The position numbers were made by a program, and so were the translations under genes. The notes below the pieces were generated by a model that had not been told where the DNA came from, did no database searches, and saw nothing but the letters and a program-made list of their open reading frames with translations. This document shows positions 1 through 64,000 of a stretch of DNA of 64,000 bases, in pieces; positions within the stretch are counted from its first letter, which is position 1; each line of letters opens with the position of its first letter. Source of the DNA: Gammaproteobacteria bacterium (GTDB taxonomy: Bacteria > Pseudomonadota > Gammaproteobacteria > Burkholderiales > Burkholderiaceae_C); NCBI GenBank assembly GCA_025359085.1, contig JANYHL010000125.1, forward strand, positions 841-64,840, in the 5' to 3' direction.

Positions 1-1792
1 TTTGCACCACATGGCCAATCACCCGCTCCAGGCGCTCCTCATGCCCGCGTGTCAGAACCGGCTCGGTCAACTTGACCTCCAGCGTTCTGCCCTGCCCGGC
101 CGCCTGCGCCTCAATACGTTGAATGATGCCGCCCAGGTTGACCCCGAACGCCGTTCCTGGGGGCGTCGCGCCTTCGTGCAACTGCAGCATCAACTGGCGC
201 ATTCGGTCGAGTGAGTTTTCAACGGTCAACAACATGTCTTGCTGGAATTCCGGGTTGTTGCCCAAGCGTTTGGCGTTTTTCAGCATCAGCGACAACTGCG
301 TCACAATATTTTTGAGATCGTGGACCACAAAGGCCGACATGCGGTTGAAGGCGTCAAACTTGCGCACTTCCAGCAGATCTTCGGTCGCTTGCATCTGCGC
401 CAGAAAGCTGGCCGCCTGCTGGCCCGCCGTTTTCAGCAGGTCAATCACCTCCCAGTTCACCTCAACCCGTGTGCGCGCACTGGCCAACACCACAAAACCG
501 ATCAGCTCCTGCCCCACCATCAGCGGCACCACCAGCCAGGCCTGCGCCAGCTCCTGCAGCCAGCTCGGCAATTTCAACGGGCCGTAACGCCGGGAGTAGG
601 AACGGTACTCTTCCAGATTGATCACCCAGCCACTGTTCGTCAGGAACTGACAAAGCGGCGATGCGGCGTCTTCTTTCTCCAGCGTCTGCGCCAGATTCCA
701 GCGCGCGGCCTGGCTGAACGCAGCTTCGCCCTTGACCCTGATCCACAAGCCACCTGCGGGACTCTCCAGCATGTTGGCCAGGCCCCGAATCACCTGTTGC
801 CCCATCTGCTGAGGCGAATCTTGGGCCGACAAGGTACGGGTGAATTTAAGCCATTCCTCACGGTAGTCGAAACGATAACGGAAGAAGTGCTTGCCCAGAA
901 ATACCCGCAAGCGCGCGCGCAACGACCCCGACAGCACCAGCATCAGCAGCATGACCAGCGCCGAAAACACCAGTGCCAGCTGCAGTGCACGCCCCCACTC
1001 GCCGCCAAAGTAACGCACGTAGTAGCCGACACCGGAGATGAACATCAAATAGAGGCCCGCGATCAGCAAGGTGGCCGAATGAAAAGCGGCCGTGGGTGAC
1101 AGTCGGATGTTGGCGATCCAGTCGCTGCGCCGGGTGGTGGAGAGCAGCAAGAGCGGCACCACCAAGGTATGCACCAGCCCACGGATGCTGAGAGCATCGC
1201 CATCCAGTCGGTTAAACAATGTGGCCTCTGAAAACAAATAGAGGTCGAACAAAAATGCACCGGCCAAGCCCAGACACAAGGGCTTGATGTTCCAGCGCGC
1301 TTCTTCAACCACGTTTCTAAATACCTGCTCTAGCAAAACCAGGGCCAATACCGGCGACGCCATGGCGCTCAGCAGGATCAATCTTGAAGCGGCGCCCGAA
1401 GCCTTGATGCCCAAAGCGGCGAATGCGAGTACCAACAAACCAAAGCCCACCACCGTGACCGCCAGCGGCACCATCCAGACCGTGCCGATTGCTTTGCCTG
1501 CTGCCCGACTCGGGCGCAGCAAAATCAGAAAAAAAGCATACCAACAGGCGTAGCGCAACAGGTCCGCCACGGTACTCAGCAGCAACAACAGGGGGGTGCC
1601 GGTCAACAGCAGCGCCCAGCCGAGCCAACCCCAAAGAGCGCTCGATAACACGGCGGCCAGCACCGCTGTTTTAGACCACTCGTGCAAAGAGCGTCCATAG
1701 CCGAGCTGGAGCAGCCGCAAGGCAAAGGCCGAGTACGAAAAACCCACCAGGCCATAGCTCCACGTCGTCAGGACAAGACCAGCGCTATCCAT
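1..1792 (-). CDS. prsK: PEP-CTERM system sensor histidine kinase PrsK (C-terminal part runs off the window)
   Basis: Not in the ORF track because there is no stop in the window. My translation from ATG 1792 (AAGGGG SD upstream) reads MDSAGLVLTTWSYGL..., multi-TM N-terminus, LEQVFRN..RWNIKPLCLGL, KHFFRYRFDYREEWLKFT, and ends at GHEERLERVIGHVVQ (HATPase N-box region). It lies directly downstream of the priming sugar transferase, as is typical for TIGR02916-type kinases. Confidence 0.92.
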   Translation of the reverse strand, partial: MDSAGLVLTTWSYGLVGFSYSAFALRLLQLGYGRSLHEWSKTAVLAAVLSSALWGWLGWALLLTGTPLLLLLSTVADLLRYACWYAFFLILLRPSRAAGKAIGTVWMVPLAVTVVGFGLLVLAFAALGIKASGAASRLILLSAMASPVLALVLLEQVFRNVVEEARWNIKPLCLGLAGAFLFDLYLFSEATLFNRLDGDALSIRGLVHTLVVPLLLLSTTRRSDWIANIRLSPTAAFHSATLLIAGLYLMFISGVGYYVRYFGGEWGRALQLALVFSALVMLLMLVLSGSLRARLRVFLGKHFFRYRFDYREEWLKFTRTLSAQDSPQQMGQQVIRGLANMLESPAGGLWIRVKGEAAFSQAARWNLAQTLEKEDAASPLCQFLTNSGWVINLEEYRSYSRRYGPLKLPSWLQELAQAWLVVPLMVGQELIGFVVLASARTRVEVNWEVIDLLKTAGQQAASFLAQMQATEDLLEVRKFDAFNRMSAFVVHDLKNIVTQLSLMLKNAKRLGNNPEFQQDMLLTVENSLDRMRQLMLQLHEGATPPGTAFGVNLGGIIQRIEAQAAGQGRTLEVKLTEPVLTRGHEERLERVIGHVVQ

Positions 1793-1844
1793 GCTTCACC
1801 CCTTGTCGCATGACCGCAGCCACGGCACAGAAATCAAAGCCATG

Positions 1845-3227
1845 TTATTGCGCACCGATGCCCATCAGGACGACGCCCACCGTCTCAAACAGCACGACCA
1901 GATCAAGAAACAGGGAATTATTTTTCACGTAATAAAGGTCGTACTGCAGCTTCTCAGCCGCGTCTTCAACCGAGGCCCCGTAGTGGTAACGCACCTGCGC
2001 CCACCCGGTGACGCCCGGTTTGACACTTTGCCGCACCGCGTAATACGGAAGCTCTTGTGTCAACTTGTCCACAAAATAGGGACGCTCCGGGCGCGGCCCA
2101 ACCAGGCTCATGTCGCCACTGAGCACGCTGAACAGCTGCGGCAACTCATCAATGCGCAGCTTGCGGATAGTCCGGCCGACCCGTGTCACGCGGTCATCGG
2201 CCGCCAGAGCCCAGCGCGGCTTGCCGTCTTGTTCGGCGTCGCAGCGCATGCTGCGAAACTTGATTACATTGAAGAGCCGACCGTTCAAACCGACGCGTTC
2301 CTGCCGGTACAAAATCGGGCCGCCGCTCTCCAGCAAAATCAAGACGCAAGTCAGCAGCATCACCGGCAAGGCCAGCAGGATCAGCAGCGTGGCACACAGC
2401 AGATCAAAAATGCGCTTGACCACGGTGCGCACCAGGCCTTGTTTGAAGCCATCGCCAAAAATGAGCCACCCCGCCGACACTGCGTCACGGCGAATCTGGC
2501 CAAAGGTCTTCTCGAAGTGGGTGGCAACGTCGACCACCCGCACACCGTGCAACTTGCAGTCCAGCAACTCGCGCAAAGGCATACTGCCACCGCGGCGCTC
2601 CCCCACAGCCACCACAATTTCGTCAACCCGCTCGTCCATGACAATGTCGGTCAGCGACTTTGCAGACGACAGCAACTCGCGACCGCTTATCTCGCCCATC
2701 GATTCAGTGGGGCTGGCGTAGTAACCGACCAGATCAACACTGGGATCCGAATTTTTCAGGGTTCGACCCACCAGCCTGGCCCGTTCGCCCGAGCCAAAAA
2801 CCAGCACCCGCTGACGCATCATGGCCCGTGGCGTGGCGTGCGCCATATAGATTCGGTGGATCAGCAGCAGGGCCAACGCCCCAATCAGCGCCAGCAAGAA
2901 ACTCTTCTCATCCTCAAGGCTAAGCGGGGACAGACGGAAGATGATGTAGGCCAGTGACAACGAAAGACACAAGGACAGAAGGGCACGAGCACGCGTCTGC
3001 CCCAACGTGCGGTTGTGCACCCGCTGGTAGAAGCCCAGCCCCATGTTGATCACCAAGATGCCAATGGCCGACAAGACAGACACCATGATCACCACCGGGG
3101 AAACTGAGGCCGGGTGCGTCGCCTGCGACAGAACTGCAACCACCACGGTCACGACCAGCAAGCCGAGGTCAAAGCACATTTGTAAAAATGTCCGCTTGTG
3201 AAAATAGTGATCAAATATCTTTATCAT
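1845..3227 (-). CDS. Priming polyprenyl-phosphate glycosylphosphotransferase, PEP-CTERM system-associated (TIGR03013-like)
   Basis: N-terminal TM helices; C-terminal bacterial sugar transferase domain (KRIFD, KFRSM, RIDELPQL, GDMSLVGPRPERP, KPGVTGWAQV, DLYYVKN). Confidence 0.95.
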   Translation of the reverse strand: MIKIFDHYFHKRTFLQMCFDLGLLVVTVVVAVLSQATHPASVSPVVIMVSVLSAIGILVINMGLGFYQRVHNRTLGQTRARALLSLCLSLSLAYIIFRLSPLSLEDEKSFLLALIGALALLLIHRIYMAHATPRAMMRQRVLVFGSGERARLVGRTLKNSDPSVDLVGYYASPTESMGEISGRELLSSAKSLTDIVMDERVDEIVVAVGERRGGSMPLRELLDCKLHGVRVVDVATHFEKTFGQIRRDAVSAGWLIFGDGFKQGLVRTVVKRIFDLLCATLLILLALPVMLLTCVLILLESGGPILYRQERVGLNGRLFNVIKFRSMRCDAEQDGKPRWALAADDRVTRVGRTIRKLRIDELPQLFSVLSGDMSLVGPRPERPYFVDKLTQELPYYAVRQSVKPGVTGWAQVRYHYGASVEDAAEKLQYDLYYVKNNSLFLDLVVLFETVGVVLMGIGAQ

Positions 3228-3347
3228 TTTGAAACTCCACAGTCCCTTGCTGGAACTTGAGTCTGCGCTGCAGCGCTTGTTGGCGCTTGATTATTCGCAA
3301 CCGACCCAGAGAATCGTGTCAATGCAAGACGTTCGAAACACCCGCTG

Positions 3348-4604
3348 CTAAACCAGTACTTCCAGGCAAGCCGGGTGGCTCAAGAAGCCTTGCGGGCTGG
3401 CACTGGCGCCATAGGCGCCCGACTGGAATACCACCACCAGATCATCAACCTGCGCCACCGGCAGCGTCATGCGGTCGGCCAGCAGGTCCAGCGGTGTACA
3501 CAAGGGCCCCACCACCGACACTGTTTCCATTTCCAGTGAATCGGCCTTGTTGCCGATCGTGACCGGGTAGTTTTTGCGTATCACCTGGCCAAAATTGCCA
3601 GACGCTGATAAATGGTGGTGCAGCCCGCCGTCCACCACCAGATAGACCTGCCCGCGCGACACCTTGCGGTCCACGATGCGGGCCACGTAAACCCCGGCTT
3701 CACCCACCAGGTAACGACCCAGCTCGATCACCAGGGTGGCGTCGGGCAGCTCGATCCGAGCCCGCTGCGCCAGGCGGGCAAGGTTGTCGCCAATGGGGGT
3801 CAGATCCAGCCGCTGCTCCCCTGGAAAGTAGGGAATGCCAAAACCGCCCCCCAGATTCAGGACGCGCACCGGCGCGGGCGCCGACGGTGCCAGCCGCAGC
3901 GCCAGCTCGTAAGCTTTTTGCTGGGCCTCGCAAATGGATTCGGCGCGCAGGTTCTGCGAGCCGGCAAACAAATGAAAGCCCTCAAAGGCCAGACCGGCGC
4001 GGCCGATGCGGTCCAGCAACGCGGGGATTTGCTCCACGTCCACCCCAAACGGTTTGGCACCCCCGCCCATTTTCATGCCTGACCCTTTCAGTTCAAAGTC
4101 CGGGTTGACCCGCACTGCCACGCGCGCGGGCAGGCCCAAATCGCTGCAAATTGACTGCAGCGTGGTCACTTCACGAAACGATTCAATGTTGACCAAGACG
4201 CGCGATGCCACCGCCTGGCGCAACTCCGCCTCGCGCTTGCCCGGCCCGGCAAAGCTGATGTCCAGCGGGCGGGCACCCGCGTCAAGCGCCACTTTGAGCT
4301 CACCGGCCGAGGCCACGTCAATGCCATCCACCAAACCGGCCATCAAGCCCACCAGCGCGGGCATCGGGTTGGCCTTCATCGCATAGTGCAGTTTGACCGC
4401 CGCCGGCAGCACGCGGCGCAGCTGCTGCACACGCGTACGCAACAGCGCGCGGTCGTAAGCATAAAACGGGGTTTGACCCACCCGTGCGGCCAGCTGTGTC
4501 AAGCGTTCGCCCCCCACCAGCAGCTCGCCCTCGTGCAGCGCAAACTGGTCCATGAGCGCATGCACGGGCAGCGCCCGTTCTGTGACCAATTCAGTAAGCA
4601 GCAT
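3348..4604 (-). CDS. PLP-dependent group IV (LysA/BtrK-like) decarboxylase, exosortase A system-associated (TIGR03099-like)
   Basis: YAMKAN (PLP lysine), HLFAGSQ, GGGFG, ELGRYL, GPLCTPLD, GAYG. Start moved to ATG 4604 to avoid overlap with the ligase stop at 4625. Confidence 0.9.
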   Translation of the reverse strand: MLLTELVTERALPVHALMDQFALHEGELLVGGERLTQLAARVGQTPFYAYDRALLRTRVQQLRRVLPAAVKLHYAMKANPMPALVGLMAGLVDGIDVASAGELKVALDAGARPLDISFAGPGKREAELRQAVASRVLVNIESFREVTTLQSICSDLGLPARVAVRVNPDFELKGSGMKMGGGAKPFGVDVEQIPALLDRIGRAGLAFEGFHLFAGSQNLRAESICEAQQKAYELALRLAPSAPAPVRVLNLGGGFGIPYFPGEQRLDLTPIGDNLARLAQRARIELPDATLVIELGRYLVGEAGVYVARIVDRKVSRGQVYLVVDGGLHHHLSASGNFGQVIRKNYPVTIGNKADSLEMETVSVVGPLCTPLDLLADRMTLPVAQVDDLVVVFQSGAYGASASPQGFLSHPACLEVLV

Positions 4605-4624
4605 GATGGGCTCCAGTAAGGGAC

Positions 4625-6247
4625 CTAGACTTTTTCCTGCCGTGCCAGCCACTCGCTCGACAGTAATTTACGGTCGATCTTGCCGTTGGGATTGCGCGGC
4701 AACGGCCCGGTCACCAGTTCGATGCCCGCTGGCACCATGTAGGCGGGCATTCGCATCCGACACTCAGTCCACAAAAAATTTATATCATTCTGGCCTCTAG
4801 CCCTCGTCGCAACTGCGGGAGTAGCTATTATTTGTATAGCATGCCCCAGCACCGGGTGGGCCACGCCAAACGCCACGCACTCGCCCACCAGTTGCGTGGC
4901 ATACAAGATCTCTTCCACTTCGGTCGGACTGACGCGGTAGCCCGAGGTCTTCATCATCTCATCGCGCCGACCGATGAAGTACAGATAGCCTTCTGCATCA
5001 CGACGCACCGTGTCCCCGGAAAAAACCGCGTATTCGGGCAAGGGCAGGCCCGGCTGGCGTCCCGGTGCGTCGGCTGCCAGGAGCTTGTAACGCTCAGCGG
5101 TTTTTTCGATGTCGTTCCAATAGCCCATGCCGACCAGGGCTCCGCGGTGGACCAGTTCGCCGGGCTCGTCCGCCTCGCAGGGCGAGCCATCTTCACGCAA
5201 CACCAAAATCTCGGCGTTCGGAATCGCCTTGCCAATGGAGTCGGGTCGCCGCTCCACCTCTTCGGGCGGCAGGTAGGTGGAACGAAACGCTTCGGTCAGG
5301 CCATACATCAAAAAAGGTTGGGCCTGCGGCACGCGCTGGCGCAGCAGATTGAGGGTTTCACGCGGCATGCGTCCGCCGGTGTTGGCGAAGTAGCGCAGGG
5401 TCCCGTTAATGGATTCTGGCCAGTCCAGTTGCGCCAACTGGATGTACAAGGGCGGCACCGCAGTCAGGCCGGTTACCCCTTCGCGCGCCATCGTCTTTAG
5501 CACATCGCGCGGCAGCAAGTAGTTGAGCAACACCACCCGCGCGCCCACATGAAATGCCGTGGTGAGCTGGCTGAAGCCCGCGTCAAACGACAAAGGCAGC
5601 GCCGCCAGCAGCGTGTCCTGCGCCGTGTTCTCCAGGTAGGACGCCACGCTCTTGGCCCCGGCCACCATATTGCGATGCGACAGCACCACACCTTTGGGGC
5701 GGCCGGTGCTGCCCGAGGTGTAAAGAATGGCGGCCATGTCGGTGTCGATGACCCGATGCCCCGGCCGGGCCGGGCCGTCCAGCAAGTCATTCCAGGCGGT
5801 CAAGCTCCACGCGGCAGTGCCGGGCCGGGTGTCGTCGCCGAGTTCAATCGCAGTGAGCACCACATGCTGCAGGTCCGGGCAAGCCGACAAGGCCTCTTGC
5901 AGCAAAGCCAGGCGTTCGGGCGAGGTCAGCAGCACGCGCACATTGCAGTCACGCAAGATGAAAGCGACCTGCTCCGGCTTCAGCAAGGGGTTGATCGGCA
6001 CAAACACGGCACCCGCCGCAGGTGCGCCAAAACTGGCGATCACGGTCTCGAAGCGTTTTTCAAGGTAGATGGCGAGTCGCTCGCTGCGCCCCAGGCCCAG
6101 GCGCATCAGGCCGGCGGCAAACCGGCTGACATCCGCTTGCAGATCCGCATAACTGCGGCTGGCGGCGCCATCGGTAAGGGCAATCGCCAGCGGCGTGCGC
6201 TGGGCAGTCACAAAAATCAGCTCTGGCAGCAGGGTCGATTCGATCAT
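4625..6247 (-). CDS. AMP-forming acyl/aminoacyl ligase (ANL superfamily), exosortase A system-associated (TIGR03098-like)
   Basis: YTSGSTGRPKG, YGLTE, SGD, KTSGYRVSP and GKIDR adenylation motifs. Likely start MIESTLL at 6247; the longer ORF overlaps the ACP on the opposite strand. Confidence 0.93.
   Translation of the reverse strand: MIESTLLPELIFVTAQRTPLAIALTDGAASRSYADLQADVSRFAAGLMRLGLGRSERLAIYLEKRFETVIASFGAPAAGAVFVPINPLLKPEQVAFILRDCNVRVLLTSPERLALLQEALSACPDLQHVVLTAIELGDDTRPGTAAWSLTAWNDLLDGPARPGHRVIDTDMAAILYTSGSTGRPKGVVLSHRNMVAGAKSVASYLENTAQDTLLAALPLSFDAGFSQLTTAFHVGARVVLLNYLLPRDVLKTMAREGVTGLTAVPPLYIQLAQLDWPESINGTLRYFANTGGRMPRETLNLLRQRVPQAQPFLMYGLTEAFRSTYLPPEEVERRPDSIGKAIPNAEILVLREDGSPCEADEPGELVHRGALVGMGYWNDIEKTAERYKLLAADAPGRQPGLPLPEYAVFSGDTVRRDAEGYLYFIGRRDEMMKTSGYRVSPTEVEEILYATQLVGECVAFGVAHPVLGHAIQIIATPAVATRARGQNDINFLWTECRMRMPAYMVPAGIELVTGPLPRNPNGKIDRKLLSSEWLARQEKV
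4779..4840 (-). repeat. ~60-nt dispersed repeat element, copy 1 (in frame inside the ligase CDS)
   Basis: GCTAT-ACAAATA-ATAGC, 21 nt, then GGCTAGAGGCCAGAATGATATAAA; same architecture as the copies at 35574 and 60485. Confidence 0.75.
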
Positions 6248-6368
6248 GGTTACAAACAATCGTGGCGGTTGAGAAAACGCAAGCACAGAACACTCTGGCG
6301 CTGCACCCTTGGGCACTTGACCCCTAAAATTATTTTCAACAGTCAGGTCGCATACTAGGGAGTTTGAA

Positions 6369-6623
6369 TTGAATATCACACAAGCTGTCGGTCGTGTTAT
6401 TGACGAATCTCTATGTTTGAATGGGCGCAGCGCTACTTTCACGCGCAACACACCGCTGCTGGGCGCGATCCCCGAACTGGACTCGATGGCGGTTGTTGCT
6501 CTCATTACGGCGCTGGAAGAGCAGTTTGGCTTGGTCGTGGACGATGATGACATCGACGGCGCGACGTTTGCCACACTGGGTTCCCTGACCGACTTTGTCA
6601 GTCGCAAACTCGCCGTCACCTGA
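6369..6623 (+). CDS. Acyl carrier protein (ACP1), divergent from the ligase
   Basis: 84 aa, acidic, ELDSMAVVALI phosphopantetheine-Ser motif; TTG start after a GGGAG SD. Confidence 0.9.
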   Translation: MNITQAVGRVIDESLCLNGRSATFTRNTPLLGAIPELDSMAVVALITALEEQFGLVVDDDDIDGATFATLGSLTDFVSRKLAVT

Positions 6624-6673
6624 GCAGCGTTTCACACTCGCCCCAGTTCACCCCACTTTAGCCCGCCGTCCCC

Positions 6674-7600
6674 ATGCCTGTACCCGCCGAGGCCTTCTTC
6701 CTAGCCGCTGTGCCGACTACAACCGGCGCGCCTGACCAGCGGTTTTGCATTTTCTATCCAGCTCAGGGAACGACCGTGCTCGGCTTGGTCCTTTACATCC
6801 ACCCCTTCGCTGAAGAGATGAACAAGGCCCGCCGCATGGCAGCCCTGCAGGCGCGCGCACTGGCGCAAGCGGGCTACGCCGTGCTCCAGCTCGACCTGCA
6901 GGGCTGCGGCGACAGTTCCGGTGACTTCGGCGACGCCACCTGGCAAAACTGGGTCCGCGACGTGGTCTTAGGCAGTCAATGGTTACGCACGCGCCACAAC
7001 GGACCGGGGCCCCAGGGACGCTGCGCCCCGCTCTGGTTGTGGGGCTTGCGCGCCGGTTGCCTGCTGGCGGTCGAGGCGGCCCACCAGCTCGACGCACCCT
7101 GCCACTTTCTGTTCTGGCAGCCCCCGGCGACCGGACGAGCCCTGCTGCAACAGTTCCTGCGCCTGAAGGCGGCAGCCGACCTGCAGAATAACCAGGCCAA
7201 GAGCGTCATGGCCGGCCTGCGCCAGCAGTTGAGCGACGGCTTGCCGGTCGAAATTGCCGGGTACAAATTAGCACCTGAGCTGGCCACCGGTTTAGAGCAG
7301 TCGGTGTTGTTGCCCGCGCCAGCCCAGGCGCCCGGACGTCGGCTTGAATGGCTTGAGCTCTCCACCCGACCGGATGCCGCTTTCAGCCCAGCCTCCCGCC
7401 AAGCCATTGCGCAATTGCAGCAGCGCGGCTTTGAGGTAAACACCCACCTCATTGACGGCCCCGCCTTCTGGCAAACCAGCGAGATCGAAGAAGTGCCGGC
7501 CCTGATAGCAGCGACAACGACAGCCGTCTCATCCAGCAGCGCGCGGGGCGCCAGCGCGCCGTTTCAGCTTGATGCTACCGCGGAGGTACTCGCCGCATGA
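6674..7600 (+). CDS. alpha/beta hydrolase 2, exosortase A system-associated (TIGR03101-like)
   Basis: HPFAEEMNKARR, DLQGCGDS, LWGLRAG elbow, GPAFWQ; overlaps the next gene by ATGA. Confidence 0.88.
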   Translation: MPVPAEAFFLAAVPTTTGAPDQRFCIFYPAQGTTVLGLVLYIHPFAEEMNKARRMAALQARALAQAGYAVLQLDLQGCGDSSGDFGDATWQNWVRDVVLGSQWLRTRHNGPGPQGRCAPLWLWGLRAGCLLAVEAAHQLDAPCHFLFWQPPATGRALLQQFLRLKAAADLQNNQAKSVMAGLRQQLSDGLPVEIAGYKLAPELATGLEQSVLLPAPAQAPGRRLEWLELSTRPDAAFSPASRQAIAQLQQRGFEVNTHLIDGPAFWQTSEIEEVPALIAATTTAVSSSSARGASAPFQLDATAEVLAA

Positions 7601-8481
7601 GCTACACCGAAGAAGCCACCTCTTTTGCTTGCGCAGACGACAATTTGCTGGGGATTCTCTGTCAACCCGACACGCCCGCCCAGACCGGCGTCATCGTGAT
7701 TGTGGGCGGTCCTCAATACCGTGTCGGCAGCCACCGGCAATTCGTGCTGTTGGCACGCGCCCTGGCCGCTGCTGGTTATGCCGTGCTGCGTTTTGACTAT
7801 CGGGGCATGGGCGACAGCGAAGGCCAGCCCAGGCCGTTTGGGGCCGTCAGCGCCGACATTGCGGCTGCCATTGACGTCCTGCAACAACGGGTGGCGTCGG
7901 TCCGGCAAGTGGTCTTATGGGGCTTGTGCGACGGCGCCTCGGCGGCGCTCCTTTATTGTTTCGAGCATGACGATCCTCGCGTGGTCGGCTTGTGTCTGCT
8001 CAACCCCTGGGTTCGCTCCGAGGCCAGTCTGGCGCGAACCCAGATCAAGCATTACTACACGCAGCGTCTGATGCAGAAGACGTTCTGGCAGAAATTACTG
8101 AGTGGCAGAATGGCGCTGGGCGTCCTCAGTGATCTGACCTACAACATCCGGCTATCGACCTCGGGATCAGGCTGGCTGCGCACTGAAAAACAAAGCTTTC
8201 AGCAAAGCATGGCGCTGGCCTGGCAGCGCTTCAGTGGCCAAATATTGTTACTCTTGAGCGGCGATGATTACGTGGCCAAGGAGTTTCTGGAGTATGCCAA
8301 TACGAATGCCGCCTGGAAGGACGCATGGGCCCATGCTCATCTGCAACGCCACAACTTGCCCGAAGTCGATCACACTTGCTCCAGCGCGATGTCGCGCCAA
8401 CGGGTCGAACAACTCACCCTGGACTGGCTGCTACAGCAAGGTGCGTCCACCCACCGCAGCCGTGACGGGATGGCAGCCTGA
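7597..8481 (+). CDS. alpha/beta hydrolase 1, exosortase A system-associated (TIGR03100-like)
   Basis: VGGPQYRVGSHRQF, FDYRGMGDSEG, LWGLCDG nucleophile elbow, LLNPWVR, late DHT. Confidence 0.9.
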   Translation: MSYTEEATSFACADDNLLGILCQPDTPAQTGVIVIVGGPQYRVGSHRQFVLLARALAAAGYAVLRFDYRGMGDSEGQPRPFGAVSADIAAAIDVLQQRVASVRQVVLWGLCDGASAALLYCFEHDDPRVVGLCLLNPWVRSEASLARTQIKHYYTQRLMQKTFWQKLLSGRMALGVLSDLTYNIRLSTSGSGWLRTEKQSFQQSMALAWQRFSGQILLLLSGDDYVAKEFLEYANTNAAWKDAWAHAHLQRHNLPEVDHTCSSAMSRQRVEQLTLDWLLQQGASTHRSRDGMAA

Positions 8482-8599
8482 CATGCACCATCAACGTTTT
8501 GGCCCCCGCGACTGCGCTTTCCCCCATCCCGGCGCGCCAGATGGCCTGGATGACCACGAGGGTCAAAAAAATCATGCTTTATTTCTCGCCAGGGAGTAG

Positions 8600-9862
8600 A
8601 TGATGCTGCAGGCCAACGTCAGGCACGCACAGGACACAGGACGGAAACCGGCCATACCCTGGAATGGACCGAGATCACCCGCACTGACTGCCAACCTGCA
8701 TCCTGAAGGTCGGCTCAATAACCCGCTGCTCAGCGTCGATGTGCTGCGCCAGCTGGATGAAATTCCTTCGGACGTCGCGCGGCTCTTTGCCTGCGCAGAG
8801 CTGCAAAACGTGGAGTCAGGTCTGGCCTGGTACAAGAATTTGGTCAATTCCGTTTATCCAGACCACGACGGACTATTGATCTACATTCTGAGAAAACAGG
8901 GGCAAGCACTGGCACTTCTTCCCGTGCTGAGGCAGGGCAAGTCGGGGGGCTATTGCATCAAGTCGCTCAGCAACTACTACACCACGCTCTACGCGCCGTT
9001 CATCGCACCGGAAGTGACGGTGCATGATTTGGCGCTGCTGCTGAAGACCCTGCGCGATGACCAGTCCCCGCTGGCGTCCTTGCAGTTTTCGCCGATGGAC
9101 CCCGACGCAAGAAGCCACCAACTCTTGCTTGGCGCACTGAAACTTGCCGGGCTGCCGGCCTTTGAATTTTTCTGTTTTGGCAACTGGTACCTGCCTGTGG
9201 CGGACGATTGGCCCCGCTATTTTCGCAACCGGGAGGGCCAACTGCGCAGCACCATTAAACGCATGAGCAAAGCCTTTGTGACCGCCGGGGGCAGCTTGGA
9301 GCTTGTCATGGGAGGGGCCAACCTGGAGCGCGGGATCAATGCCTACCTGAAGGTCTATGCCGCCAGTTGGAAGCGTGCGGAGCCTTACCCTGGTTTCATG
9401 CCGGGCCTGATGCGCGTCTGTGCCGAACACGGCTGGTTGCGACTGGGCATCGCCTGGCTGAATGGTGAGGCCATCGCCGCCCAAACATGGATCGTGGCCA
9501 ACGGCAAAGCCAGCATTTACAAATTGGCCTACGACGAAAGCCATAAAAAACACGCCCCCGGCACACTGTTGACAGCGATGCTGTTGCAACACGTGTTCGA
9601 GCAAGATCAGGTCACGGAGGTCGACTACCTGGTCGGGGATGACCCCTACAAGAAAGCCTGGATGAGTCATCGCCGTGAGCGCTGGGGTATCGTGGCCTAC
9701 AACCCGAAATCACTGCGCGGGCTGTTCGGCTTCAGCCGGGAACTGCTGGGCAGAGCGATAAGAGCAGGCGTGACGCGTGCCATGGCGCTGGTGTCCCCGC
9801 CGAAACAGGCCAAGATTGCAAACGCCACTCCGAACAGCAAGGCCCATGGCAGGGGACCTTAA
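8600..9862 (+). CDS. GNAT-fold (CelD/BcsL-, FemAB-like) acyltransferase
   Basis: RLGIAWLNGEAIAAQ, YKLAYDE, PGTLLTAMLL, EVDYLVGDDPYKKAW. The true start may be downstream of 8600. Confidence 0.8.
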   Translation: MMLQANVRHAQDTGRKPAIPWNGPRSPALTANLHPEGRLNNPLLSVDVLRQLDEIPSDVARLFACAELQNVESGLAWYKNLVNSVYPDHDGLLIYILRKQGQALALLPVLRQGKSGGYCIKSLSNYYTTLYAPFIAPEVTVHDLALLLKTLRDDQSPLASLQFSPMDPDARSHQLLLGALKLAGLPAFEFFCFGNWYLPVADDWPRYFRNREGQLRSTIKRMSKAFVTAGGSLELVMGGANLERGINAYLKVYAASWKRAEPYPGFMPGLMRVCAEHGWLRLGIAWLNGEAIAAQTWIVANGKASIYKLAYDESHKKHAPGTLLTAMLLQHVFEQDQVTEVDYLVGDDPYKKAWMSHRRERWGIVAYNPKSLRGLFGFSRELLGRAIRAGVTRAMALVSPPKQAKIANATPNSKAHGRGP

Positions 9863-9904
9863 TAAAGTTCGCCAAGGCTCTTTCTTCACTTGGAAGGATT
9901 GAAT

Positions 9905-10651
9905 ATGAGATTCGGACCATTGTTAAACCATCATCATCTGCTCGCGGCAATACGAACAGGCGGCGCCGTGCTTCTTGCTTTTTTGACGGGTTTCCATGCA
10001 GCGGCAGACGCACAAGAAGTCCCAGGGGGCTGCGGATCATTGACGCAGCCCTGGGGTCCCTTTGACTACCGTCCTGACCACTACATACCCGAGAACACTT
10101 ACCGGTCACACCGAGCGCTACTCGCAATTGTGGAGCAGGCCCATTTCACACCGGAGGTCGAAATGCTGGCCCGGGGTAAAACCAGCACAACAGCCGGCAA
10201 CGACATCTCCTACACCCTGGGTATTTTCCCCAACCACCATCGCGCCCTGCTGGCCATGGCGGCACTGAGTGACAAGGAGAAGACGGACAAACCCTATGGC
10301 GCACGCTACTCGGTGGAGTGCTTTTTCCGGCGCGCCGTCGCCTGGCGACCTGATGACAATATTGTTCACATGGTTTACGCCAGGTATCTTGCCAAAGCAT
10401 CGCGTGTCGCTGAAGCCGAGCAACAGCTCGGTATCGCAGCCAGCCAGGCCAACGACAACCCGCTGACTCACAACAACCTCGGTTTGATTTACTTCGACAT
10501 GAAGAACTACGGCCAGGCGCTCTTTCATGCGCATAAGGCTTACGCCCTTGGGCTGGAAATATCCGCCCTGCGAAAACAATTGGAAAGCGTCGGCAAATGG
10601 AAAGAACCCCGGTCGGAAGCTGCGCTGGAACCGGTTAAAAATACACAGTGA
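9905..10651 (+). CDS. Exported TPR-repeat protein of unknown function
   Basis: Signal-like segment ending AAADA; CGSL..WGPFDY motif; C-terminal TPR-like helices (HNNLGLIYFDMKNYGQALFHAHKAYALG). ATG 9905 has an AAGGA SD. Confidence 0.7.
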   Translation: MRFGPLLNHHHLLAAIRTGGAVLLAFLTGFHAAADAQEVPGGCGSLTQPWGPFDYRPDHYIPENTYRSHRALLAIVEQAHFTPEVEMLARGKTSTTAGNDISYTLGIFPNHHRALLAMAALSDKEKTDKPYGARYSVECFFRRAVAWRPDDNIVHMVYARYLAKASRVAEAEQQLGIAASQANDNPLTHNNLGLIYFDMKNYGQALFHAHKAYALGLEISALRKQLESVGKWKEPRSEAALEPVKNTQ

Positions 10652-10737
10652 CCCTCCGCCGCCAAGTTGAAGACTTTGCCTCGTGGGCATCGCGATCATG
10701 GGGTGGACCTGACCAGCCAACAAAGGGGTAGTTACAA

Positions 10738-12495
10738 ATGACACTTTTTGCGGGCGCTCTAAGCCTGAATACCGATCGCCTGTCACCTGCGCTGAAGCTT
10801 TCATTGCGCGCTAACCTGCGCAGCGGCGACGACCAGCGGGGTAGCTGGTGCGTCCACGAACAGGCGTCATTTTTCTTGGTCAAGTGGGACTCCGGTGCTT
10901 TTGCGGAGCCTGCCTGGCGCGCGTCTCCTGACGGATCCGTCTGTGCGCTCGCTGGCGATCCGATCCTGCTGGAGAACGGCCGCAGGCTCAAGCGTCTGGA
11001 ACAGATGGCACGCCTCGCACCAGAACTGAGCACCCTGCAAGACACCGCGCTGGCGCAATGCCGTGGCTCATTTGCGTTGGTCCACTACGCAGCCGCGACC
11101 CAAACGCTCTGTCTGAGCACGGATGCGCTGGGGTTACGTTCAATCTACTATGTCATTCAAGATGACTGCCTGATTTTTGCCACAGCATTGCGGGTGCTCG
11201 AAGCCGTGCCCGAAGTACGCAAGCAATTGTCTCTGCAGGGTATGGCGGAGCTCAGCGTTTTTTCGTTCCCCCTGGCAGAACGCACGCCCTATGAAGGGCT
11301 GAAAATTCTGCGGGAGTGCGAGGTCCTCACAGCACGCACGGCGGGTGTCAAGATGCACCGTTATTACGACTGGTCCACGCAGGAAGATGCCCCCAGCCAG
11401 GCCACCGATGCAGCAGCGCAACTCCATGCCACTTTCCGCGAAGCGGTTGACGCCCGCTTGAGCCAGGATCAGCGCGTTTACAGCTTTTTAAGTGGCGGCA
11501 TGGACTCACGCGCGATCGTCTCCACCTTGATTGATCGGGGACGGCAGGTGGAGGCGCTCAATTTCTCGTCGCCCGCGTCACAGGACCAGCGCTATGCCCT
11601 GTCGTTTGCGACGCAAGCCGGTAGCGGCTGCCACTTGCACTGCTTGCCGGGTGGCAACTTTCCCAATTTCTCGTTCCTGGCGCTGGCCGCAAAAACCGCA
11701 CTCGAGCAAAACGAGCCGACTTCAGTGGATCGTCCACAGTTCATCTGGTCTGGCGACGGCGGCAGTGTTGGCTTGGGTCATGTCTATATGGATGAACGCA
11801 TGCTGGAGCTCGGCGCACAGGGCGACGTTAAAGGTGCCGTGGCGCATTTTCTTGCGCTCAACAGGATTGCACTTTCAAGTCGAGTACTCACGGCGTCTGC
11901 CCGGGAACAGCAAGCGCACTTGATGTTTGACAGTGTCCTGAGCGAGGTCCATCGCTACCCGCGCGAAGATGTGGGTCGACGTCTCTACCTGTTCCTGCTC
12001 TTCAACGACCAGCGCCGCCATTTGTTCAAGCACTTTGAGACCATTGATCAACATGGACTGGAGTTATTGACGCCTTTCTTTGATGCAAAATTACTCAAGA
12101 CGGTCGCAGCCACCCCGGCGCGCTGGGGCGTGCTGCATCGTCTGTATGCGCAGTTGTTCGAGCACCTCCCGGCGTTTGCACGCCGGACCCCGTGGCAGAC
12201 CTATCCAGGCCACCAGCCCTGCCCGCTGCCAGGAGACCCACTCGCAAGTTACCAGTGGGCGCGTCACGTGGCGCCTGCCCCCGATGGCCTCAAAGAACGT
12301 GGCCAGCTGGCGCTGGAACTGCTCCAGACATTCAACTGGCGCATGCGCCCGCAAGTCTTTTCACCCGCCCTTGTCGGGTTGGCGGCACTGTTACACGCCT
12401 CCGGTCTGCGCGATTGTCGACACGTCTTGCAACTGCTGCAGCTCTACCGTTTGCACGATGCCCAGACACGGTCCCAGCAGCGGGTTCGATCGTGA
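10738..12495 (+). CDS. Asparagine-synthetase-like amide ligase lacking the N-terminal glutaminase Cys
   Basis: FLSGGMDS PP-loop, SGDGG, PFFD and a degenerate Ntn domain (DALGLRSIYY); starts MTLFAG rather than MCGI. Confidence 0.8.
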   Translation: MTLFAGALSLNTDRLSPALKLSLRANLRSGDDQRGSWCVHEQASFFLVKWDSGAFAEPAWRASPDGSVCALAGDPILLENGRRLKRLEQMARLAPELSTLQDTALAQCRGSFALVHYAAATQTLCLSTDALGLRSIYYVIQDDCLIFATALRVLEAVPEVRKQLSLQGMAELSVFSFPLAERTPYEGLKILRECEVLTARTAGVKMHRYYDWSTQEDAPSQATDAAAQLHATFREAVDARLSQDQRVYSFLSGGMDSRAIVSTLIDRGRQVEALNFSSPASQDQRYALSFATQAGSGCHLHCLPGGNFPNFSFLALAAKTALEQNEPTSVDRPQFIWSGDGGSVGLGHVYMDERMLELGAQGDVKGAVAHFLALNRIALSSRVLTASAREQQAHLMFDSVLSEVHRYPREDVGRRLYLFLLFNDQRRHLFKHFETIDQHGLELLTPFFDAKLLKTVAATPARWGVLHRLYAQLFEHLPAFARRTPWQTYPGHQPCPLPGDPLASYQWARHVAPAPDGLKERGQLALELLQTFNWRMRPQVFSPALVGLAALLHASGLRDCRHVLQLLQLYRLHDAQTRSQQRVRS

Positions 12496-12517
12496 CCACG
12501 GGTCTATCGCCAACACG

Positions 12518-14149
12518 CTAGGGTTCAGCAGTGCGCAACTGACCATTCGCCGCACGCGGGGTGGGTGTGGTCATTGCCTGTTGATAGTCTTTGATGCGCT
12601 TGTTAACGCAAAAGCAAAAAATTGAACCATTGAGGCGCGAGAACACCGGGGAGAAAGCAAAGCGGCGTCCGAGCAATTTGGAGATGCCGCGCTGAAGATA
12701 ATAGTTCCAGGCGTGGCGGCGTGGCGATGTCGTCCACAGCAGTGCATTCCAGCGCCTTACCCAAGGCAGCAGTCGGGCTTGCGCGCGCGAAAGCACGCCC
12801 TGCGCCACCAGAAAGGCAAGATACTCCTGTCGGAGCTTGGCATCCACCGGGATCACCGGCGCTGGATACTCAAGCACGCTGGCCATTTTTATTTGCCCGA
12901 ACATCGCGCGCGGCAGTCCGGCCTGCTCGGCCAGTCGGCGCGGGATGGGTCGGTCGTAGTCCGTGTGCAAACGCCACGGTTCCATTTCCTCGGACTCAGT
13001 GATTCTGAAGATATCGGCCCGGCTCCTGGCACCCAAATACGGAAAAGCGAGTTGAACATAACCCGCCTGAAGCCGGACCTCAGTCAGACCATGGTTGCCC
13101 AAATCAACACGCATCAGATCCGGATTGAGCATACCGGGACGATCAGCATAGTAGTGTCCTGGGTACCACATCTCACCCAGGCAACCCGTCAGCAACACCG
13201 CCGGTTGGCGCACATGGTCGCTTATCTGCTGCAGGTTGAAGTCGCCGGTTTCATGCATGCAGGCATAAAACAGATACTCCTGTGCGCCGTCATGCTCCAG
13301 CGCACGACGGTCAATTGGCTCACACGGGAGCCCGAAGAACTCGCAGATGGCGCCGCCGTCGTCGTCGAGTTCAAGCTGCTTGTCCTCATCGGCAAAATAG
13401 CCTTTGCTTTTGCTTTTGGTCACGGTGAAGACCAGATCAACGCCGTGTTCTTTCGCGATAGCATTGGCCGCCGTCGAGTCATAGCCCTTGGACTGTGTGG
13501 AGAAAATCACCATTTGGCGCGAGCGTGAAGCATCGCGTGAATTTGCTGCGAGTCGCCGGTAGCAGTCGCCAAGGTAACCCGCGTAAGCCGTGAAATCGGC
13601 AAAGGCAGGCGGCAGCGGCTTGTCCAACTCCCTGACCCGTCCGGGTGCGACCTCAAGGTTCCAATGCATCAAACGGTTGACTTTGCCGTTTTTGGTCGGA
13701 ATCTGGCGCACGTAACGTTGGATGCCCTGCATCAGCGAGCTGTTGATGGCGTCATACGCTGTGAAGACGGGGGCGAGCTCATCGTTCTGCTGGGCAAGCA
13801 GCAAGGGCAGCGAGTTTGCCACCACCACGTGGTTTGCGTCGCCGCTCGCCCACCAGTAAAGATAGTCAGTGGTGCTGGCGCTGGCGACGAACACCAATGA
13901 CTCCCCCCGGAGCACAGCCCCTGAGCCGAAAACGCAGGCGCTTTGATCAAACCCCGCCTCTGTGAAGGAGCCGTCCCAGAGTCCCTCGATGAAACCCTGT
14001 TCAAAGACCTCAACCCAGGGTCCATGGGTGACCGTGGCCTTCTGTTCCAACGAGTCAACCCGGGCCAGCCATGCCAGTCTGGGCATCGCCTGATTGGGGA
14101 GGAAGGTAAGTTTCACGCCAAGTGCCTTTAAAAATATTGATGCATGCAA
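12518..14149 (-). CDS. Hypothetical protein with a divergent N-type ATP-pyrophosphatase (Asn-synthetase-like) domain
   Basis: FSTQSKGYDSTAA (SGxDS-like), VLLTGCLGE, DYDRPIPRRLAE..FGQ.K. Alternative GTG start at 14116. Confidence 0.6.
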   Translation of the reverse strand: MHASIFLKALGVKLTFLPNQAMPRLAWLARVDSLEQKATVTHGPWVEVFEQGFIEGLWDGSFTEAGFDQSACVFGSGAVLRGESLVFVASASTTDYLYWWASGDANHVVVANSLPLLLAQQNDELAPVFTAYDAINSSLMQGIQRYVRQIPTKNGKVNRLMHWNLEVAPGRVRELDKPLPPAFADFTAYAGYLGDCYRRLAANSRDASRSRQMVIFSTQSKGYDSTAANAIAKEHGVDLVFTVTKSKSKGYFADEDKQLELDDDGGAICEFFGLPCEPIDRRALEHDGAQEYLFYACMHETGDFNLQQISDHVRQPAVLLTGCLGEMWYPGHYYADRPGMLNPDLMRVDLGNHGLTEVRLQAGYVQLAFPYLGARSRADIFRITESEEMEPWRLHTDYDRPIPRRLAEQAGLPRAMFGQIKMASVLEYPAPVIPVDAKLRQEYLAFLVAQGVLSRAQARLLPWVRRWNALLWTTSPRRHAWNYYLQRGISKLLGRRFAFSPVFSRLNGSIFCFCVNKRIKDYQQAMTTPTPRAANGQLRTAEP

Positions 14150-14172
14150 AGCGGTACAACTCGTCTCATCGT

Positions 14173-16074
14173 CTACTGCCTGATCAATTCGACGATCCGA
14201 TCTGCTGCGGTGTGATGGGCGGCGTCAACGGCGGACCGGAACTGTGGCGAGAACGGCTCCAACACGTAGTCGATCACCGACTGGTGTTCCTGCGGCTGGC
14301 CAACACCGATCTTGACACGGCGAAATTTATCATCCTGGAACGCCTGCAGAATGGAGCGAACACCACGATGCCCACCATCACCCCCGCGCATCCGCGCCCG
14401 CACGGTCCCAATCGGCAGGTCCAGGTCATCGTGGACCAGAATGCACTGGGTGGCATGAAATGAGAAATTCTGGGAGAGCCGAAGGAGTGCCGGGCCCAGG
14501 TCATTCATCGGGCTCATGGATTTAATCAGGCAAACCGGAGCGCCATGCAACTCCCCTCTTGCCACCAGGGCCAGGCCGCCCTCAGACACCCAGTCAATCG
14601 CCAGCCGCTGGGCCAAAAGTTCTACCGCACGATAGCCCACGTTGTGCGGCGTATCGGCTAGACCGGGGTCCGGGTTGCCGAGCCCGATGACCATGACGGG
14701 AGGCCGAACTTCGTTACGCGATTTAGACAACACGGGAGGCAACTCAGGTGCAACTGACGAGGCCTCGGGTGTTGCCGTTGGGATTTGCCCACCAGAGGCC
14801 ACGTGCAGCAGCTCGCAGACATCGCAGGACTGCAAGCGTGCACAGTCAGAACGCCAGCACTTGACATCGGCGGTCCGGGCGACGATCAGGCGCTGCAGGT
14901 GATCGGCTTTGTGCGAGCCTTTCAATAAAACCAGATCCTGCGGGCGCAGGTAGGCACGCAAAAACGCAAAGGCGTCCGGCAAAGATGCAAAGGCCCGCAA
15001 GTCGTGCTGGGCCATTCGTTCGGCACGCAGTGCGGCTGAGGCCCGCGGACCAACGAACACGACGCAATCGGCCACGGCCAGCGCCATCTGTGCAATTTCA
15101 ACATAGCGCCGACTGGAATCGCCCTGGTAGTCCGAGATGGTTCCGATGACGATGACCTTGCGCGGCGCGTTGGCCTGGCGCATGAATTCAAACGCCGGCG
15201 CGATGGTGGACAACGGCGCCTTCCAATCATCACGAATGAACGTTATGCCATCCACGCTGACCGGCGCCATGCGTCCTTCAAAGGGCTCCACACTGGCCAG
15301 CGCCTGCGCCGCTACTGCAAGCGGTGCGCCCAGCGCAACGCCGCTCGCCAGTGCCGCCAGGACCACCGAGGCCCAGTGCGTGCCACAGAGTTGGGTTTGC
15401 ACACGGACCGAGTCGCCCTGCCACGTGGCGTTGAGGGAAAGACGCTCCGGCCAGACCGATTGAATCGCCTCACCCCGCAGCATGGCGTCACCCGAGACGC
15501 CATAGGTCACGCAGCGGCCCGAGAACAATGAACGCATCGCCAGCACCCGCGGGTCATCCACATTCAGAACGGCGATGCCGTCTGACGGTAACGCGCTGAT
15601 CAGCTTGCCTTTCTCCTGGGCGATGGCGTCTTGGCTTCTAAACGCGGTGAAATGGTCTGCGCCAATATGGGTCACTACGCCAACCGTGGGGCGCACCAGC
15701 GCCAAGGGCAAGTCCATCGCCCCAGGTCCGTGGGCAGACATTTCGGTCACGCAATAGGCGTGCGACCGGCGCGTACCAAGAATCACCCGAACCATGTCCA
15801 TCGGCCAGTTCAAGGAACCTGGATTGGTGCGCCCATTTCCCAGGTGGCGCTGCAAAATACTGGCGATCAAATCTTTGGCGGTGGTCTTGCCGGAACTGCC
15901 CGTGATGCCGACGAACACGGTATTGCGCAAGCGACGACGATACAGAATGGTCAGCCGATACAGCGCTTGATCATAAAAACGGCGCCAGCGCCACGCCACC
16001 CCAGCCGCCATGGCGGTGAAGCGTGCCGGAATTATCTTCTGAGCAGTTTTGGCGAGGGTGCTGGCAGCTTGCAT
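14173..16074 (-). CDS. Mur-ligase (MurF-like middle and C-terminal domains) fused to a C-terminal peptidyl-tRNA hydrolase domain
   Basis: Mur part: GITGSSGKTT, VTEM, THIGADH, LNVDDP, DDWKAP, LLKGS. Pth part: IGLGNP..TPHNVG, MN, VHDDLDLP, GGHRG, RVKIGVG, DYVL. Single uninterrupted 633-aa frame. Confidence 0.9.
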   Translation of the reverse strand: MQAASTLAKTAQKIIPARFTAMAAGVAWRWRRFYDQALYRLTILYRRRLRNTVFVGITGSSGKTTAKDLIASILQRHLGNGRTNPGSLNWPMDMVRVILGTRRSHAYCVTEMSAHGPGAMDLPLALVRPTVGVVTHIGADHFTAFRSQDAIAQEKGKLISALPSDGIAVLNVDDPRVLAMRSLFSGRCVTYGVSGDAMLRGEAIQSVWPERLSLNATWQGDSVRVQTQLCGTHWASVVLAALASGVALGAPLAVAAQALASVEPFEGRMAPVSVDGITFIRDDWKAPLSTIAPAFEFMRQANAPRKVIVIGTISDYQGDSSRRYVEIAQMALAVADCVVFVGPRASAALRAERMAQHDLRAFASLPDAFAFLRAYLRPQDLVLLKGSHKADHLQRLIVARTADVKCWRSDCARLQSCDVCELLHVASGGQIPTATPEASSVAPELPPVLSKSRNEVRPPVMVIGLGNPDPGLADTPHNVGYRAVELLAQRLAIDWVSEGGLALVARGELHGAPVCLIKSMSPMNDLGPALLRLSQNFSFHATQCILVHDDLDLPIGTVRARMRGGDGGHRGVRSILQAFQDDKFRRVKIGVGQPQEHQSVIDYVLEPFSPQFRSAVDAAHHTAADRIVELIRQ

Positions 16075-16077
16075 CCG

Positions 16078-17550
16078 TCAGGCCCGAGTCAATAACTGTC
16101 GCCGGGCGCTTGCGATGCTGCGCAACAAATCAAGTACTTCGCGCGTTCCATGGCGATTGAGCCCCCACGACAGCGCGCTGTAAGAAACCCCACCCATGCC
16201 CAGCAGAATCAGCAGGTGCAGCACGCTCTCTTGGTTGCCTGGCAAAAAATGGCGCGTCGCGGTGACGACCGCATACATGCCCAAACTTGCCACCGCGGCA
16301 GGCAACATGGCGATGGCGAGTTGCACGAGACGGAGCTGGAGCACCGGCAGACCACGCATCATGCCCTGCAAAAAGACCAGCGGCGAGACGACCAGCCAGG
16401 CGAGACAAAGGCCCAGCAACCCGCCCTCATTCACACCAATGATGAAAGCCGGCGGCATGAGCAGCGAGGCCCAGATCACGTTGCGCAACACAATGTCGGA
16501 GCGCCCGACCCCCTGGATGGCGGTTGCCACAAAATTGGCCACCATTCGCAGTGGAATGATCAATGCCAACAACTGCAGTGGCACAGTGGAGGCCGCCCAC
16601 TTGGCACCAAGGATCACCTGCACAATTTCCGGGGCGATGCTGGACATGCCCCACAACACCGGGAAGGCAAAAAAACTCAGTACCCGGGTGCCCATGAGTA
16701 CGTTTTCACCGACCTTATGGAGGTCGTGCTGCATACGCGAAAAAGTGGGGAACGCCACTTGATTGACAAGGCCAGAAAGGCGTTGACTGGGCAGCGAGGC
16801 AAGGTGCATGGCAACCGAATAAATGCCGAGAATTTCATTACCCAGCCACTTGGCGCAAATCAGGATGTCAATCTGGGACAAAAACATCCAGAACACCTGA
16901 ATGGCGGTAAAGCTACCCCCAAAGCGCAACAACGAGCGCATACCTGTGAGTGAAAAATCCGGCCAGCGGGAAAAAGGGGAAAGCCAGTTGAGCCCGACGG
17001 TCTTGCCAAGCTGGCTGATCAGGGAGCCGACGACCAGTGCCCAGACACCAGCACCCGCCAGAGCCAGGGTCAGTGTGGTGAGGCTGGCAAGCACCGCATT
17101 GCACAAATCCAGCAGGGACCGATTGCGGAACTCCATCTTGCGCTGCAACTGGGCATCCGGGATAACCGCGAATCCCGCCAGCACAAATTGCAGGGACAGG
17201 GCGCGAATCACCGGGATCACGCGCGGCTCGTCATAGAAGCCGGCAATCAGCGGCGCCGCAAGCACCAACAGGGCAGCCAATGAAAAATGAATCACCAGGA
17301 TGACGCCAAATACGCGCCTGAGCAGAGGCTCATCGACGTCGGCCTTTTGCACCACCGCCGCCCCGAGACCCAATTCAGAGAACATGGAGAGAAATGACAC
17401 AAACACCGTGGCCATGGCGAGCAGACCATAGTCCGCGGGGGTTAGAAGTCGAATCACCGCGAGGGTGATTCCCCAGGTGATCAACTGGCTCGCCAGCCTG
17501 ACGCTGGCAGTCCAGCGAAATCCCGACAGCGCTTGTGACCGCAGGCTCAT
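16078..17550 (-). CDS. wzx: Wzx-type polysaccharide flippase (WzxC-like)
   Basis: About 12-14 TM segments; RLLTPADYGLLAM, ELGLGAAVVQ, GIYSVAMHL, QVAFPTFSR. Confidence 0.9.
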   Translation of the reverse strand: MSLRSQALSGFRWTASVRLASQLITWGITLAVIRLLTPADYGLLAMATVFVSFLSMFSELGLGAAVVQKADVDEPLLRRVFGVILVIHFSLAALLVLAAPLIAGFYDEPRVIPVIRALSLQFVLAGFAVIPDAQLQRKMEFRNRSLLDLCNAVLASLTTLTLALAGAGVWALVVGSLISQLGKTVGLNWLSPFSRWPDFSLTGMRSLLRFGGSFTAIQVFWMFLSQIDILICAKWLGNEILGIYSVAMHLASLPSQRLSGLVNQVAFPTFSRMQHDLHKVGENVLMGTRVLSFFAFPVLWGMSSIAPEIVQVILGAKWAASTVPLQLLALIIPLRMVANFVATAIQGVGRSDIVLRNVIWASLLMPPAFIIGVNEGGLLGLCLAWLVVSPLVFLQGMMRGLPVLQLRLVQLAIAMLPAAVASLGMYAVVTATRHFLPGNQESVLHLLILLGMGGVSYSALSWGLNRHGTREVLDLLRSIASARRQLLTRA

Positions 17551-18851
17551 GACTGGGCCACGTGCTCAAGCCGCTGCTGCAACAGCAAGGCGTCGAGAAA
17601 ATATTTGGTGGCCCAGTTCGGATAAGCTGCCCGCATGTAAGAGCCAAACAGCGGAAAGGATCCGGCCAACGCGCCCACCACCGCAGCATCATCGGACTGG
17701 CGCAATTGGAGCGCTTTCAGAAAATCAAGCAGTTTGTCCGCCTGTATGCGGTAACTTTCCTCCCCGGACAACTCGAACAAGCGATAGGCAACGATGGCGA
17801 TCTGCGCCGAACCGGTCAGACAGGAGGAAAAGCCGGCGGGCTCCCAGTCCGCATAAAAACGACCCGGCAGGTAGCCGTTGCTGGCCATGCGCGGCAGGAT
17901 GGCATCGAGACTGCGCCGAACGGCCTCGATAAAGTCGGATCGCCCCGCGAGAGCACCCACCTCAAGAATGCCCTGCAAGGTGTAGCCAATCGTGTGCGTG
18001 AGCGGCGCCTCGGAATGCGTCAGGCAATTGTGCGCAAACCAGCCATTGTGCCGCTGCTGACGCAACGCGGCTTCCACGATCCAAACCGCCATGCGTTTGT
18101 AGGCATCGTCCTGAGCCAGTTCACCAAAGCGATAGATTGACCAGGCGCACAGACAGGTGTAGGTCTTGATCTCGCCAACACTGACAAAAGCGCCATTGGT
18201 TTTGAAATACCCCTGCTCGTCCAGATCATTGACCAAAAAATCTGCTGCCTGTCGCGCGGCGGCCAGCAGCGTTGGGTCCGCTGAATAGCGGTAGGCGGAG
18301 CACCAGCCGTCAAGCACCATGCCGGTGTTGAATGTCGCGGCGGTCTGGCGCTCGGGCGGGCAGACCGGGCCGCCTTGGACGGCGCCAGAAGGCATTTGCA
18401 CCACCGTTTCCCACATCGCCATGCGCATCGCAGCCGCGGCCGCGACTGGGTCGTCAAACTGCGCCGCAAAGGCCAGCAGCGAGGTGATGATGTAGCCCGT
18501 GGTCTCGGGATACGATGCGCGCCACCCTGCATTTACCTTGTCTTGGTCGTCGTCGATATCGCATGGAAAATAGCCAAGAGACACGCCGTCATCCGGACTG
18601 GCGGCCTGCGCCTGCAACAGCCAGTGCACCGCAGCGCGCGCACGTTCTCGGGTTTCTCCTCGCACCGGTTGAGGCATTGCGGCGGCAAAGCGCCAGTGGC
18701 TGCGGATAACTTCACCGCGGAAGGCTTGGTTATGCGTTGGAAAAAGCGCCCGAAGCTCCCGTGCCACCGCAGCCGCACCCCAATAGGTGCTGCGCAGGCC
18801 ACCCTGCAAATATTGATGGCGCAGGATGCGGGCTATGGCGGTGGGCTTCAA
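17547..18851 (-). CDS. Hypothetical (alpha/alpha)-toroid protein (prenyltransferase/squalene-cyclase-like repeats)
   Basis: AVHWLLQAQ, YPETTGYII, WETVVQMPSGA, FNTGMVLDGW, QQRHNGWF, THTIGYTLQG, CLTGSAQ, NWATKYFLDAL. TTG start 18851 behind AGGAG. Confidence 0.65.
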   Translation of the reverse strand: MKPTAIARILRHQYLQGGLRSTYWGAAAVARELRALFPTHNQAFRGEVIRSHWRFAAAMPQPVRGETRERARAAVHWLLQAQAASPDDGVSLGYFPCDIDDDQDKVNAGWRASYPETTGYIITSLLAFAAQFDDPVAAAAAMRMAMWETVVQMPSGAVQGGPVCPPERQTAATFNTGMVLDGWCSAYRYSADPTLLAAARQAADFLVNDLDEQGYFKTNGAFVSVGEIKTYTCLCAWSIYRFGELAQDDAYKRMAVWIVEAALRQQRHNGWFAHNCLTHSEAPLTHTIGYTLQGILEVGALAGRSDFIEAVRRSLDAILPRMASNGYLPGRFYADWEPAGFSSCLTGSAQIAIVAYRLFELSGEESYRIQADKLLDFLKALQLRQSDDAAVVGALAGSFPLFGSYMRAAYPNWATKYFLDALLLQQRLEHVAQS

Positions 18852-18861
18852 CGGACACTCC

Positions 18862-20097
18862 TTAGAACATGACTTGACCACCAGCCACCAACAAGTTGAC
18901 GCCAGTCAGAAACGAGGCCTGTTCAGCCACCAGATAGGCCACCGCCTGGGCCACATCAGCGGGCGTTGCAATTCTCTTCAAGGGTGTCCGGGCGGCCTCC
19001 ATCTTGAAGACGCGTTCCTGATAGTGCTCAGTCAATTCGGTACGCGTCAGACCGGGCGACACCATGTTGACCCTAATCTGCGCCTCGGCCCACTCCGCCG
19101 CCATCGCCTTGGACAAGCCCATCAGTGCATATTTTGCGCACACATAGTCAGCCATGCCGGTGGCCGGAACGCCAATGGTCACTTGCGAAAGAATATTGAC
19201 GATAGAGCCGCCGCCGGCCGCTTTCATGGCGGGATAAACCGCTTGACACAACTGCAACACCGCTTTGACCTGATACGCCATGTGGCCCTCAAAATCGGGC
19301 CAGCCCAGTTCGCTGAGCGGGCGATTGATGAGATCGCCAACGGCGGCATTCACCAGCACCCGTGGTGGACCCAGCACCTGCTGCACCTGCACCATCAAAG
19401 CGGACACTGAATCAGCATTGCGCACATCAGCCTTCACCGCAAACGCAATGCCACCAGCGAGCTCAATCTCCCGCACCACCTGCAGCGCCCGGTCCGCACT
19501 GCGAAAATAGTTCACCGCCACGGCATAGCCATTTTTGGCCAGCGTCCTGGCAATTTGCGCACCGATGCCTCTGGAGGCCCCTGTCACCAGTGCCACAGGT
19601 CGGCTCGAATCAATTGGCGAGGGGGTCGGCGAATCCACAACCAAGGGCGATGGCGGTAAATCGTCCCTGACCTTGACCTTGGCAGTGCCCGTGACCAGCA
19701 CCTTGTCGTCCATGCTGCGAATCTCGGTATTGAGTACCAGGGTCCGGGTCGCATCGCTTTTACCCACCACTTTGGCGACCGCACGAACCGGCTCATCAAT
19801 GCGCACAGGACGCCGGAAGCTGAGGTCCTGACCCAGGTACAGGGCATGCTTGCCCGGCACGCGCATACCCACCAACTGGGAGAACAAGGACGCCAGCAAA
19901 ATTCCATGCACCACTTGCGACCCGAACTCGGTGCCCGCAGCATATCCGGCGTCAACATGCAAGGGGCTGTAGTCGCCACTTAGGGCAGCGAACGTTTGCA
20001 CATCCTGGTCGGAAAATGATCGCACCAACTCAAAGCTTTGCCCGACGGCAATATCGTCAAAACTGAACTCCGATGCTGGCGCAAAGTCATGCTTCAT
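18862..20097 (-). CDS. MaoC-type hot-dog dehydratase fused to an SDR (FabG-like) reductase
   Basis: FAALSGDYSPLH and VHGILLAS (MaoC); TGASRGIG, NAA, YVCAK, NMVSPG (SDR). Start MKHDF at 20097. Confidence 0.9.
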   Translation of the reverse strand: MKHDFAPASEFSFDDIAVGQSFELVRSFSDQDVQTFAALSGDYSPLHVDAGYAAGTEFGSQVVHGILLASLFSQLVGMRVPGKHALYLGQDLSFRRPVRIDEPVRAVAKVVGKSDATRTLVLNTEIRSMDDKVLVTGTAKVKVRDDLPPSPLVVDSPTPSPIDSSRPVALVTGASRGIGAQIARTLAKNGYAVAVNYFRSADRALQVVREIELAGGIAFAVKADVRNADSVSALMVQVQQVLGPPRVLVNAAVGDLINRPLSELGWPDFEGHMAYQVKAVLQLCQAVYPAMKAAGGGSIVNILSQVTIGVPATGMADYVCAKYALMGLSKAMAAEWAEAQIRVNMVSPGLTRTELTEHYQERVFKMEAARTPLKRIATPADVAQAVAYLVAEQASFLTGVNLLVAGGQVMF

Positions 20098-20125
20098 TTG
20101 AACCCTTGTGCATGGCGCGGACTGA

Positions 20126-20362
20126 CTACAGCTTGGCGCCCACGACCTGGACGACATCAAAATACGACACCATCAATTCGAAGTCAGAGACCTCGAAAGA
20201 AATCGAGAACTCCTCCTCCAAGGCCAGAACGAGATTGATATGGTTGGCAGAGTCCCAACCCGGCGTGTTGTCCATCGAGGTGTTGTCATCGATCATGGTC
20301 GCGTCCATATTCAGGATGATCGCCATCACCGCCCGAATTGTTTCCTCAACATCTTTAGACAT
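20126..20362 (-). CDS. Acyl carrier protein (ACP2)
   Basis: 78 aa, acidic, GWDSANHINLVLALEEEF motif; ATG 20362 overlaps the FkbH stop. Confidence 0.9.
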   Translation of the reverse strand: MSKDVEETIRAVMAIILNMDATMIDDNTSMDNTPGWDSANHINLVLALEEEFSISFEVSDFELMVSYFDVVQVVGAKL

Positions 20363-22328
20363 GCAATGGCTCCGAGCTGAGCACCTGCGCAGCTCGCTTG
20401 CTGGTCTGGGGTGGGACCGAAATCTGGAACCAGTCGGGTCGCCGGACCATGGCTTTTGCCAGGTCCAGCTCCCAGGTGGTGCTACCAGAGTCATCTTCGC
20501 CGAGTTTGCAAAAACCATGTTTCTCAAACAAGTCGCGCACCGGCACATTCTTGTCGGTGGGCACCACACGCCCGCATAATTTATTGAGGCCCCGCTGCCG
20601 CGCAGCATCGCAGAGGTAGGCCAGCATGGCCGTCTCCACCGTACGACCGATGACCCGGCAACTGAGCAAGAAATTATCAATAGTGAGTCGATTCGCGTCC
20701 GCGCGCGCCATCATGAGGCCAACAATGCCGTTGTCACCAAAGCGATCTCGTACCCCCACTGTCACGGCCAAGCTACTCGGGTCGTGCACACGATCATCAA
20801 GCTCAGCCTCACACAAGCGAACGGTGGTGGCGTTGAACTGATTGGTCTTTTGGGTTAATTGGGCTGCGCGCGCACGCGACGTTGAATCGACCGGGGCCAC
20901 ACTTAGCGTCATGTCCAGGTCCCGGTAATAGTCTTCCAGATTGCTGCTGGAAGAGCGCGCGGTTTCTGCCATGGCGCGCTGCTGGTACAACTGACCCCGG
21001 CGCCGATCTTCATCCGACAGGCCAAGGGTGTCGAAAAGCCCCTGCGCGCATAAGGCTTCAACATACAACTCGGGGCGGCACGGTAGTTCAATGACAGTGA
21101 CCATGGGCAATTCGCGCCGAACCTGTTCACATTCAGCCGGATTGTCATCAACGAAAACCATGTGATCCAGACCAATATTAAGTCGTGTGGCAATTATTTT
21201 GAGTGAATCGCTCTTGGGATTCCAGTGTATTTGCAGCTCAGCAAAATGTTCTTTGCGAATCGTCATGAAGCGGTGATTCGCAAACACGGCATCCACATCC
21301 GCAGGATTGTTCTTGCTAGCAACAGCCAACAGGACACCCCGGCGGTAGAGGTCAAGAATCGCTCGTTGAAATTCGACAAAAGCGCTGCCCGGGTAAGTCG
21401 GCCCCAGTTGAATTCCGTCAATGCCGTCCTCGCCGATGACGCCACCCCAAAGCGTGTTGTCTAGGTCGACCACCAAACACTTCTTGCTCAAGCCTTTCAA
21501 CGCACGGAAAAACTTCATGTATTCCTGCGCCAGGTTGCCCAACATACCCATAGCGATGGGCGCCCTGGCGTACAAGCGCATCCTGGCGTCATACCAATGC
21601 TGCGCACCAAACTGGTTAACCAGCCCGGCGTAGTCCACGATATGGACATCGACGATGTCGGCTGTTGTCTCGACCAGGGCGCGGTTCAGGTCAATGACCA
21701 GTTTTGCCTGGCCACGCGTCAAGCCAACATCGGCAATGCCAGCCCTTCTAAGTCGCGGTTGCGCCAGGTTGTGCACCAACAAGGGCATGGTGCTTGCGTC
21801 GCGTAATGTGCGCAACAAGGTGCCAATTTTTTGCTTGAAATTATCGACAACCAGGTCAAGGCTTGCGCTGGCCTGATCCGCATCCATGAAATCGGTATAA
21901 ACCTCAGGCAACCAGTCCTCCCCTTCTATGGCCAGGATAGTCACGTCAGGTGCGAACGCATAGAGACCACTGGTTGGGTCCAGAATCTCCTGGTTAATCA
22001 GGCTAAAACCGGACTGATAGACTTCAATACGCAGGCCATTGGAAAATCCATAGGCGACCAGGGAGTCCTGAATAAAGTCGATCGAAAATGACGAAAGCAA
22101 TGCCACCCGGTAGGGCCTGCAGGTGTTTAGCTCTGGCGGCAGTTCCTTTACCAGTTGGCGCAAGAATCTGAAATTCACCAGACTTGGATTATTTTGCAGC
22201 AGCGCATGCGCGCCCTGAAGCGCCGACGATATCGCGCCAGCCTTGACACTTTGCGCAATCGAGTTGCGTAACTCGCCGTCAGCATCAGCAGTGCGTTTGG
22301 GCACAATTGCCTTGCAACTCTCAGTCAT
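20355..22328 (-). CDS. FkbH-like HAD-IIIC glyceryl transferase/phosphatase
   Basis: VDLDNTLWGG, ASKNN, FVDDNPAE, QLTQKTNQFN, FLLSCRVIGR (acyl-carrying Cys). Confidence 0.93.
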   Translation of the reverse strand: MTESCKAIVPKRTADADGELRNSIAQSVKAGAISSALQGAHALLQNNPSLVNFRFLRQLVKELPPELNTCRPYRVALLSSFSIDFIQDSLVAYGFSNGLRIEVYQSGFSLINQEILDPTSGLYAFAPDVTILAIEGEDWLPEVYTDFMDADQASASLDLVVDNFKQKIGTLLRTLRDASTMPLLVHNLAQPRLRRAGIADVGLTRGQAKLVIDLNRALVETTADIVDVHIVDYAGLVNQFGAQHWYDARMRLYARAPIAMGMLGNLAQEYMKFFRALKGLSKKCLVVDLDNTLWGGVIGEDGIDGIQLGPTYPGSAFVEFQRAILDLYRRGVLLAVASKNNPADVDAVFANHRFMTIRKEHFAELQIHWNPKSDSLKIIATRLNIGLDHMVFVDDNPAECEQVRRELPMVTVIELPCRPELYVEALCAQGLFDTLGLSDEDRRRGQLYQQRAMAETARSSSSNLEDYYRDLDMTLSVAPVDSTSRARAAQLTQKTNQFNATTVRLCEAELDDRVHDPSSLAVTVGVRDRFGDNGIVGLMMARADANRLTIDNFLLSCRVIGRTVETAMLAYLCDAARQRGLNKLCGRVVPTDKNVPVRDLFEKHGFCKLGEDDSGSTTWELDLAKAMVRRPDWFQISVPPQTSKRAAQVLSSEPLHV

Positions 22329-23169
22329 AACAATAGACTCCTTGCTGATGCATTTGACACACTGTCTGAGCCACTGCGGCAGCAGCCAGCACGGTGACTT
22401 TGAGCCCCCCGACCTTCGCCTCTCGCCAGGCGCCCGCCTTCTTCAAGTAGGGAACCATCTTGTGCAGATTGCGACGCTGCGACACCGCTGGCTCAAACAA
22501 GCGGCAACTTGTTTCCAACATGACGCCGTCCCGGGTTTTCGAACACAGGTGAAACACTTCTTGTGTGAATGGAGCGACAGGAAACTCAGTTTCAAGCTTT
22601 TCTTCCAACAGATGAAAGAAGGTTAATACGCCGATATCTGTACCCAGCAAGACAATCTTGCCATCGCGTTGGAGCAAGGCCTCAAAGGGGGTGCCCACAC
22701 CGCAAGGTGTGTGTGCCAGATGGTGCCCGGCCACGATGGCGCAGGCGTCATGCCCCCACACAGCCACCGAGTGGGTTGGATGAACACTGCGCACAACTTG
22801 CGGCGTGCGTCTGAACAGTTCGGTCAGCAAGCCCATCTTCGATGGCGTACGAGACTCATCGAACAGAGGATTGGTTCGGGCGTAGGCGACAGCGGTGCCC
22901 GAGAAGGTCATGGTCGGCATCATGACCATGCCCTCGGTGCCGACCGCAGCCTGCAACACGGAGATGACGTCACTCGGCTTGCCCTGAAATCCTTCAAAGG
23001 CATCGAAAGAACTGTGGACCAGCACGGTCTCACCGCGCCCGACGCCAAGCTCAACCAGCAGGCGTTGCAACTCATCTGCGGCAAATGGACGCAAGGTGTT
23101 GACAACGAATCTCCTGAACACCCTAAGGTGCCGCTTGGCCCGCGTTTTCACACTCTTCAAAGCATTCAT
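22321..23169 (-). CDS. AAC(3)/YokD-family N-acyltransferase
   Basis: LVHSSF, MMPTMTF, MGLLTELFR, RSVHPTHSVAVWG, GKIVLLG, TFFHLLEE. Confidence 0.88.
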   Translation of the reverse strand: MNALKSVKTRAKRHLRVFRRFVVNTLRPFAADELQRLLVELGVGRGETVLVHSSFDAFEGFQGKPSDVISVLQAAVGTEGMVMMPTMTFSGTAVAYARTNPLFDESRTPSKMGLLTELFRRTPQVVRSVHPTHSVAVWGHDACAIVAGHHLAHTPCGVGTPFEALLQRDGKIVLLGTDIGVLTFFHLLEEKLETEFPVAPFTQEVFHLCSKTRDGVMLETSCRLFEPAVSQRRNLHKMVPYLKKAGAWREAKVGGLKVTVLAAAAVAQTVCQMHQQGVYCYD

Positions 23170-23198
23170 TTTTAGACTCGATGCCCGATCAGTTTCAC

Positions 23199-24212
23199 TT
23201 AGTCGGCGGCGACCGAGCCATTGCTCGGAGCGCCGTCCACAAGTTTTTTCAACGTTAACAAGGCGGAGGGCAACACCAGCACCAGAACCACCATGTGGGC
23301 CCGCACCTCTTCGTAGTTTGAAAACACCATGTAAACCGCACTCAAGCCCAGCGCAAATGCGACAGAGGCCACCACAAACCTATGCTTGGATGGCAGAAAG
23401 AACAGGGCAAGAAAAACAGGCAAAGCGTGAACCAGCAGGGGCGGATAGCGAACATTCATTTCCACCAGCTTTTGGGCGTTGCTCCACAGGGTATTGAAGG
23501 CTCCCTGCAAGTTGTAATAGGAGCCATCCACTGGGGATGGAAATAGCTGACCCAACGCCATATAGGTGCCAAACGTGATCAGCAACAAGAATAACGTCTC
23601 CATGCTCGTCTTTAGCCAACCGCTCCTGTTAACGTGAACCAGGAAGTAAAGAAACGGCAGCAAGATCGTGTCGAATTTGACAAGAACGCTAAGGAATAGG
23701 CAGAAGACCAAAACAACGAAATTTCCTTCTGCAACCAGATAGAGAAGTCCGATCCAGAACACCATCTGCAGCCGGTCCCAAGGATGAAAAAGCTGAAACA
23801 GATAAGTCAACGGAAGCATGGCACAAAAATATAAAACGCCCAGCAAACTATAAGGATCTGGCAACCATTTTTTGAGATAAAAATACAATGCCAACAAACC
23901 GACAAACAAAAATGCGGTATCCAGCAGTTTGTAAATTTTGGCAACCGTTAAGCCGGTATTAATCCTGATGGCCTCTGCCAGATAGACGATTCCGATTCGT
24001 TTTTGAATCGAGGTCGCGCCAAGGGCTGTCCAACCCTTGCCGCCCGGCGCCTTGTTTTCCAGGATACCAAAGTGAAGCTCTTCACGCTGCTTTTCAAGTT
24101 GCTTTGAGTAGATGGTTTGATCACCGATCCAGGTTTGCATGCCGATCGTGATCGTGGCCAACAGCCACGACAAAAGGAACAAACCAATCACTTTTTGATA
24201 ATTAGTATTCAT
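23199..24212 (-). CDS. Multi-pass membrane protein, possible GT-C (GtrII-like) glycosyltransferase
   Basis: About 9-10 hydrophobic segments, periplasmic-type loop, PWD and KFD motifs; follows a GtrA-like gene; AT-richer codon usage. Confidence 0.5.
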   Translation of the reverse strand: MNTNYQKVIGLFLLSWLLATITIGMQTWIGDQTIYSKQLEKQREELHFGILENKAPGGKGWTALGATSIQKRIGIVYLAEAIRINTGLTVAKIYKLLDTAFLFVGLLALYFYLKKWLPDPYSLLGVLYFCAMLPLTYLFQLFHPWDRLQMVFWIGLLYLVAEGNFVVLVFCLFLSVLVKFDTILLPFLYFLVHVNRSGWLKTSMETLFLLLITFGTYMALGQLFPSPVDGSYYNLQGAFNTLWSNAQKLVEMNVRYPPLLVHALPVFLALFFLPSKHRFVVASVAFALGLSAVYMVFSNYEEVRAHMVVLVLVLPSALLTLKKLVDGAPSNGSVAAD

Positions 24213-24300
24213 TGCAATAGTTCACCCAATAAAACCGAATGGCGATGCCTTCCCTGCCCGCGCCAAGCGTATGGGCCAGGCTCTCGTTGTGTGCCACCTG

Positions 24301-24714
24301 CTATCTCTGAGTTGGCTGGGCGGGCCCCTTAAAGACAAAGTACTTCTGAATCACATACGACAACACAGCGCTAAACGGCAAGGCAAGGGCACCGGCTGTA
24401 TAGGCGTCAAGCCCAAAGTCGATGATTCGACCTATCAAAAAAATGACGCATAAGTAGATAAATATCCAGCTCAATATAAAACGCCCCAGCAAGCGATTGT
24501 TTCGGTTGTTGAATACCAGATGGCCTTGTGTCTTGAAACTGAACAAGATGCCGATGACCAAGGCAATGAGGTTGGCCATTTGGTAGCTCACGCCGACAGA
24601 CAACAGCAATGCATAAATGAGATAACTAACGCTGGTGTTGAGAATGCCGACCAAAACAAATCTGACGACCACGGCTTTCCTGATTTGTGTCGGAATTGCG
24701 TTCAGAATGTTCAT
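24301..24714 (-). CDS. GtrA-family small flippase-like protein
   Basis: 137 aa, 4 TM; RFVLVGILNT, ANLIA, SFKTQGHLVF, SYVIQKYFVF. Confidence 0.88.
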   Translation of the reverse strand: MNILNAIPTQIRKAVVVRFVLVGILNTSVSYLIYALLLSVGVSYQMANLIALVIGILFSFKTQGHLVFNNRNNRLLGRFILSWIFIYLCVIFLIGRIIDFGLDAYTAGALALPFSAVLSYVIQKYFVFKGPAQPTQR

Positions 24715-25667
24715 TGAAAGTAACCGAACTGGCTCTTTTGATCTACGGCCTTCAACGGTGCAGTTTTGCGAAGCCAATACGCTGCGTTTCCACTTGGAAA
24801 GAGACGCGAGAGCAATATTCCAACAGGCAGGAACAACAAATAGATCAAGAACCTGAACCGCCCCGTCAATACGACCGAAAGGCTGGCAGCGACACCATTC
24901 GGAAAGGACGCCGACTTACTATTGACAACATCGAATCCCCATCGCTCAGAAAGTTGCTTAATAGACGGTGCCTCCGGAAAGCTGATGTGCCTCGGTGCGT
25001 CAAGGTTGTGCCACTTCTTGCCAAAAACCCGCGCCTCCCATGATCCGATATTGGGAATGACAAAATAGAATATCCCATCCGGTTTCAGTAGCCTATGGAC
25101 TATTTCAAAAGCGTGATTGATATCCGTGAGATGCTCAAGCACGAAGTGCATGGTGACGACGTCTACCCGCCCCTCGTGGTCGCGCAGTAGTGCCCGCTCA
25201 TCAGCGTAAACCGGGATTTTTAGCACGTTTGAAAGTTGCGTCGCATGACCCGGATTGGCTTCAAAACCAATGAGATTTAGGTTTTTCGCCTGATTTTCGT
25301 CTAGGAACCAGCCATCGCCACACCCGAAGTCAAGCAACAGTGCCGACTCTTTGATGCTCGTAATATGCCGTCGAGTATTAAAGTAACAGGAGCCCATGAC
25401 CCATGAGCGCATAAGACGATACGGCCACGATTTTTTTTTATGAATCGGGTACGCGTCATAAAAAATGGCCAAATCTTTTGGAATGGGCGCTTGTTGGATG
25501 AGGCCACAGCCAACACAGCGGGCGTAGCTAACTCGACAGGACTTCTGCAGGTAGTAGTCCTTGCAGTCAGACCACACGGTAACAGCAGCAGAGCTGGTGC
25601 ATTGGATACAAGAAAAATCGGAGGTCATCTGCATAGCAAGAGATATTTTTTTATTGGTTTTTTGCAA
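24711..25667 (-). CDS. Class I SAM-dependent methyltransferase with N-terminal Cys motifs
   Basis: CxxC...CxxC N-terminus; LLDFGCGDG, GFE, HFVLEHL, LKPDG, PRH. Confidence 0.85.
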   Translation of the reverse strand: MQKTNKKISLAMQMTSDFSCIQCTSSAAVTVWSDCKDYYLQKSCRVSYARCVGCGLIQQAPIPKDLAIFYDAYPIHKKKSWPYRLMRSWVMGSCYFNTRRHITSIKESALLLDFGCGDGWFLDENQAKNLNLIGFEANPGHATQLSNVLKIPVYADERALLRDHEGRVDVVTMHFVLEHLTDINHAFEIVHRLLKPDGIFYFVIPNIGSWEARVFGKKWHNLDAPRHISFPEAPSIKQLSERWGFDVVNSKSASFPNGVAASLSVVLTGRFRFLIYLLFLPVGILLSRLFPSGNAAYWLRKTAPLKAVDQKSQFGYFQ

Positions 25668-26484
25668 AAATAGCGTGATACACAGCCGCCCTAACGATGG
25701 TATTCAAATGAGCCTTCGCCAGACCAATGGTGCGGTCTGCCCCCGAAATGCAAAATCTGGTGTCCGCCTTGAATTTATCGACAAAACCCTTGAAGTCCCG
25801 ATGCTGTTTCCCACCAATGGCCACACTCCAGGAGCCCGGACTGACCCGAAACGCGGAGGTCTGCGTTGCAGTGTAATAGGCGTCGCCATGCGCAAGAACT
25901 CTGAACCAATAGTCCAGATCGACAAGATAGGGGTGACTGGCATCATAAGTGCCCACTTTTTTGATGATTTCATGCCGAACCAAACCATTGCCGGGCTCAC
26001 CAATCAGGTTGCTTCCTGCACGGATACAGCGCTTGACTAACGCGCCACTTTCAATTCGACCGGTCGCCTGCCGAGCGAGGCCACGCCTCATTAACACCCG
26101 ACCCTCGGTGTCGATGATGTTTCGCGAGCCGAACACCAGCGCAATCTGGCCGGCAGGGTCGTTTTCCAGCACCGCAACCTGTTTTTCAAGACAATCAGGC
26201 GCGAGTAAATCGTCATGGGGTAGTAGTTTGAAGTACTTGCCGTGAGCCACTTCGAGGCAACGATTCCAATTGCCTTCAGGGCCTAGATTGTGGGTGTTTC
26301 TGATGTATTTGATGCGTGGATCGCCATAGCGCGCGAGCAGCTTCGGCGTGTCGTCAGGCGAGTGGTCATCGAGTATGCACAACTCGAAATAGGGGTAGGT
26401 TTGATTCAAAACCGACTCGATCGTCTTACCCAAAAATGCGGCCCCGCGGTAAGTTGGTATGCAGACAGACACTTTGGCATTCAT
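25651..26484 (-). CDS. GT2 family glycosyltransferase
   Basis: VSVCIPTYRG, LDDHSPDDT, NWN, LLPHDD, DLDYWFR. Confidence 0.9.
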   Translation of the reverse strand: MNAKVSVCIPTYRGAAFLGKTIESVLNQTYPYFELCILDDHSPDDTPKLLARYGDPRIKYIRNTHNLGPEGNWNRCLEVAHGKYFKLLPHDDLLAPDCLEKQVAVLENDPAGQIALVFGSRNIIDTEGRVLMRRGLARQATGRIESGALVKRCIRAGSNLIGEPGNGLVRHEIIKKVGTYDASHPYLVDLDYWFRVLAHGDAYYTATQTSAFRVSPGSWSVAIGGKQHRDFKGFVDKFKADTRFCISGADRTIGLAKAHLNTIVRAAVYHAIFAKNQ

Positions 26485-26510
26485 TTTTGTTGACTCACAG
26501 TCTGGGGTCA

Positions 26511-27461
26511 CTAGTGCGAGCCGCCCCGGGCCAGATTGACACGCTCTTGAAGCATCAGTTGTGCAATGCCAACGGCGAGGCTCACCGCAGGCAGATTAGC
26601 GTTTGGCTGTACCGCCATGGAACGGAATTGCACGCGCCGCGTGTACAGACCAGAGAGGCGATTAGCGCTGGTCACGATGCGCGGCCCACGCCGTGCAATT
26701 CGCTTGAAAATCGAGACAATCTCAGCGATTGTGGTTGGACGCTCCGAGGCCACGATTCTGATGACAGCCTGTTGTGACTCAGCAATTCCGGCTAGCGCAC
26801 TGAGCATCGCGGCAGCGGCATCGTCAGAGGCAATGTAGTCACGGATTGTGTCAAATGGAACATATATTTGTATGGGCTGGTTGCGCAGGATGCAGCGTGC
26901 CATATGAGTCAGCAGACCTTGCTTCTTCTCGGTCGCCTGCCCGGAACCATAAAGAGTGGAGATTCGGGCAATGAGCGCCGTTGTAGAACGATTTCTTTTT
27001 ACGAAGGAAGACAACAAGTCCTCTTGCAGCAGTTTCGCGCGGGCATAGGCGGTGGTCGGTGTGGGCTTTGAATGTTCGGTAATGAGTTCATCGGATGACT
27101 CGGCGTAGATGGCGCCTGCCGAGCTGGCAAAGGCAATGGCACCAGGCCTTGACATGAGACGGGGATGCGACTCAAGCGTCTGCAAGACGTGAGTCAAGGC
27201 GCGGGCTTCCGGCCCAAGCGCCTCGGCGGAACTGCTCATCGTTCCAACACCCGCAGCCCAATAGATTTGCCACTGGTCAGCGGCCTGAACCCTTAATGCA
27301 AACTTGCCAACTGTCGCTGACACTTGAGCCGCCAGTGCTTCCTCGTCCCCCCAACAAAAGCGTTCATCAGGAAGGAATAGCTCCTCGCCATTGCGGCGCA
27401 AGGCACGGCAAAGTGCCGCCCCCAAGAGACCGCCACTCCCAATAACCCAAGAAATCATCAT
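26511..27461 (-). CDS. NAD-dependent NDP-sugar epimerase/dehydratase/reductase
   Basis: GSGGLLG, ASSAGAIY, YARAK (YxxxK), RISTLYG, RDYI. Confidence 0.85.
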   Translation of the reverse strand: MMISWVIGSGGLLGAALCRALRRNGEELFLPDERFCWGDEEALAAQVSATVGKFALRVQAADQWQIYWAAGVGTMSSSAEALGPEARALTHVLQTLESHPRLMSRPGAIAFASSAGAIYAESSDELITEHSKPTPTTAYARAKLLQEDLLSSFVKRNRSTTALIARISTLYGSGQATEKKQGLLTHMARCILRNQPIQIYVPFDTIRDYIASDDAAAAMLSALAGIAESQQAVIRIVASERPTTIAEIVSIFKRIARRGPRIVTSANRLSGLYTRRVQFRSMAVQPNANLPAVSLAVGIAQLMLQERVNLARGGSH

Positions 27462-28423
27462 GGCAGAACAGCCGGACGCGTTGGCTTGGTGCTGACCACA
27501 TACAGGGGCTTGCCCATGACAATGCCCATCGTCACCGCCAGATACTCAGCGATCACGCCAAGCGCCGTCAGAATGCTGCCAGAGAAAAAAGAAACAACAA
27601 TCAGCATCGACGCCCAGCCCTGCACCGGGACCTGTCCGAATACCTTGCCGTACAGGGCATAGGCCGAGATGACGATGGCCAGGATCATGGAAAAGAAACC
27701 CATGATGGTGATCAATCTCAGCGGACGTGTGCCGGTGGTCAGTATCAAGTTCCAGAAATGCCCAAACAGCCTGAAATATGAATAACCAGAAGGGCGGGTC
27801 AACTCGTCTCGAAGTCGGACCGGACAATGTCCTATGCGACCTGTCACCCAGAAAAGTCCCACATCAAGATAGACACCATTGCCACAGTACGCAGCAAGCG
27901 TCCTGGCAATCTCACCGTCCACCAGACGAAAGCTGTTGAACCTGCCAATTGCGCTATTGCCCAACATTTTTGTGCTGATTGTTTTGGCAGCCCGACTCAA
28001 ACCATTTCGAAGCCACCCATGAGGCGGCGGATTTGTAGGCTGCGCATACACCAACTGGAGTGACGAATCCAGGGCGTAGTCCAGCATGGAGCCAATATCT
28101 GCCGGGTTTTGCTGTCCATCCTCGTCCATGGTCACCACCCAATCCCCGGTAGCACTGGCCATGCCCGCCAAGGTGGCCGCGTGCTGACCGTAATTTCTGG
28201 AAAGCCACACCGACTTTGCACAGAGATACTTGGCGCAGATATCTTCAATGGTCGTATCAGACCGATCCGGTCCGCAATCGTGAACAAACAAGACCTCGCA
28301 GACCACAAAACCCTTGCCGTTGGGTGTGGTCTGCTGATGCGTCAAAGGCGCGATTTCTTCTACCAGGGTGGGCAATGTGCGAGCCCCTTGGTAGACAGGA
28401 ATGACGATGGAGACACGATGCAT
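27458..28423 (-). CDS. GtrB/ArnC-like polyprenyl-phosphate glycosyltransferase (GT2)
   Basis: SIVIPVY, VHDCGPD, LSRNYGQHAA..AG, TMDEDGQ, two C-terminal TM helices, GVIAEYL. Confidence 0.88.
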   Translation of the reverse strand: MHRVSIVIPVYQGARTLPTLVEEIAPLTHQQTTPNGKGFVVCEVLFVHDCGPDRSDTTIEDICAKYLCAKSVWLSRNYGQHAATLAGMASATGDWVVTMDEDGQQNPADIGSMLDYALDSSLQLVYAQPTNPPPHGWLRNGLSRAAKTISTKMLGNSAIGRFNSFRLVDGEIARTLAAYCGNGVYLDVGLFWVTGRIGHCPVRLRDELTRPSGYSYFRLFGHFWNLILTTGTRPLRLITIMGFFSMILAIVISAYALYGKVFGQVPVQGWASMLIVVSFFSGSILTALGVIAEYLAVTMGIVMGKPLYVVSTKPTRPAVLP

Positions 28424-28553
28424 GAAATGGCTATCTATGGACTTGATAGAAGAATTTTTGGCTGGGAAGGCAGACATTGAGTTGATCAATGTCAATTGGG
28501 CCAACACATCTCAGGCGGGCCTTGTTCATTCACCGGCTTTGCTGGAGTGGGTG

Positions 28554-29828
28554 TCAAACGGGTAAAGAAGGGGCACAATTTTCACGAGCAGCTTGGTTCA
28601 GAAAGGTGACCAAGGTCTCTGATCGTCCCAGCCGCGATGCTTTTTGGACAGCCAGTCGTTGCGGAAGACGCAAATTCCCGAGTCGCCAATCACGCACAAA
28701 AGTCGTCAAGGCCCGGGCAATTTCATCAGCGGAGTCAAGCGAAGCCGTGTCAGTCAAGCCAGCGCCTCGCAGCACCTCTGCTGTGTCCCCGGCAGAATCG
28801 GTCAACCCCAGAATGGGCTTGTCTGCGCGCAAATATTCGTAGATTTTTGCGGGTATCTGGGCATTGCAGTTGCTGGCCTGCATCACCAGCAGGGCATCAA
28901 CCGCCATCATTTCAGACAGCGCCTCGCGGTAGGACATGGCGGGGCACAGTTCAATGAAATCTTGCGCATCATGGGTTTGCGCCAAGTGTTGCAGCAGTTC
29001 ATCATGGACTGAAGCCCGAAATCGGATGCGCAGATCACCCTCCGTCAAGACTCCCGCTTTCTTCAGCCGTCCCAGGGCGACAAACAATTGTGTCGGATCG
29101 CGCTCCGACGGGTAAACAATACCGCTGTGCAGCATCAACAGCGGGCGCGCGGGCGCATCCAACACCTGGGCGCTTTCGGTGGGTGGCGGCGCAGCAGCAA
29201 AACTTTCTTCGTCATAACCGTTTTCAAGAACCACAATGCGACGGGAGGCAGCCGGGTAGCGTTGCTGGTACATCTGTGCCGCACCGGGCGTTGTAAACAC
29301 GCTGTAGCGTGCTCGCGCCAGTGCATCTTCCTCGACGGCCAAGTAGCTGCGCCAGGTGCGCGGATCGGCGGGATAACCCGCATGCGCCATGGGGTCGCGG
29401 AAGTCTGCGATCCACGGGATACCCGACTTTCGGTGCAGTGCCGAGCCAATCACATGCGCAGTTGCGATCGGGTAAGTGGACCAGATCAGATCCGGTTTGA
29501 AATCGTCAATCATCCTGAGTCCTTCACGGATGGCGGCGAACTTCCAACTGATCCAGCGGTCAGGTCGTGCCATCCAGCCCAAGTAACGCCCGGCAAACTG
29601 GAGGTGTCGTGCTGTATCCAGCGCAAACGGACGACGCACCACGGTGCCCGCTGGTACGTCTGCCAACAGATCATCACTGCTCTTCTCATAGGCCCGCGGG
29701 TCGGCGCTCAACACCAGCGGCTGCCACCCAAAGGACGGCAGATGTTGTACGAAACGCAGCGTCCGTTGAATGCCGCTGCTCCCCGCCAAAGGCGGGAAGT
29801 GGTAGGCAATCATCAATATTTTTTTCAC
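28554..29828 (-). CDS. GT4 family glycosyltransferase
   Basis: ILMIAYHFPP..SG, WIADFRDP, NGYDEE, HSGIVY, PAKIYEYL..KPIL; GTG start 29828. Confidence 0.88.
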   Translation of the reverse strand: MKKILMIAYHFPPLAGSSGIQRTLRFVQHLPSFGWQPLVLSADPRAYEKSSDDLLADVPAGTVVRRPFALDTARHLQFAGRYLGWMARPDRWISWKFAAIREGLRMIDDFKPDLIWSTYPIATAHVIGSALHRKSGIPWIADFRDPMAHAGYPADPRTWRSYLAVEEDALARARYSVFTTPGAAQMYQQRYPAASRRIVVLENGYDEESFAAAPPPTESAQVLDAPARPLLMLHSGIVYPSERDPTQLFVALGRLKKAGVLTEGDLRIRFRASVHDELLQHLAQTHDAQDFIELCPAMSYREALSEMMAVDALLVMQASNCNAQIPAKIYEYLRADKPILGLTDSAGDTAEVLRGAGLTDTASLDSADEIARALTTFVRDWRLGNLRLPQRLAVQKASRLGRSETLVTFLNQAARENCAPSLPV

Positions 29829-29933
29829 GCGGTCTCCGTGCGCCAAGGCAATGTCACTGCCACGCTGTAGCCGGTTACCCAAGCCAGCGAAGCCGTTGGT
29901 GTCAGGCCAAAGGAGGCGTTGAGTCGCTTCGCC

Positions 29934-30362
29934 TCAACAGGGAACTTGCCCAGTTCTGAGGGCGGCCTCGGCTGCCGACGCGGCACCAGTGCAAAAACTG
30001 TATGCACCACTGTTTTCGTAGACATCAAAAGTGTAGTTGCCACCACTGGTGTAGCTGTAGTTAATCTGGTCCCCCACGATGGACCACGCCCCCACTTGTT
30101 CGGTGGGATCGACGTTTCCTGGGGTCGCTGGACCCCGCTTATAGTCGATGAGCGCGCCCCCGGTTTGGTGGTATTCCTGGGCTTGCCAGGGGGGTGCTGC
30201 GCCAACGCAAACCGTCTTGCCTGTCAGCGTGTTCAGGGCCAAGCTTCCTCCTGAGCCCGCAGCGTTCATCTTATTCCAGCCACCCGTCGCCGTACAAATT
30301 GCCATCGCTTGCCCTGAAACAAGGGCAAACACAAGAGTGGTGGCAAGCGCGAATGTCTTCAT
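29934..30362 (-). CDS. Small secreted 4-Cys protein of unknown function
   Basis: Sec signal MKTFALATTLVFALVSGQAMA; mature part ICTATGG...TVCV...WQAQEYHQTGGALIDYKRGP..DPTEQVGAWSI...SFC...GQVPC; GGAG SD before ATG 30362. Confidence 0.8.
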   Translation of the reverse strand: MKTFALATTLVFALVSGQAMAICTATGGWNKMNAAGSGGSLALNTLTGKTVCVGAAPPWQAQEYHQTGGALIDYKRGPATPGNVDPTEQVGAWSIVGDQINYSYTSGGNYTFDVYENSGAYSFCTGAASAAEAALRTGQVPC

Positions 30363-30539
30363 GATGCATCTCCGAAATTTGGGTTGGGCTGGGTTCAGAC
30401 CAACCAGCCAGCGGCATGAACGCCAACCGTTCACCTGCACCGTTGATTCCGTCGTATCTCCGAAACCCACCCGGGTTGGCTGATCATCTGTTTGAGAGCC
30501 CAAGCATGCCCGCTGACGATAGGGTCAAGATGCGAAATA

Positions 30540-33500
30540 TCAATGAGTCTGCATAGTTTTCTCGAATACCAAGCCGCGTTTCGACGGCGCCACCGGATAG
30601 AGACAGGCCCACGCCAGCAACAGCAGCAGCAGCAAGAAGCGTGACGCGTCAATTTGGGTATCGAAAACTCCCCCCGCCAAAAAGCCCACAAGTGCGGCCA
30701 GCGATGCCCCTGATAGAGCATCGCCGCGCCAGGCTTTCTGCGCTGCCCTGACCGCGGCCAGAAGAAGAAGAGCGTTCAGCGCCACCAAACCGAACCAGCC
30801 CTGATCGAAGAGCACACCGAAGAACAAGCTGTGCACGCGCCAGTGCGCATGCAAGCTGCCCGCCGTGGCAAAAAACCATTGATCCAAGCCTTGTGAAAAG
30901 TCACCATTTCGCAAGAGGTTGCCGTTGTGAGCATGCTCCAGGCGCACGTTGTCAATATCGATGGTTGACTGCGCAACAGCGTAGGTGAGTGCCAGTTTTC
31001 TCGGCCTCTGGCCAAACCAGGGGTTGGCGGCGTTGGCGTTGACGCTGAAGCGTGTTTCGATGCTGCGCCAGGCACCAAACTCAGCACCGAGGTCAAACGT
31101 CGGGGACAGGCAGTTGAAAGAGGTAAGCAACCACTTTTCGCAGATCGGTACAGTGAGGGTGGCGCCTGGGCGGCTGGGACGTACATCGAGACTGAGGACG
31201 TACTGCTGCCCCGGCTGCAAAGACACAAATTGCTCCACCCCAATGGCATCCCCTGAGTCTAGCCGCAAATAACTGCTGCCCGCTTCGTGCCTGAGTTGAT
31301 AGGTGCCCACTTTCGGGTCCAGGGTGCTGCGCCAAAATTTGGTTTCAGGGAAACGGCCCAGACCCATGCCAAAGAGCGACGTAGCCCAACCGGGGTCTCG
31401 AATACCGAGCGCGTCCTGCCAGCGCGCCTGTCGAAAGGCAAGGTCGGTACTCACGGCCTCCATCCGCGACTGCAAAAACTCGCCTTTATAAATTGGCACG
31501 GCCACCAGCAGCATGACGCCTGCCAATCCGATGGAAATTACGCCGCGACGGGCAAGTCGGCTGGTACTGGCTGTCCAAGCCAGTAACACGATACAGACCG
31601 CAAGTGCAAACGCCAGGTAGCCACCCCGAGAAAAAGTAACCATCAATGCATAGGTGCTGGCCAAAACGAGTGACACGCCGCCGAGTCTGAGCAGCCAATG
31701 CCGCTTCTCGAGCGTCAGGATAATCAAAGATGGAATGGCCGCCGCAAGAAAACTATCGAGGTAGGCGCCTCCGGTGTGCCCGGCCGAAAACGGTCCAGTC
31801 ACGCGGTAACCGTCAGAGAAGTTCCAGAGTTCGCTGAATTCGATTCGCTCCCAGATAACGACAGCAACTGTCAGCGCCAGTCCGACCGTCAGCCCCCAGC
31901 CAAAGGGGCGGCGTGCGTCAACGCCAGCCGCCACAAACCTTCTGGACAAAGCAGCAACCACTGCTGCCCAACAGGCCCCCTTCACGATTCTCAGGGCGTT
32001 ATAAGCGCTGAAGTAGTTGTTGAAGGAGTTTGCGTCCGGCAACTGCAGTGGAAGCAACCCACGCACGCTGCTGATGGCAAAACTCAATACGACTGAGGTA
32101 ACTGCCAGCCTCAAAAAGGCATCAGGCGGCGCCCGACTGTGGCGCGGCGCGGGGACGCGACTGTAGGCAACCGCCAGGCTAACCAACAGGAGTGCGTCAA
32201 ATTCATCCAGAAAGAAGCGTCCGCTCCAAGGCGCCAGGTCAAACACAGGCAAGGCCGCCGCAATGAGGGCAAACACCCAGACCGGGCGATGCCAGACCAG
32301 GGCGGCGCCCGTTATAAGCACCACGCCGACAAACACCGGGAAGACGGGAAAGGCAGCCAGCCAAACACCTGCTGCCAAGAGGTACAGGAGCAGCCAGGGC
32401 CGGGGTGCCCTGAGGGGCAGGGTGGGCATTGATTGATGAGGACCCAGGAGTTGCAAAAAGCGCGCGGTGAGCCAGCTTGCCGCGCAGGCCAGAAGGATGT
32501 TGGTCGGGTCGGGGTGAAGCCCTTGAATAAAGAGCTTGCCACTTTCGATGCCCATCGCAATCACCGACGCCACGACTGCGACAAAGGCCGCTGAACGCCG
32601 ATGAGCCCATGCCAGCAGGGCAACGGGCGTGTAGGAGATGGAAACCACCCCCAGACTGAACAGGGCTAACGCTTCGGTCGTGAAATAGTGGTAGTAGAAC
32701 GGCATGAATTTGACTTGCGCCAGCTGTGCAACGGCGCCGTTCAGCCCATGCCAATCGGAGGCGAGCCAGCCATTAAGCTCAAGTAACAGTGTCAGATACG
32801 CCGCCGCCAGGGCGGGGGTGTAGCGCCGCAGCACCAGGGCGATCTGTTCCGGGGTCCAACGATGGCCGTACCGGCTCAGCGCCAGGCCGCCACAGACGCC
32901 AGCCACGCGGGTCAGAACGGACAGTCCTTGCGCGACGCCCGAAGCCATCAGGAACTGCAAGACTTCAATCAAGCTGCCCAACAACAGTCCGATCAGCGCC
33001 GCCTGCCTGTAATGGGCAAAGCGCAAACCCGCGCGCCGTGCCAACAAGAAGCCAAACGGCAAGGTCAACCCCACTTCAGCCACCAGGTGAAGGATCAGGA
33101 GCACAGGCCTGGGCGAACTGCCTGCAATCAGCCAACCCCAGCTGTCCGAATCAAGCCGGGCCGCCAGCTCCGACCACGACACAACAAAGTCGTAAGGGAA
33201 CAAGGCAAAGGCCAGGTAGGCAAAGACATAGCCGTCAAGCGCGAGCGCCGTCAGCCGCTGCGGCTTGCCAACCAATGAAGCGATCAATGTCCCGAACCAA
33301 TGGGCATACCGGGCCGACAACGCCAGGCCGATCAGGCTACCCAGACACTCGGCCAGGATGTCATTGAGAGAAACCGTTCTTTGCGGGAAGAACAGTTGGA
33401 CAAACTCGACCGTCACCGCCAGCGCCATTGACCCCCCCCCGGCGATGACAAGCAACAATGCGAGGGGCAGGTCTTTGAATTTTTTTATCAGCATCTGCGC

Positions 33501-33734
33501 CGTCAGAAATCCGACCGGGACGTAGAGCACACCGTTGGCGACCCAGTCGGCCCGTGAATCAATGCCAAGGGTTAGAAAGGGGATGTTCCTGAACGCCTGC
33601 ACAGCATCATCCCAGGGGCGATCCACGTACTGCAAGGGAACCAGGCTGCCATAGACAACAAACAACAAATAGAGCAGCAGGAGCCAGTTCTGAAGGGCTC
33701 TTGATTCCTGCTCGTGGTCATCCGTATTCGTCAT
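30540..33734 (-). CDS. 1064-aa membrane protein: tandem VanZ-like regions, O-antigen-ligase (Wzy_C)-like region and CBM-like periplasmic domain
   Basis: ANGVLYVPVG/VEFVQLFFPQRTVSLNDILA and IEVLQF (VanZ-like); TFSRGGYLA, R..RWQDA, FGMGLGRFP, HSLFFGVLFDQGWFG (ligase-like); NLLRNGDFSQGLDQWF (CBM4/9-like). Confidence 0.75.
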   Translation of the reverse strand: MTNTDDHEQESRALQNWLLLLYLLFVVYGSLVPLQYVDRPWDDAVQAFRNIPFLTLGIDSRADWVANGVLYVPVGFLTAQMLIKKFKDLPLALLLVIAGGGSMALAVTVEFVQLFFPQRTVSLNDILAECLGSLIGLALSARYAHWFGTLIASLVGKPQRLTALALDGYVFAYLAFALFPYDFVVSWSELAARLDSDSWGWLIAGSSPRPVLLILHLVAEVGLTLPFGFLLARRAGLRFAHYRQAALIGLLLGSLIEVLQFLMASGVAQGLSVLTRVAGVCGGLALSRYGHRWTPEQIALVLRRYTPALAAAYLTLLLELNGWLASDWHGLNGAVAQLAQVKFMPFYYHYFTTEALALFSLGVVSISYTPVALLAWAHRRSAAFVAVVASVIAMGIESGKLFIQGLHPDPTNILLACAASWLTARFLQLLGPHQSMPTLPLRAPRPWLLLYLLAAGVWLAAFPVFPVFVGVVLITGAALVWHRPVWVFALIAAALPVFDLAPWSGRFFLDEFDALLLVSLAVAYSRVPAPRHSRAPPDAFLRLAVTSVVLSFAISSVRGLLPLQLPDANSFNNYFSAYNALRIVKGACWAAVVAALSRRFVAAGVDARRPFGWGLTVGLALTVAVVIWERIEFSELWNFSDGYRVTGPFSAGHTGGAYLDSFLAAAIPSLIILTLEKRHWLLRLGGVSLVLASTYALMVTFSRGGYLAFALAVCIVLLAWTASTSRLARRGVISIGLAGVMLLVAVPIYKGEFLQSRMEAVSTDLAFRQARWQDALGIRDPGWATSLFGMGLGRFPETKFWRSTLDPKVGTYQLRHEAGSSYLRLDSGDAIGVEQFVSLQPGQQYVLSLDVRPSRPGATLTVPICEKWLLTSFNCLSPTFDLGAEFGAWRSIETRFSVNANAANPWFGQRPRKLALTYAVAQSTIDIDNVRLEHAHNGNLLRNGDFSQGLDQWFFATAGSLHAHWRVHSLFFGVLFDQGWFGLVALNALLLLAAVRAAQKAWRGDALSGASLAALVGFLAGGVFDTQIDASRFLLLLLLLAWACLYPVAPSKRGLVFEKTMQTH

Positions 33735-33847
33735 GGAGAGGCTTTGGTTCTGAGGCGGTCCATGCTAACCAGAGAACGCCTTGTGCCCGCATGCCAAAGA
33801 CACTGGGCATGATTTTTCGCAAATGACAGCAAGCCTGGTTCTGGAAA

Positions 33848-35569
33848 ATGGGACCAATGGCAGCGTTATCTCCTCGTTCAATCCAGTGCGACCCGCTGTC
33901 TGCCAGCAGTTTCCCCTTGAACCTTGGTTCTCCCCGGTTTTCCAACGCAGACCTGGACAAGCTCGCCCGAAGTCAGGGTTCCTTGGCGGCCTGGCGACAA
34001 GCGCTGGCCAACGATGCAGTCAGGGCGCTTGCGGGCGTGACGGGCGACTTTGCGGTGGCCTTTATTGAACCGGGTGGCCGCACATTGATGGCGGTGGACC
34101 GCTTTGCAATCCGTTCGTTGTGTTACCGCTTGGACGAGGGAACGTTGCGGTTTGCCGCACGGGTCGATGAACTCGCCGATGCGTCAACTGAAATTGACCC
34201 GCAAGCAATATTTGACTACCTCTACTTTCACGTCATCCCGTCGCCGCGCACCATTTACAAAGGCATTTTTCGGCTGCCGCCGGGTCATTGTGCGGTGTTC
34301 GAGAAGGGCCAACTCACGGTAACGCCGTACTGGACACCGACCTTCGAGGAGCAGCGAGGTGCCTCTTTTGGTGATTTGAAAGATGAGTTCAGACAACTGT
34401 TGCACGACGCCGTGACCCGGCAGCTCGACGGCAGCAAAGCGGCCTGTTTCCTCAGTGGCGGCACCGACAGCTCCACTGTGGCCGGCATGGTGGCCCGGGC
34501 CTGTGGCAAGCCTGGCGCCACTTATTCCATCGGCTTTGACGAACAGGGCTACGATGAAATGGAGTTTGCCCGCCTCGCCGCCAAACACTTTCAGACCGAG
34601 CACCACGAGTACTACGTAACACCCGATGACGTGGTGCGCAGCATCCCGGCGGTGGCGGCCCATTACGACCAGCCCTTTGGCAACTCGTCTGCCCTGCCCG
34701 CCTACTACTGCGCCAAGATGGCACGGGCAGACGGCGTGAGCAAACTGCTGGCGGGGGACGGCGGCGACGAACTCTTTGGCGGCAACACCCGCTATGCCAA
34801 ACAGAAGGTCTTTGGCTGGTATGACCATCTTCCGGCTGGGCTGCGAACGGGGCTGCTGGAACCCCTGTCCAGGTCTTCGGTCATGAACCAGATTCCGCTG
34901 TTGCGCAAGGGCGCCAGCTATGTGAACCAGGCCCAGGTTTCGATGCCCGACCGCATGATGACCTACAACCTGCTGTTTCGCTTGGGCATTCAAGCCATGT
35001 TGAGCCCGGAGCTGCTGGCGCAGGTGGATCAACATGACCCCGCCCGTCAACAAGGCCGCGTCTGGGGCCAGGCCCGTACCGACAACCTGCTCAACCGCAT
35101 GCTGGCCTTTGACTGGCGCTACACGCTGGCCGACTGTGACCTGCCCAAGGTCGTGGGCACGACCGACCTGGCGGGCGTCGGGGTCGGCTTTCCGCTGCTG
35201 GACGACCGGCTCCTGGCCTTCTCGCAAAGACTGCCCCCCAGCTACAAGCTCCAGGGACTCAAGCTGCGCTGGTTCTTTAAAGAGGCGTTACGCGACTTTC
35301 TGCCCGCCGAGATCATTGCCAAAAAAAAGCAAGGTTTCGGCCTGCCGTTTGGCGTGTGGGCCAACGCTCACCCCGCCCTCAAGACCCTGGCGGCCGACTC
35401 GCTCTACAGCTTGGCCAGGCGTGGCGTGGTGCGAACGGATTTTGTTCAAAATCTGCTCGACCAGCGCCTGCCCGAGCACCCGGGTTATTACGGCGAAATG
35501 GTGTGGATTCTGACCATGCTGGAACAGTGGTTGGCGGCGAAGGCACCCCGATTCAGCCTGGCAAATTGA
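33848..35569 (+). CDS. Asparagine-synthetase-like amide ligase lacking the N-terminal Cys, oriented opposite to its neighbours
   Basis: AVDRFAIRSLCY, FLSGGTDSS, AGDGGDELFGG, FPLLDD, KKKQGFGLP. An in-frame TGA at 33824 precludes an MCGI start. Confidence 0.85.
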   Translation: MGPMAALSPRSIQCDPLSASSFPLNLGSPRFSNADLDKLARSQGSLAAWRQALANDAVRALAGVTGDFAVAFIEPGGRTLMAVDRFAIRSLCYRLDEGTLRFAARVDELADASTEIDPQAIFDYLYFHVIPSPRTIYKGIFRLPPGHCAVFEKGQLTVTPYWTPTFEEQRGASFGDLKDEFRQLLHDAVTRQLDGSKAACFLSGGTDSSTVAGMVARACGKPGATYSIGFDEQGYDEMEFARLAAKHFQTEHHEYYVTPDDVVRSIPAVAAHYDQPFGNSSALPAYYCAKMARADGVSKLLAGDGGDELFGGNTRYAKQKVFGWYDHLPAGLRTGLLEPLSRSSVMNQIPLLRKGASYVNQAQVSMPDRMMTYNLLFRLGIQAMLSPELLAQVDQHDPARQQGRVWGQARTDNLLNRMLAFDWRYTLADCDLPKVVGTTDLAGVGVGFPLLDDRLLAFSQRLPPSYKLQGLKLRWFFKEALRDFLPAEIIAKKKQGFGLPFGVWANAHPALKTLAADSLYSLARRGVVRTDFVQNLLDQRLPEHPGYYGEMVWILTMLEQWLAAKAPRFSLAN

Positions 35570-35573
35570 ATTA

Positions 35574-35634
35574 GCTATTTTTTATATAGCAACAAACCAT
35601 TGCTGCACGCTGGCTAGAGGCTCATTTAACTAAA
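35574..35634 (+). repeat. ~60-nt dispersed repeat element, copy 2 (between convergent genes)
   Basis: GCTAT-TTTTTAT-ATAGC, 21 nt, then GGCTAGAGGCTCATTTAACTAAA. Confidence 0.75.
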
Positions 35635-35635
35635 A

Positions 35636-36958
35636 TTATCGGCCAATCGGGAAATACTCGATGCCCTTTGCGCGCACCCATTTTGGGTCATACAGGTTGC
35701 GACCGTCAAAAATCAGGGGCGCTTTGAGATGGGCTTTGACGGCGTCGAAGTCCGGACTGCGAAACTCCTTCCACTCGGTCACGATGACCAGCGCATCGGC
35801 ACCCTCCAACGTGTGCATCGGGGTTTGCGCGTAGCTCAGGCGCGACTCGGTGGCAAAAATTCGCCGGGCTTCGGGCATGGCGGCGGGGTCATAGGCCGTG
35901 AGGGTGGCGCCTGCTGCCAGCAAGTCGGCGACCAAGGCCCGGCTGGGTGCCTCGCGCATGTCATCGGTCTGCGGCTTGAAAGCCAGGCCCCACACGGCAA
36001 AGTGTTTGCCGGTCAGGTCATCGCCCAGGCGGGCTTTGATCTTGTGGCTCAGCACGTGCTTTTGGGCATCGTTGGCAGCCTCGACCGCGCCCAACACCTT
36101 CAGCTCCATGCCAGCCTGGTCGGCCGCAGTCCTGATCAAGGCCTTGACATCCTTTGGAAAGCACGAACCCCCATAGCCGCAGCCGGGGTATAAAAAATCG
36201 TAGCCAATGCGCGGGTCCGAGCCAATGCCTTGGCGCACCATCTCGATGTCGGCCCCCAGCTTTTCAGCCAGGTTGGCCAGCTCGTTCATAAAACTGATGC
36301 GGGTGGCTAGCATGGCGTTTGCAGCATATTTGGTCAGCTCCGCGCTGCGCACATCGGTGACGATCAGGCGGTCGCGGTTGCGCTGAAAGGGGGCGTACAA
36401 AGCACGCATCAGGTACACCGCCTGCTCATTGTCAGCCCCGACCACGATCCGGTCGGGCCGCATGAAGTCTTCAACCGCCGCACCTTCCTTGAGAAACTCC
36501 GGGTTGGACACCACGGCGTAAGGCGTTTCAACGCCGCGCTGGCGCAACTCATGGGCAATGGCTTCCCGCACCTTGTCGGCCGTGCCCACCGGCACTGTGC
36601 TTTTGTTGACCACCAGCTTGTAATCGGTCATTAGGCGCCCGATGTTGCGCGCTGCCACCAACACCTGCTGCAGGTCAGCCGCGCCATCCTCATCAGGCGG
36701 CGTACCGACGGCAATAAACTGGATGGTTCCGTGCTGCACGGTGCGCTCAACATCGGTCGTGAAGTGCATCCGCCCGGCTGCAACATTGCGCTGCACCAGA
36801 TCTTGCAGGGCCGGCTCATAGATCGGGATCAATCCCTCTTCAAGCAGGCGTATCTTCTCGCCATCCAGATCCAGACACATCACATCATTGCCGACTTCGG
36901 CCAGGCAAGCGCCACTGACCAAGCCCACATACCCGGTACCAACCACGGTGACTTTCAT
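35636..36958 (-). CDS. ugd: UDP-glucose 6-dehydrogenase
   Basis: [66 protein letters not shown]. Confidence 0.95.
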
Positions 36959-36985
36959 TTTTTCTCCCTGCAATTAAGGTTTCGT

Positions 36986-37936
36986 CTATCGAGCGCTGCG
37001 CAGATTGGCCAACATGCGCGCGCCAAAGCGCAGCCGGGTCGCGTCCCAAGGCGTAAAGCGCCGAATCTGGAACAGGTCATCGCCCACGCCGGATGCCCCC
37101 CAGCGGGTGCTGACGGCAGCATCAAAATCCAGCCGACGCACCAGCTCCACACTGTGCGGCGTGTAGTCATCACCCGGCTTGCCATTTGGGTAGGCAAACA
37201 GGCTGACGCGTTCAGCCAGCAATTGCTCCAGAAAGTCCTTGCTGGCCTGGATTTCGTGGCGCACCTGCTCGTCGGGGAGCCGCGCCAGAATGGGGTGGGA
37301 GACAGTGTGTGCGCCAATTTGCATGCCCGCCTGATGCAGGGCCTTGACCTGGTGCGAAGCCATCATCAGGTCACGGGGCGGCGCTACCTGCGCCAGCTGG
37401 GCAATTTGCTCAGTCACAACGAAACGCTGCTCACCGGGTCGGTACTTGATCTGATCGATGAGGGCTGCAATCGCTGTCCTCCTGTCCTCGACGCCGTCCA
37501 GGGCATGACGACCCAGGCCCAGGCAAGACAGGTCAAGAACCGGCAGTTGGCAAGCGCGCAGGGACTCGATGATGCGGTCATTCCACATACAGCCACCATC
37601 CAGAAAACCGGTGGCGATAAAGAAAGTGGCGTTCAGGCCATGGCGCTGCAAGATCGGCAACGCCACGTGGTAGTTGTCCGCGTAGCCATCATCAAAGGTA
37701 ATGCAAGCGGCGCGCGCGGGCAGGGTACCGGCTTTGAGCCCGGCCACTGCCGCGTCCAGAGGCAGCACGTTAAACCACGCGGCCAACCAGCCACACAGCC
37801 CATCAAAACGCCGGGCGTGCATTTCATCCGGAAAAAGCGGGTCGGATACCGGCAATACCCGGTGAAAGATCAACACCGACAAGCGGCTTCGGGCACCGCC
37901 CGGCGACAGGTACTCAAGCATGGGTTTGAGGACCAT
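36986..37936 (-). CDS. Polysaccharide deacetylase (CE4/NodB-like)
   Basis: LIFHRV, ITFDDGYADN, IGAHTVSHPIL, FAYPNG. ATG 37936 is TGATG-coupled to the upstream gene. Confidence 0.9.
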   Translation of the reverse strand: MVLKPMLEYLSPGGARSRLSVLIFHRVLPVSDPLFPDEMHARRFDGLCGWLAAWFNVLPLDAAVAGLKAGTLPARAACITFDDGYADNYHVALPILQRHGLNATFFIATGFLDGGCMWNDRIIESLRACQLPVLDLSCLGLGRHALDGVEDRRTAIAALIDQIKYRPGEQRFVVTEQIAQLAQVAPPRDLMMASHQVKALHQAGMQIGAHTVSHPILARLPDEQVRHEIQASKDFLEQLLAERVSLFAYPNGKPGDDYTPHSVELVRRLDFDAAVSTRWGASGVGDDLFQIRRFTPWDATRLRFGARMLANLRSAR

Positions 37937-39240
37937 CAGACCATGCTCGGCTTGGCGCTCTTGAGCGCCTGGTTCGCTTGCTGCACCTGCAACTCTTGCT
38001 CCTCCCGGACCCACTCCTTGCTGTCCATCCAGCGGCAACCCAGCACCACCAGCACCAACAGGTTGTAGGGCAAGTCGTAGTACGACAAGCTCAGAAAGGC
38101 GCCGCCCACCGCGTACCCTGCCAGGCTGACTTGGCACATCGCCCCCAAATGCGACAGCCATTGGGTTTGAGGCAATTCTTTCCCCTGAATCCGCAAGCGC
38201 CCGGCTGAACGCCAGACAAAAAACCACAAAAGCAAAAACAGAAAAAGACCAATAAAGCCGTGTTCGCCCAGCACCATAAAGTAGATGCTGTGGGCGGCGT
38301 GCAGATCGAGCGGATTGGGCGCGTAGAGCGCGAACAGGTCGGGCATGTAGACCATGAATCCACCACCAAAAATATTGGCTTTGGCCAGGTTCCAAGCCAT
38401 CCACCAGGCATTGATGCGCCCAGTCGCGGAGGCGTCGTCTTCATACTCGCTGATCGTCCCCATTCGATCCCACCAGCTGTCCGGCATGAATGACAGCAAG
38501 GCCAAGCCCACGGCCAGGAGAGAAAGCAGTCCAAGCACTTTTTTGTCACTGCGCCACCACAGCACACAAGCCATGGCCACAATGGCGAGCAGCGCACCAC
38601 GCGACTGGCTTCCCAGCGCTGCCGCAGCACACAAGAACATCGACAACATGAGCCCACGCTTGATCCAGACCGACTCCGTGGTGAGCTGCAAGAAGCGCAT
38701 CAAAGGAATGATCATCACCAAGGCCAGGGCCACCTCGTTGTTGCCTCCAATGTAGGTTCCGGTCGGCCCCCAAACCCGATAAGTACCGCCCGTTGCCAGC
38801 GTAAACAAGCCGCCCTTGACACCAAAAAATCCGATCGATGCCGCCAATATCCAGGCCAGCAACGTGATGTGTTTCTTTGAGCAGAGCACGACCATCGCAA
38901 CCAGCACCATCAGGTCAATTTTCATGACCCTTTTCCATAAGTCAAAGCTTTCATCAAAGTAAAACGAAAACGGCAAGGTGACGCACATCCACAGCATGAA
39001 CAGCATCAACACGGCGGTTTCGCGCGTTACAAAAAATTGACGCCGGTCACGCGTGAGCAGCACGCCCAGCAAGGTGGTGCCAGCAATCGCCGCCGCCACC
39101 GGCATGCTGCTCAATTGCCAGCTGTAGGCGTGCGGATTCATGATGCTGATCCAGGTCCAGCCCAAGATGCCAACCCAGGGATGCAGCATGCCATAGGCTG
39201 AAAAAACAAGAATAATCGAACCCAGGAGATAGTCACGCAT
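37936..39240 (-). CDS. Putative O-glycosylation ligase / Wzy, exosortase A system-associated (TIGR03097-like)
   Basis: MRD..., WISIMNPH, GGNNEVA, SQSRGALL, GRINAW, AHSIYFMVLGEHGFIG. Confidence 0.88.
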   Translation of the reverse strand: MRDYLLGSIILVFSAYGMLHPWVGILGWTWISIMNPHAYSWQLSSMPVAAAIAGTTLLGVLLTRDRRQFFVTRETAVLMLFMLWMCVTLPFSFYFDESFDLWKRVMKIDLMVLVAMVVLCSKKHITLLAWILAASIGFFGVKGGLFTLATGGTYRVWGPTGTYIGGNNEVALALVMIIPLMRFLQLTTESVWIKRGLMLSMFLCAAAALGSQSRGALLAIVAMACVLWWRSDKKVLGLLSLLAVGLALLSFMPDSWWDRMGTISEYEDDASATGRINAWWMAWNLAKANIFGGGFMVYMPDLFALYAPNPLDLHAAHSIYFMVLGEHGFIGLFLFLLLWFFVWRSAGRLRIQGKELPQTQWLSHLGAMCQVSLAGYAVGGAFLSLSYYDLPYNLLVLVVLGCRWMDSKEWVREEQELQVQQANQALKSAKPSMV

Positions 39241-40453
39241 GCAGGACCTCCTTGCTTTGCACTGCAATTTTTTGAAACATGGCCAGCTGGGCATCCGTGG
39301 TGCTCTGCCAGCTGAAGTTTTCAGCATAAGAGCGAACCTGCGCGCGGTCCGGGTAAGACGCCAGCAAGGCACTGATGGCCTGCGCGAAGGCGCCGCCTTC
39401 ACGCTGATCGACCAGCCGCCCGGCCACAGCCTGCGCTACCACTTCTGGCGTGCCCCAGATGCGGGCGGCCACCACCGGCGTGCCACACGCCATGGATTCA
39501 AGCAGCACATTGGCCCAGCCCTCACGGCTTGACGCCAGAATCAGCACGTCGGCCGCGCTGTACCAGCGAAACAGCTCCACATTGGGCAAAGCACCGGTGA
39601 AAGTGACACGATTTTCTACCCCCAACCGCTTGCACAACTGCAGCAGTGAGTCGCGTTCTTCGCCGTCGCCCACGATGATCAAGCGCGCTTGTGGGTGAGA
39701 CGGCAGCAGTTGGGACAGGGCGTCAATCGCTACGTGGTGCCCTTTGCGCTGGATCAGGTAGCCCACCGAGAGCAGCAGCGGAGAACCAGTCAAACCCAGC
39801 TCGCTGCGCGCCGCTTCTTGCCGCAGGGGTCGAAAGCGCAACAAATCGACCCCATTGCGCATGACATGCAGACGGTCTTGCGGAATTTTCCAGGCGCGCA
39901 GAACATCCACCAGCGCTGAGCAGACCCCCACCGACGCGGCAGCACGGGACGCGGCCCATTGCATCATCCATCGTGGCAGGGTGTACTGCGGGATCAGGTT
40001 CAGGTCGGTACCCCGCGCGGTCACGGTGAAAGGCTTATTGAAGTGGCGCGCCAGCAAGGCCGCAGCCACGCCGTCGGGGTAGTAATAATGCGCGTCGATG
40101 GCATCGAACTCATACCCCTCGGCGATCAACTGCCGTAGCGCCGACGCCGCCCCCCATGCCATGCTCAGCGGCGCCAAGGTCATGCCGACCTTGGGCGGCA
40201 ACAGATAACGCGGATGCAGGACGTCAATGCCGTTGTAGGTTTCCCGCCTGGGCGTGCTGGCCATGCGGGCGTAGTCACCATAGCGTGGGTCGGTGGAAAA
40301 GAACCACGGCACGGGCGCCACAACCCGCACCTCCACTTTGCCACTGCTCAGGAGTTCACGCAGCCGGGTTTCAACAAAGATGCCATGGCCCGGTCGCACG
40401 CTACTGGGGTACAAGGTCGAGAACGTCAGCAAACGAATTTTTCTGGAACTCAC
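39233..40453 (-). CDS. GT4 family glycosyltransferase
   Basis: FSTLYP, DAHYYYPDG, RGTDLN, NGVD, REGWANVLLESMACGTPVV; GTGA overlap start at 40453. Confidence 0.9.
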   Translation of the reverse strand: MSSRKIRLLTFSTLYPSSVRPGHGIFVETRLRELLSSGKVEVRVVAPVPWFFSTDPRYGDYARMASTPRRETYNGIDVLHPRYLLPPKVGMTLAPLSMAWGAASALRQLIAEGYEFDAIDAHYYYPDGVAAALLARHFNKPFTVTARGTDLNLIPQYTLPRWMMQWAASRAAASVGVCSALVDVLRAWKIPQDRLHVMRNGVDLLRFRPLRQEAARSELGLTGSPLLLSVGYLIQRKGHHVAIDALSQLLPSHPQARLIIVGDGEERDSLLQLCKRLGVENRVTFTGALPNVELFRWYSAADVLILASSREGWANVLLESMACGTPVVAARIWGTPEVVAQAVAGRLVDQREGGAFAQAISALLASYPDRAQVRSYAENFSWQSTTDAQLAMFQKIAVQSKEVLHA

Positions 40454-41652
40454 AGCAAGTTCTTTCTCAGCGTTTGTGCGGAGCCCGCAGTGGGTTCGTC
40501 CGCGACACCGGTGGCGGCAAACAGGCTCGCCACTTTGTGTGCATGCTGGCGCCACGTCAGCTGCTTGCACGCAATCAGTTGCTGCGCCGCTGCCCCCATG
40601 CGCGCGCGCAAGGTCGTGTCCTGGCATAAGGCGTTCAAAGCCTTTTCAAGACCGGCATGGTCGTCCGGGTCATAGAGCAAGGCATTGACACCCGAAGTCA
40701 AAATTTCGTGGTGATTGGGCTGGTCAGGCGCCACAATCGCCTTGCCCAAGGCCAGATACTCAAACAGACAAAGGGGCGAGGCATACGGCACCAAGGCCGT
40801 CTGCAGGGCGATATCAAACGCCACGGCCAAAGCGGGCACCTGGTCGCGCGGCACGGCCCCGGTAAAAGTGAGGCGGTCAGCCACGCCAAGCCGGGCCGCA
40901 CAGGCCTCAATCCCGGCACGCGCGGGCCCGTCCCCAATCACCAGCAAATGCACGTTGTGCTGGGCGGCACTGTGCGCGACCCAGACCAGGATGCGGTCCA
41001 GCCGGTCCCACTCCCGCACAAAACCGGTAAAACCAATCACCAGGCGCCCGCCCAGACCCAGCCTATCTTTGGCCTGGGCTAACGAGGGCAAATTTTTGTA
41101 ATGATCTTCATTGATGCCATTCGGTATGACGCGAATGCGCGCCGGATCAATGCCTTGGGTCACCATGTAGTCGGCCAGCACCCGGGTCACCGGCAAAATC
41201 ACATCGGCGTGCTGCCAGACATAGCGCTCCGCCCAATCGGCCAAGCGCGGCCAGGACAGCCCGCCGTACTGACGCCGCTCCTGTGCCATGGGTGCGTTGA
41301 CCTCCAGTATCAGAGGCAGGCCAAAGCGCTTTTTAGCCCATATGCCGGCCAGCAAATAGAGGTTGTAACGCTCGTAAATGCCATCGGGCTTGTCTTGCCT
41401 GACCGCCGCGCAGAGCCGTCGATAAGCCAGCACCGAGTAGGCCAACTCGGCCAATTCATAGAGTTGCTTCGGCATCCTGGTTTTGAGCTGTCCAACCCAG
41501 CCCGGACTGCCACCGGACTGGTTTTTCCCCGCTACCTGCGGTGAGCTCACCCGCACGCCATGGCCTTCAGCACGCAGGCTGGCAATCATTTCGTCGATAT
41601 GAGTAGATTGACCGTCGCGTGAGGCAGTGCGGTGATGGTAAAGAATCTTCAT
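40450..41652 (-). CDS. GT4 family glycosyltransferase
   Basis: YERYN, LEVNAP, IPNGI, SPLCLFEYLALGKAIV. Confidence 0.9.
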   Translation of the reverse strand: MKILYHHRTASRDGQSTHIDEMIASLRAEGHGVRVSSPQVAGKNQSGGSPGWVGQLKTRMPKQLYELAELAYSVLAYRRLCAAVRQDKPDGIYERYNLYLLAGIWAKKRFGLPLILEVNAPMAQERRQYGGLSWPRLADWAERYVWQHADVILPVTRVLADYMVTQGIDPARIRVIPNGINEDHYKNLPSLAQAKDRLGLGGRLVIGFTGFVREWDRLDRILVWVAHSAAQHNVHLLVIGDGPARAGIEACAARLGVADRLTFTGAVPRDQVPALAVAFDIALQTALVPYASPLCLFEYLALGKAIVAPDQPNHHEILTSGVNALLYDPDDHAGLEKALNALCQDTTLRARMGAAAQQLIACKQLTWRQHAHKVASLFAATGVADEPTAGSAQTLRKNLL

Positions 41653-41656
41653 ACAC

Positions 41657-43576
41657 TCAACCTGGGACAGATTGCGCTACGCCTGCCCCACAGGTGTTGC
41701 GCAGAAAAGCGTCATACATCATCAAAGTCCAAAGCGGCGTGCTGTTATCACGCGCACCCCGCTCATGTTGCTCGATCATCTGGCGTATCGTGATCTGGTC
41801 GAACCAACCCGAGTCCGCCAACGGCCCAGCCAAGAGAGCGCCGCGAACCCGTTCACGCAAGGGGCCCCGGAACCAGCTTGCCAGCGGTACGGCAAACCCC
41901 ATCTTGGGGCGGTACATGATCTCATTGGGGAGATGCGGCTCCATCGCCTTCTTCAACAAGAACTTGCTCTCGCCTCCTCTTATCTTCATGGAAGAGGGCA
42001 GCGTGGCCAGCCATTCAACAATCTCATGATCCATCAGTGGCTCGCGTACTTCCAGCGAATGAGCCATGCTGGCGCGATCAACCTTGGTATTGATGTCACC
42101 AACCAGATAGGTGTGCATATCGATGTATTGAATCAGCGCCAGGGGGTCATCCGTGTCAGCTCTTGCTGCATGCTGTGAAAACACCTCGCGGGCGTTGTAC
42201 CCACCCAACCCTGTTTTCAATGAACGGCTGTAGAGGCGGTTGCGCTCGTCATCGCGCAACAGTGACATGCTGTGAAAATAGGCCTCCACCGAGCTGCGTG
42301 CCAGCGCCTCGAAGGTGGTCTTGGCCCGCAATACACGCGGCGCCCAGTCAGCTTTCGGGTAGAGCTGCCCCAAAGTTCCGAAAAGTGGCCGCCGCAAGCC
42401 CACCGGGAGCGCTGCGCGCATGCGCTCTTCCATCAAATGAAGCTTGTAGCGACGATAGCCGCCAAAGGTTTCATCCCCGCCGTCCCCCGACAGGGCCACC
42501 GTGACATGCTTGCGCGCCAACTGGCAAACGCGGTAGGTGGGAATGGCCGAGCTGTCAGCGTAGGGCTCGTCGTAAAGCCGGGCCAAGGTGTCGATCAGAT
42601 CGAAATCATCGCTTTGCACCGTCTCAACATGGTGATGGGTGCGGTAACGATCAGCCACGGTTTGCGCGAAGGCGGTTTCGTTGAAAGCCGGGTCTTCAAA
42701 GGCAATGGAGCAGGTGTTGACCGGCTCCATTGACAGGCCCGCCATCATGGCCACCACCGCGCTGGAATCCACCCCGCCGGATAAAAAAGCGCCGAGCGGC
42801 ACTTCGGCAATCATGCGCAGCCGTATCGACTCCTGCAGCTTCTCGGCCAACTGCTCGCAAGCTTGCTCATCGCTGATTTTTGCATTCAGGCTGAAGCAGA
42901 TATCCCAATAGGACCGCGGCTCACTTACCCGCTCGCCACGGCGAAGTAGCAACGTGTGGGCCGGCGGCAGCTTTCTCGTCGACTTGAAGATCGTGCGCGG
43001 CTCAGCCACATAACCGAGGGCAAAATATTCCTCCACCGCCAGCGGATCAATGTCGCGTCGCAACCCGTCATGCGCCAGAATCGACTTGAGCTCCGAGCCA
43101 AACAACAGCATGCCGTCGTCCAGCAGCGCGTAGTACAAAGGCTTGACGCCCAGCCGGTCGCGCGCCATGAAAAATAGCTGCTGGTTTCGATCCCACAGCG
43201 CAAACGCGAACATGCCACGAAAGCGTTGGACGCACTTGACGCCCCAAGACTCCCAGGCGTGGACGATTACCTCGGTGTCACTGCGGGTGTGAAACACATG
43301 GCCGAGCGCCTGCAATTCGGGGATCAGTTGCTGGTAGTTGTAGATTTCGCCGTTGAACACCACCACCACGGAGCGATCTTCATTGAACAGCGGCTGCTGG
43401 CCGGTGGCAATATCAATGATCGCCAGGCGCCGGTGGCCCAAACCAAGGCCGGGCTCAAGGTGCAAGCAACCCTCGTCCGGCCCGCGGTGCAGTTGCGAAT
43501 CGTTCATGCGCTGCAAGACGGCGCGGTCGATATCCCGACTGCCGCGGGTGTCAAAAATACCGGTAATGCCACACAT
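41657..43576 (-). CDS. Glutamine-dependent amidotransferase (AsnB family), XrtA-system type (TIGR03108-like)
   Basis: MCGITG (intact Ntn Cys), GHRRLAIID, FNGEIYN, RDRLGVKPLYY, FLSGGVDSS, KMGF. Confidence 0.93.
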   Translation of the reverse strand: MCGITGIFDTRGSRDIDRAVLQRMNDSQLHRGPDEGCLHLEPGLGLGHRRLAIIDIATGQQPLFNEDRSVVVVFNGEIYNYQQLIPELQALGHVFHTRSDTEVIVHAWESWGVKCVQRFRGMFAFALWDRNQQLFFMARDRLGVKPLYYALLDDGMLLFGSELKSILAHDGLRRDIDPLAVEEYFALGYVAEPRTIFKSTRKLPPAHTLLLRRGERVSEPRSYWDICFSLNAKISDEQACEQLAEKLQESIRLRMIAEVPLGAFLSGGVDSSAVVAMMAGLSMEPVNTCSIAFEDPAFNETAFAQTVADRYRTHHHVETVQSDDFDLIDTLARLYDEPYADSSAIPTYRVCQLARKHVTVALSGDGGDETFGGYRRYKLHLMEERMRAALPVGLRRPLFGTLGQLYPKADWAPRVLRAKTTFEALARSSVEAYFHSMSLLRDDERNRLYSRSLKTGLGGYNAREVFSQHAARADTDDPLALIQYIDMHTYLVGDINTKVDRASMAHSLEVREPLMDHEIVEWLATLPSSMKIRGGESKFLLKKAMEPHLPNEIMYRPKMGFAVPLASWFRGPLRERVRGALLAGPLADSGWFDQITIRQMIEQHERGARDNSTPLWTLMMYDAFLRNTCGAGVAQSVPG

Positions 43577-43581
43577 GCTGT

Positions 43582-44787
43582 TTACTGATGTTGAAGGGTG
43601 GGATGAGCCGAACCTCGGCGGCGCAATTGCTGGTCGTAAATCGACTGATAGGTGGACACCATCGCCTGCATACTGAAATTGGCCTGCACGCGCTGGCGGC
43701 CGACCTGCCCCATGTGGCGCGCCCGCTCTGGGTTGGAGGCCAGTTCCACCAGCCGAAAGGCCATGGCCTGTGGATTAGCCGGAGCCACCATCAGCCCGGT
43801 CTTGCCCTGCACCACCAGGTCCGCATTGCCCCCCACCGTCGTAGCGATCACCGGCAACGCGCTGGCCATGGCCTCCAGAATGGAGTTGGAAATGCCCTCG
43901 GCCAGCGATGGCAAGGCAAAGAGGTGCAGACCGCGCAGGATGTCAGCCACGTCGCCCCGCTCACCGGGCAACCAAGCCAGATGAGCCAAACCTGCCTGCG
44001 CCAGCACCGCTTGGACCTGCGCACGCAAGGGCCCGTCCCCCACCATCACCAGACGCAAACGTTGCTGCAAATCGGGCGCCACGGAAAGCGCTTGCACAAA
44101 CGCATGGGCCAGCATCACTTGATCCTTCACCGCCTGCATGCGCCCGACCGTCCCCACCAGCCAGTGCTGTTGTGGGTCAAACGGGCAATTGGCGATCGGA
44201 ACAGGGCCCGCGGGCGCCGCATGAAAGTGCGCCGTATCGACGCCGTTATAGGCTTGGGTGATGGCTGATTTTGAAACATGCACCTTATCCATCAGATAGT
44301 CAGCCAGATCGCGCGACAAGGCCGTGTAATGATGAACGAAGGGCTTGTAGAAACGGCGTTGGCGCTGGTAGGCGTGGTTGTTTCCATCCAGATCGCCCAC
44401 ATCCCGCCCGTGTTCGCCGTGAATGCGAACCGGCACCCCGGCCGCCCAGGCCGGGGCTTGCGCCTCCAGCGCGGCGAGGTTGCGGCTGTGCACAATAGCG
44501 GGGCGCAGTTGCCGAAATATCTTGAACAGCCTGGCGTATTGCCAAAACCCTTGACCGGGTGGCTTTTGCAGTGCGATGAACTCAACATCGTTGCGCTGCA
44601 CGCGCTGCTTGAAATTTGTGATTTCCGTCAACGCCAGCACCGCATGACGATAGGTGTCCGAGGGCATGTGGTTGATGAGGTTGACAATACCGTTCTCCAG
44701 ACCCCCGGTGTCAAAGCGGTAAGTCACATGCAGCACCAGTGGACGCGGGTCACCTTGCATACAAAACCTTCCGTGAGGCGCGCTCAC
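43582..44787 (-). CDS. GT4 sugar transferase, PEP-CTERM-associated (TIGR03088-like)
   Basis: GGLENG, HSRNLAALE, HGEHGRD, EGISNSILEAMASALPV. Confidence 0.9.
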   Translation of the reverse strand: MSAPHGRFCMQGDPRPLVLHVTYRFDTGGLENGIVNLINHMPSDTYRHAVLALTEITNFKQRVQRNDVEFIALQKPPGQGFWQYARLFKIFRQLRPAIVHSRNLAALEAQAPAWAAGVPVRIHGEHGRDVGDLDGNNHAYQRQRRFYKPFVHHYTALSRDLADYLMDKVHVSKSAITQAYNGVDTAHFHAAPAGPVPIANCPFDPQQHWLVGTVGRMQAVKDQVMLAHAFVQALSVAPDLQQRLRLVMVGDGPLRAQVQAVLAQAGLAHLAWLPGERGDVADILRGLHLFALPSLAEGISNSILEAMASALPVIATTVGGNADLVVQGKTGLMVAPANPQAMAFRLVELASNPERARHMGQVGRQRVQANFSMQAMVSTYQSIYDQQLRRRGSAHPTLQHQ

Positions 44788-46064
44788 AGGCGCCAGAGTT
44801 TGTAGCCAGCCGCTTCGATCGCGCTGCGATCAAAAGCGGCCTTGACATCAATGAACGCGCCGCCCTTCACCAGCTTCTTGCCGAAATCTTCGACCGTCAA
44901 GGTGGCGTACTCCCGATGCGCCACCGCCGCCACAATGGCATCGGCGCGTGGCAGTTCCGCCCAGCGTAACAGCGTCACACCGTATTCATGCATGGCTTCA
45001 GCCATATCAGCCCGCGGATCGGTCACAAAGACCTCCACACCGTAGGACTTGAGTTCATGAATGATGTCAACCACTTTGGAGTTGCGAAGATCGCTACAGT
45101 TTTCTTTAAAGGTCAGCCCCAAGATGTTGACCTTGGCGCCTTTGATGTAGCTGTCAGCGGCGATCATCTGCTTGATGGTTTGCTCCGCAATGAATTTGCC
45201 CATGCCATCATTGATGCGACGTCCGGCCAAAATAACTTGCGGGTTGTACCCCAGCATCTCGGCCTTGTGCGTCAGGTAGTAGGGGTCTACGCCGATGCAA
45301 TGCCCCCCCACCAGACCGGGCTGAAATTTAAGAAAATTCCATTTGGTGCCCGCAGCTGCAAGCACCTCGGTGGTGTCGATACCAAGTTTGTCGAAGATGA
45401 TGGACAGCTCGTTCATCAAGGAGATATTCAGATCACGCTGGGTGTTCTCAATCACCTTGGCAGCTTCTGCGGCCTTGATACTGGACGCACGATGCACGCC
45501 CGGCAAGATGATGGTTTCGTACAGCTCGGCTACTTTGTTCAGCGTATCAGGGCTGTCGCCAGAAACGACTTTCAGAATTTTTGTGAGGGTGTGCTCTTTG
45601 TCACCCGGGTTGATTCGCTCAGGCGAGTAGCCGACAAAGAAGTCTTTTTTCCAGGTCAGACCGGACGCTCGTTCCAGTACCGGAATACAGACTTCCTCGG
45701 TCGCCCCCGGGTAAACCGTTGACTCGTAGACGACGATAGCGCCGCTCTTCATGTTGCCGCCAACGCTGGCGCTGGCACCGATGAGCGGTCGAAAATCTGG
45801 AATATGGGCGGTGTCCACCGGCGTCGGCACGGCTACCACGATGATGTCTGCCTCAGCCAGCATGCGGGGGTCGGCGGTATACACGGCATGGGGAGACGCC
45901 CGCATATCTTCATCCGACAGTTCGCGCGAGGGATCAACTCCTTTGAGGCAGGACTCAACTTTGGACACGGAAATATCAAACCCAATGGTACGAAAGTGTT
46001 TGCCAAACTCAACCACCAAGGGCAAACCCACATAACCCAATCCAATCACGGCGATCACACTCAT
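44784..46064 (-). CDS. UDP-N-acetylhexosamine 6-dehydrogenase (WbpA/TviB-like)
   Basis: GLGYVGLP, YESTVYPG, YSPERINPGD, KVIENTQRD, GGHCIGVDPYYL, GLTFKENC; GGAGG SD. Confidence 0.92.
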   Translation of the reverse strand: MSVIAVIGLGYVGLPLVVEFGKHFRTIGFDISVSKVESCLKGVDPSRELSDEDMRASPHAVYTADPRMLAEADIIVVAVPTPVDTAHIPDFRPLIGASASVGGNMKSGAIVVYESTVYPGATEEVCIPVLERASGLTWKKDFFVGYSPERINPGDKEHTLTKILKVVSGDSPDTLNKVAELYETIILPGVHRASSIKAAEAAKVIENTQRDLNISLMNELSIIFDKLGIDTTEVLAAAGTKWNFLKFQPGLVGGHCIGVDPYYLTHKAEMLGYNPQVILAGRRINDGMGKFIAEQTIKQMIAADSYIKGAKVNILGLTFKENCSDLRNSKVVDIIHELKSYGVEVFVTDPRADMAEAMHEYGVTLLRWAELPRADAIVAAVAHREYATLTVEDFGKKLVKGGAFIDVKAAFDRSAIEAAGYKLWRL

Positions 46065-46115
46065 CACGAAACCTCCACGATGTTCATCAATTAAAGAAAT
46101 CTCTTTTTTTGTTCA

Positions 46116-47702
46116 TCAATTGGTTTTTTGCGCCTTGCGCAACAAGGCATTAATGCTCGGGTAGTTGGCTGCCCAAAATGATTCCAGTACCGCATCCGCA
46201 CCTCCGGCTGGGTCTTTGGGGGTGTAGACAACAATCACGGCGCCGTCATCGCCACGTCCTGTCAACCGATAGAACGCGCTGTAAACCTTTGCCAGGTAAT
46301 CGTTGGCGGTCAAGGTGCCGTTAACCCAGTAGATTTGCCAAACCATCAACCGACTCTCATGGTCTGACTGACCGCGTGAGATGCCACGCAGCTCAGCGGT
46401 GCGCAATTCGCAGGTTTGTTGGTCGGCCAATTTGATCGAGCGGGTCGCGCTGGCGACCTGCGCCCATTGCGGGTCGTTGCTGCGTACCAATACATTGTTG
46501 GAACTGACCAATTTCTGGCTGTAATTTTGGCGGCGGTAATACCCCAGATACAGGCCAACCGCACGGCCCTGATTGACATAGCTCGCATTCATTTCAGCCG
46601 AAGGATTCTGAAACGCGGGTTTGAATGGCGGCACATGCGGGCTCGTGACTTGCCAGCTTGACGCCAGCGCCAACGGTGCCACCAGCTGCGTCGAGTCACC
46701 ATTTGGGCCAGTCTCAAACGCCCACAGAGCGACATGAGGCACGGCCATGAGTGCCGCGAAGCCAGCGGTTACCGTCCACAACCGAGGCGCAGTCATTGCC
46801 TGCTTTTTTGCAGCAGGAACCAAACCTCGGACAATTCCCGGTTGCTCGGACTCCGTCCAACGGGCACCAATGAGGAACATCAACATCATCACGATACCGA
46901 AAAAGAGCCAGCCATAAATCAGGTGGTCGACGCCCACGGCGAGTTTATTGCCCGAGAGGTGCCCCAGCATGACAATGATGTAAGCGCGCATCCAGTTGGC
47001 AACAATGGGAACCAGTAACGAAACGAGCACAAACAGGACACGACGTCCGGTCGACCGGTAGTTCAGGTAAGCGTAAAGGGCGCCGACGGTCAACGAAGCG
47101 ATCAGGTAGCGCACGCCACTGCAGGCCTCCACCACCGACCAATTGCCGGTAGGAATGACAAACTGAAGCCCCTCGCGATAGACCGGAACACCGCTCAGGC
47201 GCAGGGCCAGCACCGTAAAATTGGCAGTCCACTCCATGAGCTGGGGCATGAGAAATTCACCAATCGGAACCGCAAAAAACAGGAAACCCAAAGGGAAAAC
47301 AATCAAACGAGCGACCGACCATCCCAACACGGCCGGCACCGCAGAAACCAGCAGCGCTACAAATGCCAGTTGGGTCACCGCATTGACGGCCGTCAACTCT
47401 CCCAGAAGCCATGCCAGGGCTGCACCGGCGACAAACACCAGCACGCCAGGCGTTGGTCGGGGCACTTGCATTTCGATCAGCCGACGTTGTCGCCAGACCA
47501 ACCACAAGACAATCGGAGGGACCAGGAAGGCATGAGCAAACGTATCCGACCGGCTCCAGATCGTCACCATGGCGGAGCCAGTGTCGCGATACAGCAAGAG
47601 CGTCCAGAGCAAGAGCAGGACCAGAGCCGCGAGCGCATGCCGCCAGGCCTGACTCAGCTCGGAGCGGATAACGGCAGCGTAAGGCGTGGCAATAGCGTTC
47701 AT
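46116..47702 (-). CDS. xrtA: Exosortase A with C-terminal EpsI domain
   Basis: TM domain with catalytic-triad motifs VVEACSG (Cys), NWMRAY (Arg) and DHLIYGW (His); periplasmic EpsI-like C-terminus. Confidence 0.93.
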   Translation of the reverse strand: MNAIATPYAAVIRSELSQAWRHALAALVLLLLWTLLLYRDTGSAMVTIWSRSDTFAHAFLVPPIVLWLVWRQRRLIEMQVPRPTPGVLVFVAGAALAWLLGELTAVNAVTQLAFVALLVSAVPAVLGWSVARLIVFPLGFLFFAVPIGEFLMPQLMEWTANFTVLALRLSGVPVYREGLQFVIPTGNWSVVEACSGVRYLIASLTVGALYAYLNYRSTGRRVLFVLVSLLVPIVANWMRAYIIVMLGHLSGNKLAVGVDHLIYGWLFFGIVMMLMFLIGARWTESEQPGIVRGLVPAAKKQAMTAPRLWTVTAGFAALMAVPHVALWAFETGPNGDSTQLVAPLALASSWQVTSPHVPPFKPAFQNPSAEMNASYVNQGRAVGLYLGYYRRQNYSQKLVSSNNVLVRSNDPQWAQVASATRSIKLADQQTCELRTAELRGISRGQSDHESRLMVWQIYWVNGTLTANDYLAKVYSAFYRLTGRGDDGAVIVVYTPKDPAGGADAVLESFWAANYPSINALLRKAQKTN

Positions 47703-48937
47703 AGCGCCTCTCGTGCTGGCCGGCTGGCGTCCAGATAGCGGTCAATGCCACCCAGGTGAGCGCTCCAACTGTAGCTCGCAAGCACCCGTAGGCGCGCCGA
47801 CTGCCCGATGGCAGCCGCTCGGGTCGGCGTCTTCAGCACCGCGTCTATTTCGCGCACAAAGCCGTGGACCCCTGAGGCACAAATCAGTTCCTCACTGCGT
47901 GTCTTGATGGCTTGTGCGCAAGATCGCGAGGCCACCACCGGTCGCCCCATTGCCATGGCCTCCAATATTTTGTTCTGCAATCCACGCGCCACCCGCAAGG
48001 GCGCCACCACCAATGCGGCGTGCTGCAAATAGGGTCGAACATCCGGCACGGTGCCAGTGACCACGACTGAATCAGACGCCAGAGACAAGACTGCAGGTGG
48101 TGGGCTGCGCCCCACAATGTAGAAGCGCACAGTTGGCCATAACTGGCGTAAACGCGGCAGAATGTCACACGCAAACCAGGTCACCGCATCCACATTCGGC
48201 CAGTAATCCATGGCGCCGGTGAACACCACCGGTATCCGCGCGGGCTGTTCGCCCGGCCCGGCAAAGGGCGAAGGGCGTGCCGGGTCAGGCGAGAAATAAT
48301 CGGTATCGACGCCGTTGCTCATGGCAACGACCGAATCGACACACTCTGGCGCCATCTTTTGAAACATGGCCGCTTCACTTTCAGTCACAAAAAATGATTT
48401 CTCCGACCGAGCTGCCACCGCACGCTCGAAGTCACGCAAGCGCTCACCCTCGCGTCGGTACAACCATGACAGGGGCCACCGGTGGCTCGGGGCGTACTGC
48501 GTCCATTTGGCTGAGTCAACATCAACAAAATCGACCAGCATCGGCGGTGAGGTGACGCCGGGCACGGCCGGCACATACTGAGCCATGACGGACGAGAAAA
48601 TCACCGTCGCATCAATCGGGTGTTGTGCCAAGGTCTGCTGGACCCAGGCTTGCAACCCCGCATCCTGGTAGTAACGCAAGCTCAAGGGCTGTTGACTGAG
48701 CAAGGCAGAGAGGCTGCGAAGTTTGGCAAGCCGGGGGTGAAGCCGCGCCACGTGCAGATCCGGGCACATCTTTCGCACTGTCTCAACATAGGCCTCATCT
48801 TGCGGGTCGTCCACAAAAGTGCCGAGGAAAACACGGTGCCGTGCGGTCAGGTGTTTGAGCAAATGGTAGGAGCGAACTTTGTCGCCCTTGTTCGGCGGGA
48901 ATGGAAGCCGGTGCACCAGGTAAAGCAGGTTGGCCAT
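47699..48937 (-). CDS. GT4 sugar transferase, PEP-CTERM-associated (TIGR03087-like)
   Basis: HRLPFPPNKGDKVRS, DFVDVDSAKW, FTGAMDYWPNVD, ARGLQNKILEAMAM. Confidence 0.92.
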   Translation of the reverse strand: MANLLYLVHRLPFPPNKGDKVRSYHLLKHLTARHRVFLGTFVDDPQDEAYVETVRKMCPDLHVARLHPRLAKLRSLSALLSQQPLSLRYYQDAGLQAWVQQTLAQHPIDATVIFSSVMAQYVPAVPGVTSPPMLVDFVDVDSAKWTQYAPSHRWPLSWLYRREGERLRDFERAVAARSEKSFFVTESEAAMFQKMAPECVDSVVAMSNGVDTDYFSPDPARPSPFAGPGEQPARIPVVFTGAMDYWPNVDAVTWFACDILPRLRQLWPTVRFYIVGRSPPPAVLSLASDSVVVTGTVPDVRPYLQHAALVVAPLRVARGLQNKILEAMAMGRPVVASRSCAQAIKTRSEELICASGVHGFVREIDAVLKTPTRAAAIGQSARLRVLASYSWSAHLGGIDRYLDASRPAREAL

Positions 48938-48944
48938 GATGAGT

Positions 48945-49982
48945 TCAGCCCAGGTTGCGCACAACAAAAGGGCCCAACCAATTGGTAAGCACCAGCGGCA
49001 GGCGACGCCAGGTGGCGATCAGCAGCTTGAATCTGGCATTGGAGGGGTTGTTTTGTGGCACGTCATCGCGCTTATACAGACAATATTCATAGTGCAGCGG
49101 TGTGGGCTCAAAACCCCAGTTCTTTTTGAACGCGTAAGAACCTGTGCCCTGTTTGCTGCGGCCATAGTCAAACACCGTGAGACCGCGCGCGCAGGCGCGG
49201 CGCATCAATTCCCAGTATTTGAAATCGTTGGCAGCGAATTCGCGCGCGGGCTCAAAGTCGCCTGCGTAATAGGGCAAGACCTCGCCCCGAAAATAAAAAC
49301 TCAAGACACTGCTCAGCGCCCGGCCATCGGGTGCACTCACCGTCAGCACCTCACAATCGGGTCCAAACTCAGCCAGCAAGGCCTGAAAGTAGCGCTTGGG
49401 CAGGGCGGGCGTGCCATGGCGGCGAACGTTGTCGGCATAGAGGGCAAAAAAACGTTCTACATCAGGGTCAATCGTGCTGACCAGGTCATTCTTGATGCCT
49501 TTGCGCACCATGGCCCGCTGCTTGCGCGGAATGGCCAGTAAATTGGCTTCTTCCTCCATTAGAATTTCCTTGCGAAACGTGACGTACAGGTCTTGCTTGG
49601 GCCAGTCTGCATGACGCGGATTGATGTTGCGCCATTCAAGATGCGCCACACCCAGTCGCCTTGCGATCCCTTGTGCTTCCTGCTCCAGGACTTGTGCCAC
49701 TTCCTCGCTGGCAGCAGCGATGCCGCCATAGACCGCAAAGGGCAAACCTGAGAGAGAGTTGCCAAACAACCAACTGTTGACATGGCCTAGCGGCAGCACA
49801 CCCAGAATTTCACCATCCGACTCGGCATACAGGAAATAGGTGTCATGATGAAAAATACCATGCACTATTTTTTGCCAACCTGCGCGGTGGAAAAACGTGC
49901 TCTCCGGGCTGGCCATCACAAACGCATCCCAGCGCTGGGCGGTGGCAATGTCGGTGGGCATGAGACGCTTGATGTTTAACAT
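48945..49982 (-). CDS. FemAB-like protein, PEP-CTERM-associated (TIGR03019-like)
   Basis: STFFHR, LPFAVYGG, PRKQRAMVRK, PYYAG, YWELMRRA, FDYGRSK, FKKNWG. Confidence 0.9.
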   Translation of the reverse strand: MLNIKRLMPTDIATAQRWDAFVMASPESTFFHRAGWQKIVHGIFHHDTYFLYAESDGEILGVLPLGHVNSWLFGNSLSGLPFAVYGGIAAASEEVAQVLEQEAQGIARRLGVAHLEWRNINPRHADWPKQDLYVTFRKEILMEEEANLLAIPRKQRAMVRKGIKNDLVSTIDPDVERFFALYADNVRRHGTPALPKRYFQALLAEFGPDCEVLTVSAPDGRALSSVLSFYFRGEVLPYYAGDFEPAREFAANDFKYWELMRRACARGLTVFDYGRSKQGTGSYAFKKNWGFEPTPLHYEYCLYKRDDVPQNNPSNARFKLLIATWRRLPLVLTNWLGPFVVRNLG

Positions 49983-49989
49983 GGGCGGC

Positions 49990-50865
49990 TCAAGCGGCGT
50001 TCGCTGGTTGACTGAATCGGTCCAGGAAGATTTGGTCCATACGTCCCCACTTGAAGTCACCGAGCAAGCGGTTCAGACGACCTTCCATGCGCTTAATATT
50101 GACGTAATGCCGAAACCGGGTCTTGCTGCTGATGCCCTCAATGCGAGGCTGTCCAGGGTCAATCTCCCAGGGATGAAAATAGAAGATGCCTGACTGATGC
50201 TCATGGCCGTTCACCCGACTGAGCATCCAATGGGACCAGGCATAGGGCAGCAATCTGAAGTAGCCCCCCCCACTGGAGGGCAAGTTGCGGTTAAACAACC
50301 GCAACGTGGTAATCGGAATTTCCATCAACCCGGGACGCACTTCATAGGCAAAACGAGGCGAATCCGGCATGCCATAGTGATCGTGCCGAATCGGGTAGAC
50401 GCTGGAGCTGTAGCGGTAACCCGCCCGGGCCAGGCAGTCAAAGGCCCAGAGATTGCCACTGCCAATTGAAAAACTGGGGGCACGATAACCGTTGACTACG
50501 CTGCCTGCCACATCTTCCAGAATAATCTTGGCCAGTTGAATGTCGGCAAAAAATGCGGCTTCGGTTTGATCGCTGGCACGCTCATGGCCATAACCATGAC
50601 TGGCCAGTTCATGCCCTTGGCGCACGATGTGCCGTACCAACTCAGGATAACGCTCAGCAATCCAGCCGAGCGTAAAAAATGTAGCCTTGGTATCGGTGTC
50701 GGCGAGCATTTCAAGGATGCAATCAATATTACGTTCTATCCGGCATTCACGCAGATTCCACTCGGAGCGGGCAATATGCGGCGCAAATGCCGAAACCTGA
50801 AAATAGTCTTCCACATCAATAGTCAACGCATTGGTGAGGGGAGCAACTGGCATAGAAATTTTCAT
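49990..50865 (-). CDS. Polysaccharide deacetylase, XrtA system (TIGR03006-like)
   Basis: NALTIDVEDYFQV, ATFFTLGW, HELASHG, GYRAPSFSI, GGGYFRL, FYFHPWEID. Confidence 0.93.
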   Translation of the reverse strand: MKISMPVAPLTNALTIDVEDYFQVSAFAPHIARSEWNLRECRIERNIDCILEMLADTDTKATFFTLGWIAERYPELVRHIVRQGHELASHGYGHERASDQTEAAFFADIQLAKIILEDVAGSVVNGYRAPSFSIGSGNLWAFDCLARAGYRYSSSVYPIRHDHYGMPDSPRFAYEVRPGLMEIPITTLRLFNRNLPSSGGGYFRLLPYAWSHWMLSRVNGHEHQSGIFYFHPWEIDPGQPRIEGISSKTRFRHYVNIKRMEGRLNRLLGDFKWGRMDQIFLDRFSQPANAA

Positions 50866-52058
50866 AAGGCAACCGACTTCGATGCCATGGCTGCTTGCCG
50901 CTGCTTCAGCCACGGGTACATGTCGGCGGCGATCCGCTGCGCCGCCTGCCCATCCCAAAGCTCGGGCAAGCGACCGCGCTTTCCTTTGCCAGCCAGGATG
51001 TCCCTTACCGCACCCAAAATGGCGGCCCGATGGCGGCCCACGAGCGTGTTGGTGCCTTGCTCCACGGTGATCGGACGCTCGGTATTTTCCCGCAGCGTCA
51101 GGCAAGGCACCCCCAGCGCCGTGGTTTCCTCCTGTAACCCGCCTGAGTCCGTCAGCACCACCGTGGCTTCGGCCATCAGTCCCAGCATTTCAAGATAGCC
51201 CTGCGGCGGCAGCAAGGCCATGCGCGCGGGGTCAATCAAGTTCATCAGACCAAACCGCTCAATATTGTTGCGGGTACGCGGATGCAGCACAAAAACCAGG
51301 GGCAAGCTGGTGGCGACCTCACTCAGTACGCCAAGCAATGCGCGCAAAGTCTCAAGGTGATCCACATTGGAGGGGCGATGCAAGGTCACCACCCCCAAGC
51401 CCAAAGGGTGCTTAAAAACCGCAGGGTCGATTTGACACGCTTGTAGCGTGTCGCGCGCGCTTCGGGCGTTGGCCCGGCCAAAAAACACCGAGTCAATCAT
51501 GACGTTTCCGGCAAAACAGACCCGGTCTGGCGCGACACCCTCGCGCACCAGGTTGTCTTGCGCCGTGCGTTCTGTGGTGTAGAGTCGATCAGCAATCTGG
51601 TCGGTCAGTATGCGGTTGATTTCTTCCGGCATGGTACGGTCATAACTGCGCAGTCCAGCCTCGATATGCACCACTGGCACGCCTTTTTTGACGGCTACCA
51701 ACGCGCAAGCCAGCGTGGAATTCACGTCTCCGACGACCGCCACGCAGGAGGGCAGGTAGGCATCAAGGACGGGCTCGAACCGGCGCATCACCTCAGCCGT
51801 CTGCATCGCGTGCGTGCCCGACCCCACTTCAAGATTGACATCCGGGGTGGGCAAGCGCAGGTCTTCAAACAGACGCTCACTCATATCCTTGTCGTAATGC
51901 TGGCCGGTGTGCACCAGTAGCACCGGCAGCGCGGGCACATGAGCGGCCATGGCCCGCAGAATAGGCGCCATCTTCATGAAGTTGGGGCGCGCACCGACGA
52001 CGCAAATCACAGGCCTCAACTCTCCATCTGCTGCTTGCCGACGCGTCGGCCCATTCAT
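50862..52058 (-). CDS. wecB: UDP-N-acetylglucosamine 2-epimerase (non-hydrolysing)
   Basis: VGARPNFMK, HTGQHYD, HIEAGLRS, EEINR, TLHRPSN, DSGGLQEE, TERP. Confidence 0.93.
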   Translation of the reverse strand: MNGPTRRQAADGELRPVICVVGARPNFMKMAPILRAMAAHVPALPVLLVHTGQHYDKDMSERLFEDLRLPTPDVNLEVGSGTHAMQTAEVMRRFEPVLDAYLPSCVAVVGDVNSTLACALVAVKKGVPVVHIEAGLRSYDRTMPEEINRILTDQIADRLYTTERTAQDNLVREGVAPDRVCFAGNVMIDSVFFGRANARSARDTLQACQIDPAVFKHPLGLGVVTLHRPSNVDHLETLRALLGVLSEVATSLPLVFVLHPRTRNNIERFGLMNLIDPARMALLPPQGYLEMLGLMAEATVVLTDSGGLQEETTALGVPCLTLRENTERPITVEQGTNTLVGRHRAAILGAVRDILAGKGKRGRLPELWDGQAAQRIAADMYPWLKQRQAAMASKSVAL

Positions 52059-53158
52059 GAATGACTCTCCTGGCTCGGTTTTCGCACCGCCATAATCATT
52101 TTTTGCAGCATGGCAAGAACTTCAAGATTGATTCGCTCAATCCGAAGCATGCTGAGTTCAAGGCGGCGCAAACGGCCATCGTATTGCTCGGTGCCCAAGC
52201 CTTCGATTTGGCTGCAAAGAGCCCCCGCCAAGGCGGATGAAACCTGTAATTTGGAGGCATCCACACCGCTAGCTTCACTGCTCGTACTTTGAGCGTCCGC
52301 GTCAGCAGGACCAGGTCCAGCGGAAGCGATCCTGTTGACCGAAACCGCCGATTCATCATGGAGTTCATTCACCACTTCATTGACATCCTCCACATCAAAT
52401 GCGTCCTTGCTGCCCAGGAACCCAAGCAGCAACAGGCGGTCGCAGGTCAAATTGATGCGGCGGGGAATGCCTCCTGAGGCCTTGAAAATCGCCTCAAAGG
52501 CAGCGTCAGCAAAAGTGGGTCGCCCGACGGCGCCAGCGCACTTGAGACGATGTTCGACATAGCCCCGTGTTTCCTCTTTGTCCAGGGGTCCAATATGGCA
52601 AGTGGCCGTCACGCGTTGCCTGAGTTGCTGCATGGTGGGGCTCTGCAAAATACTGCGGAACTCGGGCTGCCCCACCAGAAATGTCTGCAGTAACGCTTGT
52701 TGGCCAAACTGAAAGTTAGACAACATGCGTAATTCTTCAACCGCCCTGGCCGTCAGGTTTTGCGCTTCGTCAACAATCAACAGGCAGCGTCGCCCCTGGC
52801 TGGTTTGATTGACCAGATAGGCCTCTAGCGCCATCAGTACATCGGCCTTGGACACATCCTTAACCCGCACACCAAAGGCCGCACCCACCATGCGCAAGGT
52901 GTCTTCGGCATCGAGCTGCGTGGTGACGAGGTTGGCGGCCACCACCTTGCTGGGGTCCAGACTGGCGAGCAGGCCGCGCACAATGGTGGTCTTTCCTGCA
53001 CCTACCTCACCAGTAATTACAATGAACCCTTCATTGCGTTGCACGCCGTACTCGAGGTAAGCCTTGGCACGGCGGTGCTGTTTGCTTCCAAAATAGAAGC
53101 TGGGGTCAGGGTTAAGCTGAAAAGGTTTGCTACTCAACCCGTAATATGTTTCATACAT
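52055..53158 (-). CDS. ExeA-like AAA ATPase, PEP-CTERM-associated (TIGR03015-like)
   Basis: YGLSSKPFQLNPDP, GEVGAGKTT (Walker A), LIVDEAQNL (Walker B), GIPRRIN. Confidence 0.93.
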   Translation of the reverse strand: MYETYYGLSSKPFQLNPDPSFYFGSKQHRRAKAYLEYGVQRNEGFIVITGEVGAGKTTIVRGLLASLDPSKVVAANLVTTQLDAEDTLRMVGAAFGVRVKDVSKADVLMALEAYLVNQTSQGRRCLLIVDEAQNLTARAVEELRMLSNFQFGQQALLQTFLVGQPEFRSILQSPTMQQLRQRVTATCHIGPLDKEETRGYVEHRLKCAGAVGRPTFADAAFEAIFKASGGIPRRINLTCDRLLLLGFLGSKDAFDVEDVNEVVNELHDESAVSVNRIASAGPGPADADAQSTSSEASGVDASKLQVSSALAGALCSQIEGLGTEQYDGRLRRLELSMLRIERINLEVLAMLQKMIMAVRKPSQESHS

Positions 53159-53161
53159 GGG

Positions 53162-54721
53162 TCAGAACTGCACATTGAAACTGACGGTAAGGGCGTTTTC
53201 ACCATAAGGCGCAGTGGCACTGCTATAAACCACGCGCCGAAGGCCAACAGAAGCTGCAGCGTTTTTGCCAACTTTGCCCATGATCTGAATACTCAGCAGG
53301 CGCAGGCGGGTCTCTTGCAAGCTCGATACCCCCGATGTATCTTGTTGTGAGGCCAGAACACCCAGCGAATAATCAGGTGTCAGACGATGCGAATAATTGG
53401 CGCTGAAGCCGTGCTGGCGAAGCACGGATGAAGACGTGAAGTCATCAACACCAGTCGACACCGTGTCAAGCCGACGGCCCTCACTTCGGCTTGCGAGGAA
53501 GGTGATGGTGTCGCGCACCCCCAGCAAGGCAAACGACAAGTCCTGGCGCCGTTGCAAGGACACAGCCGAGGTCAGGGCGTTGCTGATCACCCGGGCGTCA
53601 GGGCTGATGCCGTTACTTTGCAAATAGGCCTTGACCAACTGGGCTCGTGCGACTTCGTTCGGCTCCAGATAAGCAAACTGGCTGAACAAAAGATCGTAGA
53701 TGGCGCCCAGGCCGACACCCCGGGTCTGTTCGGGTCCGGTTGAAACCTCTTTCACATCGGAAAATTTCCAAGCAGTGCGAGCCGTTCGGTGCTCGAAACT
53801 GACATTGTGCGCATCGCCGAAAGGACGCCGGTCCAGTGCCACTGACAATTTACTCGTCTCCGACGGTGACCAGATCACGGCCACACCGCTGGTGTCGTAA
53901 CTTTGCATTTCGACACTGGTGTAATTGTTTTTTTCACGCCCAGCCCTAACCGACACGCTGAGCTGCGGGGTAATGGCATAGGACAAGCCAAGGTTGAGTC
54001 GCTCAGCTTCGGTCTGGCGCCCGACGTTGTAATCGGCAGTTTGCTGGCTGGCATCAGCCAACCAGCCAAGATTGCCAAAGGCACTGTCCGCACCGACCTT
54101 GACGGCAGCATCGACCGTCGTCACACCAGAGCCTAGGGCGGCATCGCTGCTGGTGACGCCCCGGCTGTATCGCACCTCATAGTTGGCAACATTCCCCACG
54201 CGCCCGCGTATATAAGGTGATAACCGGTACGTCGAAACCTCGGCCCGATTGGGGTTGACCGACGTATTGTCCGTGGACGGGGCGCCAAATGCGGAAATCG
54301 CCTGTTGCGAAATAAAGCCACTGAAATCGAGATAAGCCCAGTTGTCGAGAACCTCCAGCGTGCCAAATGTGTTGAGGGCATTTTGCGATTGCCGGGGCGA
54401 GGAGCCTTGCGCGTAAAACAATTCATTGCGTGAATAATCAAAATAAGCCTGAACCCGCGCACCTTCCACGCTGACGCGAATGCCGGGACTGATCTGGGTA
54501 ATTTGTTCAGACTGGGGTGCGGAAGCACTCAGACCCACGTTATCCGTCAGAACTTCGGTGATCGCAAGGCGCGGCACCACCGTCACCACTCGCCGTGGAC
54601 CCGTCTCCGCAACGACGCCCTGCGCACAAGCGCCAACCGACGCCATCACCAACAAACCAGCGCTTGGGACGCGAGCCACCCGCGTCCGCCATGAGCGCAA
54701 TGAAAGCGGGCTGCACATCAT
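53162..54721 (-). CDS. Outer-membrane beta-barrel protein, PEP-CTERM-associated (TIGR03016-like)
   Basis: Signal-like N-terminus, TDNV motif, alternating amphipathic strands, terminal Phe (VSFNVQF). Confidence 0.85.
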   Translation of the reverse strand: MMCSPLSLRSWRTRVARVPSAGLLVMASVGACAQGVVAETGPRRVVTVVPRLAITEVLTDNVGLSASAPQSEQITQISPGIRVSVEGARVQAYFDYSRNELFYAQGSSPRQSQNALNTFGTLEVLDNWAYLDFSGFISQQAISAFGAPSTDNTSVNPNRAEVSTYRLSPYIRGRVGNVANYEVRYSRGVTSSDAALGSGVTTVDAAVKVGADSAFGNLGWLADASQQTADYNVGRQTEAERLNLGLSYAITPQLSVSVRAGREKNNYTSVEMQSYDTSGVAVIWSPSETSKLSVALDRRPFGDAHNVSFEHRTARTAWKFSDVKEVSTGPEQTRGVGLGAIYDLLFSQFAYLEPNEVARAQLVKAYLQSNGISPDARVISNALTSAVSLQRRQDLSFALLGVRDTITFLASRSEGRRLDTVSTGVDDFTSSSVLRQHGFSANYSHRLTPDYSLGVLASQQDTSGVSSLQETRLRLLSIQIMGKVGKNAAASVGLRRVVYSSATAPYGENALTVSFNVQF

Positions 54722-55665
54722 GGCTGCATGGACAGGGACGACAATCCCGGCCGCGCTTGCTCATGGCCGTAGCCATAACCATAGCCGTAGCCCCCCTTGG
54801 CAGCGGTGGTCGCCTGGTTCAACAACATCAACTTCACGGGGCAGGCTTCGATCATGGCCAGCGCTTGTACAACATCTGACTGTAGAGTCTTCCCCGCTTG
54901 CACCACCACCACCACCTGGCCCATGCTGGCGGCCAGCACGCGCGCTTCAGTCGCAAGAAGCAGGGGCGGCGAATCAAAAATCACGATGCGGTCCGTGTAG
55001 CGGGTGGCCATATCCGTGAGCAGTCGGGTCATCGCGTCACTGGCCAGCAATTCAGTCGCTCGGGCATGCGGCGTGCCACTGGGCAACAAGGTCAGTTTGT
55101 CAATGTTCGTTCTCAGCATCACGCTGGACAGATCCTTCGATTCATCGAGCACCAGATCGAGCAAACCCGGGCCATCAGGCAAGCCCATCACCGCCATCAC
55201 CGAGGGACGCGAAACGTCAGCATCCACCAACATGACCGTGTAATCAAGCTCAGTGGCCATGCTCATCGCCAAATTAATGGCGGAAAAAGTCTTTCCTTCA
55301 CCAGGCAATGCGCTGGTGACCATGATCAAGTTGCCATGGGCGACGGCCGAGGCCCCTTTGCCCATGGCATTACTGATCAGCGGCCGCTTGACAACCCGGA
55401 ATTGATCTGCAATTTGGGAGCGCGGCGCATTTGGACTGACAATGCCCGCTCGTGCGAGCGCCTCCAGATCAATGCCAATGCGTCGTGACAGGGTGGTTGA
55501 GCCCAGATCAGGCCCCGTCCTTGCCTCTGCATTTCGAAGGGCCTCGGTCGTCAGGTGCCCGTTGGCATCAGCTGCTTGCGCCGCGGGCGTGGCGGCAGGC
55601 ATCTCGGCCCCGGCCTGGCGAAGTTGTTCCAGGCGCACTGCCGCCTGCTCGATCAAGCTACTCAT
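54718..55665 (-). CDS. BY-kinase (Wzc cytoplasmic half; TIGR03018-like)
   Basis: SALPGEGKTFS, LVDAD, IFDSPP, C-terminal GYGYGYGYG tyrosine cluster. Confidence 0.93.
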   Translation of the reverse strand: MSSLIEQAAVRLEQLRQAGAEMPAATPAAQAADANGHLTTEALRNAEARTGPDLGSTTLSRRIGIDLEALARAGIVSPNAPRSQIADQFRVVKRPLISNAMGKGASAVAHGNLIMVTSALPGEGKTFSAINLAMSMATELDYTVMLVDADVSRPSVMAVMGLPDGPGLLDLVLDESKDLSSVMLRTNIDKLTLLPSGTPHARATELLASDAMTRLLTDMATRYTDRIVIFDSPPLLLATEARVLAASMGQVVVVVQAGKTLQSDVVQALAMIEACPVKLMLLNQATTAAKGGYGYGYGYGHEQARPGLSSLSMQP

Positions 55666-55672
55666 ATTTGAT

Positions 55673-57247
55673 TCATCCTGGCCGTCCGGACATCACGGAA
55701 AACATGATCATCCCGGTTATAAAAACGCCAACCAGGCCACCTGACGCGGCCCAGAACTTTTTCAATTCCAGCTTTTCTTTCAATACCGCCCCCTCGTCCA
55801 TGACCATCGTCACCACACCCAGCAGCGGCAACCCAAGGACCGCCTTCAAAGAACGCGCATCGTAGAAAACAGCACGCAACTGACTGGCAATAAAAGCCGC
55901 GAGCAGGCCGGCGCCCAAGGCGGCTAACAGGGCAAGCGGCATCAACAGCAGACGGTTTGTCGCCACGGGTTGGGGCGAGGCACGCGGCGGATCGATCAAA
56001 CGAAAGTCGGCCATGCCGGCGGCATTGTCGAGATCGCCAGACATGGCGGCCGACTCTCTTCGGGTGACCAAGTCGTTGTAGTTCTTTTTGTTGATGTCGT
56101 AGTCCCGATTCAATTGCGCGAGTTCAGCTTCAATTTGGGGCGCGGTTTTCATCAACTCGCGCGCCCGGGCGAAGCGAGTCTCGTACTCGCCCACTCTGGC
56201 GCGCAAGGCAGCAACCTGCACCTCCGAGGTGGCCAGCAGTCGATTGAGTTCCTGATAAACGAGGCTATTGGCGGACGCGGACGCAGGATTAGCCAACGCG
56301 GTCTTACGCAGTTCCTGCAACTCCTTGCGTTTGGCCCCCTCCAGTTCCTGGATCAACCGCCGGGTTCCAGCTACATCGGGATGTTGCTCTGTAAAACGCT
56401 GCAGCAGTCCATCCAGCTGACGCTTCTGCGCATCGATACGCGCATCAATCTCGGGGGTGGAAATTTGCATGGCCGATTCCTGAAGCAGGCTGCGCGAAGT
56501 GATATTGGCGTTTTGATCTCTTTCGGCGTCGAGCTGACGCTTGGCCGAATCCCGCGCGTTTTCAGCCTCTCGCAACTCCAGGCGTGCCTGGCTCAGTTGA
56601 CTGCTGACAACACCAATCTGGCCAGCCATGTCTCGGCCTTCGGCATTTTGAATTTCAATGTTACGCAGCCTGAATTGCTTTAAACGTGTTTCGGCTTCTT
56701 CAAGCTTTGTCACATAGGACTGGATCTGCTCATCAATGAATTTGCGCGCCGTGGTGGCGTCCTTGCGGCTATCGCCCAGACTGGACTCAATAAAAATTGA
56801 CACCAGAGACTGAACCACCCGCTTGGCCTTGTCAGGGCTTGAGTCACGGTAGGACAAGACATAAAGATTGTCCCGGCCCACGTTCTTGATTTCAAGCGTC
56901 TTCATCAAGCTGTCAATCAAGGCCTCTTGTGCGCTTTTGGACTGGGCCTTCAGATCAAGGTCGGCCATGCGAATAAGCTTTTCAATATTCGGGCGACTGA
57001 TCAGCGTGCGACTCAACATCACCACCTGCTGATCGACATTCGGCTGCACCGCCAGGCCCGACATCAAGGGTTTCAGGATGGACTGGGTGTCCACGTAAAT
57101 ACGGGCGGTCGCCTCGTACTTGTCAGGAACCGACATCACCACAAACATTCCGATTGCGGTTACCACCCAGGCCACAAAAAGACCCAGCCAGCGATGCTTC
57201 CACATGCCTCGGGCGGCGGTGGCTAATTGGTCAATGAGCTCATCCAT
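55673..57247 (-). CDS. Polysaccharide chain-length determinant / co-polymerase (Wzc periplasmic half; TIGR03007-like)
   Basis: Two TM segments flanking a coiled coil; YEATARIYVD, LNRDY, FRLIDPP. Confidence 0.92.
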   Translation of the reverse strand: MDELIDQLATAARGMWKHRWLGLFVAWVVTAIGMFVVMSVPDKYEATARIYVDTQSILKPLMSGLAVQPNVDQQVVMLSRTLISRPNIEKLIRMADLDLKAQSKSAQEALIDSLMKTLEIKNVGRDNLYVLSYRDSSPDKAKRVVQSLVSIFIESSLGDSRKDATTARKFIDEQIQSYVTKLEEAETRLKQFRLRNIEIQNAEGRDMAGQIGVVSSQLSQARLELREAENARDSAKRQLDAERDQNANITSRSLLQESAMQISTPEIDARIDAQKRQLDGLLQRFTEQHPDVAGTRRLIQELEGAKRKELQELRKTALANPASASANSLVYQELNRLLATSEVQVAALRARVGEYETRFARARELMKTAPQIEAELAQLNRDYDINKKNYNDLVTRRESAAMSGDLDNAAGMADFRLIDPPRASPQPVATNRLLLMPLALLAALGAGLLAAFIASQLRAVFYDARSLKAVLGLPLLGVVTMVMDEGAVLKEKLELKKFWAASGGLVGVFITGMIMFSVMSGRPG

Positions 57248-57330
57248 CAGATTTGATCTCGATTGTCAGAGTTGAAACGCGACAATGCCGTCGTCCTGCG
57301 ACGCAGGCCTGCAGCCAGGAGGAAACGGTT

Positions 57331-57963
57331 CTAGAACCAGCCTTGCGGAATAATGAGAACGTCGCCCGGTTTCATCTCTACATTGGCAGAGATATCGCCG
57401 CGCTTGATCAGGTCTTTGAGCCGCACCGAATAGCGCTTGCCGCCCTCCGAGGCACGGGTGATAGAGGCCGCGTTGCCATCAGCAAAGTCGGTCAACCCCC
57501 CCACGGCAATCATCACATCAAGCACCGTCATTTTTTGTTTGTACGGCAAGGCCTGAGGGCGAGCCGCCTCGCCCACCACCCGAATTTGCTCACTGTAAGG
57601 GCCGACAAAACTGGTGACGATGATCGTTACCACTGGATCCCGCACCAGCTTGCTCAAAGCTTTCTCCACATCGCGCGCAATTTCAACCGAGGTCTTGCCT
57701 TGGGCCACCAGCTCATCGACCAACGGTGTGGATACCTTGCCATCAGGACGAACCGGCACGGACAGCGAAAGTTCAGGATTGCGCCAAACGATGATGTTGA
57801 GCATATCGCCCGCACCCACCACATAGTTGTAGTCGGTGGCGGCTGCAGCCATCGGCGCGGGAGGGTAAGATGAATAGCTGGCACAAGCGGCCACCAGTCC
57901 AGCGATTAAACCCAAAGCGACCCAACGGATCGCTGTTTTAGCAATGGCAAAATAACTTTTCAA
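57331..57963 (-). CDS. wza: Wza-like polysaccharide export lipoprotein (TIGR03027-like)
   Basis: Lipobox LVAAC; YVVGAGD, VRPDGKVSTP, IAVGGLTDFA, MKPGDVLIIP; TTG start 57963 after AGGGG. Confidence 0.9.
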   Translation of the reverse strand: MKSYFAIAKTAIRWVALGLIAGLVAACASYSSYPPAPMAAAATDYNYVVGAGDMLNIIVWRNPELSLSVPVRPDGKVSTPLVDELVAQGKTSVEIARDVEKALSKLVRDPVVTIIVTSFVGPYSEQIRVVGEAARPQALPYKQKMTVLDVMIAVGGLTDFADGNAASITRASEGGKRYSVRLKDLIKRGDISANVEMKPGDVLIIPQGWF

Positions 57964-58185
57964 AGCGTATCCCCTGTACAAGTTGAATGCGTCCAAGGGG
58001 CTCGAATACTGAAACTAGTTTTCCGATCCGACTCATGCACCAGCCCCCGAATCACGCTTTGAAGTTTGCGCTGATCGGCACTTGCTAAATTGATATTTCT
58101 CAAGAAACGAAGCACATTGCGCAACGGACCAACGGCAAGTAAATTTCTGCTTTTGCGAGGGTGAAGAACCCTAGAATCAGGCGCT

Positions 58186-58647
58186 ATGACCAAGTTGCTG
58201 ATGGTGTGTATGGGCAATACCTGTCGCTCTCCGATGGCGCGCGCCGTGGCTTGCAAGCTGGCCGCTGAGGCCGGGCTGACGCAGCCATTTGAAGTAGATT
58301 GCGCAGGCACCCACGCGCACCCGCTGGGCGAACGGCCCGACCCCAGGGCCGCGCTGGCGCTGATGCGTCACGGCTATGAACTGGGCCGCGCCCGTTCCCG
58401 AAGAATTGCGGAGCAGGACTTCCACGCCTTCGACCTGATTCTGGCCATGGACATCGTCAATTTGACTGAGCTACGTCGGCTATGCCCGGTCGACCAAATC
58501 CACAAATTGCATCTGTTGCTGAACTTTGCCGAAGGGCTCGAGGGCGTCGAAGTTCCTGATCCGTACTACGGCAACCAGGAAGGATTCGAGCATGTGCTGG
58601 CACTCTGCGAGGCAGGCGCCAGGGGCTTGATTCAGCATTGCCGCTAA
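58186..58647 (+). CDS. wzb: Low-molecular-weight protein tyrosine phosphatase (Wzb-like)
   Basis: CMGNTCRS P-loop, DLILAMD, VPDPYYG; divergent from wza. Confidence 0.9.
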   Translation: MTKLLMVCMGNTCRSPMARAVACKLAAEAGLTQPFEVDCAGTHAHPLGERPDPRAALALMRHGYELGRARSRRIAEQDFHAFDLILAMDIVNLTELRRLCPVDQIHKLHLLLNFAEGLEGVEVPDPYYGNQEGFEHVLALCEAGARGLIQHCR

Positions 58648-58650
58648 CAC

Positions 58651-58669
58651 CGGATATTTTCAATATCCG
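58651..58669. terminator. Hairpin between convergent genes (possible bidirectional terminator)
   Basis: CGGATATT-TTC-AATATCCG perfect 8-bp inverted repeat; no clear U-tract. Confidence 0.45.
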
Positions 58670-58676
58670 CGGCCAA

Positions 58677-59684
58677 CTAAACCTGGTAATAGTCTCGGTA
58701 CCAAGCTACGAAACGGGCAATCCCGTTCTCAATCGGCGTGCCGGGCACGAAGCCGACCCAGTCGCTCAAGGCATCGGTATTGGCATACGTGGCGGGCACA
58801 TCCCCATCCTGCAAAGGCAATAGATTTTTCTCTGCCTTGCGGCCCAGGGCGTTCTCGATACAAGCAATGAAATCAAGCAGCGGCACGGGCTTGTTATTGC
58901 CAATATTGAACACCCGGTAAGGCACGTTGCTGGTAGCCGGGTCGGCCAGCGCGGGGTCATACACCGGATTGGGGCAAGCGACCCGATCCAGCACCCGAAC
59001 GACTCCTTCAACGATATCGTCCACAAAAGTGAAATCCCGCTGCATCTGGCCATAGTTGAAGACGTCGATGGGACGCCCGTCCAGGATCGCCTTGGTGAAC
59101 AAGAACAAAGCCATGTCAGGCCGACCCCAGGGTCCATACACAGTGAAGAAGCGCAGGCCGGTGGTGGGCAAACCATACAAATGACTGTAGGTGTGCGCCA
59201 TCAGTTCATTGGCTTTCTTGGTGGCGGCGTAAAGACTGACCGGATGATCCACGCTGTCATGCTCGGAAAACGGCATCTGGGTGTTGCCGCCGTAAACGCT
59301 GGAACTAGAGGCATACACCAGGTGCTGGACCTGTGAATGGCGGCAAGCTTCCAGCACATTCATAAATCCAATAATGTTGCTGTCAATGTAGGCGTGCGGA
59401 TTTTGCAGGGAGTAACGCACACCGGCCTGCGCCGCCAGGTGAATGACACGGTCAAATTTTTCATCAACAAAAAGCTGCGCCATACCCGGTCGATCCGCCA
59501 CATCCAGCTTAACGAAGCGAAATCCCGCATGCGGTGTCAGGCGCTTGAGGCGATCTTGTTTCAGGGTGACGTCGTAATAGTCATTGAGATTGTCCAGCCC
59601 CAGGACTTCATCACCGCGCGCCAGCAAACGTAGAGCTGTCGCCATGCCAATGAAGCCGGCCGTCCCCGTCAGAAGTATTTTCAT
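58677..59684 (-). CDS. UDP-glucuronate 4-epimerase-like NAD-dependent epimerase
   Basis: [48 protein letters not shown]. Confidence 0.92.
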
Positions 59685-59722
59685 GGATTGATGCTCGATC
59701 AGAAGTTGCTTTTCAGCGCATC

Positions 59723-60082
59723 TTAATGGGTGTGCGGCGGCCAAGCGGCGCCGACCTCAATAACTTCTGCTGGATTGGGAAAAAATGAATTGTCAAACTT
59801 CGCGGCGAGACCTTGCACACCATTCCTGTAGTCAATCCGAAGCACTTTCCCGTCGCACATCAGTTTCAATTTTTGACCGCGAACCGTCAACTCGACGGCA
59901 AAGCACACATGCGAACCCAGCGCTGGCGCCGCTTCTGTTTCAAAATAGATACCGGTTGCGCTGAGGTTGCGGGCCAATCCATCAAGCGTACCCATTTTGA
60001 CCGGCAACACGGTGTCGAATCGAAGCGCACGCCGTTCGTAGTTGAACGGGTTTTTTTTGTCTTGAACTCTCAGGTGCTTCAT
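59723..60082 (-). CDS. Stand-alone PilZ domain protein
   Basis: RRALR (RxxxR) and NLSATG ((D/N)xSxxG) c-di-GMP motifs. Confidence 0.85.
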
Positions 60083-60435
60083 GCTGTGCCAACATCAGAC
60101 TCATACGACGACAAATACAATCAAAGCCCGCCACCGGACAAGCCAAGCTGCTCGACCCGTGAACTATGCAAGAACCGTGCCGAAGATTAAATTAAATTAA
60201 TTAATCTATGCGTATCAATGGGTTAAACCATTACTGCATCGAAGGGTTCAGCTTTTAACACGCTCTTGTGCGGGTTTTGTAAACCTATCCGACACGTCAT
60301 ACAAGCCGGTCTGCGAGGTGCTCAATGGCAATGCCGCGGAAAAACTGCCGATCGGGCCCGGAATTCCCGCAGAAAATTTGATCGGGTAAAGCGGTTGGCT
60401 TTGAAAAAGCAAGCAGCGGTGCCGTGCAAGCCTTG

Positions 60436-60469
60436 CCAGGGTTGTAACAAGACAGGTTTTCAACCCTGG
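60436..60469. promoter_or_regulatory. 9-bp perfect inverted repeat in the intergenic region
   Basis: CCAGGGTTG-N16-CAACCCTGG; function unknown. Confidence 0.35.
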
Positions 60470-60484
60470 ACTGGCGACGAAATA

Positions 60485-60547
60485 ACTATTAATATGATAG
60501 CTGTTGATGCAGTATAGACAAGGGCTAGCGCCAAGTTTCACTTATAA
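60485..60547 (+). repeat. ~60-nt dispersed repeat element, copy 3
   Basis: ACTAT-TAATATG-ATAGC, 21 nt, then GGCTAGCGCCAAGTTTCACTTATAA. Confidence 0.7.
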
Positions 60548-60708
60548 TCCAGCGTCTGCCGGACCTGGGTGTACGTTGCGTCAGTGATGCGCAGGTTCGG
60601 GTGGTCGCGAAAATTTATAAGAAGTTTCCCTGTCACCCCCGTCCCAATGGGGTGGGAAGCTTTGATCCAATAGCATTCACGCCAGCACCCGGCTCAGGCG
60701 CCTGGTTT

Positions 60709-61101
60709 TCAGCCCGCCTTGACCGCCAGCACCGGGCAGGCTACCGACAGCAAGATGTCTTGCGCCACGCTGCCCATGATCAGCTTGCCGATGGCCGAGC
60801 GCTGGCGCAGGCCGATGATCAGCAGTGACACGGGCAGGGTATCGACCAGGCCCTGAATTTCTTCCGCCGCGCTTTTACCGCGCACCAGCTGCCTGAATTC
60901 TGCGTCGACACCGGACGCAAGCAGCAACTGCTGCACCCGTTCGACATCTTCAACGTCCGCTTTTGAGACATCAGTGCTGTTGCCGCCGGGGCTGGCATTG
61001 ACCACCAACAGGTGTTCATTGCGGCGTTTGGCAATTTCAATGCCTTTGTCCAAGGCGGCCTGACCTTCGGGACGCGGCGCATAAGCGACAAGTATGGTCA
61101 T
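60709..61101 (-). CDS. Universal stress protein (UspA family)
   Basis: ILVAY, LLIIGLR, GKLIMGSVAQDILL..CPVLAVK. Confidence 0.9.
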   Translation of the reverse strand: MTILVAYAPRPEGQAALDKGIEIAKRRNEHLLVVNASPGGNSTDVSKADVEDVERVQQLLLASGVDAEFRQLVRGKSAAEEIQGLVDTLPVSLLIIGLRQRSAIGKLIMGSVAQDILLSVACPVLAVKAG

Positions 61102-61160
61102 GATTTCAGTCCTGTTTTTTCAATAAAAATCGGCGCGGGTCGCGGTGGATGGGGTGTGAA

Positions 61161-61883
<723 letters not shown>

Positions 61884-61899
61884 GGTCGGTCCTGTGGCG

Positions 61900-63834
61900 T
61901 TAAGCGGCGCTGCCGCCGAGGTAGGCTTCAATCACCTTGGCATCGGCCTGCACATCAGCCGGTTTGCCTTCGGCGATTTTCTGACCGAAGTCGAGCACGG
62001 ACACGGCATCGCAAATGCCCATCACCACGTCCATATGGTGCTCAATCAGAATCACCGTGATGCCGTGGTCGCGAATTTTGCGGATGATGGCGACCAGTTC
62101 CTTGATGTCGGGTGCGGTCAGGCCAGCGGCGGGCTCGTCGAGCAGCAGCAACTGCGGGTCCAATGCCAACGCACGGGCAATCTCCAGCAAGCGCTGCTTG
62201 CCGTAAGGCAGATTGCGGGCCTCTTCCTGCACCAGATCGCCCAGCCCGACAAAATTGATCAGGTCCAGACCGCGCTGCACCGAAGCCGCCTCTTCGCGTT
62301 GGTAGCGCGGGGTGTGCAGCGCCACATCGGCCAGGTTGCTGGCAAAGCTGTGGTGCAGGCCAACCTGCACGTTTTGCAAGGCGGTCATTTCACCAAACAG
62401 TTGCACATTCTGGAAGGTGCGGGCAATGCCGCTGAGGGCGATCTCCGACGAGGTGCGCCCGACCACCGAGCGGCCGGCGAATTCGATCGTGCCGGCCGTC
62501 GGCACATAAATGCCGGTCAGCACATTCATCATGGTACTTTTGCCCGAGCCGTTGGGTCCGATCAGGCCGTGGATGGTGCCGCGCTTGACGTGCAAATCAA
62601 CCTGGTTGATGGCTTTGAGGCCACCAAATTGCATCAGCACCCCTTTGGCGATCAGCAGATCGTGGCCCGCCTCGATGCGACCGGTGTTGTCGGCCACCTT
62701 GATGGCGTCTCTGCCGGTGGTCATGTGTGCCACGTAGCCCGTGGATGCGGCACGCTTGGCCACAAACAAGCCCCGCGCAAAGCCCACGATACCATCCTGC
62801 AGGTAATACACCACAAACAAGATCATCAAGCCGAATATGCTCAGGCGCCAGTCGGTGATCGACTGCAGCCAGAAAGAAAACCCGGCGAGCGCCAGCGTGC
62901 CCACGACCGGGATGGCCATGGCTCGGGGTGTGGTCATCTTTTTGGCGATGCCGATCACGCCACCGACGGCCATCATCACCGCCAACGACGTGGCCACGAT
63001 GCGAAACAGCTCCAGGTCATCGAGCAGCTTGGGCAGGATCACGATGATGGCAGCGCCCAGCAGCGCCCCTGAACGCGTCTTGCGCCCGCCCATGATGACC
63101 GCCAGCAGGAACAACACGGTCAACTCAAAGTTGTAGGTGTTGGGGGAAATATATTGCTCGGAATACGCATACAGGCAACCAGCCAGCCCGGCAAAACCGG
63201 CGCTGATAACAAACGCGTACACCTTGTAACGGTAGACCGACACCCCCATGCAGTCGGATGCCACGGGGCTCCCGCGCAGCGCCTCAAACGCTCGCCCGAG
63301 TTGCGAACGCAAGATACGGTCTACAACGACCAGAGACAGCACCATCATCACAAACACCAGCCAGTAAAAGCCGTTTTCGTGGAGCTGCACCCCCGCGATC
63401 GAGGGCTTGGGAATCTTGAGGCCCAGCGGGCCTTCGGTCAAAAAGTCCATCTCATTGATCAGAATTTGAATGATGGTGCCAAAAGCCAGCGTCACCATCG
63501 CCAGATAAGGCCCGGTGACCCGCAAGGCAGGCAAGGCGAGCAGCGCACCAAAGCCCGCCGTCACGAAAATGCTGGCCGGAATGATCAACCACAACGGCGC
63601 ACCGAGCTTGAGGAACAACACACCGGCGGTGTAGGAGCCCACGCCAAACAGCCCGGCATGGCCGAGCGACACTTGACCCGTATAGCCCACCACGATGTCC
63701 AGCCCAAACAGCAAAATGGCATAGATCATGATCGTGCCGATCATGTGGATGTAGTAGGGATTGCTGGTATACAGCGGCGCACCCGCCAGCGCTGCCAAGC
63801 CGATCACGGCCGTAATAAGAGACTTGCGCTTCAT
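61900..63834 (-). CDS. Fused LivM permease - LivG ATPase
   Basis: GYTGQVSLGH and GPYLAMVTLAFG (LivM); GPNGSGKST, RTFQN, LPYGKQR, LLDEPAAG, IEHHM (LivG). Confidence 0.92.
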   Translation of the reverse strand: MKRKSLITAVIGLAALAGAPLYTSNPYYIHMIGTIMIYAILLFGLDIVVGYTGQVSLGHAGLFGVGSYTAGVLFLKLGAPLWLIIPASIFVTAGFGALLALPALRVTGPYLAMVTLAFGTIIQILINEMDFLTEGPLGLKIPKPSIAGVQLHENGFYWLVFVMMVLSLVVVDRILRSQLGRAFEALRGSPVASDCMGVSVYRYKVYAFVISAGFAGLAGCLYAYSEQYISPNTYNFELTVLFLLAVIMGGRKTRSGALLGAAIIVILPKLLDDLELFRIVATSLAVMMAVGGVIGIAKKMTTPRAMAIPVVGTLALAGFSFWLQSITDWRLSIFGLMILFVVYYLQDGIVGFARGLFVAKRAASTGYVAHMTTGRDAIKVADNTGRIEAGHDLLIAKGVLMQFGGLKAINQVDLHVKRGTIHGLIGPNGSGKSTMMNVLTGIYVPTAGTIEFAGRSVVGRTSSEIALSGIARTFQNVQLFGEMTALQNVQVGLHHSFASNLADVALHTPRYQREEAASVQRGLDLINFVGLGDLVQEEARNLPYGKQRLLEIARALALDPQLLLLDEPAAGLTAPDIKELVAIIRKIRDHGITVILIEHHMDVVMGICDAVSVLDFGQKIAEGKPADVQADAKVIEAYLGGSAA

Positions 63835-63836
63835 CT

Positions 63837-64000
63837 TCAGACCTTTTTGATCGCGTTTTTACCAAACAGGCCGGACGGTTTGAATGCCAGCACCAGCAGC
63901 AGCAGCACCAGGCCCGGCACGTCTTTGTAACCGGTGGAAATGTAAAAACCGGTGGTGGTTTCGGCCACGCCCAGAATAATGCCCCCCACAATGATGCCCA
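63837..64000 (-). CDS. livH: Branched-chain amino acid ABC permease LivH (C-terminal fragment)
   Basis: My translation gives GIIVGGIILGVAETTTGFYISTGYKDVPGLVLLLLVLAFKPSGLFGKNAIKKV-stop. Confidence 0.85.
   Translation of the reverse strand, partial: GIIVGGIILGVAETTTGFYISTGYKDVPGLVLLLLVLAFKPSGLFGKNAIKKV

What the first reader, a model, noticed from the sequence alone, without database searches (positions are those of the whole stretch)
18862..23169. Discrete FkbH-ACP-dehydratase/reductase-AAC(3) cassette: putative glyceryl/lactyl donor and transferase for a sugar
Seen: AAC(3)-like acyltransferase, FkbH, ACP2 and a MaoC-SDR fusion are consecutive; the first three have overlapping stops and starts. 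Established: FkbH loads glyceryl from 1,3-bisphosphoglycerate onto ACP; dehydratase/ketoreductase/FkbH/ACP loading modules of some trans-AT PKSs (e.g. bryostatin BryA) are proposed to give lactyl units; AAC(3)-fold enzymes acylate amino groups; N-glyceroyl and N-lactoyl amino sugars occur in bacterial polysaccharides. Inference: glyceryl-ACP is dehydrated (MaoC) and reduced (SDR) to lactyl-ACP, and the AAC(3) homologue uses acyl-ACP rather than acetyl-CoA to N-acylate an amino sugar. There is no ketosynthase in the window, so this looks like PKS-style starter chemistry reused for EPS tailoring.
Basis: partly seen in the sequence, partly recalled or inferred. Interest (0 to 1): 0.75.

Follow-up and report, generated by a model that had tools for sequence, protein, structure and literature searches.

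The report
Carrier-protein sugar-acylation cassette in EPS locus
A tightly packed five-gene module inside an exopolysaccharide gene cluster probably builds a three-carbon acid (lactic or glyceric) on a small carrier protein and attaches it to an amino group of a sugar. The attaching enzyme has a fold otherwise known from aminoglycoside resistance, and the route is widespread but has never been tested biochemically.

Summary
On the minus strand lie an AAC(3)-fold acyltransferase (NAT, 22321-23169), a long FkbH-like loader (20355-22328), an ACP (20126-20362) and a MaoC-SDR fusion (18862-20097). NAT/FkbH and FkbH/ACP each overlap by 8 nt.

It travels with the cassette in 14 loci from several phyla and is fused to NAT in other organisms.

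The cassette sits in the variable part of an exosortase-A EPS locus, next to Wzx. MaoC-SDR is optional: it is present in 11 related loci and cleanly absent in 5. This fits an ACP-level tailoring step (glyceryl to lactyl).

Among the nearest NAT relatives are A-PCP-NAT and AT-ACP-NAT fusions. These support a carrier-protein-dependent off-loading role.

FkbH keeps all HAD motifs and one invariant Cys. MaoC keeps its Asp and His, and the SDR keeps its Ser-Tyr-Lys.

The acceptor amine, the exact acyl group and the role of the barrel protein remain inferred. N-glyceroyl, di-O-methylglyceroyl and N-(R)-lactoyl sugars are published, but their genes are not established.

Verdict: an untested variant of FkbH/ACP chemistry, used for glycan tailoring. 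Earlier agents of this scan have already noted it several times.

The parts
22321..23169 (-). NAT: AAC(3)-fold (Antibiotic_NAT) acyltransferase, 282 aa, with a basic N-terminal extension. Proposed off-loader from acyl-ACP to an amine.
   Evidence: PF02522 E 6.7e-51. NCBIfam AAC(3) models score 50-91 bits against cut-offs of 270-675. Best solved relative is FrbF 3SMA, E 9e-21. Directly upstream of FkbH in 15 loci. Nearest relatives include carrier-domain fusions. 9 K/R against 1 D/E in the first 32 residues.
20355..22328 (-). Long FkbH-like protein, 657 aa: FkbH_N domain, HAD-IIIC phosphatase, and a C-terminal GNAT-like half carrying the invariant Cys557. Proposed 1,3-bisphosphoglycerate-dependent glyceryl-S-ACP synthase.
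   Evidence: TIGR01686 339 bits (cut-off 146.65), TIGR01681, PF21211. PDB 3SLR (BF1531) aligns over residues 52-439, E 6.7e-49. Invariant in 81 sequences: DLDNT 288-292, SKNN 338-341, K372, DD 394-395, and the only invariant Cys, C557 in SCRVIGR.
20126..20362 (-). ACP2: dedicated acidic acyl carrier protein, 78 aa, with the phosphopantetheine serine in GWDS (S38).
   Evidence: PF00550 E 4.6e-5. Found directly after FkbH in 75 of 80 loci. W36-D37-S38 kept in at least 90% of 72 homologues. 15 D/E against 3 K/R. Two PPTase genes lie elsewhere in the genome.
18862..20097 (-). MaoC (R)-hydratase/dehydratase fused to a FabG-like classical SDR, 411 aa. Proposed to dehydrate glyceryl-ACP to pyruvoyl-ACP and reduce it to lactyl-ACP. 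An optional member of the cassette.
   Evidence: PF01575, PF13561 and PF00106. Hydratase-2 motif SGDxSPLH with D42 and H47 kept in 14 of 15 sequences. TGASRGIG, NAAVG, S304 and Y318-x3-K322 kept in the close clade. Present in 11 related loci, absent in L003, L009, L012, L015 and L016.
17547..18851 (-). aa6: soluble (alpha/alpha)6-barrel protein, 434 aa, with no family model. The fifth conserved cassette member and a partner of NAT.
   Evidence: No Pfam or NCBIfam hit. Present in 14 related loci, mean column identity 66%. AF2 pLDDT 79, pTM 0.85. Foldseek hits GH88, cellobiose 2-epimerase/AGE, GH76 and GH127, E 1e-10 to 1e-7. Fused C-terminally to NAT in P0382 (hhalign E 1.3e-62) and P0353 (E 5e-22). 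TTG start behind GGAG.
16078..17550 (-). Wzx-type flippase. Its start overlaps the aa6 stop. It travels with the cassette in Comamonadaceae loci.
   Evidence: PF13440 E 8e-78. 60-74% identical and adjacent to aa6 in L001, L002, L004, L005 and L006.
28554..29882 (-). GT4-like glycosyltransferase that co-occurs with the cassette. Candidate transferase for the modified sugar (context only).
   Evidence: PF13579/PF13439. Best-hit orthologues lie near the cassette in L001, L002, L004-L008 and L011, 34-75% identity.
49990..51105 (-). CE4 polysaccharide deacetylase with DUF3473, from the exosortase-A core. Candidate maker of the free sugar amine (context only).
   Evidence: PF01522 + PF11959. The same domain pair lies 0.6 kb upstream of NAT in the Mycobacteriaceae locus L016.

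Best explanation
The five genes form one translationally coupled operon that makes a carrier-bound C3 hydroxy-acyl group and hands it to an amine of an exopolysaccharide sugar.

Proposed steps:
1. Inferred from family: the FkbH-like enzyme takes 1,3-bisphosphoglycerate, forms a glyceryl thioester on Cys557, removes the phosphate with its HAD domain, and passes D-glyceryl to holo-ACP2.
2. Inferred: the MaoC domain eliminates the 3-OH, giving 2-hydroxyacryloyl-ACP, which tautomerises to pyruvoyl-ACP. The fused SDR reduces the 2-keto group to give (R)-lactyl-ACP. Cassettes without MaoC-SDR would deliver glyceroyl instead.
3. Inferred, supported by fusions: the AAC(3)-fold NAT docks the acidic ACP through its basic N-terminal extension and transfers the acyl group to a free amino group. 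It works together with the (alpha/alpha)6 protein, which probably binds or prepares the sugar acceptor.
4. Inferred from context: all proteins are cytoplasmic and the operon runs on into Wzx. The modified unit would therefore be built on a nucleotide- or undecaprenyl-linked precursor, for example a hexosamine freed by the CE4/DUF3473 deacetylase of the locus, before flipping and polymerisation.
For: - Gene content and overlaps.
- Conserved synteny: NAT-FkbH-ACP in 15 loci across several phyla, aa6 in 14, MaoC-SDR in 11.
- Natural variants at about 70% identity differ only by MaoC-SDR (L003 against L001).
- FkbH catalytic motifs and the single invariant Cys.
- MaoC Asp/His and the SDR Ser-Tyr-Lys are intact.
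- Carrier-domain fusions among the 150 nearest NAT representatives: C-A-PCP-NAT, A-PCP-NAT and AT-ACP-NAT.
- NAT-aa6 fusions.
- NAT scores far below the AAC(3) resistance cut-offs.
- Basic NAT N-terminus against an acidic ACP.
- PPTases are present in the genome.
- The setting is an exosortase-A EPS locus with Wzx, Wzy, glycosyltransferases and deacetylases.
- A deacetylase lies next to NAT in L016.
- Matching acyl groups are known on glycans without known genes: N-glyceroyl Pse (PMC5378307), di-O-methylglyceroyl Pse in C. jejuni, whose locus has cj1296/7 and the fkbH-domain gene cj1302 (PMC3068675, PMC7099621), and N-(R)-lactoyl Pse (PMC7281560).
- DH-KR-FkbH-ACP loading modules giving D-lactyl-ACP are accepted PKS logic (own knowledge; PMC7901079 table).
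Against: - No step has been shown biochemically, here or in the literature. Only one paper in the library mentions both FkbH and glycans.
- The nearest characterised NAT relative, FrbF, uses acetyl-CoA (own knowledge).
- The SDR is most similar to 3-oxoacyl reductases, not 2-oxo reductases. MaoC enzymes normally act on C4 or longer substrates.
- No aminotransferase is in the window. No acceptor-making gene recurs next to the cassette: 62 neighbour ORFs from 7 loci share no family in more than 2 members.
- Some loci place the cassette among genes unrelated to glycans.
- The function of aa6 is unknown.
Confidence: 0.55

Rival explanations
1. The same loader and off-loader apply, but the delivered group is not lactoyl. 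MaoC-SDR would make another glycerate derivative (pyruvoyl, hydroxypyruvoyl, an epimerised glyceroyl, or an enol form). Alternatively it supplies (R)-3-hydroxyacyl units from fatty-acid intermediates, like a PhaJ-PhaB pair.
For: The SDR is closest to 3-oxoacyl-ACP and acetoacetyl-CoA reductases. MaoC family members are (R)-3-hydroxyacyl hydratases. More distant MaoC-SDR homologues next to FkbH lack the catalytic Tyr (L020, L048, L052). N-3-hydroxybutanoyl sugars are common in glycans (own knowledge; PMC5378307 lists Hb).
Against: There is no ketosynthase or thiolase in the window to make a C4 unit. MaoC-SDR always sits beside the FkbH-ACP pair and is the only difference between otherwise near-identical cassettes. 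The dehydrate-then-reduce order matches the accepted PKS lactate-starter logic.
Confidence: 0.2
2. The cassette acylates something other than the exopolysaccharide, for example a small amine, a lipid such as an amino-hopanoid or aminolipid, or a protein-linked glycan. Its place in this EPS locus would then be incidental to its mobility.
For: In several loci the neighbours are not glycan genes: CcmB, AcrB, CusF/HlyD and VTT-domain proteins. The cassette is rare in its own family, 2 of 121 genera. The aa6 domain of P0382 also touches squalene-cyclase models. NAT domains end NRPS and PKS modules.
Against: In this window and in five Comamonadaceae loci the operon continues without a gap into Wzx and lies among glycosyltransferases. 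In Acidobacteriota it lies between a phosphoglycosyl transferase, a FemAB-type GNAT and a GT4. The aa6 fold matches sugar-acting enzymes best.
Confidence: 0.15
3. The NAT is an ordinary acetyl-CoA-dependent N-acetyltransferase, or an aminoglycoside resistance enzyme, that merely neighbours an FkbH-ACP unit. The ACP-bound product would then be released by another enzyme.
For: Every characterised member of PF02522 uses acetyl-CoA (own knowledge; PDB hits). In FkbH loci at about 40% identity the pair works with other partners and no NAT: VOC, a 373-aa unknown or GNAT, FkbM.
Against: NAT shares an 8-nt overlap with FkbH and keeps that position in 15 loci. It fails every AAC(3) cut-off. Its nearest relatives include three fusions directly behind a carrier domain. 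No other candidate off-loader is in the cassette.
Confidence: 0.07

Closest known systems
FkbH/FkbJ-type glyceryl-ACP formation (FkbH, OzmB, and the tetronate enzymes Tmn16/ChlD1) in polyketide pathways
   Same: An FkbH domain over the curated cut-off, HAD motifs, a conserved Cys and a dedicated adjacent ACP. The long form with an N-terminal FkbH_N domain resembles the tetronate-type enzymes (own knowledge).
   Different: There is no ketosynthase, no FkbK/FkbI/FkbG oxidation-methylation set and no tetronate-forming FabH-like enzyme. The acyl group is proposed to leave by amide formation on a sugar, not by chain extension.
Lactate-starter loading modules of trans-AT PKSs (DH-KR-FkbH-ACP, e.g. 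bryostatin BryA and FR901464)
   Same: The same set of activities occurs around one ACP: loader, dehydratase and ketoreductase. They are proposed to turn glyceryl-ACP into D-lactyl-ACP (own knowledge; PMC7901079).
   Different: The proteins here are free-standing. The dehydratase is MaoC-type and the reductase is a classical FabG-like SDR, not PKS DH and KR domains. No KS follows.
Campylobacter jejuni NCTC 11168 flagellin glycosylation island, cj1295-cj1304 (di-O-methylglyceroyl pseudaminic acid)
   Same: A glycan locus holding an N-acetyltransferase-like gene (cj1296/7), an fkbH-domain gene (cj1302) and, from memory of the genome annotation, ACP genes and a methyltransferase. The glycan carries an N-linked glycerate derivative (PMC3068675, PMC7099621).
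   Different: Only cj1295 has been tied to the modification by mutation. No MaoC-SDR or (alpha/alpha)6 gene is reported there. The sequences were not compared here. The target there is a nonulosonic acid on a protein, not an EPS.
FrbF (PDB 3SMA) and AAC(3) aminoglycoside acetyltransferases
   Same: The same fold family, PF02522. FrbF, the best solved match, acylates an amine on a nucleotide-linked substrate (own knowledge).
   Different: Those enzymes use acetyl-CoA. This clade fails the AAC(3) cut-offs, has a basic N-terminal extension, is coupled to FkbH-ACP, and occurs fused behind carrier domains.
Vibrio cholerae O1 RfbK-O pathway (ACP-dependent N-tetronate on perosamine)
   Same: A dedicated ACP inside an O-antigen locus is used to build a short hydroxy-acyl group that ends as an amide on an amino sugar (own knowledge).
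   Different: The loader (acyl ligase type), the tailoring enzymes and the hexapeptide-type transferase all differ, and no FkbH is involved. Not compared by sequence here.

Membership tests
FkbH-type glyceryl-S-ACP synthase (TIGR01686 / HAD-IIIC) | Full FkbH domain above the curated cut-off | tested here: met
   339.3 bits against 146.65, model positions 2-319 of 323. Same result in the genome search.
FkbH-type glyceryl-S-ACP synthase (TIGR01686 / HAD-IIIC) | HAD phosphatase motifs I-IV | tested here: met
   DLDNT 288-292, SKNN 338-341, K372 and DD 394-395 are invariant in 81 sequences.
FkbH-type glyceryl-S-ACP synthase (TIGR01686 / HAD-IIIC) | Conserved cysteine for the glyceryl-S-enzyme intermediate | tested here: met
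   C557 in SCRVIGR is the only invariant Cys. That it is the acyl-accepting residue is inferred.
FkbH-type glyceryl-S-ACP synthase (TIGR01686 / HAD-IIIC) | Dedicated ACP partner | tested here: met
   An ACP follows directly downstream in 75 of 80 loci.
FkbH-type glyceryl-S-ACP synthase (TIGR01686 / HAD-IIIC) | Uses 1,3-bisphosphoglycerate and yields glyceryl-ACP | not testable with these tools
   Needs an enzyme assay with phosphopantetheine-ejection MS.
AAC(3) aminoglycoside 3-N-acetyltransferase (resistance enzymes) | Antibiotic_NAT fold (PF02522) | tested here: met
   173.5 bits against a cut-off of 25.
AAC(3) aminoglycoside 3-N-acetyltransferase (resistance enzymes) | Score above an NCBIfam AAC(3) subfamily cut-off | tested here: not met
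   Best is 90.7 bits against 270. The others score 50-76 against 420-675.
AAC(3) aminoglycoside 3-N-acetyltransferase (resistance enzymes) | Acetyl-CoA donor and aminoglycoside acceptor | not testable with these tools
   Context and fusions argue against it, but no assay exists.
PKS lactate-starter loading module (DH-KR-FkbH-ACP) | FkbH and ACP together with a dehydratase and a ketoreductase | tested here: inconclusive
   All four activities are present. However, the dehydratase is MaoC-type and the reductase is a classical SDR, so they are analogous and not homologous to PKS DH and KR domains.
PKS lactate-starter loading module (DH-KR-FkbH-ACP) | A downstream ketosynthase that extends the starter | tested here: not met
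   No KS domain in any ORF of the window.
MaoC (R)-specific enoyl hydratase/dehydratase | Hydratase-2 motif with catalytic Asp and His | tested here: met
   SGD42-YSPL-H47 is kept in 14 of 15 aligned sequences. Asn is replaced by Ser.
Classical SDR (FabG-like) | TGxxxGxG, NAAG and the Ser-Tyr-Lys catalytic residues | tested here: met
   TGASRGIG, NAAVG, S304 and Y318-x3-K322. All are kept in the close clade, and Tyr is lost in three distant homologues.
C. jejuni cj1296-cj1304-type glyceroyl cassette | Sequence orthology of NAT, FkbH and ACP to cj1296/7, cj1302 and acpP2 | not tested
The resemblance rests on the annotations in PMC3068675 and PMC7099621.
Exosortase A (XrtA) PEP-CTERM EPS locus | Exosortase EpsH with DUF3485, plus AsnB-type, FemAB-type, CE4/DUF3473, Wzz/kinase and Wza genes | tested here: met
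   PF09721 + PF11984 at 46116-47702. The other components are listed.

The most novel reading that the evidence does not exclude
A whole branch of the AAC(3)/Antibiotic_NAT fold is not a set of acetyl-CoA enzymes. It is a so far unrecognised class of carrier-protein-dependent off-loading N-acyltransferases. Its members release ACP- or PCP-bound acyl groups as amides. They occur free-standing with FkbH-ACP in glycan tailoring, and as terminal domains of NRPS and PKS modules. They work with a new (alpha/alpha)6 partner domain that presents the acceptor. Presence or absence of MaoC-SDR would then be the genetic switch between N-lactoyl and N-glyceroyl sugars, whose biosynthetic genes are currently unknown.
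Probability: 0.4. Interest if true: 0.8.

Novelty: new variant of a known kind. Interest (0 to 1): 0.62.

Why it matters
N-glyceroyl, di-O-methylglyceroyl and N-(R)-lactoyl groups are found on bacterial surface sugars, including flagellin and S-layer glycans of pathogens. The genes that install them are unknown. PMC5378307 calls the genetic basis "a major challenge".

This cassette is a concrete and easily testable candidate route. It needs four or five soluble proteins and a glycolytic intermediate.

If the AAC(3)-fold enzyme really takes acyl-ACP, three things follow. It would be a new chain-release chemistry for carrier-protein pathways. It would change how non-resistance "AAC(3)" hits in genomes and resistome surveys are read. 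And it would provide a gene marker for predicting acyl decorations of polysaccharides from sequence.

Tried and rejected
- Aminoglycoside resistance gene. Rejected: NAT fails all NCBIfam AAC(3) cut-offs and is translationally coupled to FkbH.
- Cryptic PKS or tetronate pathway. Rejected: the window has no KS or FabH-like gene.
- Known family for the 434-aa protein. Pfam, NCBIfam and a PDB sequence search gave nothing better than E 0.02. Only the fold search placed it, in the (alpha/alpha)6 class.
- Rosetta-stone search for MaoC-SDR-ACP fusions.
- P0368 (700 aa, NAT at the C-terminus). Its N-terminal half is not aa6-like.
- Recurrent acceptor-making gene near the cassette. The Pfam tally of 62 neighbour ORFs found no recurrent family and no aminotransferase.
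- FkbH in the 14 control genomes. No hits, so no named reference organism could be used.
- Literature. The searches found no biochemical study of FkbH in glycan synthesis.
- Notes for this genome or for the aa6 sequence. None exist.

Full report
**What is there**

The finding lies in a run of minus-strand genes.
- Pfam and NCBIfam identify an Antibiotic_NAT (AAC(3)-fold) protein at 22321-23169 (E 6.7e-51).
- A 657-aa FkbH-like protein lies at 20355-22328. It matches the TIGR01686 FkbH domain with 339 bits against a cut-off of 146.65, and also HAD-IIIC and FkbH_N.
- A 78-aa ACP lies at 20126-20362.
- A MaoC-SDR fusion ends at 18862.
- NAT/FkbH and FkbH/ACP overlap by 8 nt each.
- The in-frame ATG at 20097, 28 nt after the ACP stop, is the likely MaoC-SDR start.

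Ten nucleotides after the MaoC-SDR stop, behind a GGAG, a TTG opens a 434-aa gene at 17547-18851. Its stop overlaps the start of a Wzx flippase.

**Setting**

The window is a canonical exosortase-A/PEP-CTERM exopolysaccharide locus. It contains:
- the exosortase EpsH with DUF3485;
- three AsnB-type amidotransferases;
- FemAB-type GNATs and two CE4 deacetylases, one with DUF3473;
- WecB/WecC and UDP-glucose dehydrogenase;
- Wzy-like proteins and many glycosyltransferases;
- Wzz/kinase and Wza;
- the acyl-CoA-ligase / PLP-decarboxylase / hydrolase module, with its own ACP1 near 6380-6623.

The cassette sits in the variable glycosyltransferase/Wzx part, where G+C dips. No ketosynthase and no DegT-type aminotransferase is encoded in the window.

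**The cassette is a conserved, mobile unit of five genes**

A genome-collection scan with the FkbH protein returned 80 loci.
- Among the 17 loci whose FkbH is at least 47% identical, NAT lies directly upstream of FkbH in 15, and the ACP lies directly downstream. These loci come from Comamonadaceae, Acidobacteriota, Methylococcaceae, Cytophagia, Magnetococcales and Mycobacteriaceae.
- The 434-aa protein is present in 14 of these loci.
- The MaoC-SDR fusion is present in 11 and cleanly absent in 5: L003, L009, L012, L015 and L016.
- L003, a Comamonadaceae contig with about 70% identical proteins, has ACP followed at once by the 434-aa gene. MaoC-SDR is therefore the only difference from the window's arrangement.
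- In the remaining 63 loci (FkbH about 40% identical) the FkbH-ACP pair persists in 59, but with other partners: a VOC/glyoxalase-like protein, a 373-aa protein without a family or with a weak GNAT match, FkbM methyltransferase, and YdjC.
- Within the window's own family, only 2 of 121 genera have a NAT homologue at E <= 1e-40.

Together this describes a horizontally mobile tailoring module built around a portable FkbH-ACP loader.

**State of the catalytic machinery**

- Across 81 FkbH sequences the HAD motifs are invariant: DLDNT 288-292, SKNN 338-341, K372 and DD 394-395. So is a single cysteine, C557 in SCRVIGR, in the C-terminal half.
- The N-terminal and HAD parts match the solved but uncharacterised Bacteroides protein BF1531 (3SLR).
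- The MaoC domain keeps the hydratase-2 Asp and His (SGD42-YSPL-H47) in 14 of 15 sequences.
- The SDR keeps TGASRGIG, NAAVG, S304 and Y318-x3-K322 in the close clade. Three distant homologues have lost the Tyr.
- The ACP keeps its GWDS serine and is very acidic.
- The genome has two phosphopantetheinyl transferases.

**The AAC(3)-fold protein**

It belongs to PF02522 but scores 50-91 bits against NCBIfam AAC(3) cut-offs of 270-675, so it is not a resistance-type AAC(3). Its best solved relative is FrbF.

A search of 1.8 billion cluster representatives was informative. Among the 150 nearest relatives are:
- a C-A-PCP-NAT protein of 1056 aa;
- an A-PCP-NAT protein;
- an AT-ACP-NAT protein;
- a FemAB-NAT protein.

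In the first three, NAT sits directly behind a carrier domain. That is the position where a chain-releasing domain is expected. A conserved basic N-terminal extension (7-11 K/R in 32 residues), lacking in the aligned AAC(3) structures, could dock the acidic ACP. This last point is inference.

**The fifth protein**

- It has no Pfam or NCBIfam model and no transmembrane segment.
- It is highly conserved, with 66% mean column identity over 13 sequences.
- Its AlphaFold model (pLDDT 79, pTM 0.85) is an (alpha/alpha)6 barrel. The closest matches are GH88 unsaturated glucuronyl hydrolases, cellobiose 2-epimerase/AGE enzymes, GH76 and GH127.
- Two of the nearest NAT relatives are natural NAT-barrel fusions. 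Their C-terminal halves align with this family at E 1.3e-62 and 5e-22.

It is therefore a functional partner of NAT, most simply the part that binds or prepares a sugar acceptor. Its chemistry is unknown.

**Most likely mechanism**

1. FkbH diverts 1,3-bisphosphoglycerate to glyceryl-ACP2 (family knowledge).
2. MaoC eliminates the 3-hydroxyl to the enol of pyruvoyl-ACP. The SDR then reduces it to (R)-lactyl-ACP. This is the same logic accepted for DH-KR-FkbH-ACP loading modules (own knowledge; PMC7901079).
3. NAT, together with the barrel protein, moves the acyl group to an amine.
4. The modified unit is flipped by the co-travelling Wzx.

A de-N-acetylated hexosamine is a reasonable acceptor. 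The locus has CE4 deacetylases, and the same CE4/DUF3473 type lies 0.6 kb upstream of NAT in L016. This point is weak, however. Neighbours of the cassette in seven other loci share no recurrent family, and some are unrelated to glycans.

The with/without MaoC-SDR variants match the two published amide groups: N-glyceroyl (T. forsythia, PMC5378307; methylated in C. jejuni, PMC3068675) and N-(R)-lactoyl (Psychrobacter marincola, PMC7281560).

I put about 0.55 on the overall mechanism. My confidence differs by part:
- Higher: that the five genes act as one unit, and that the FkbH-ACP loading step is real.
- Lower: that the acyl group is lactoyl, and that the acceptor is an EPS amino sugar.

**Comparison with what is known, and novelty**

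FkbH/ACP glyceryl loading and the lactate-starter logic are known from polyketide pathways. In glycans, the only published hint is the C. jejuni island that holds cj1296/7 and the fkbH-domain gene cj1302, where only cj1295 has been tested (PMC3068675, PMC7099621). The library holds a single paper that mentions both FkbH and glycans.

Earlier agents of this scan have noted similar cassettes several times, including a nearly identical five-gene unit in another exosortase-A locus. The finding is therefore not unique to this window.

- the natural with/without MaoC-SDR variants;
- the carrier-domain-NAT fusions;
- the NAT-barrel fusions;
- the match with published N-lactoyl and N-glyceroyl sugars.

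I class it as a new variant of a known kind: uncharacterised, widespread and directly testable.

Noticed in passing
window 14173-16074 (-): One 633-aa ORF joins Mur-ligase middle and C-terminal domains to a complete peptidyl-tRNA hydrolase domain (residues 461-631). It lies directly after Wzx and is conserved at 71% identity in the same position in L001. This is an odd fusion for an EPS locus. It may be linked to amino-acid addition to a uronic acid.
   Followed up: no
P0322, P0326, P0328 (representatives found with the window's NAT): NRPS and PKS modules that end in an Antibiotic_NAT domain (C-A-PCP-NAT, A-PCP-NAT, AT-ACP-NAT). The domain sits where a thioesterase or condensation domain is usual.
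   Followed up: partly
P0390: A FemAB-like domain fused to an Antibiotic_NAT domain. The FemAB part weakly matches the XrtA/PEP-CTERM-associated FemAB model TIGR03019.
   Followed up: no
L018-L080 (e.g. L033:9342-13076, L044:9496-12108): In Acidobacteriota the FkbH-ACP pair recurs with a 143-158 aa VOC/Glyoxalase_4 protein upstream and a roughly 373-aa protein without any Pfam model downstream, in place of NAT and the barrel protein. This appears to be a second, different off-loading set.
   Followed up: partly
window about 6380-6623 (+): A second ACP-like ORF (ACP1) lies on the plus strand, before the two alpha/beta-hydrolase genes and divergent from the AMP-ligase. The 664-aa minus-strand ORF 4625-6619 therefore probably starts later than listed.
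   Followed up: partly
window 30540-33734 (-): A 1064-aa protein combines an N-terminal VanZ domain with a Wzy_C (O-antigen ligase/polymerase) domain.
   Followed up: no
window 12518-14149 (-), 23199-24212 (-), 29934-30503 (-): Three ORFs have no Pfam or NCBIfam match. The 337-aa one (23199-24212) has about nine predicted membrane spans. It sits just upstream of NAT and recurs at 48-52% identity in L005 and L006.
   Followed up: no
window 22001-26000: G+C falls to 0.49-0.53, against about 0.59 for the rest of the window. The dip covers the membrane protein, GtrA, methyltransferase and GT2 genes upstream of the cassette, which suggests a recently acquired variable block.
   Followed up: no
L016:7399-8541: In a Mycobacteriaceae MAG, a CE4 deacetylase with DUF3473 (the exosortase-locus type) lies 0.6 kb upstream of NAT-FkbH-ACP. 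That locus has neither MaoC-SDR nor the barrel protein.
   Followed up: partly
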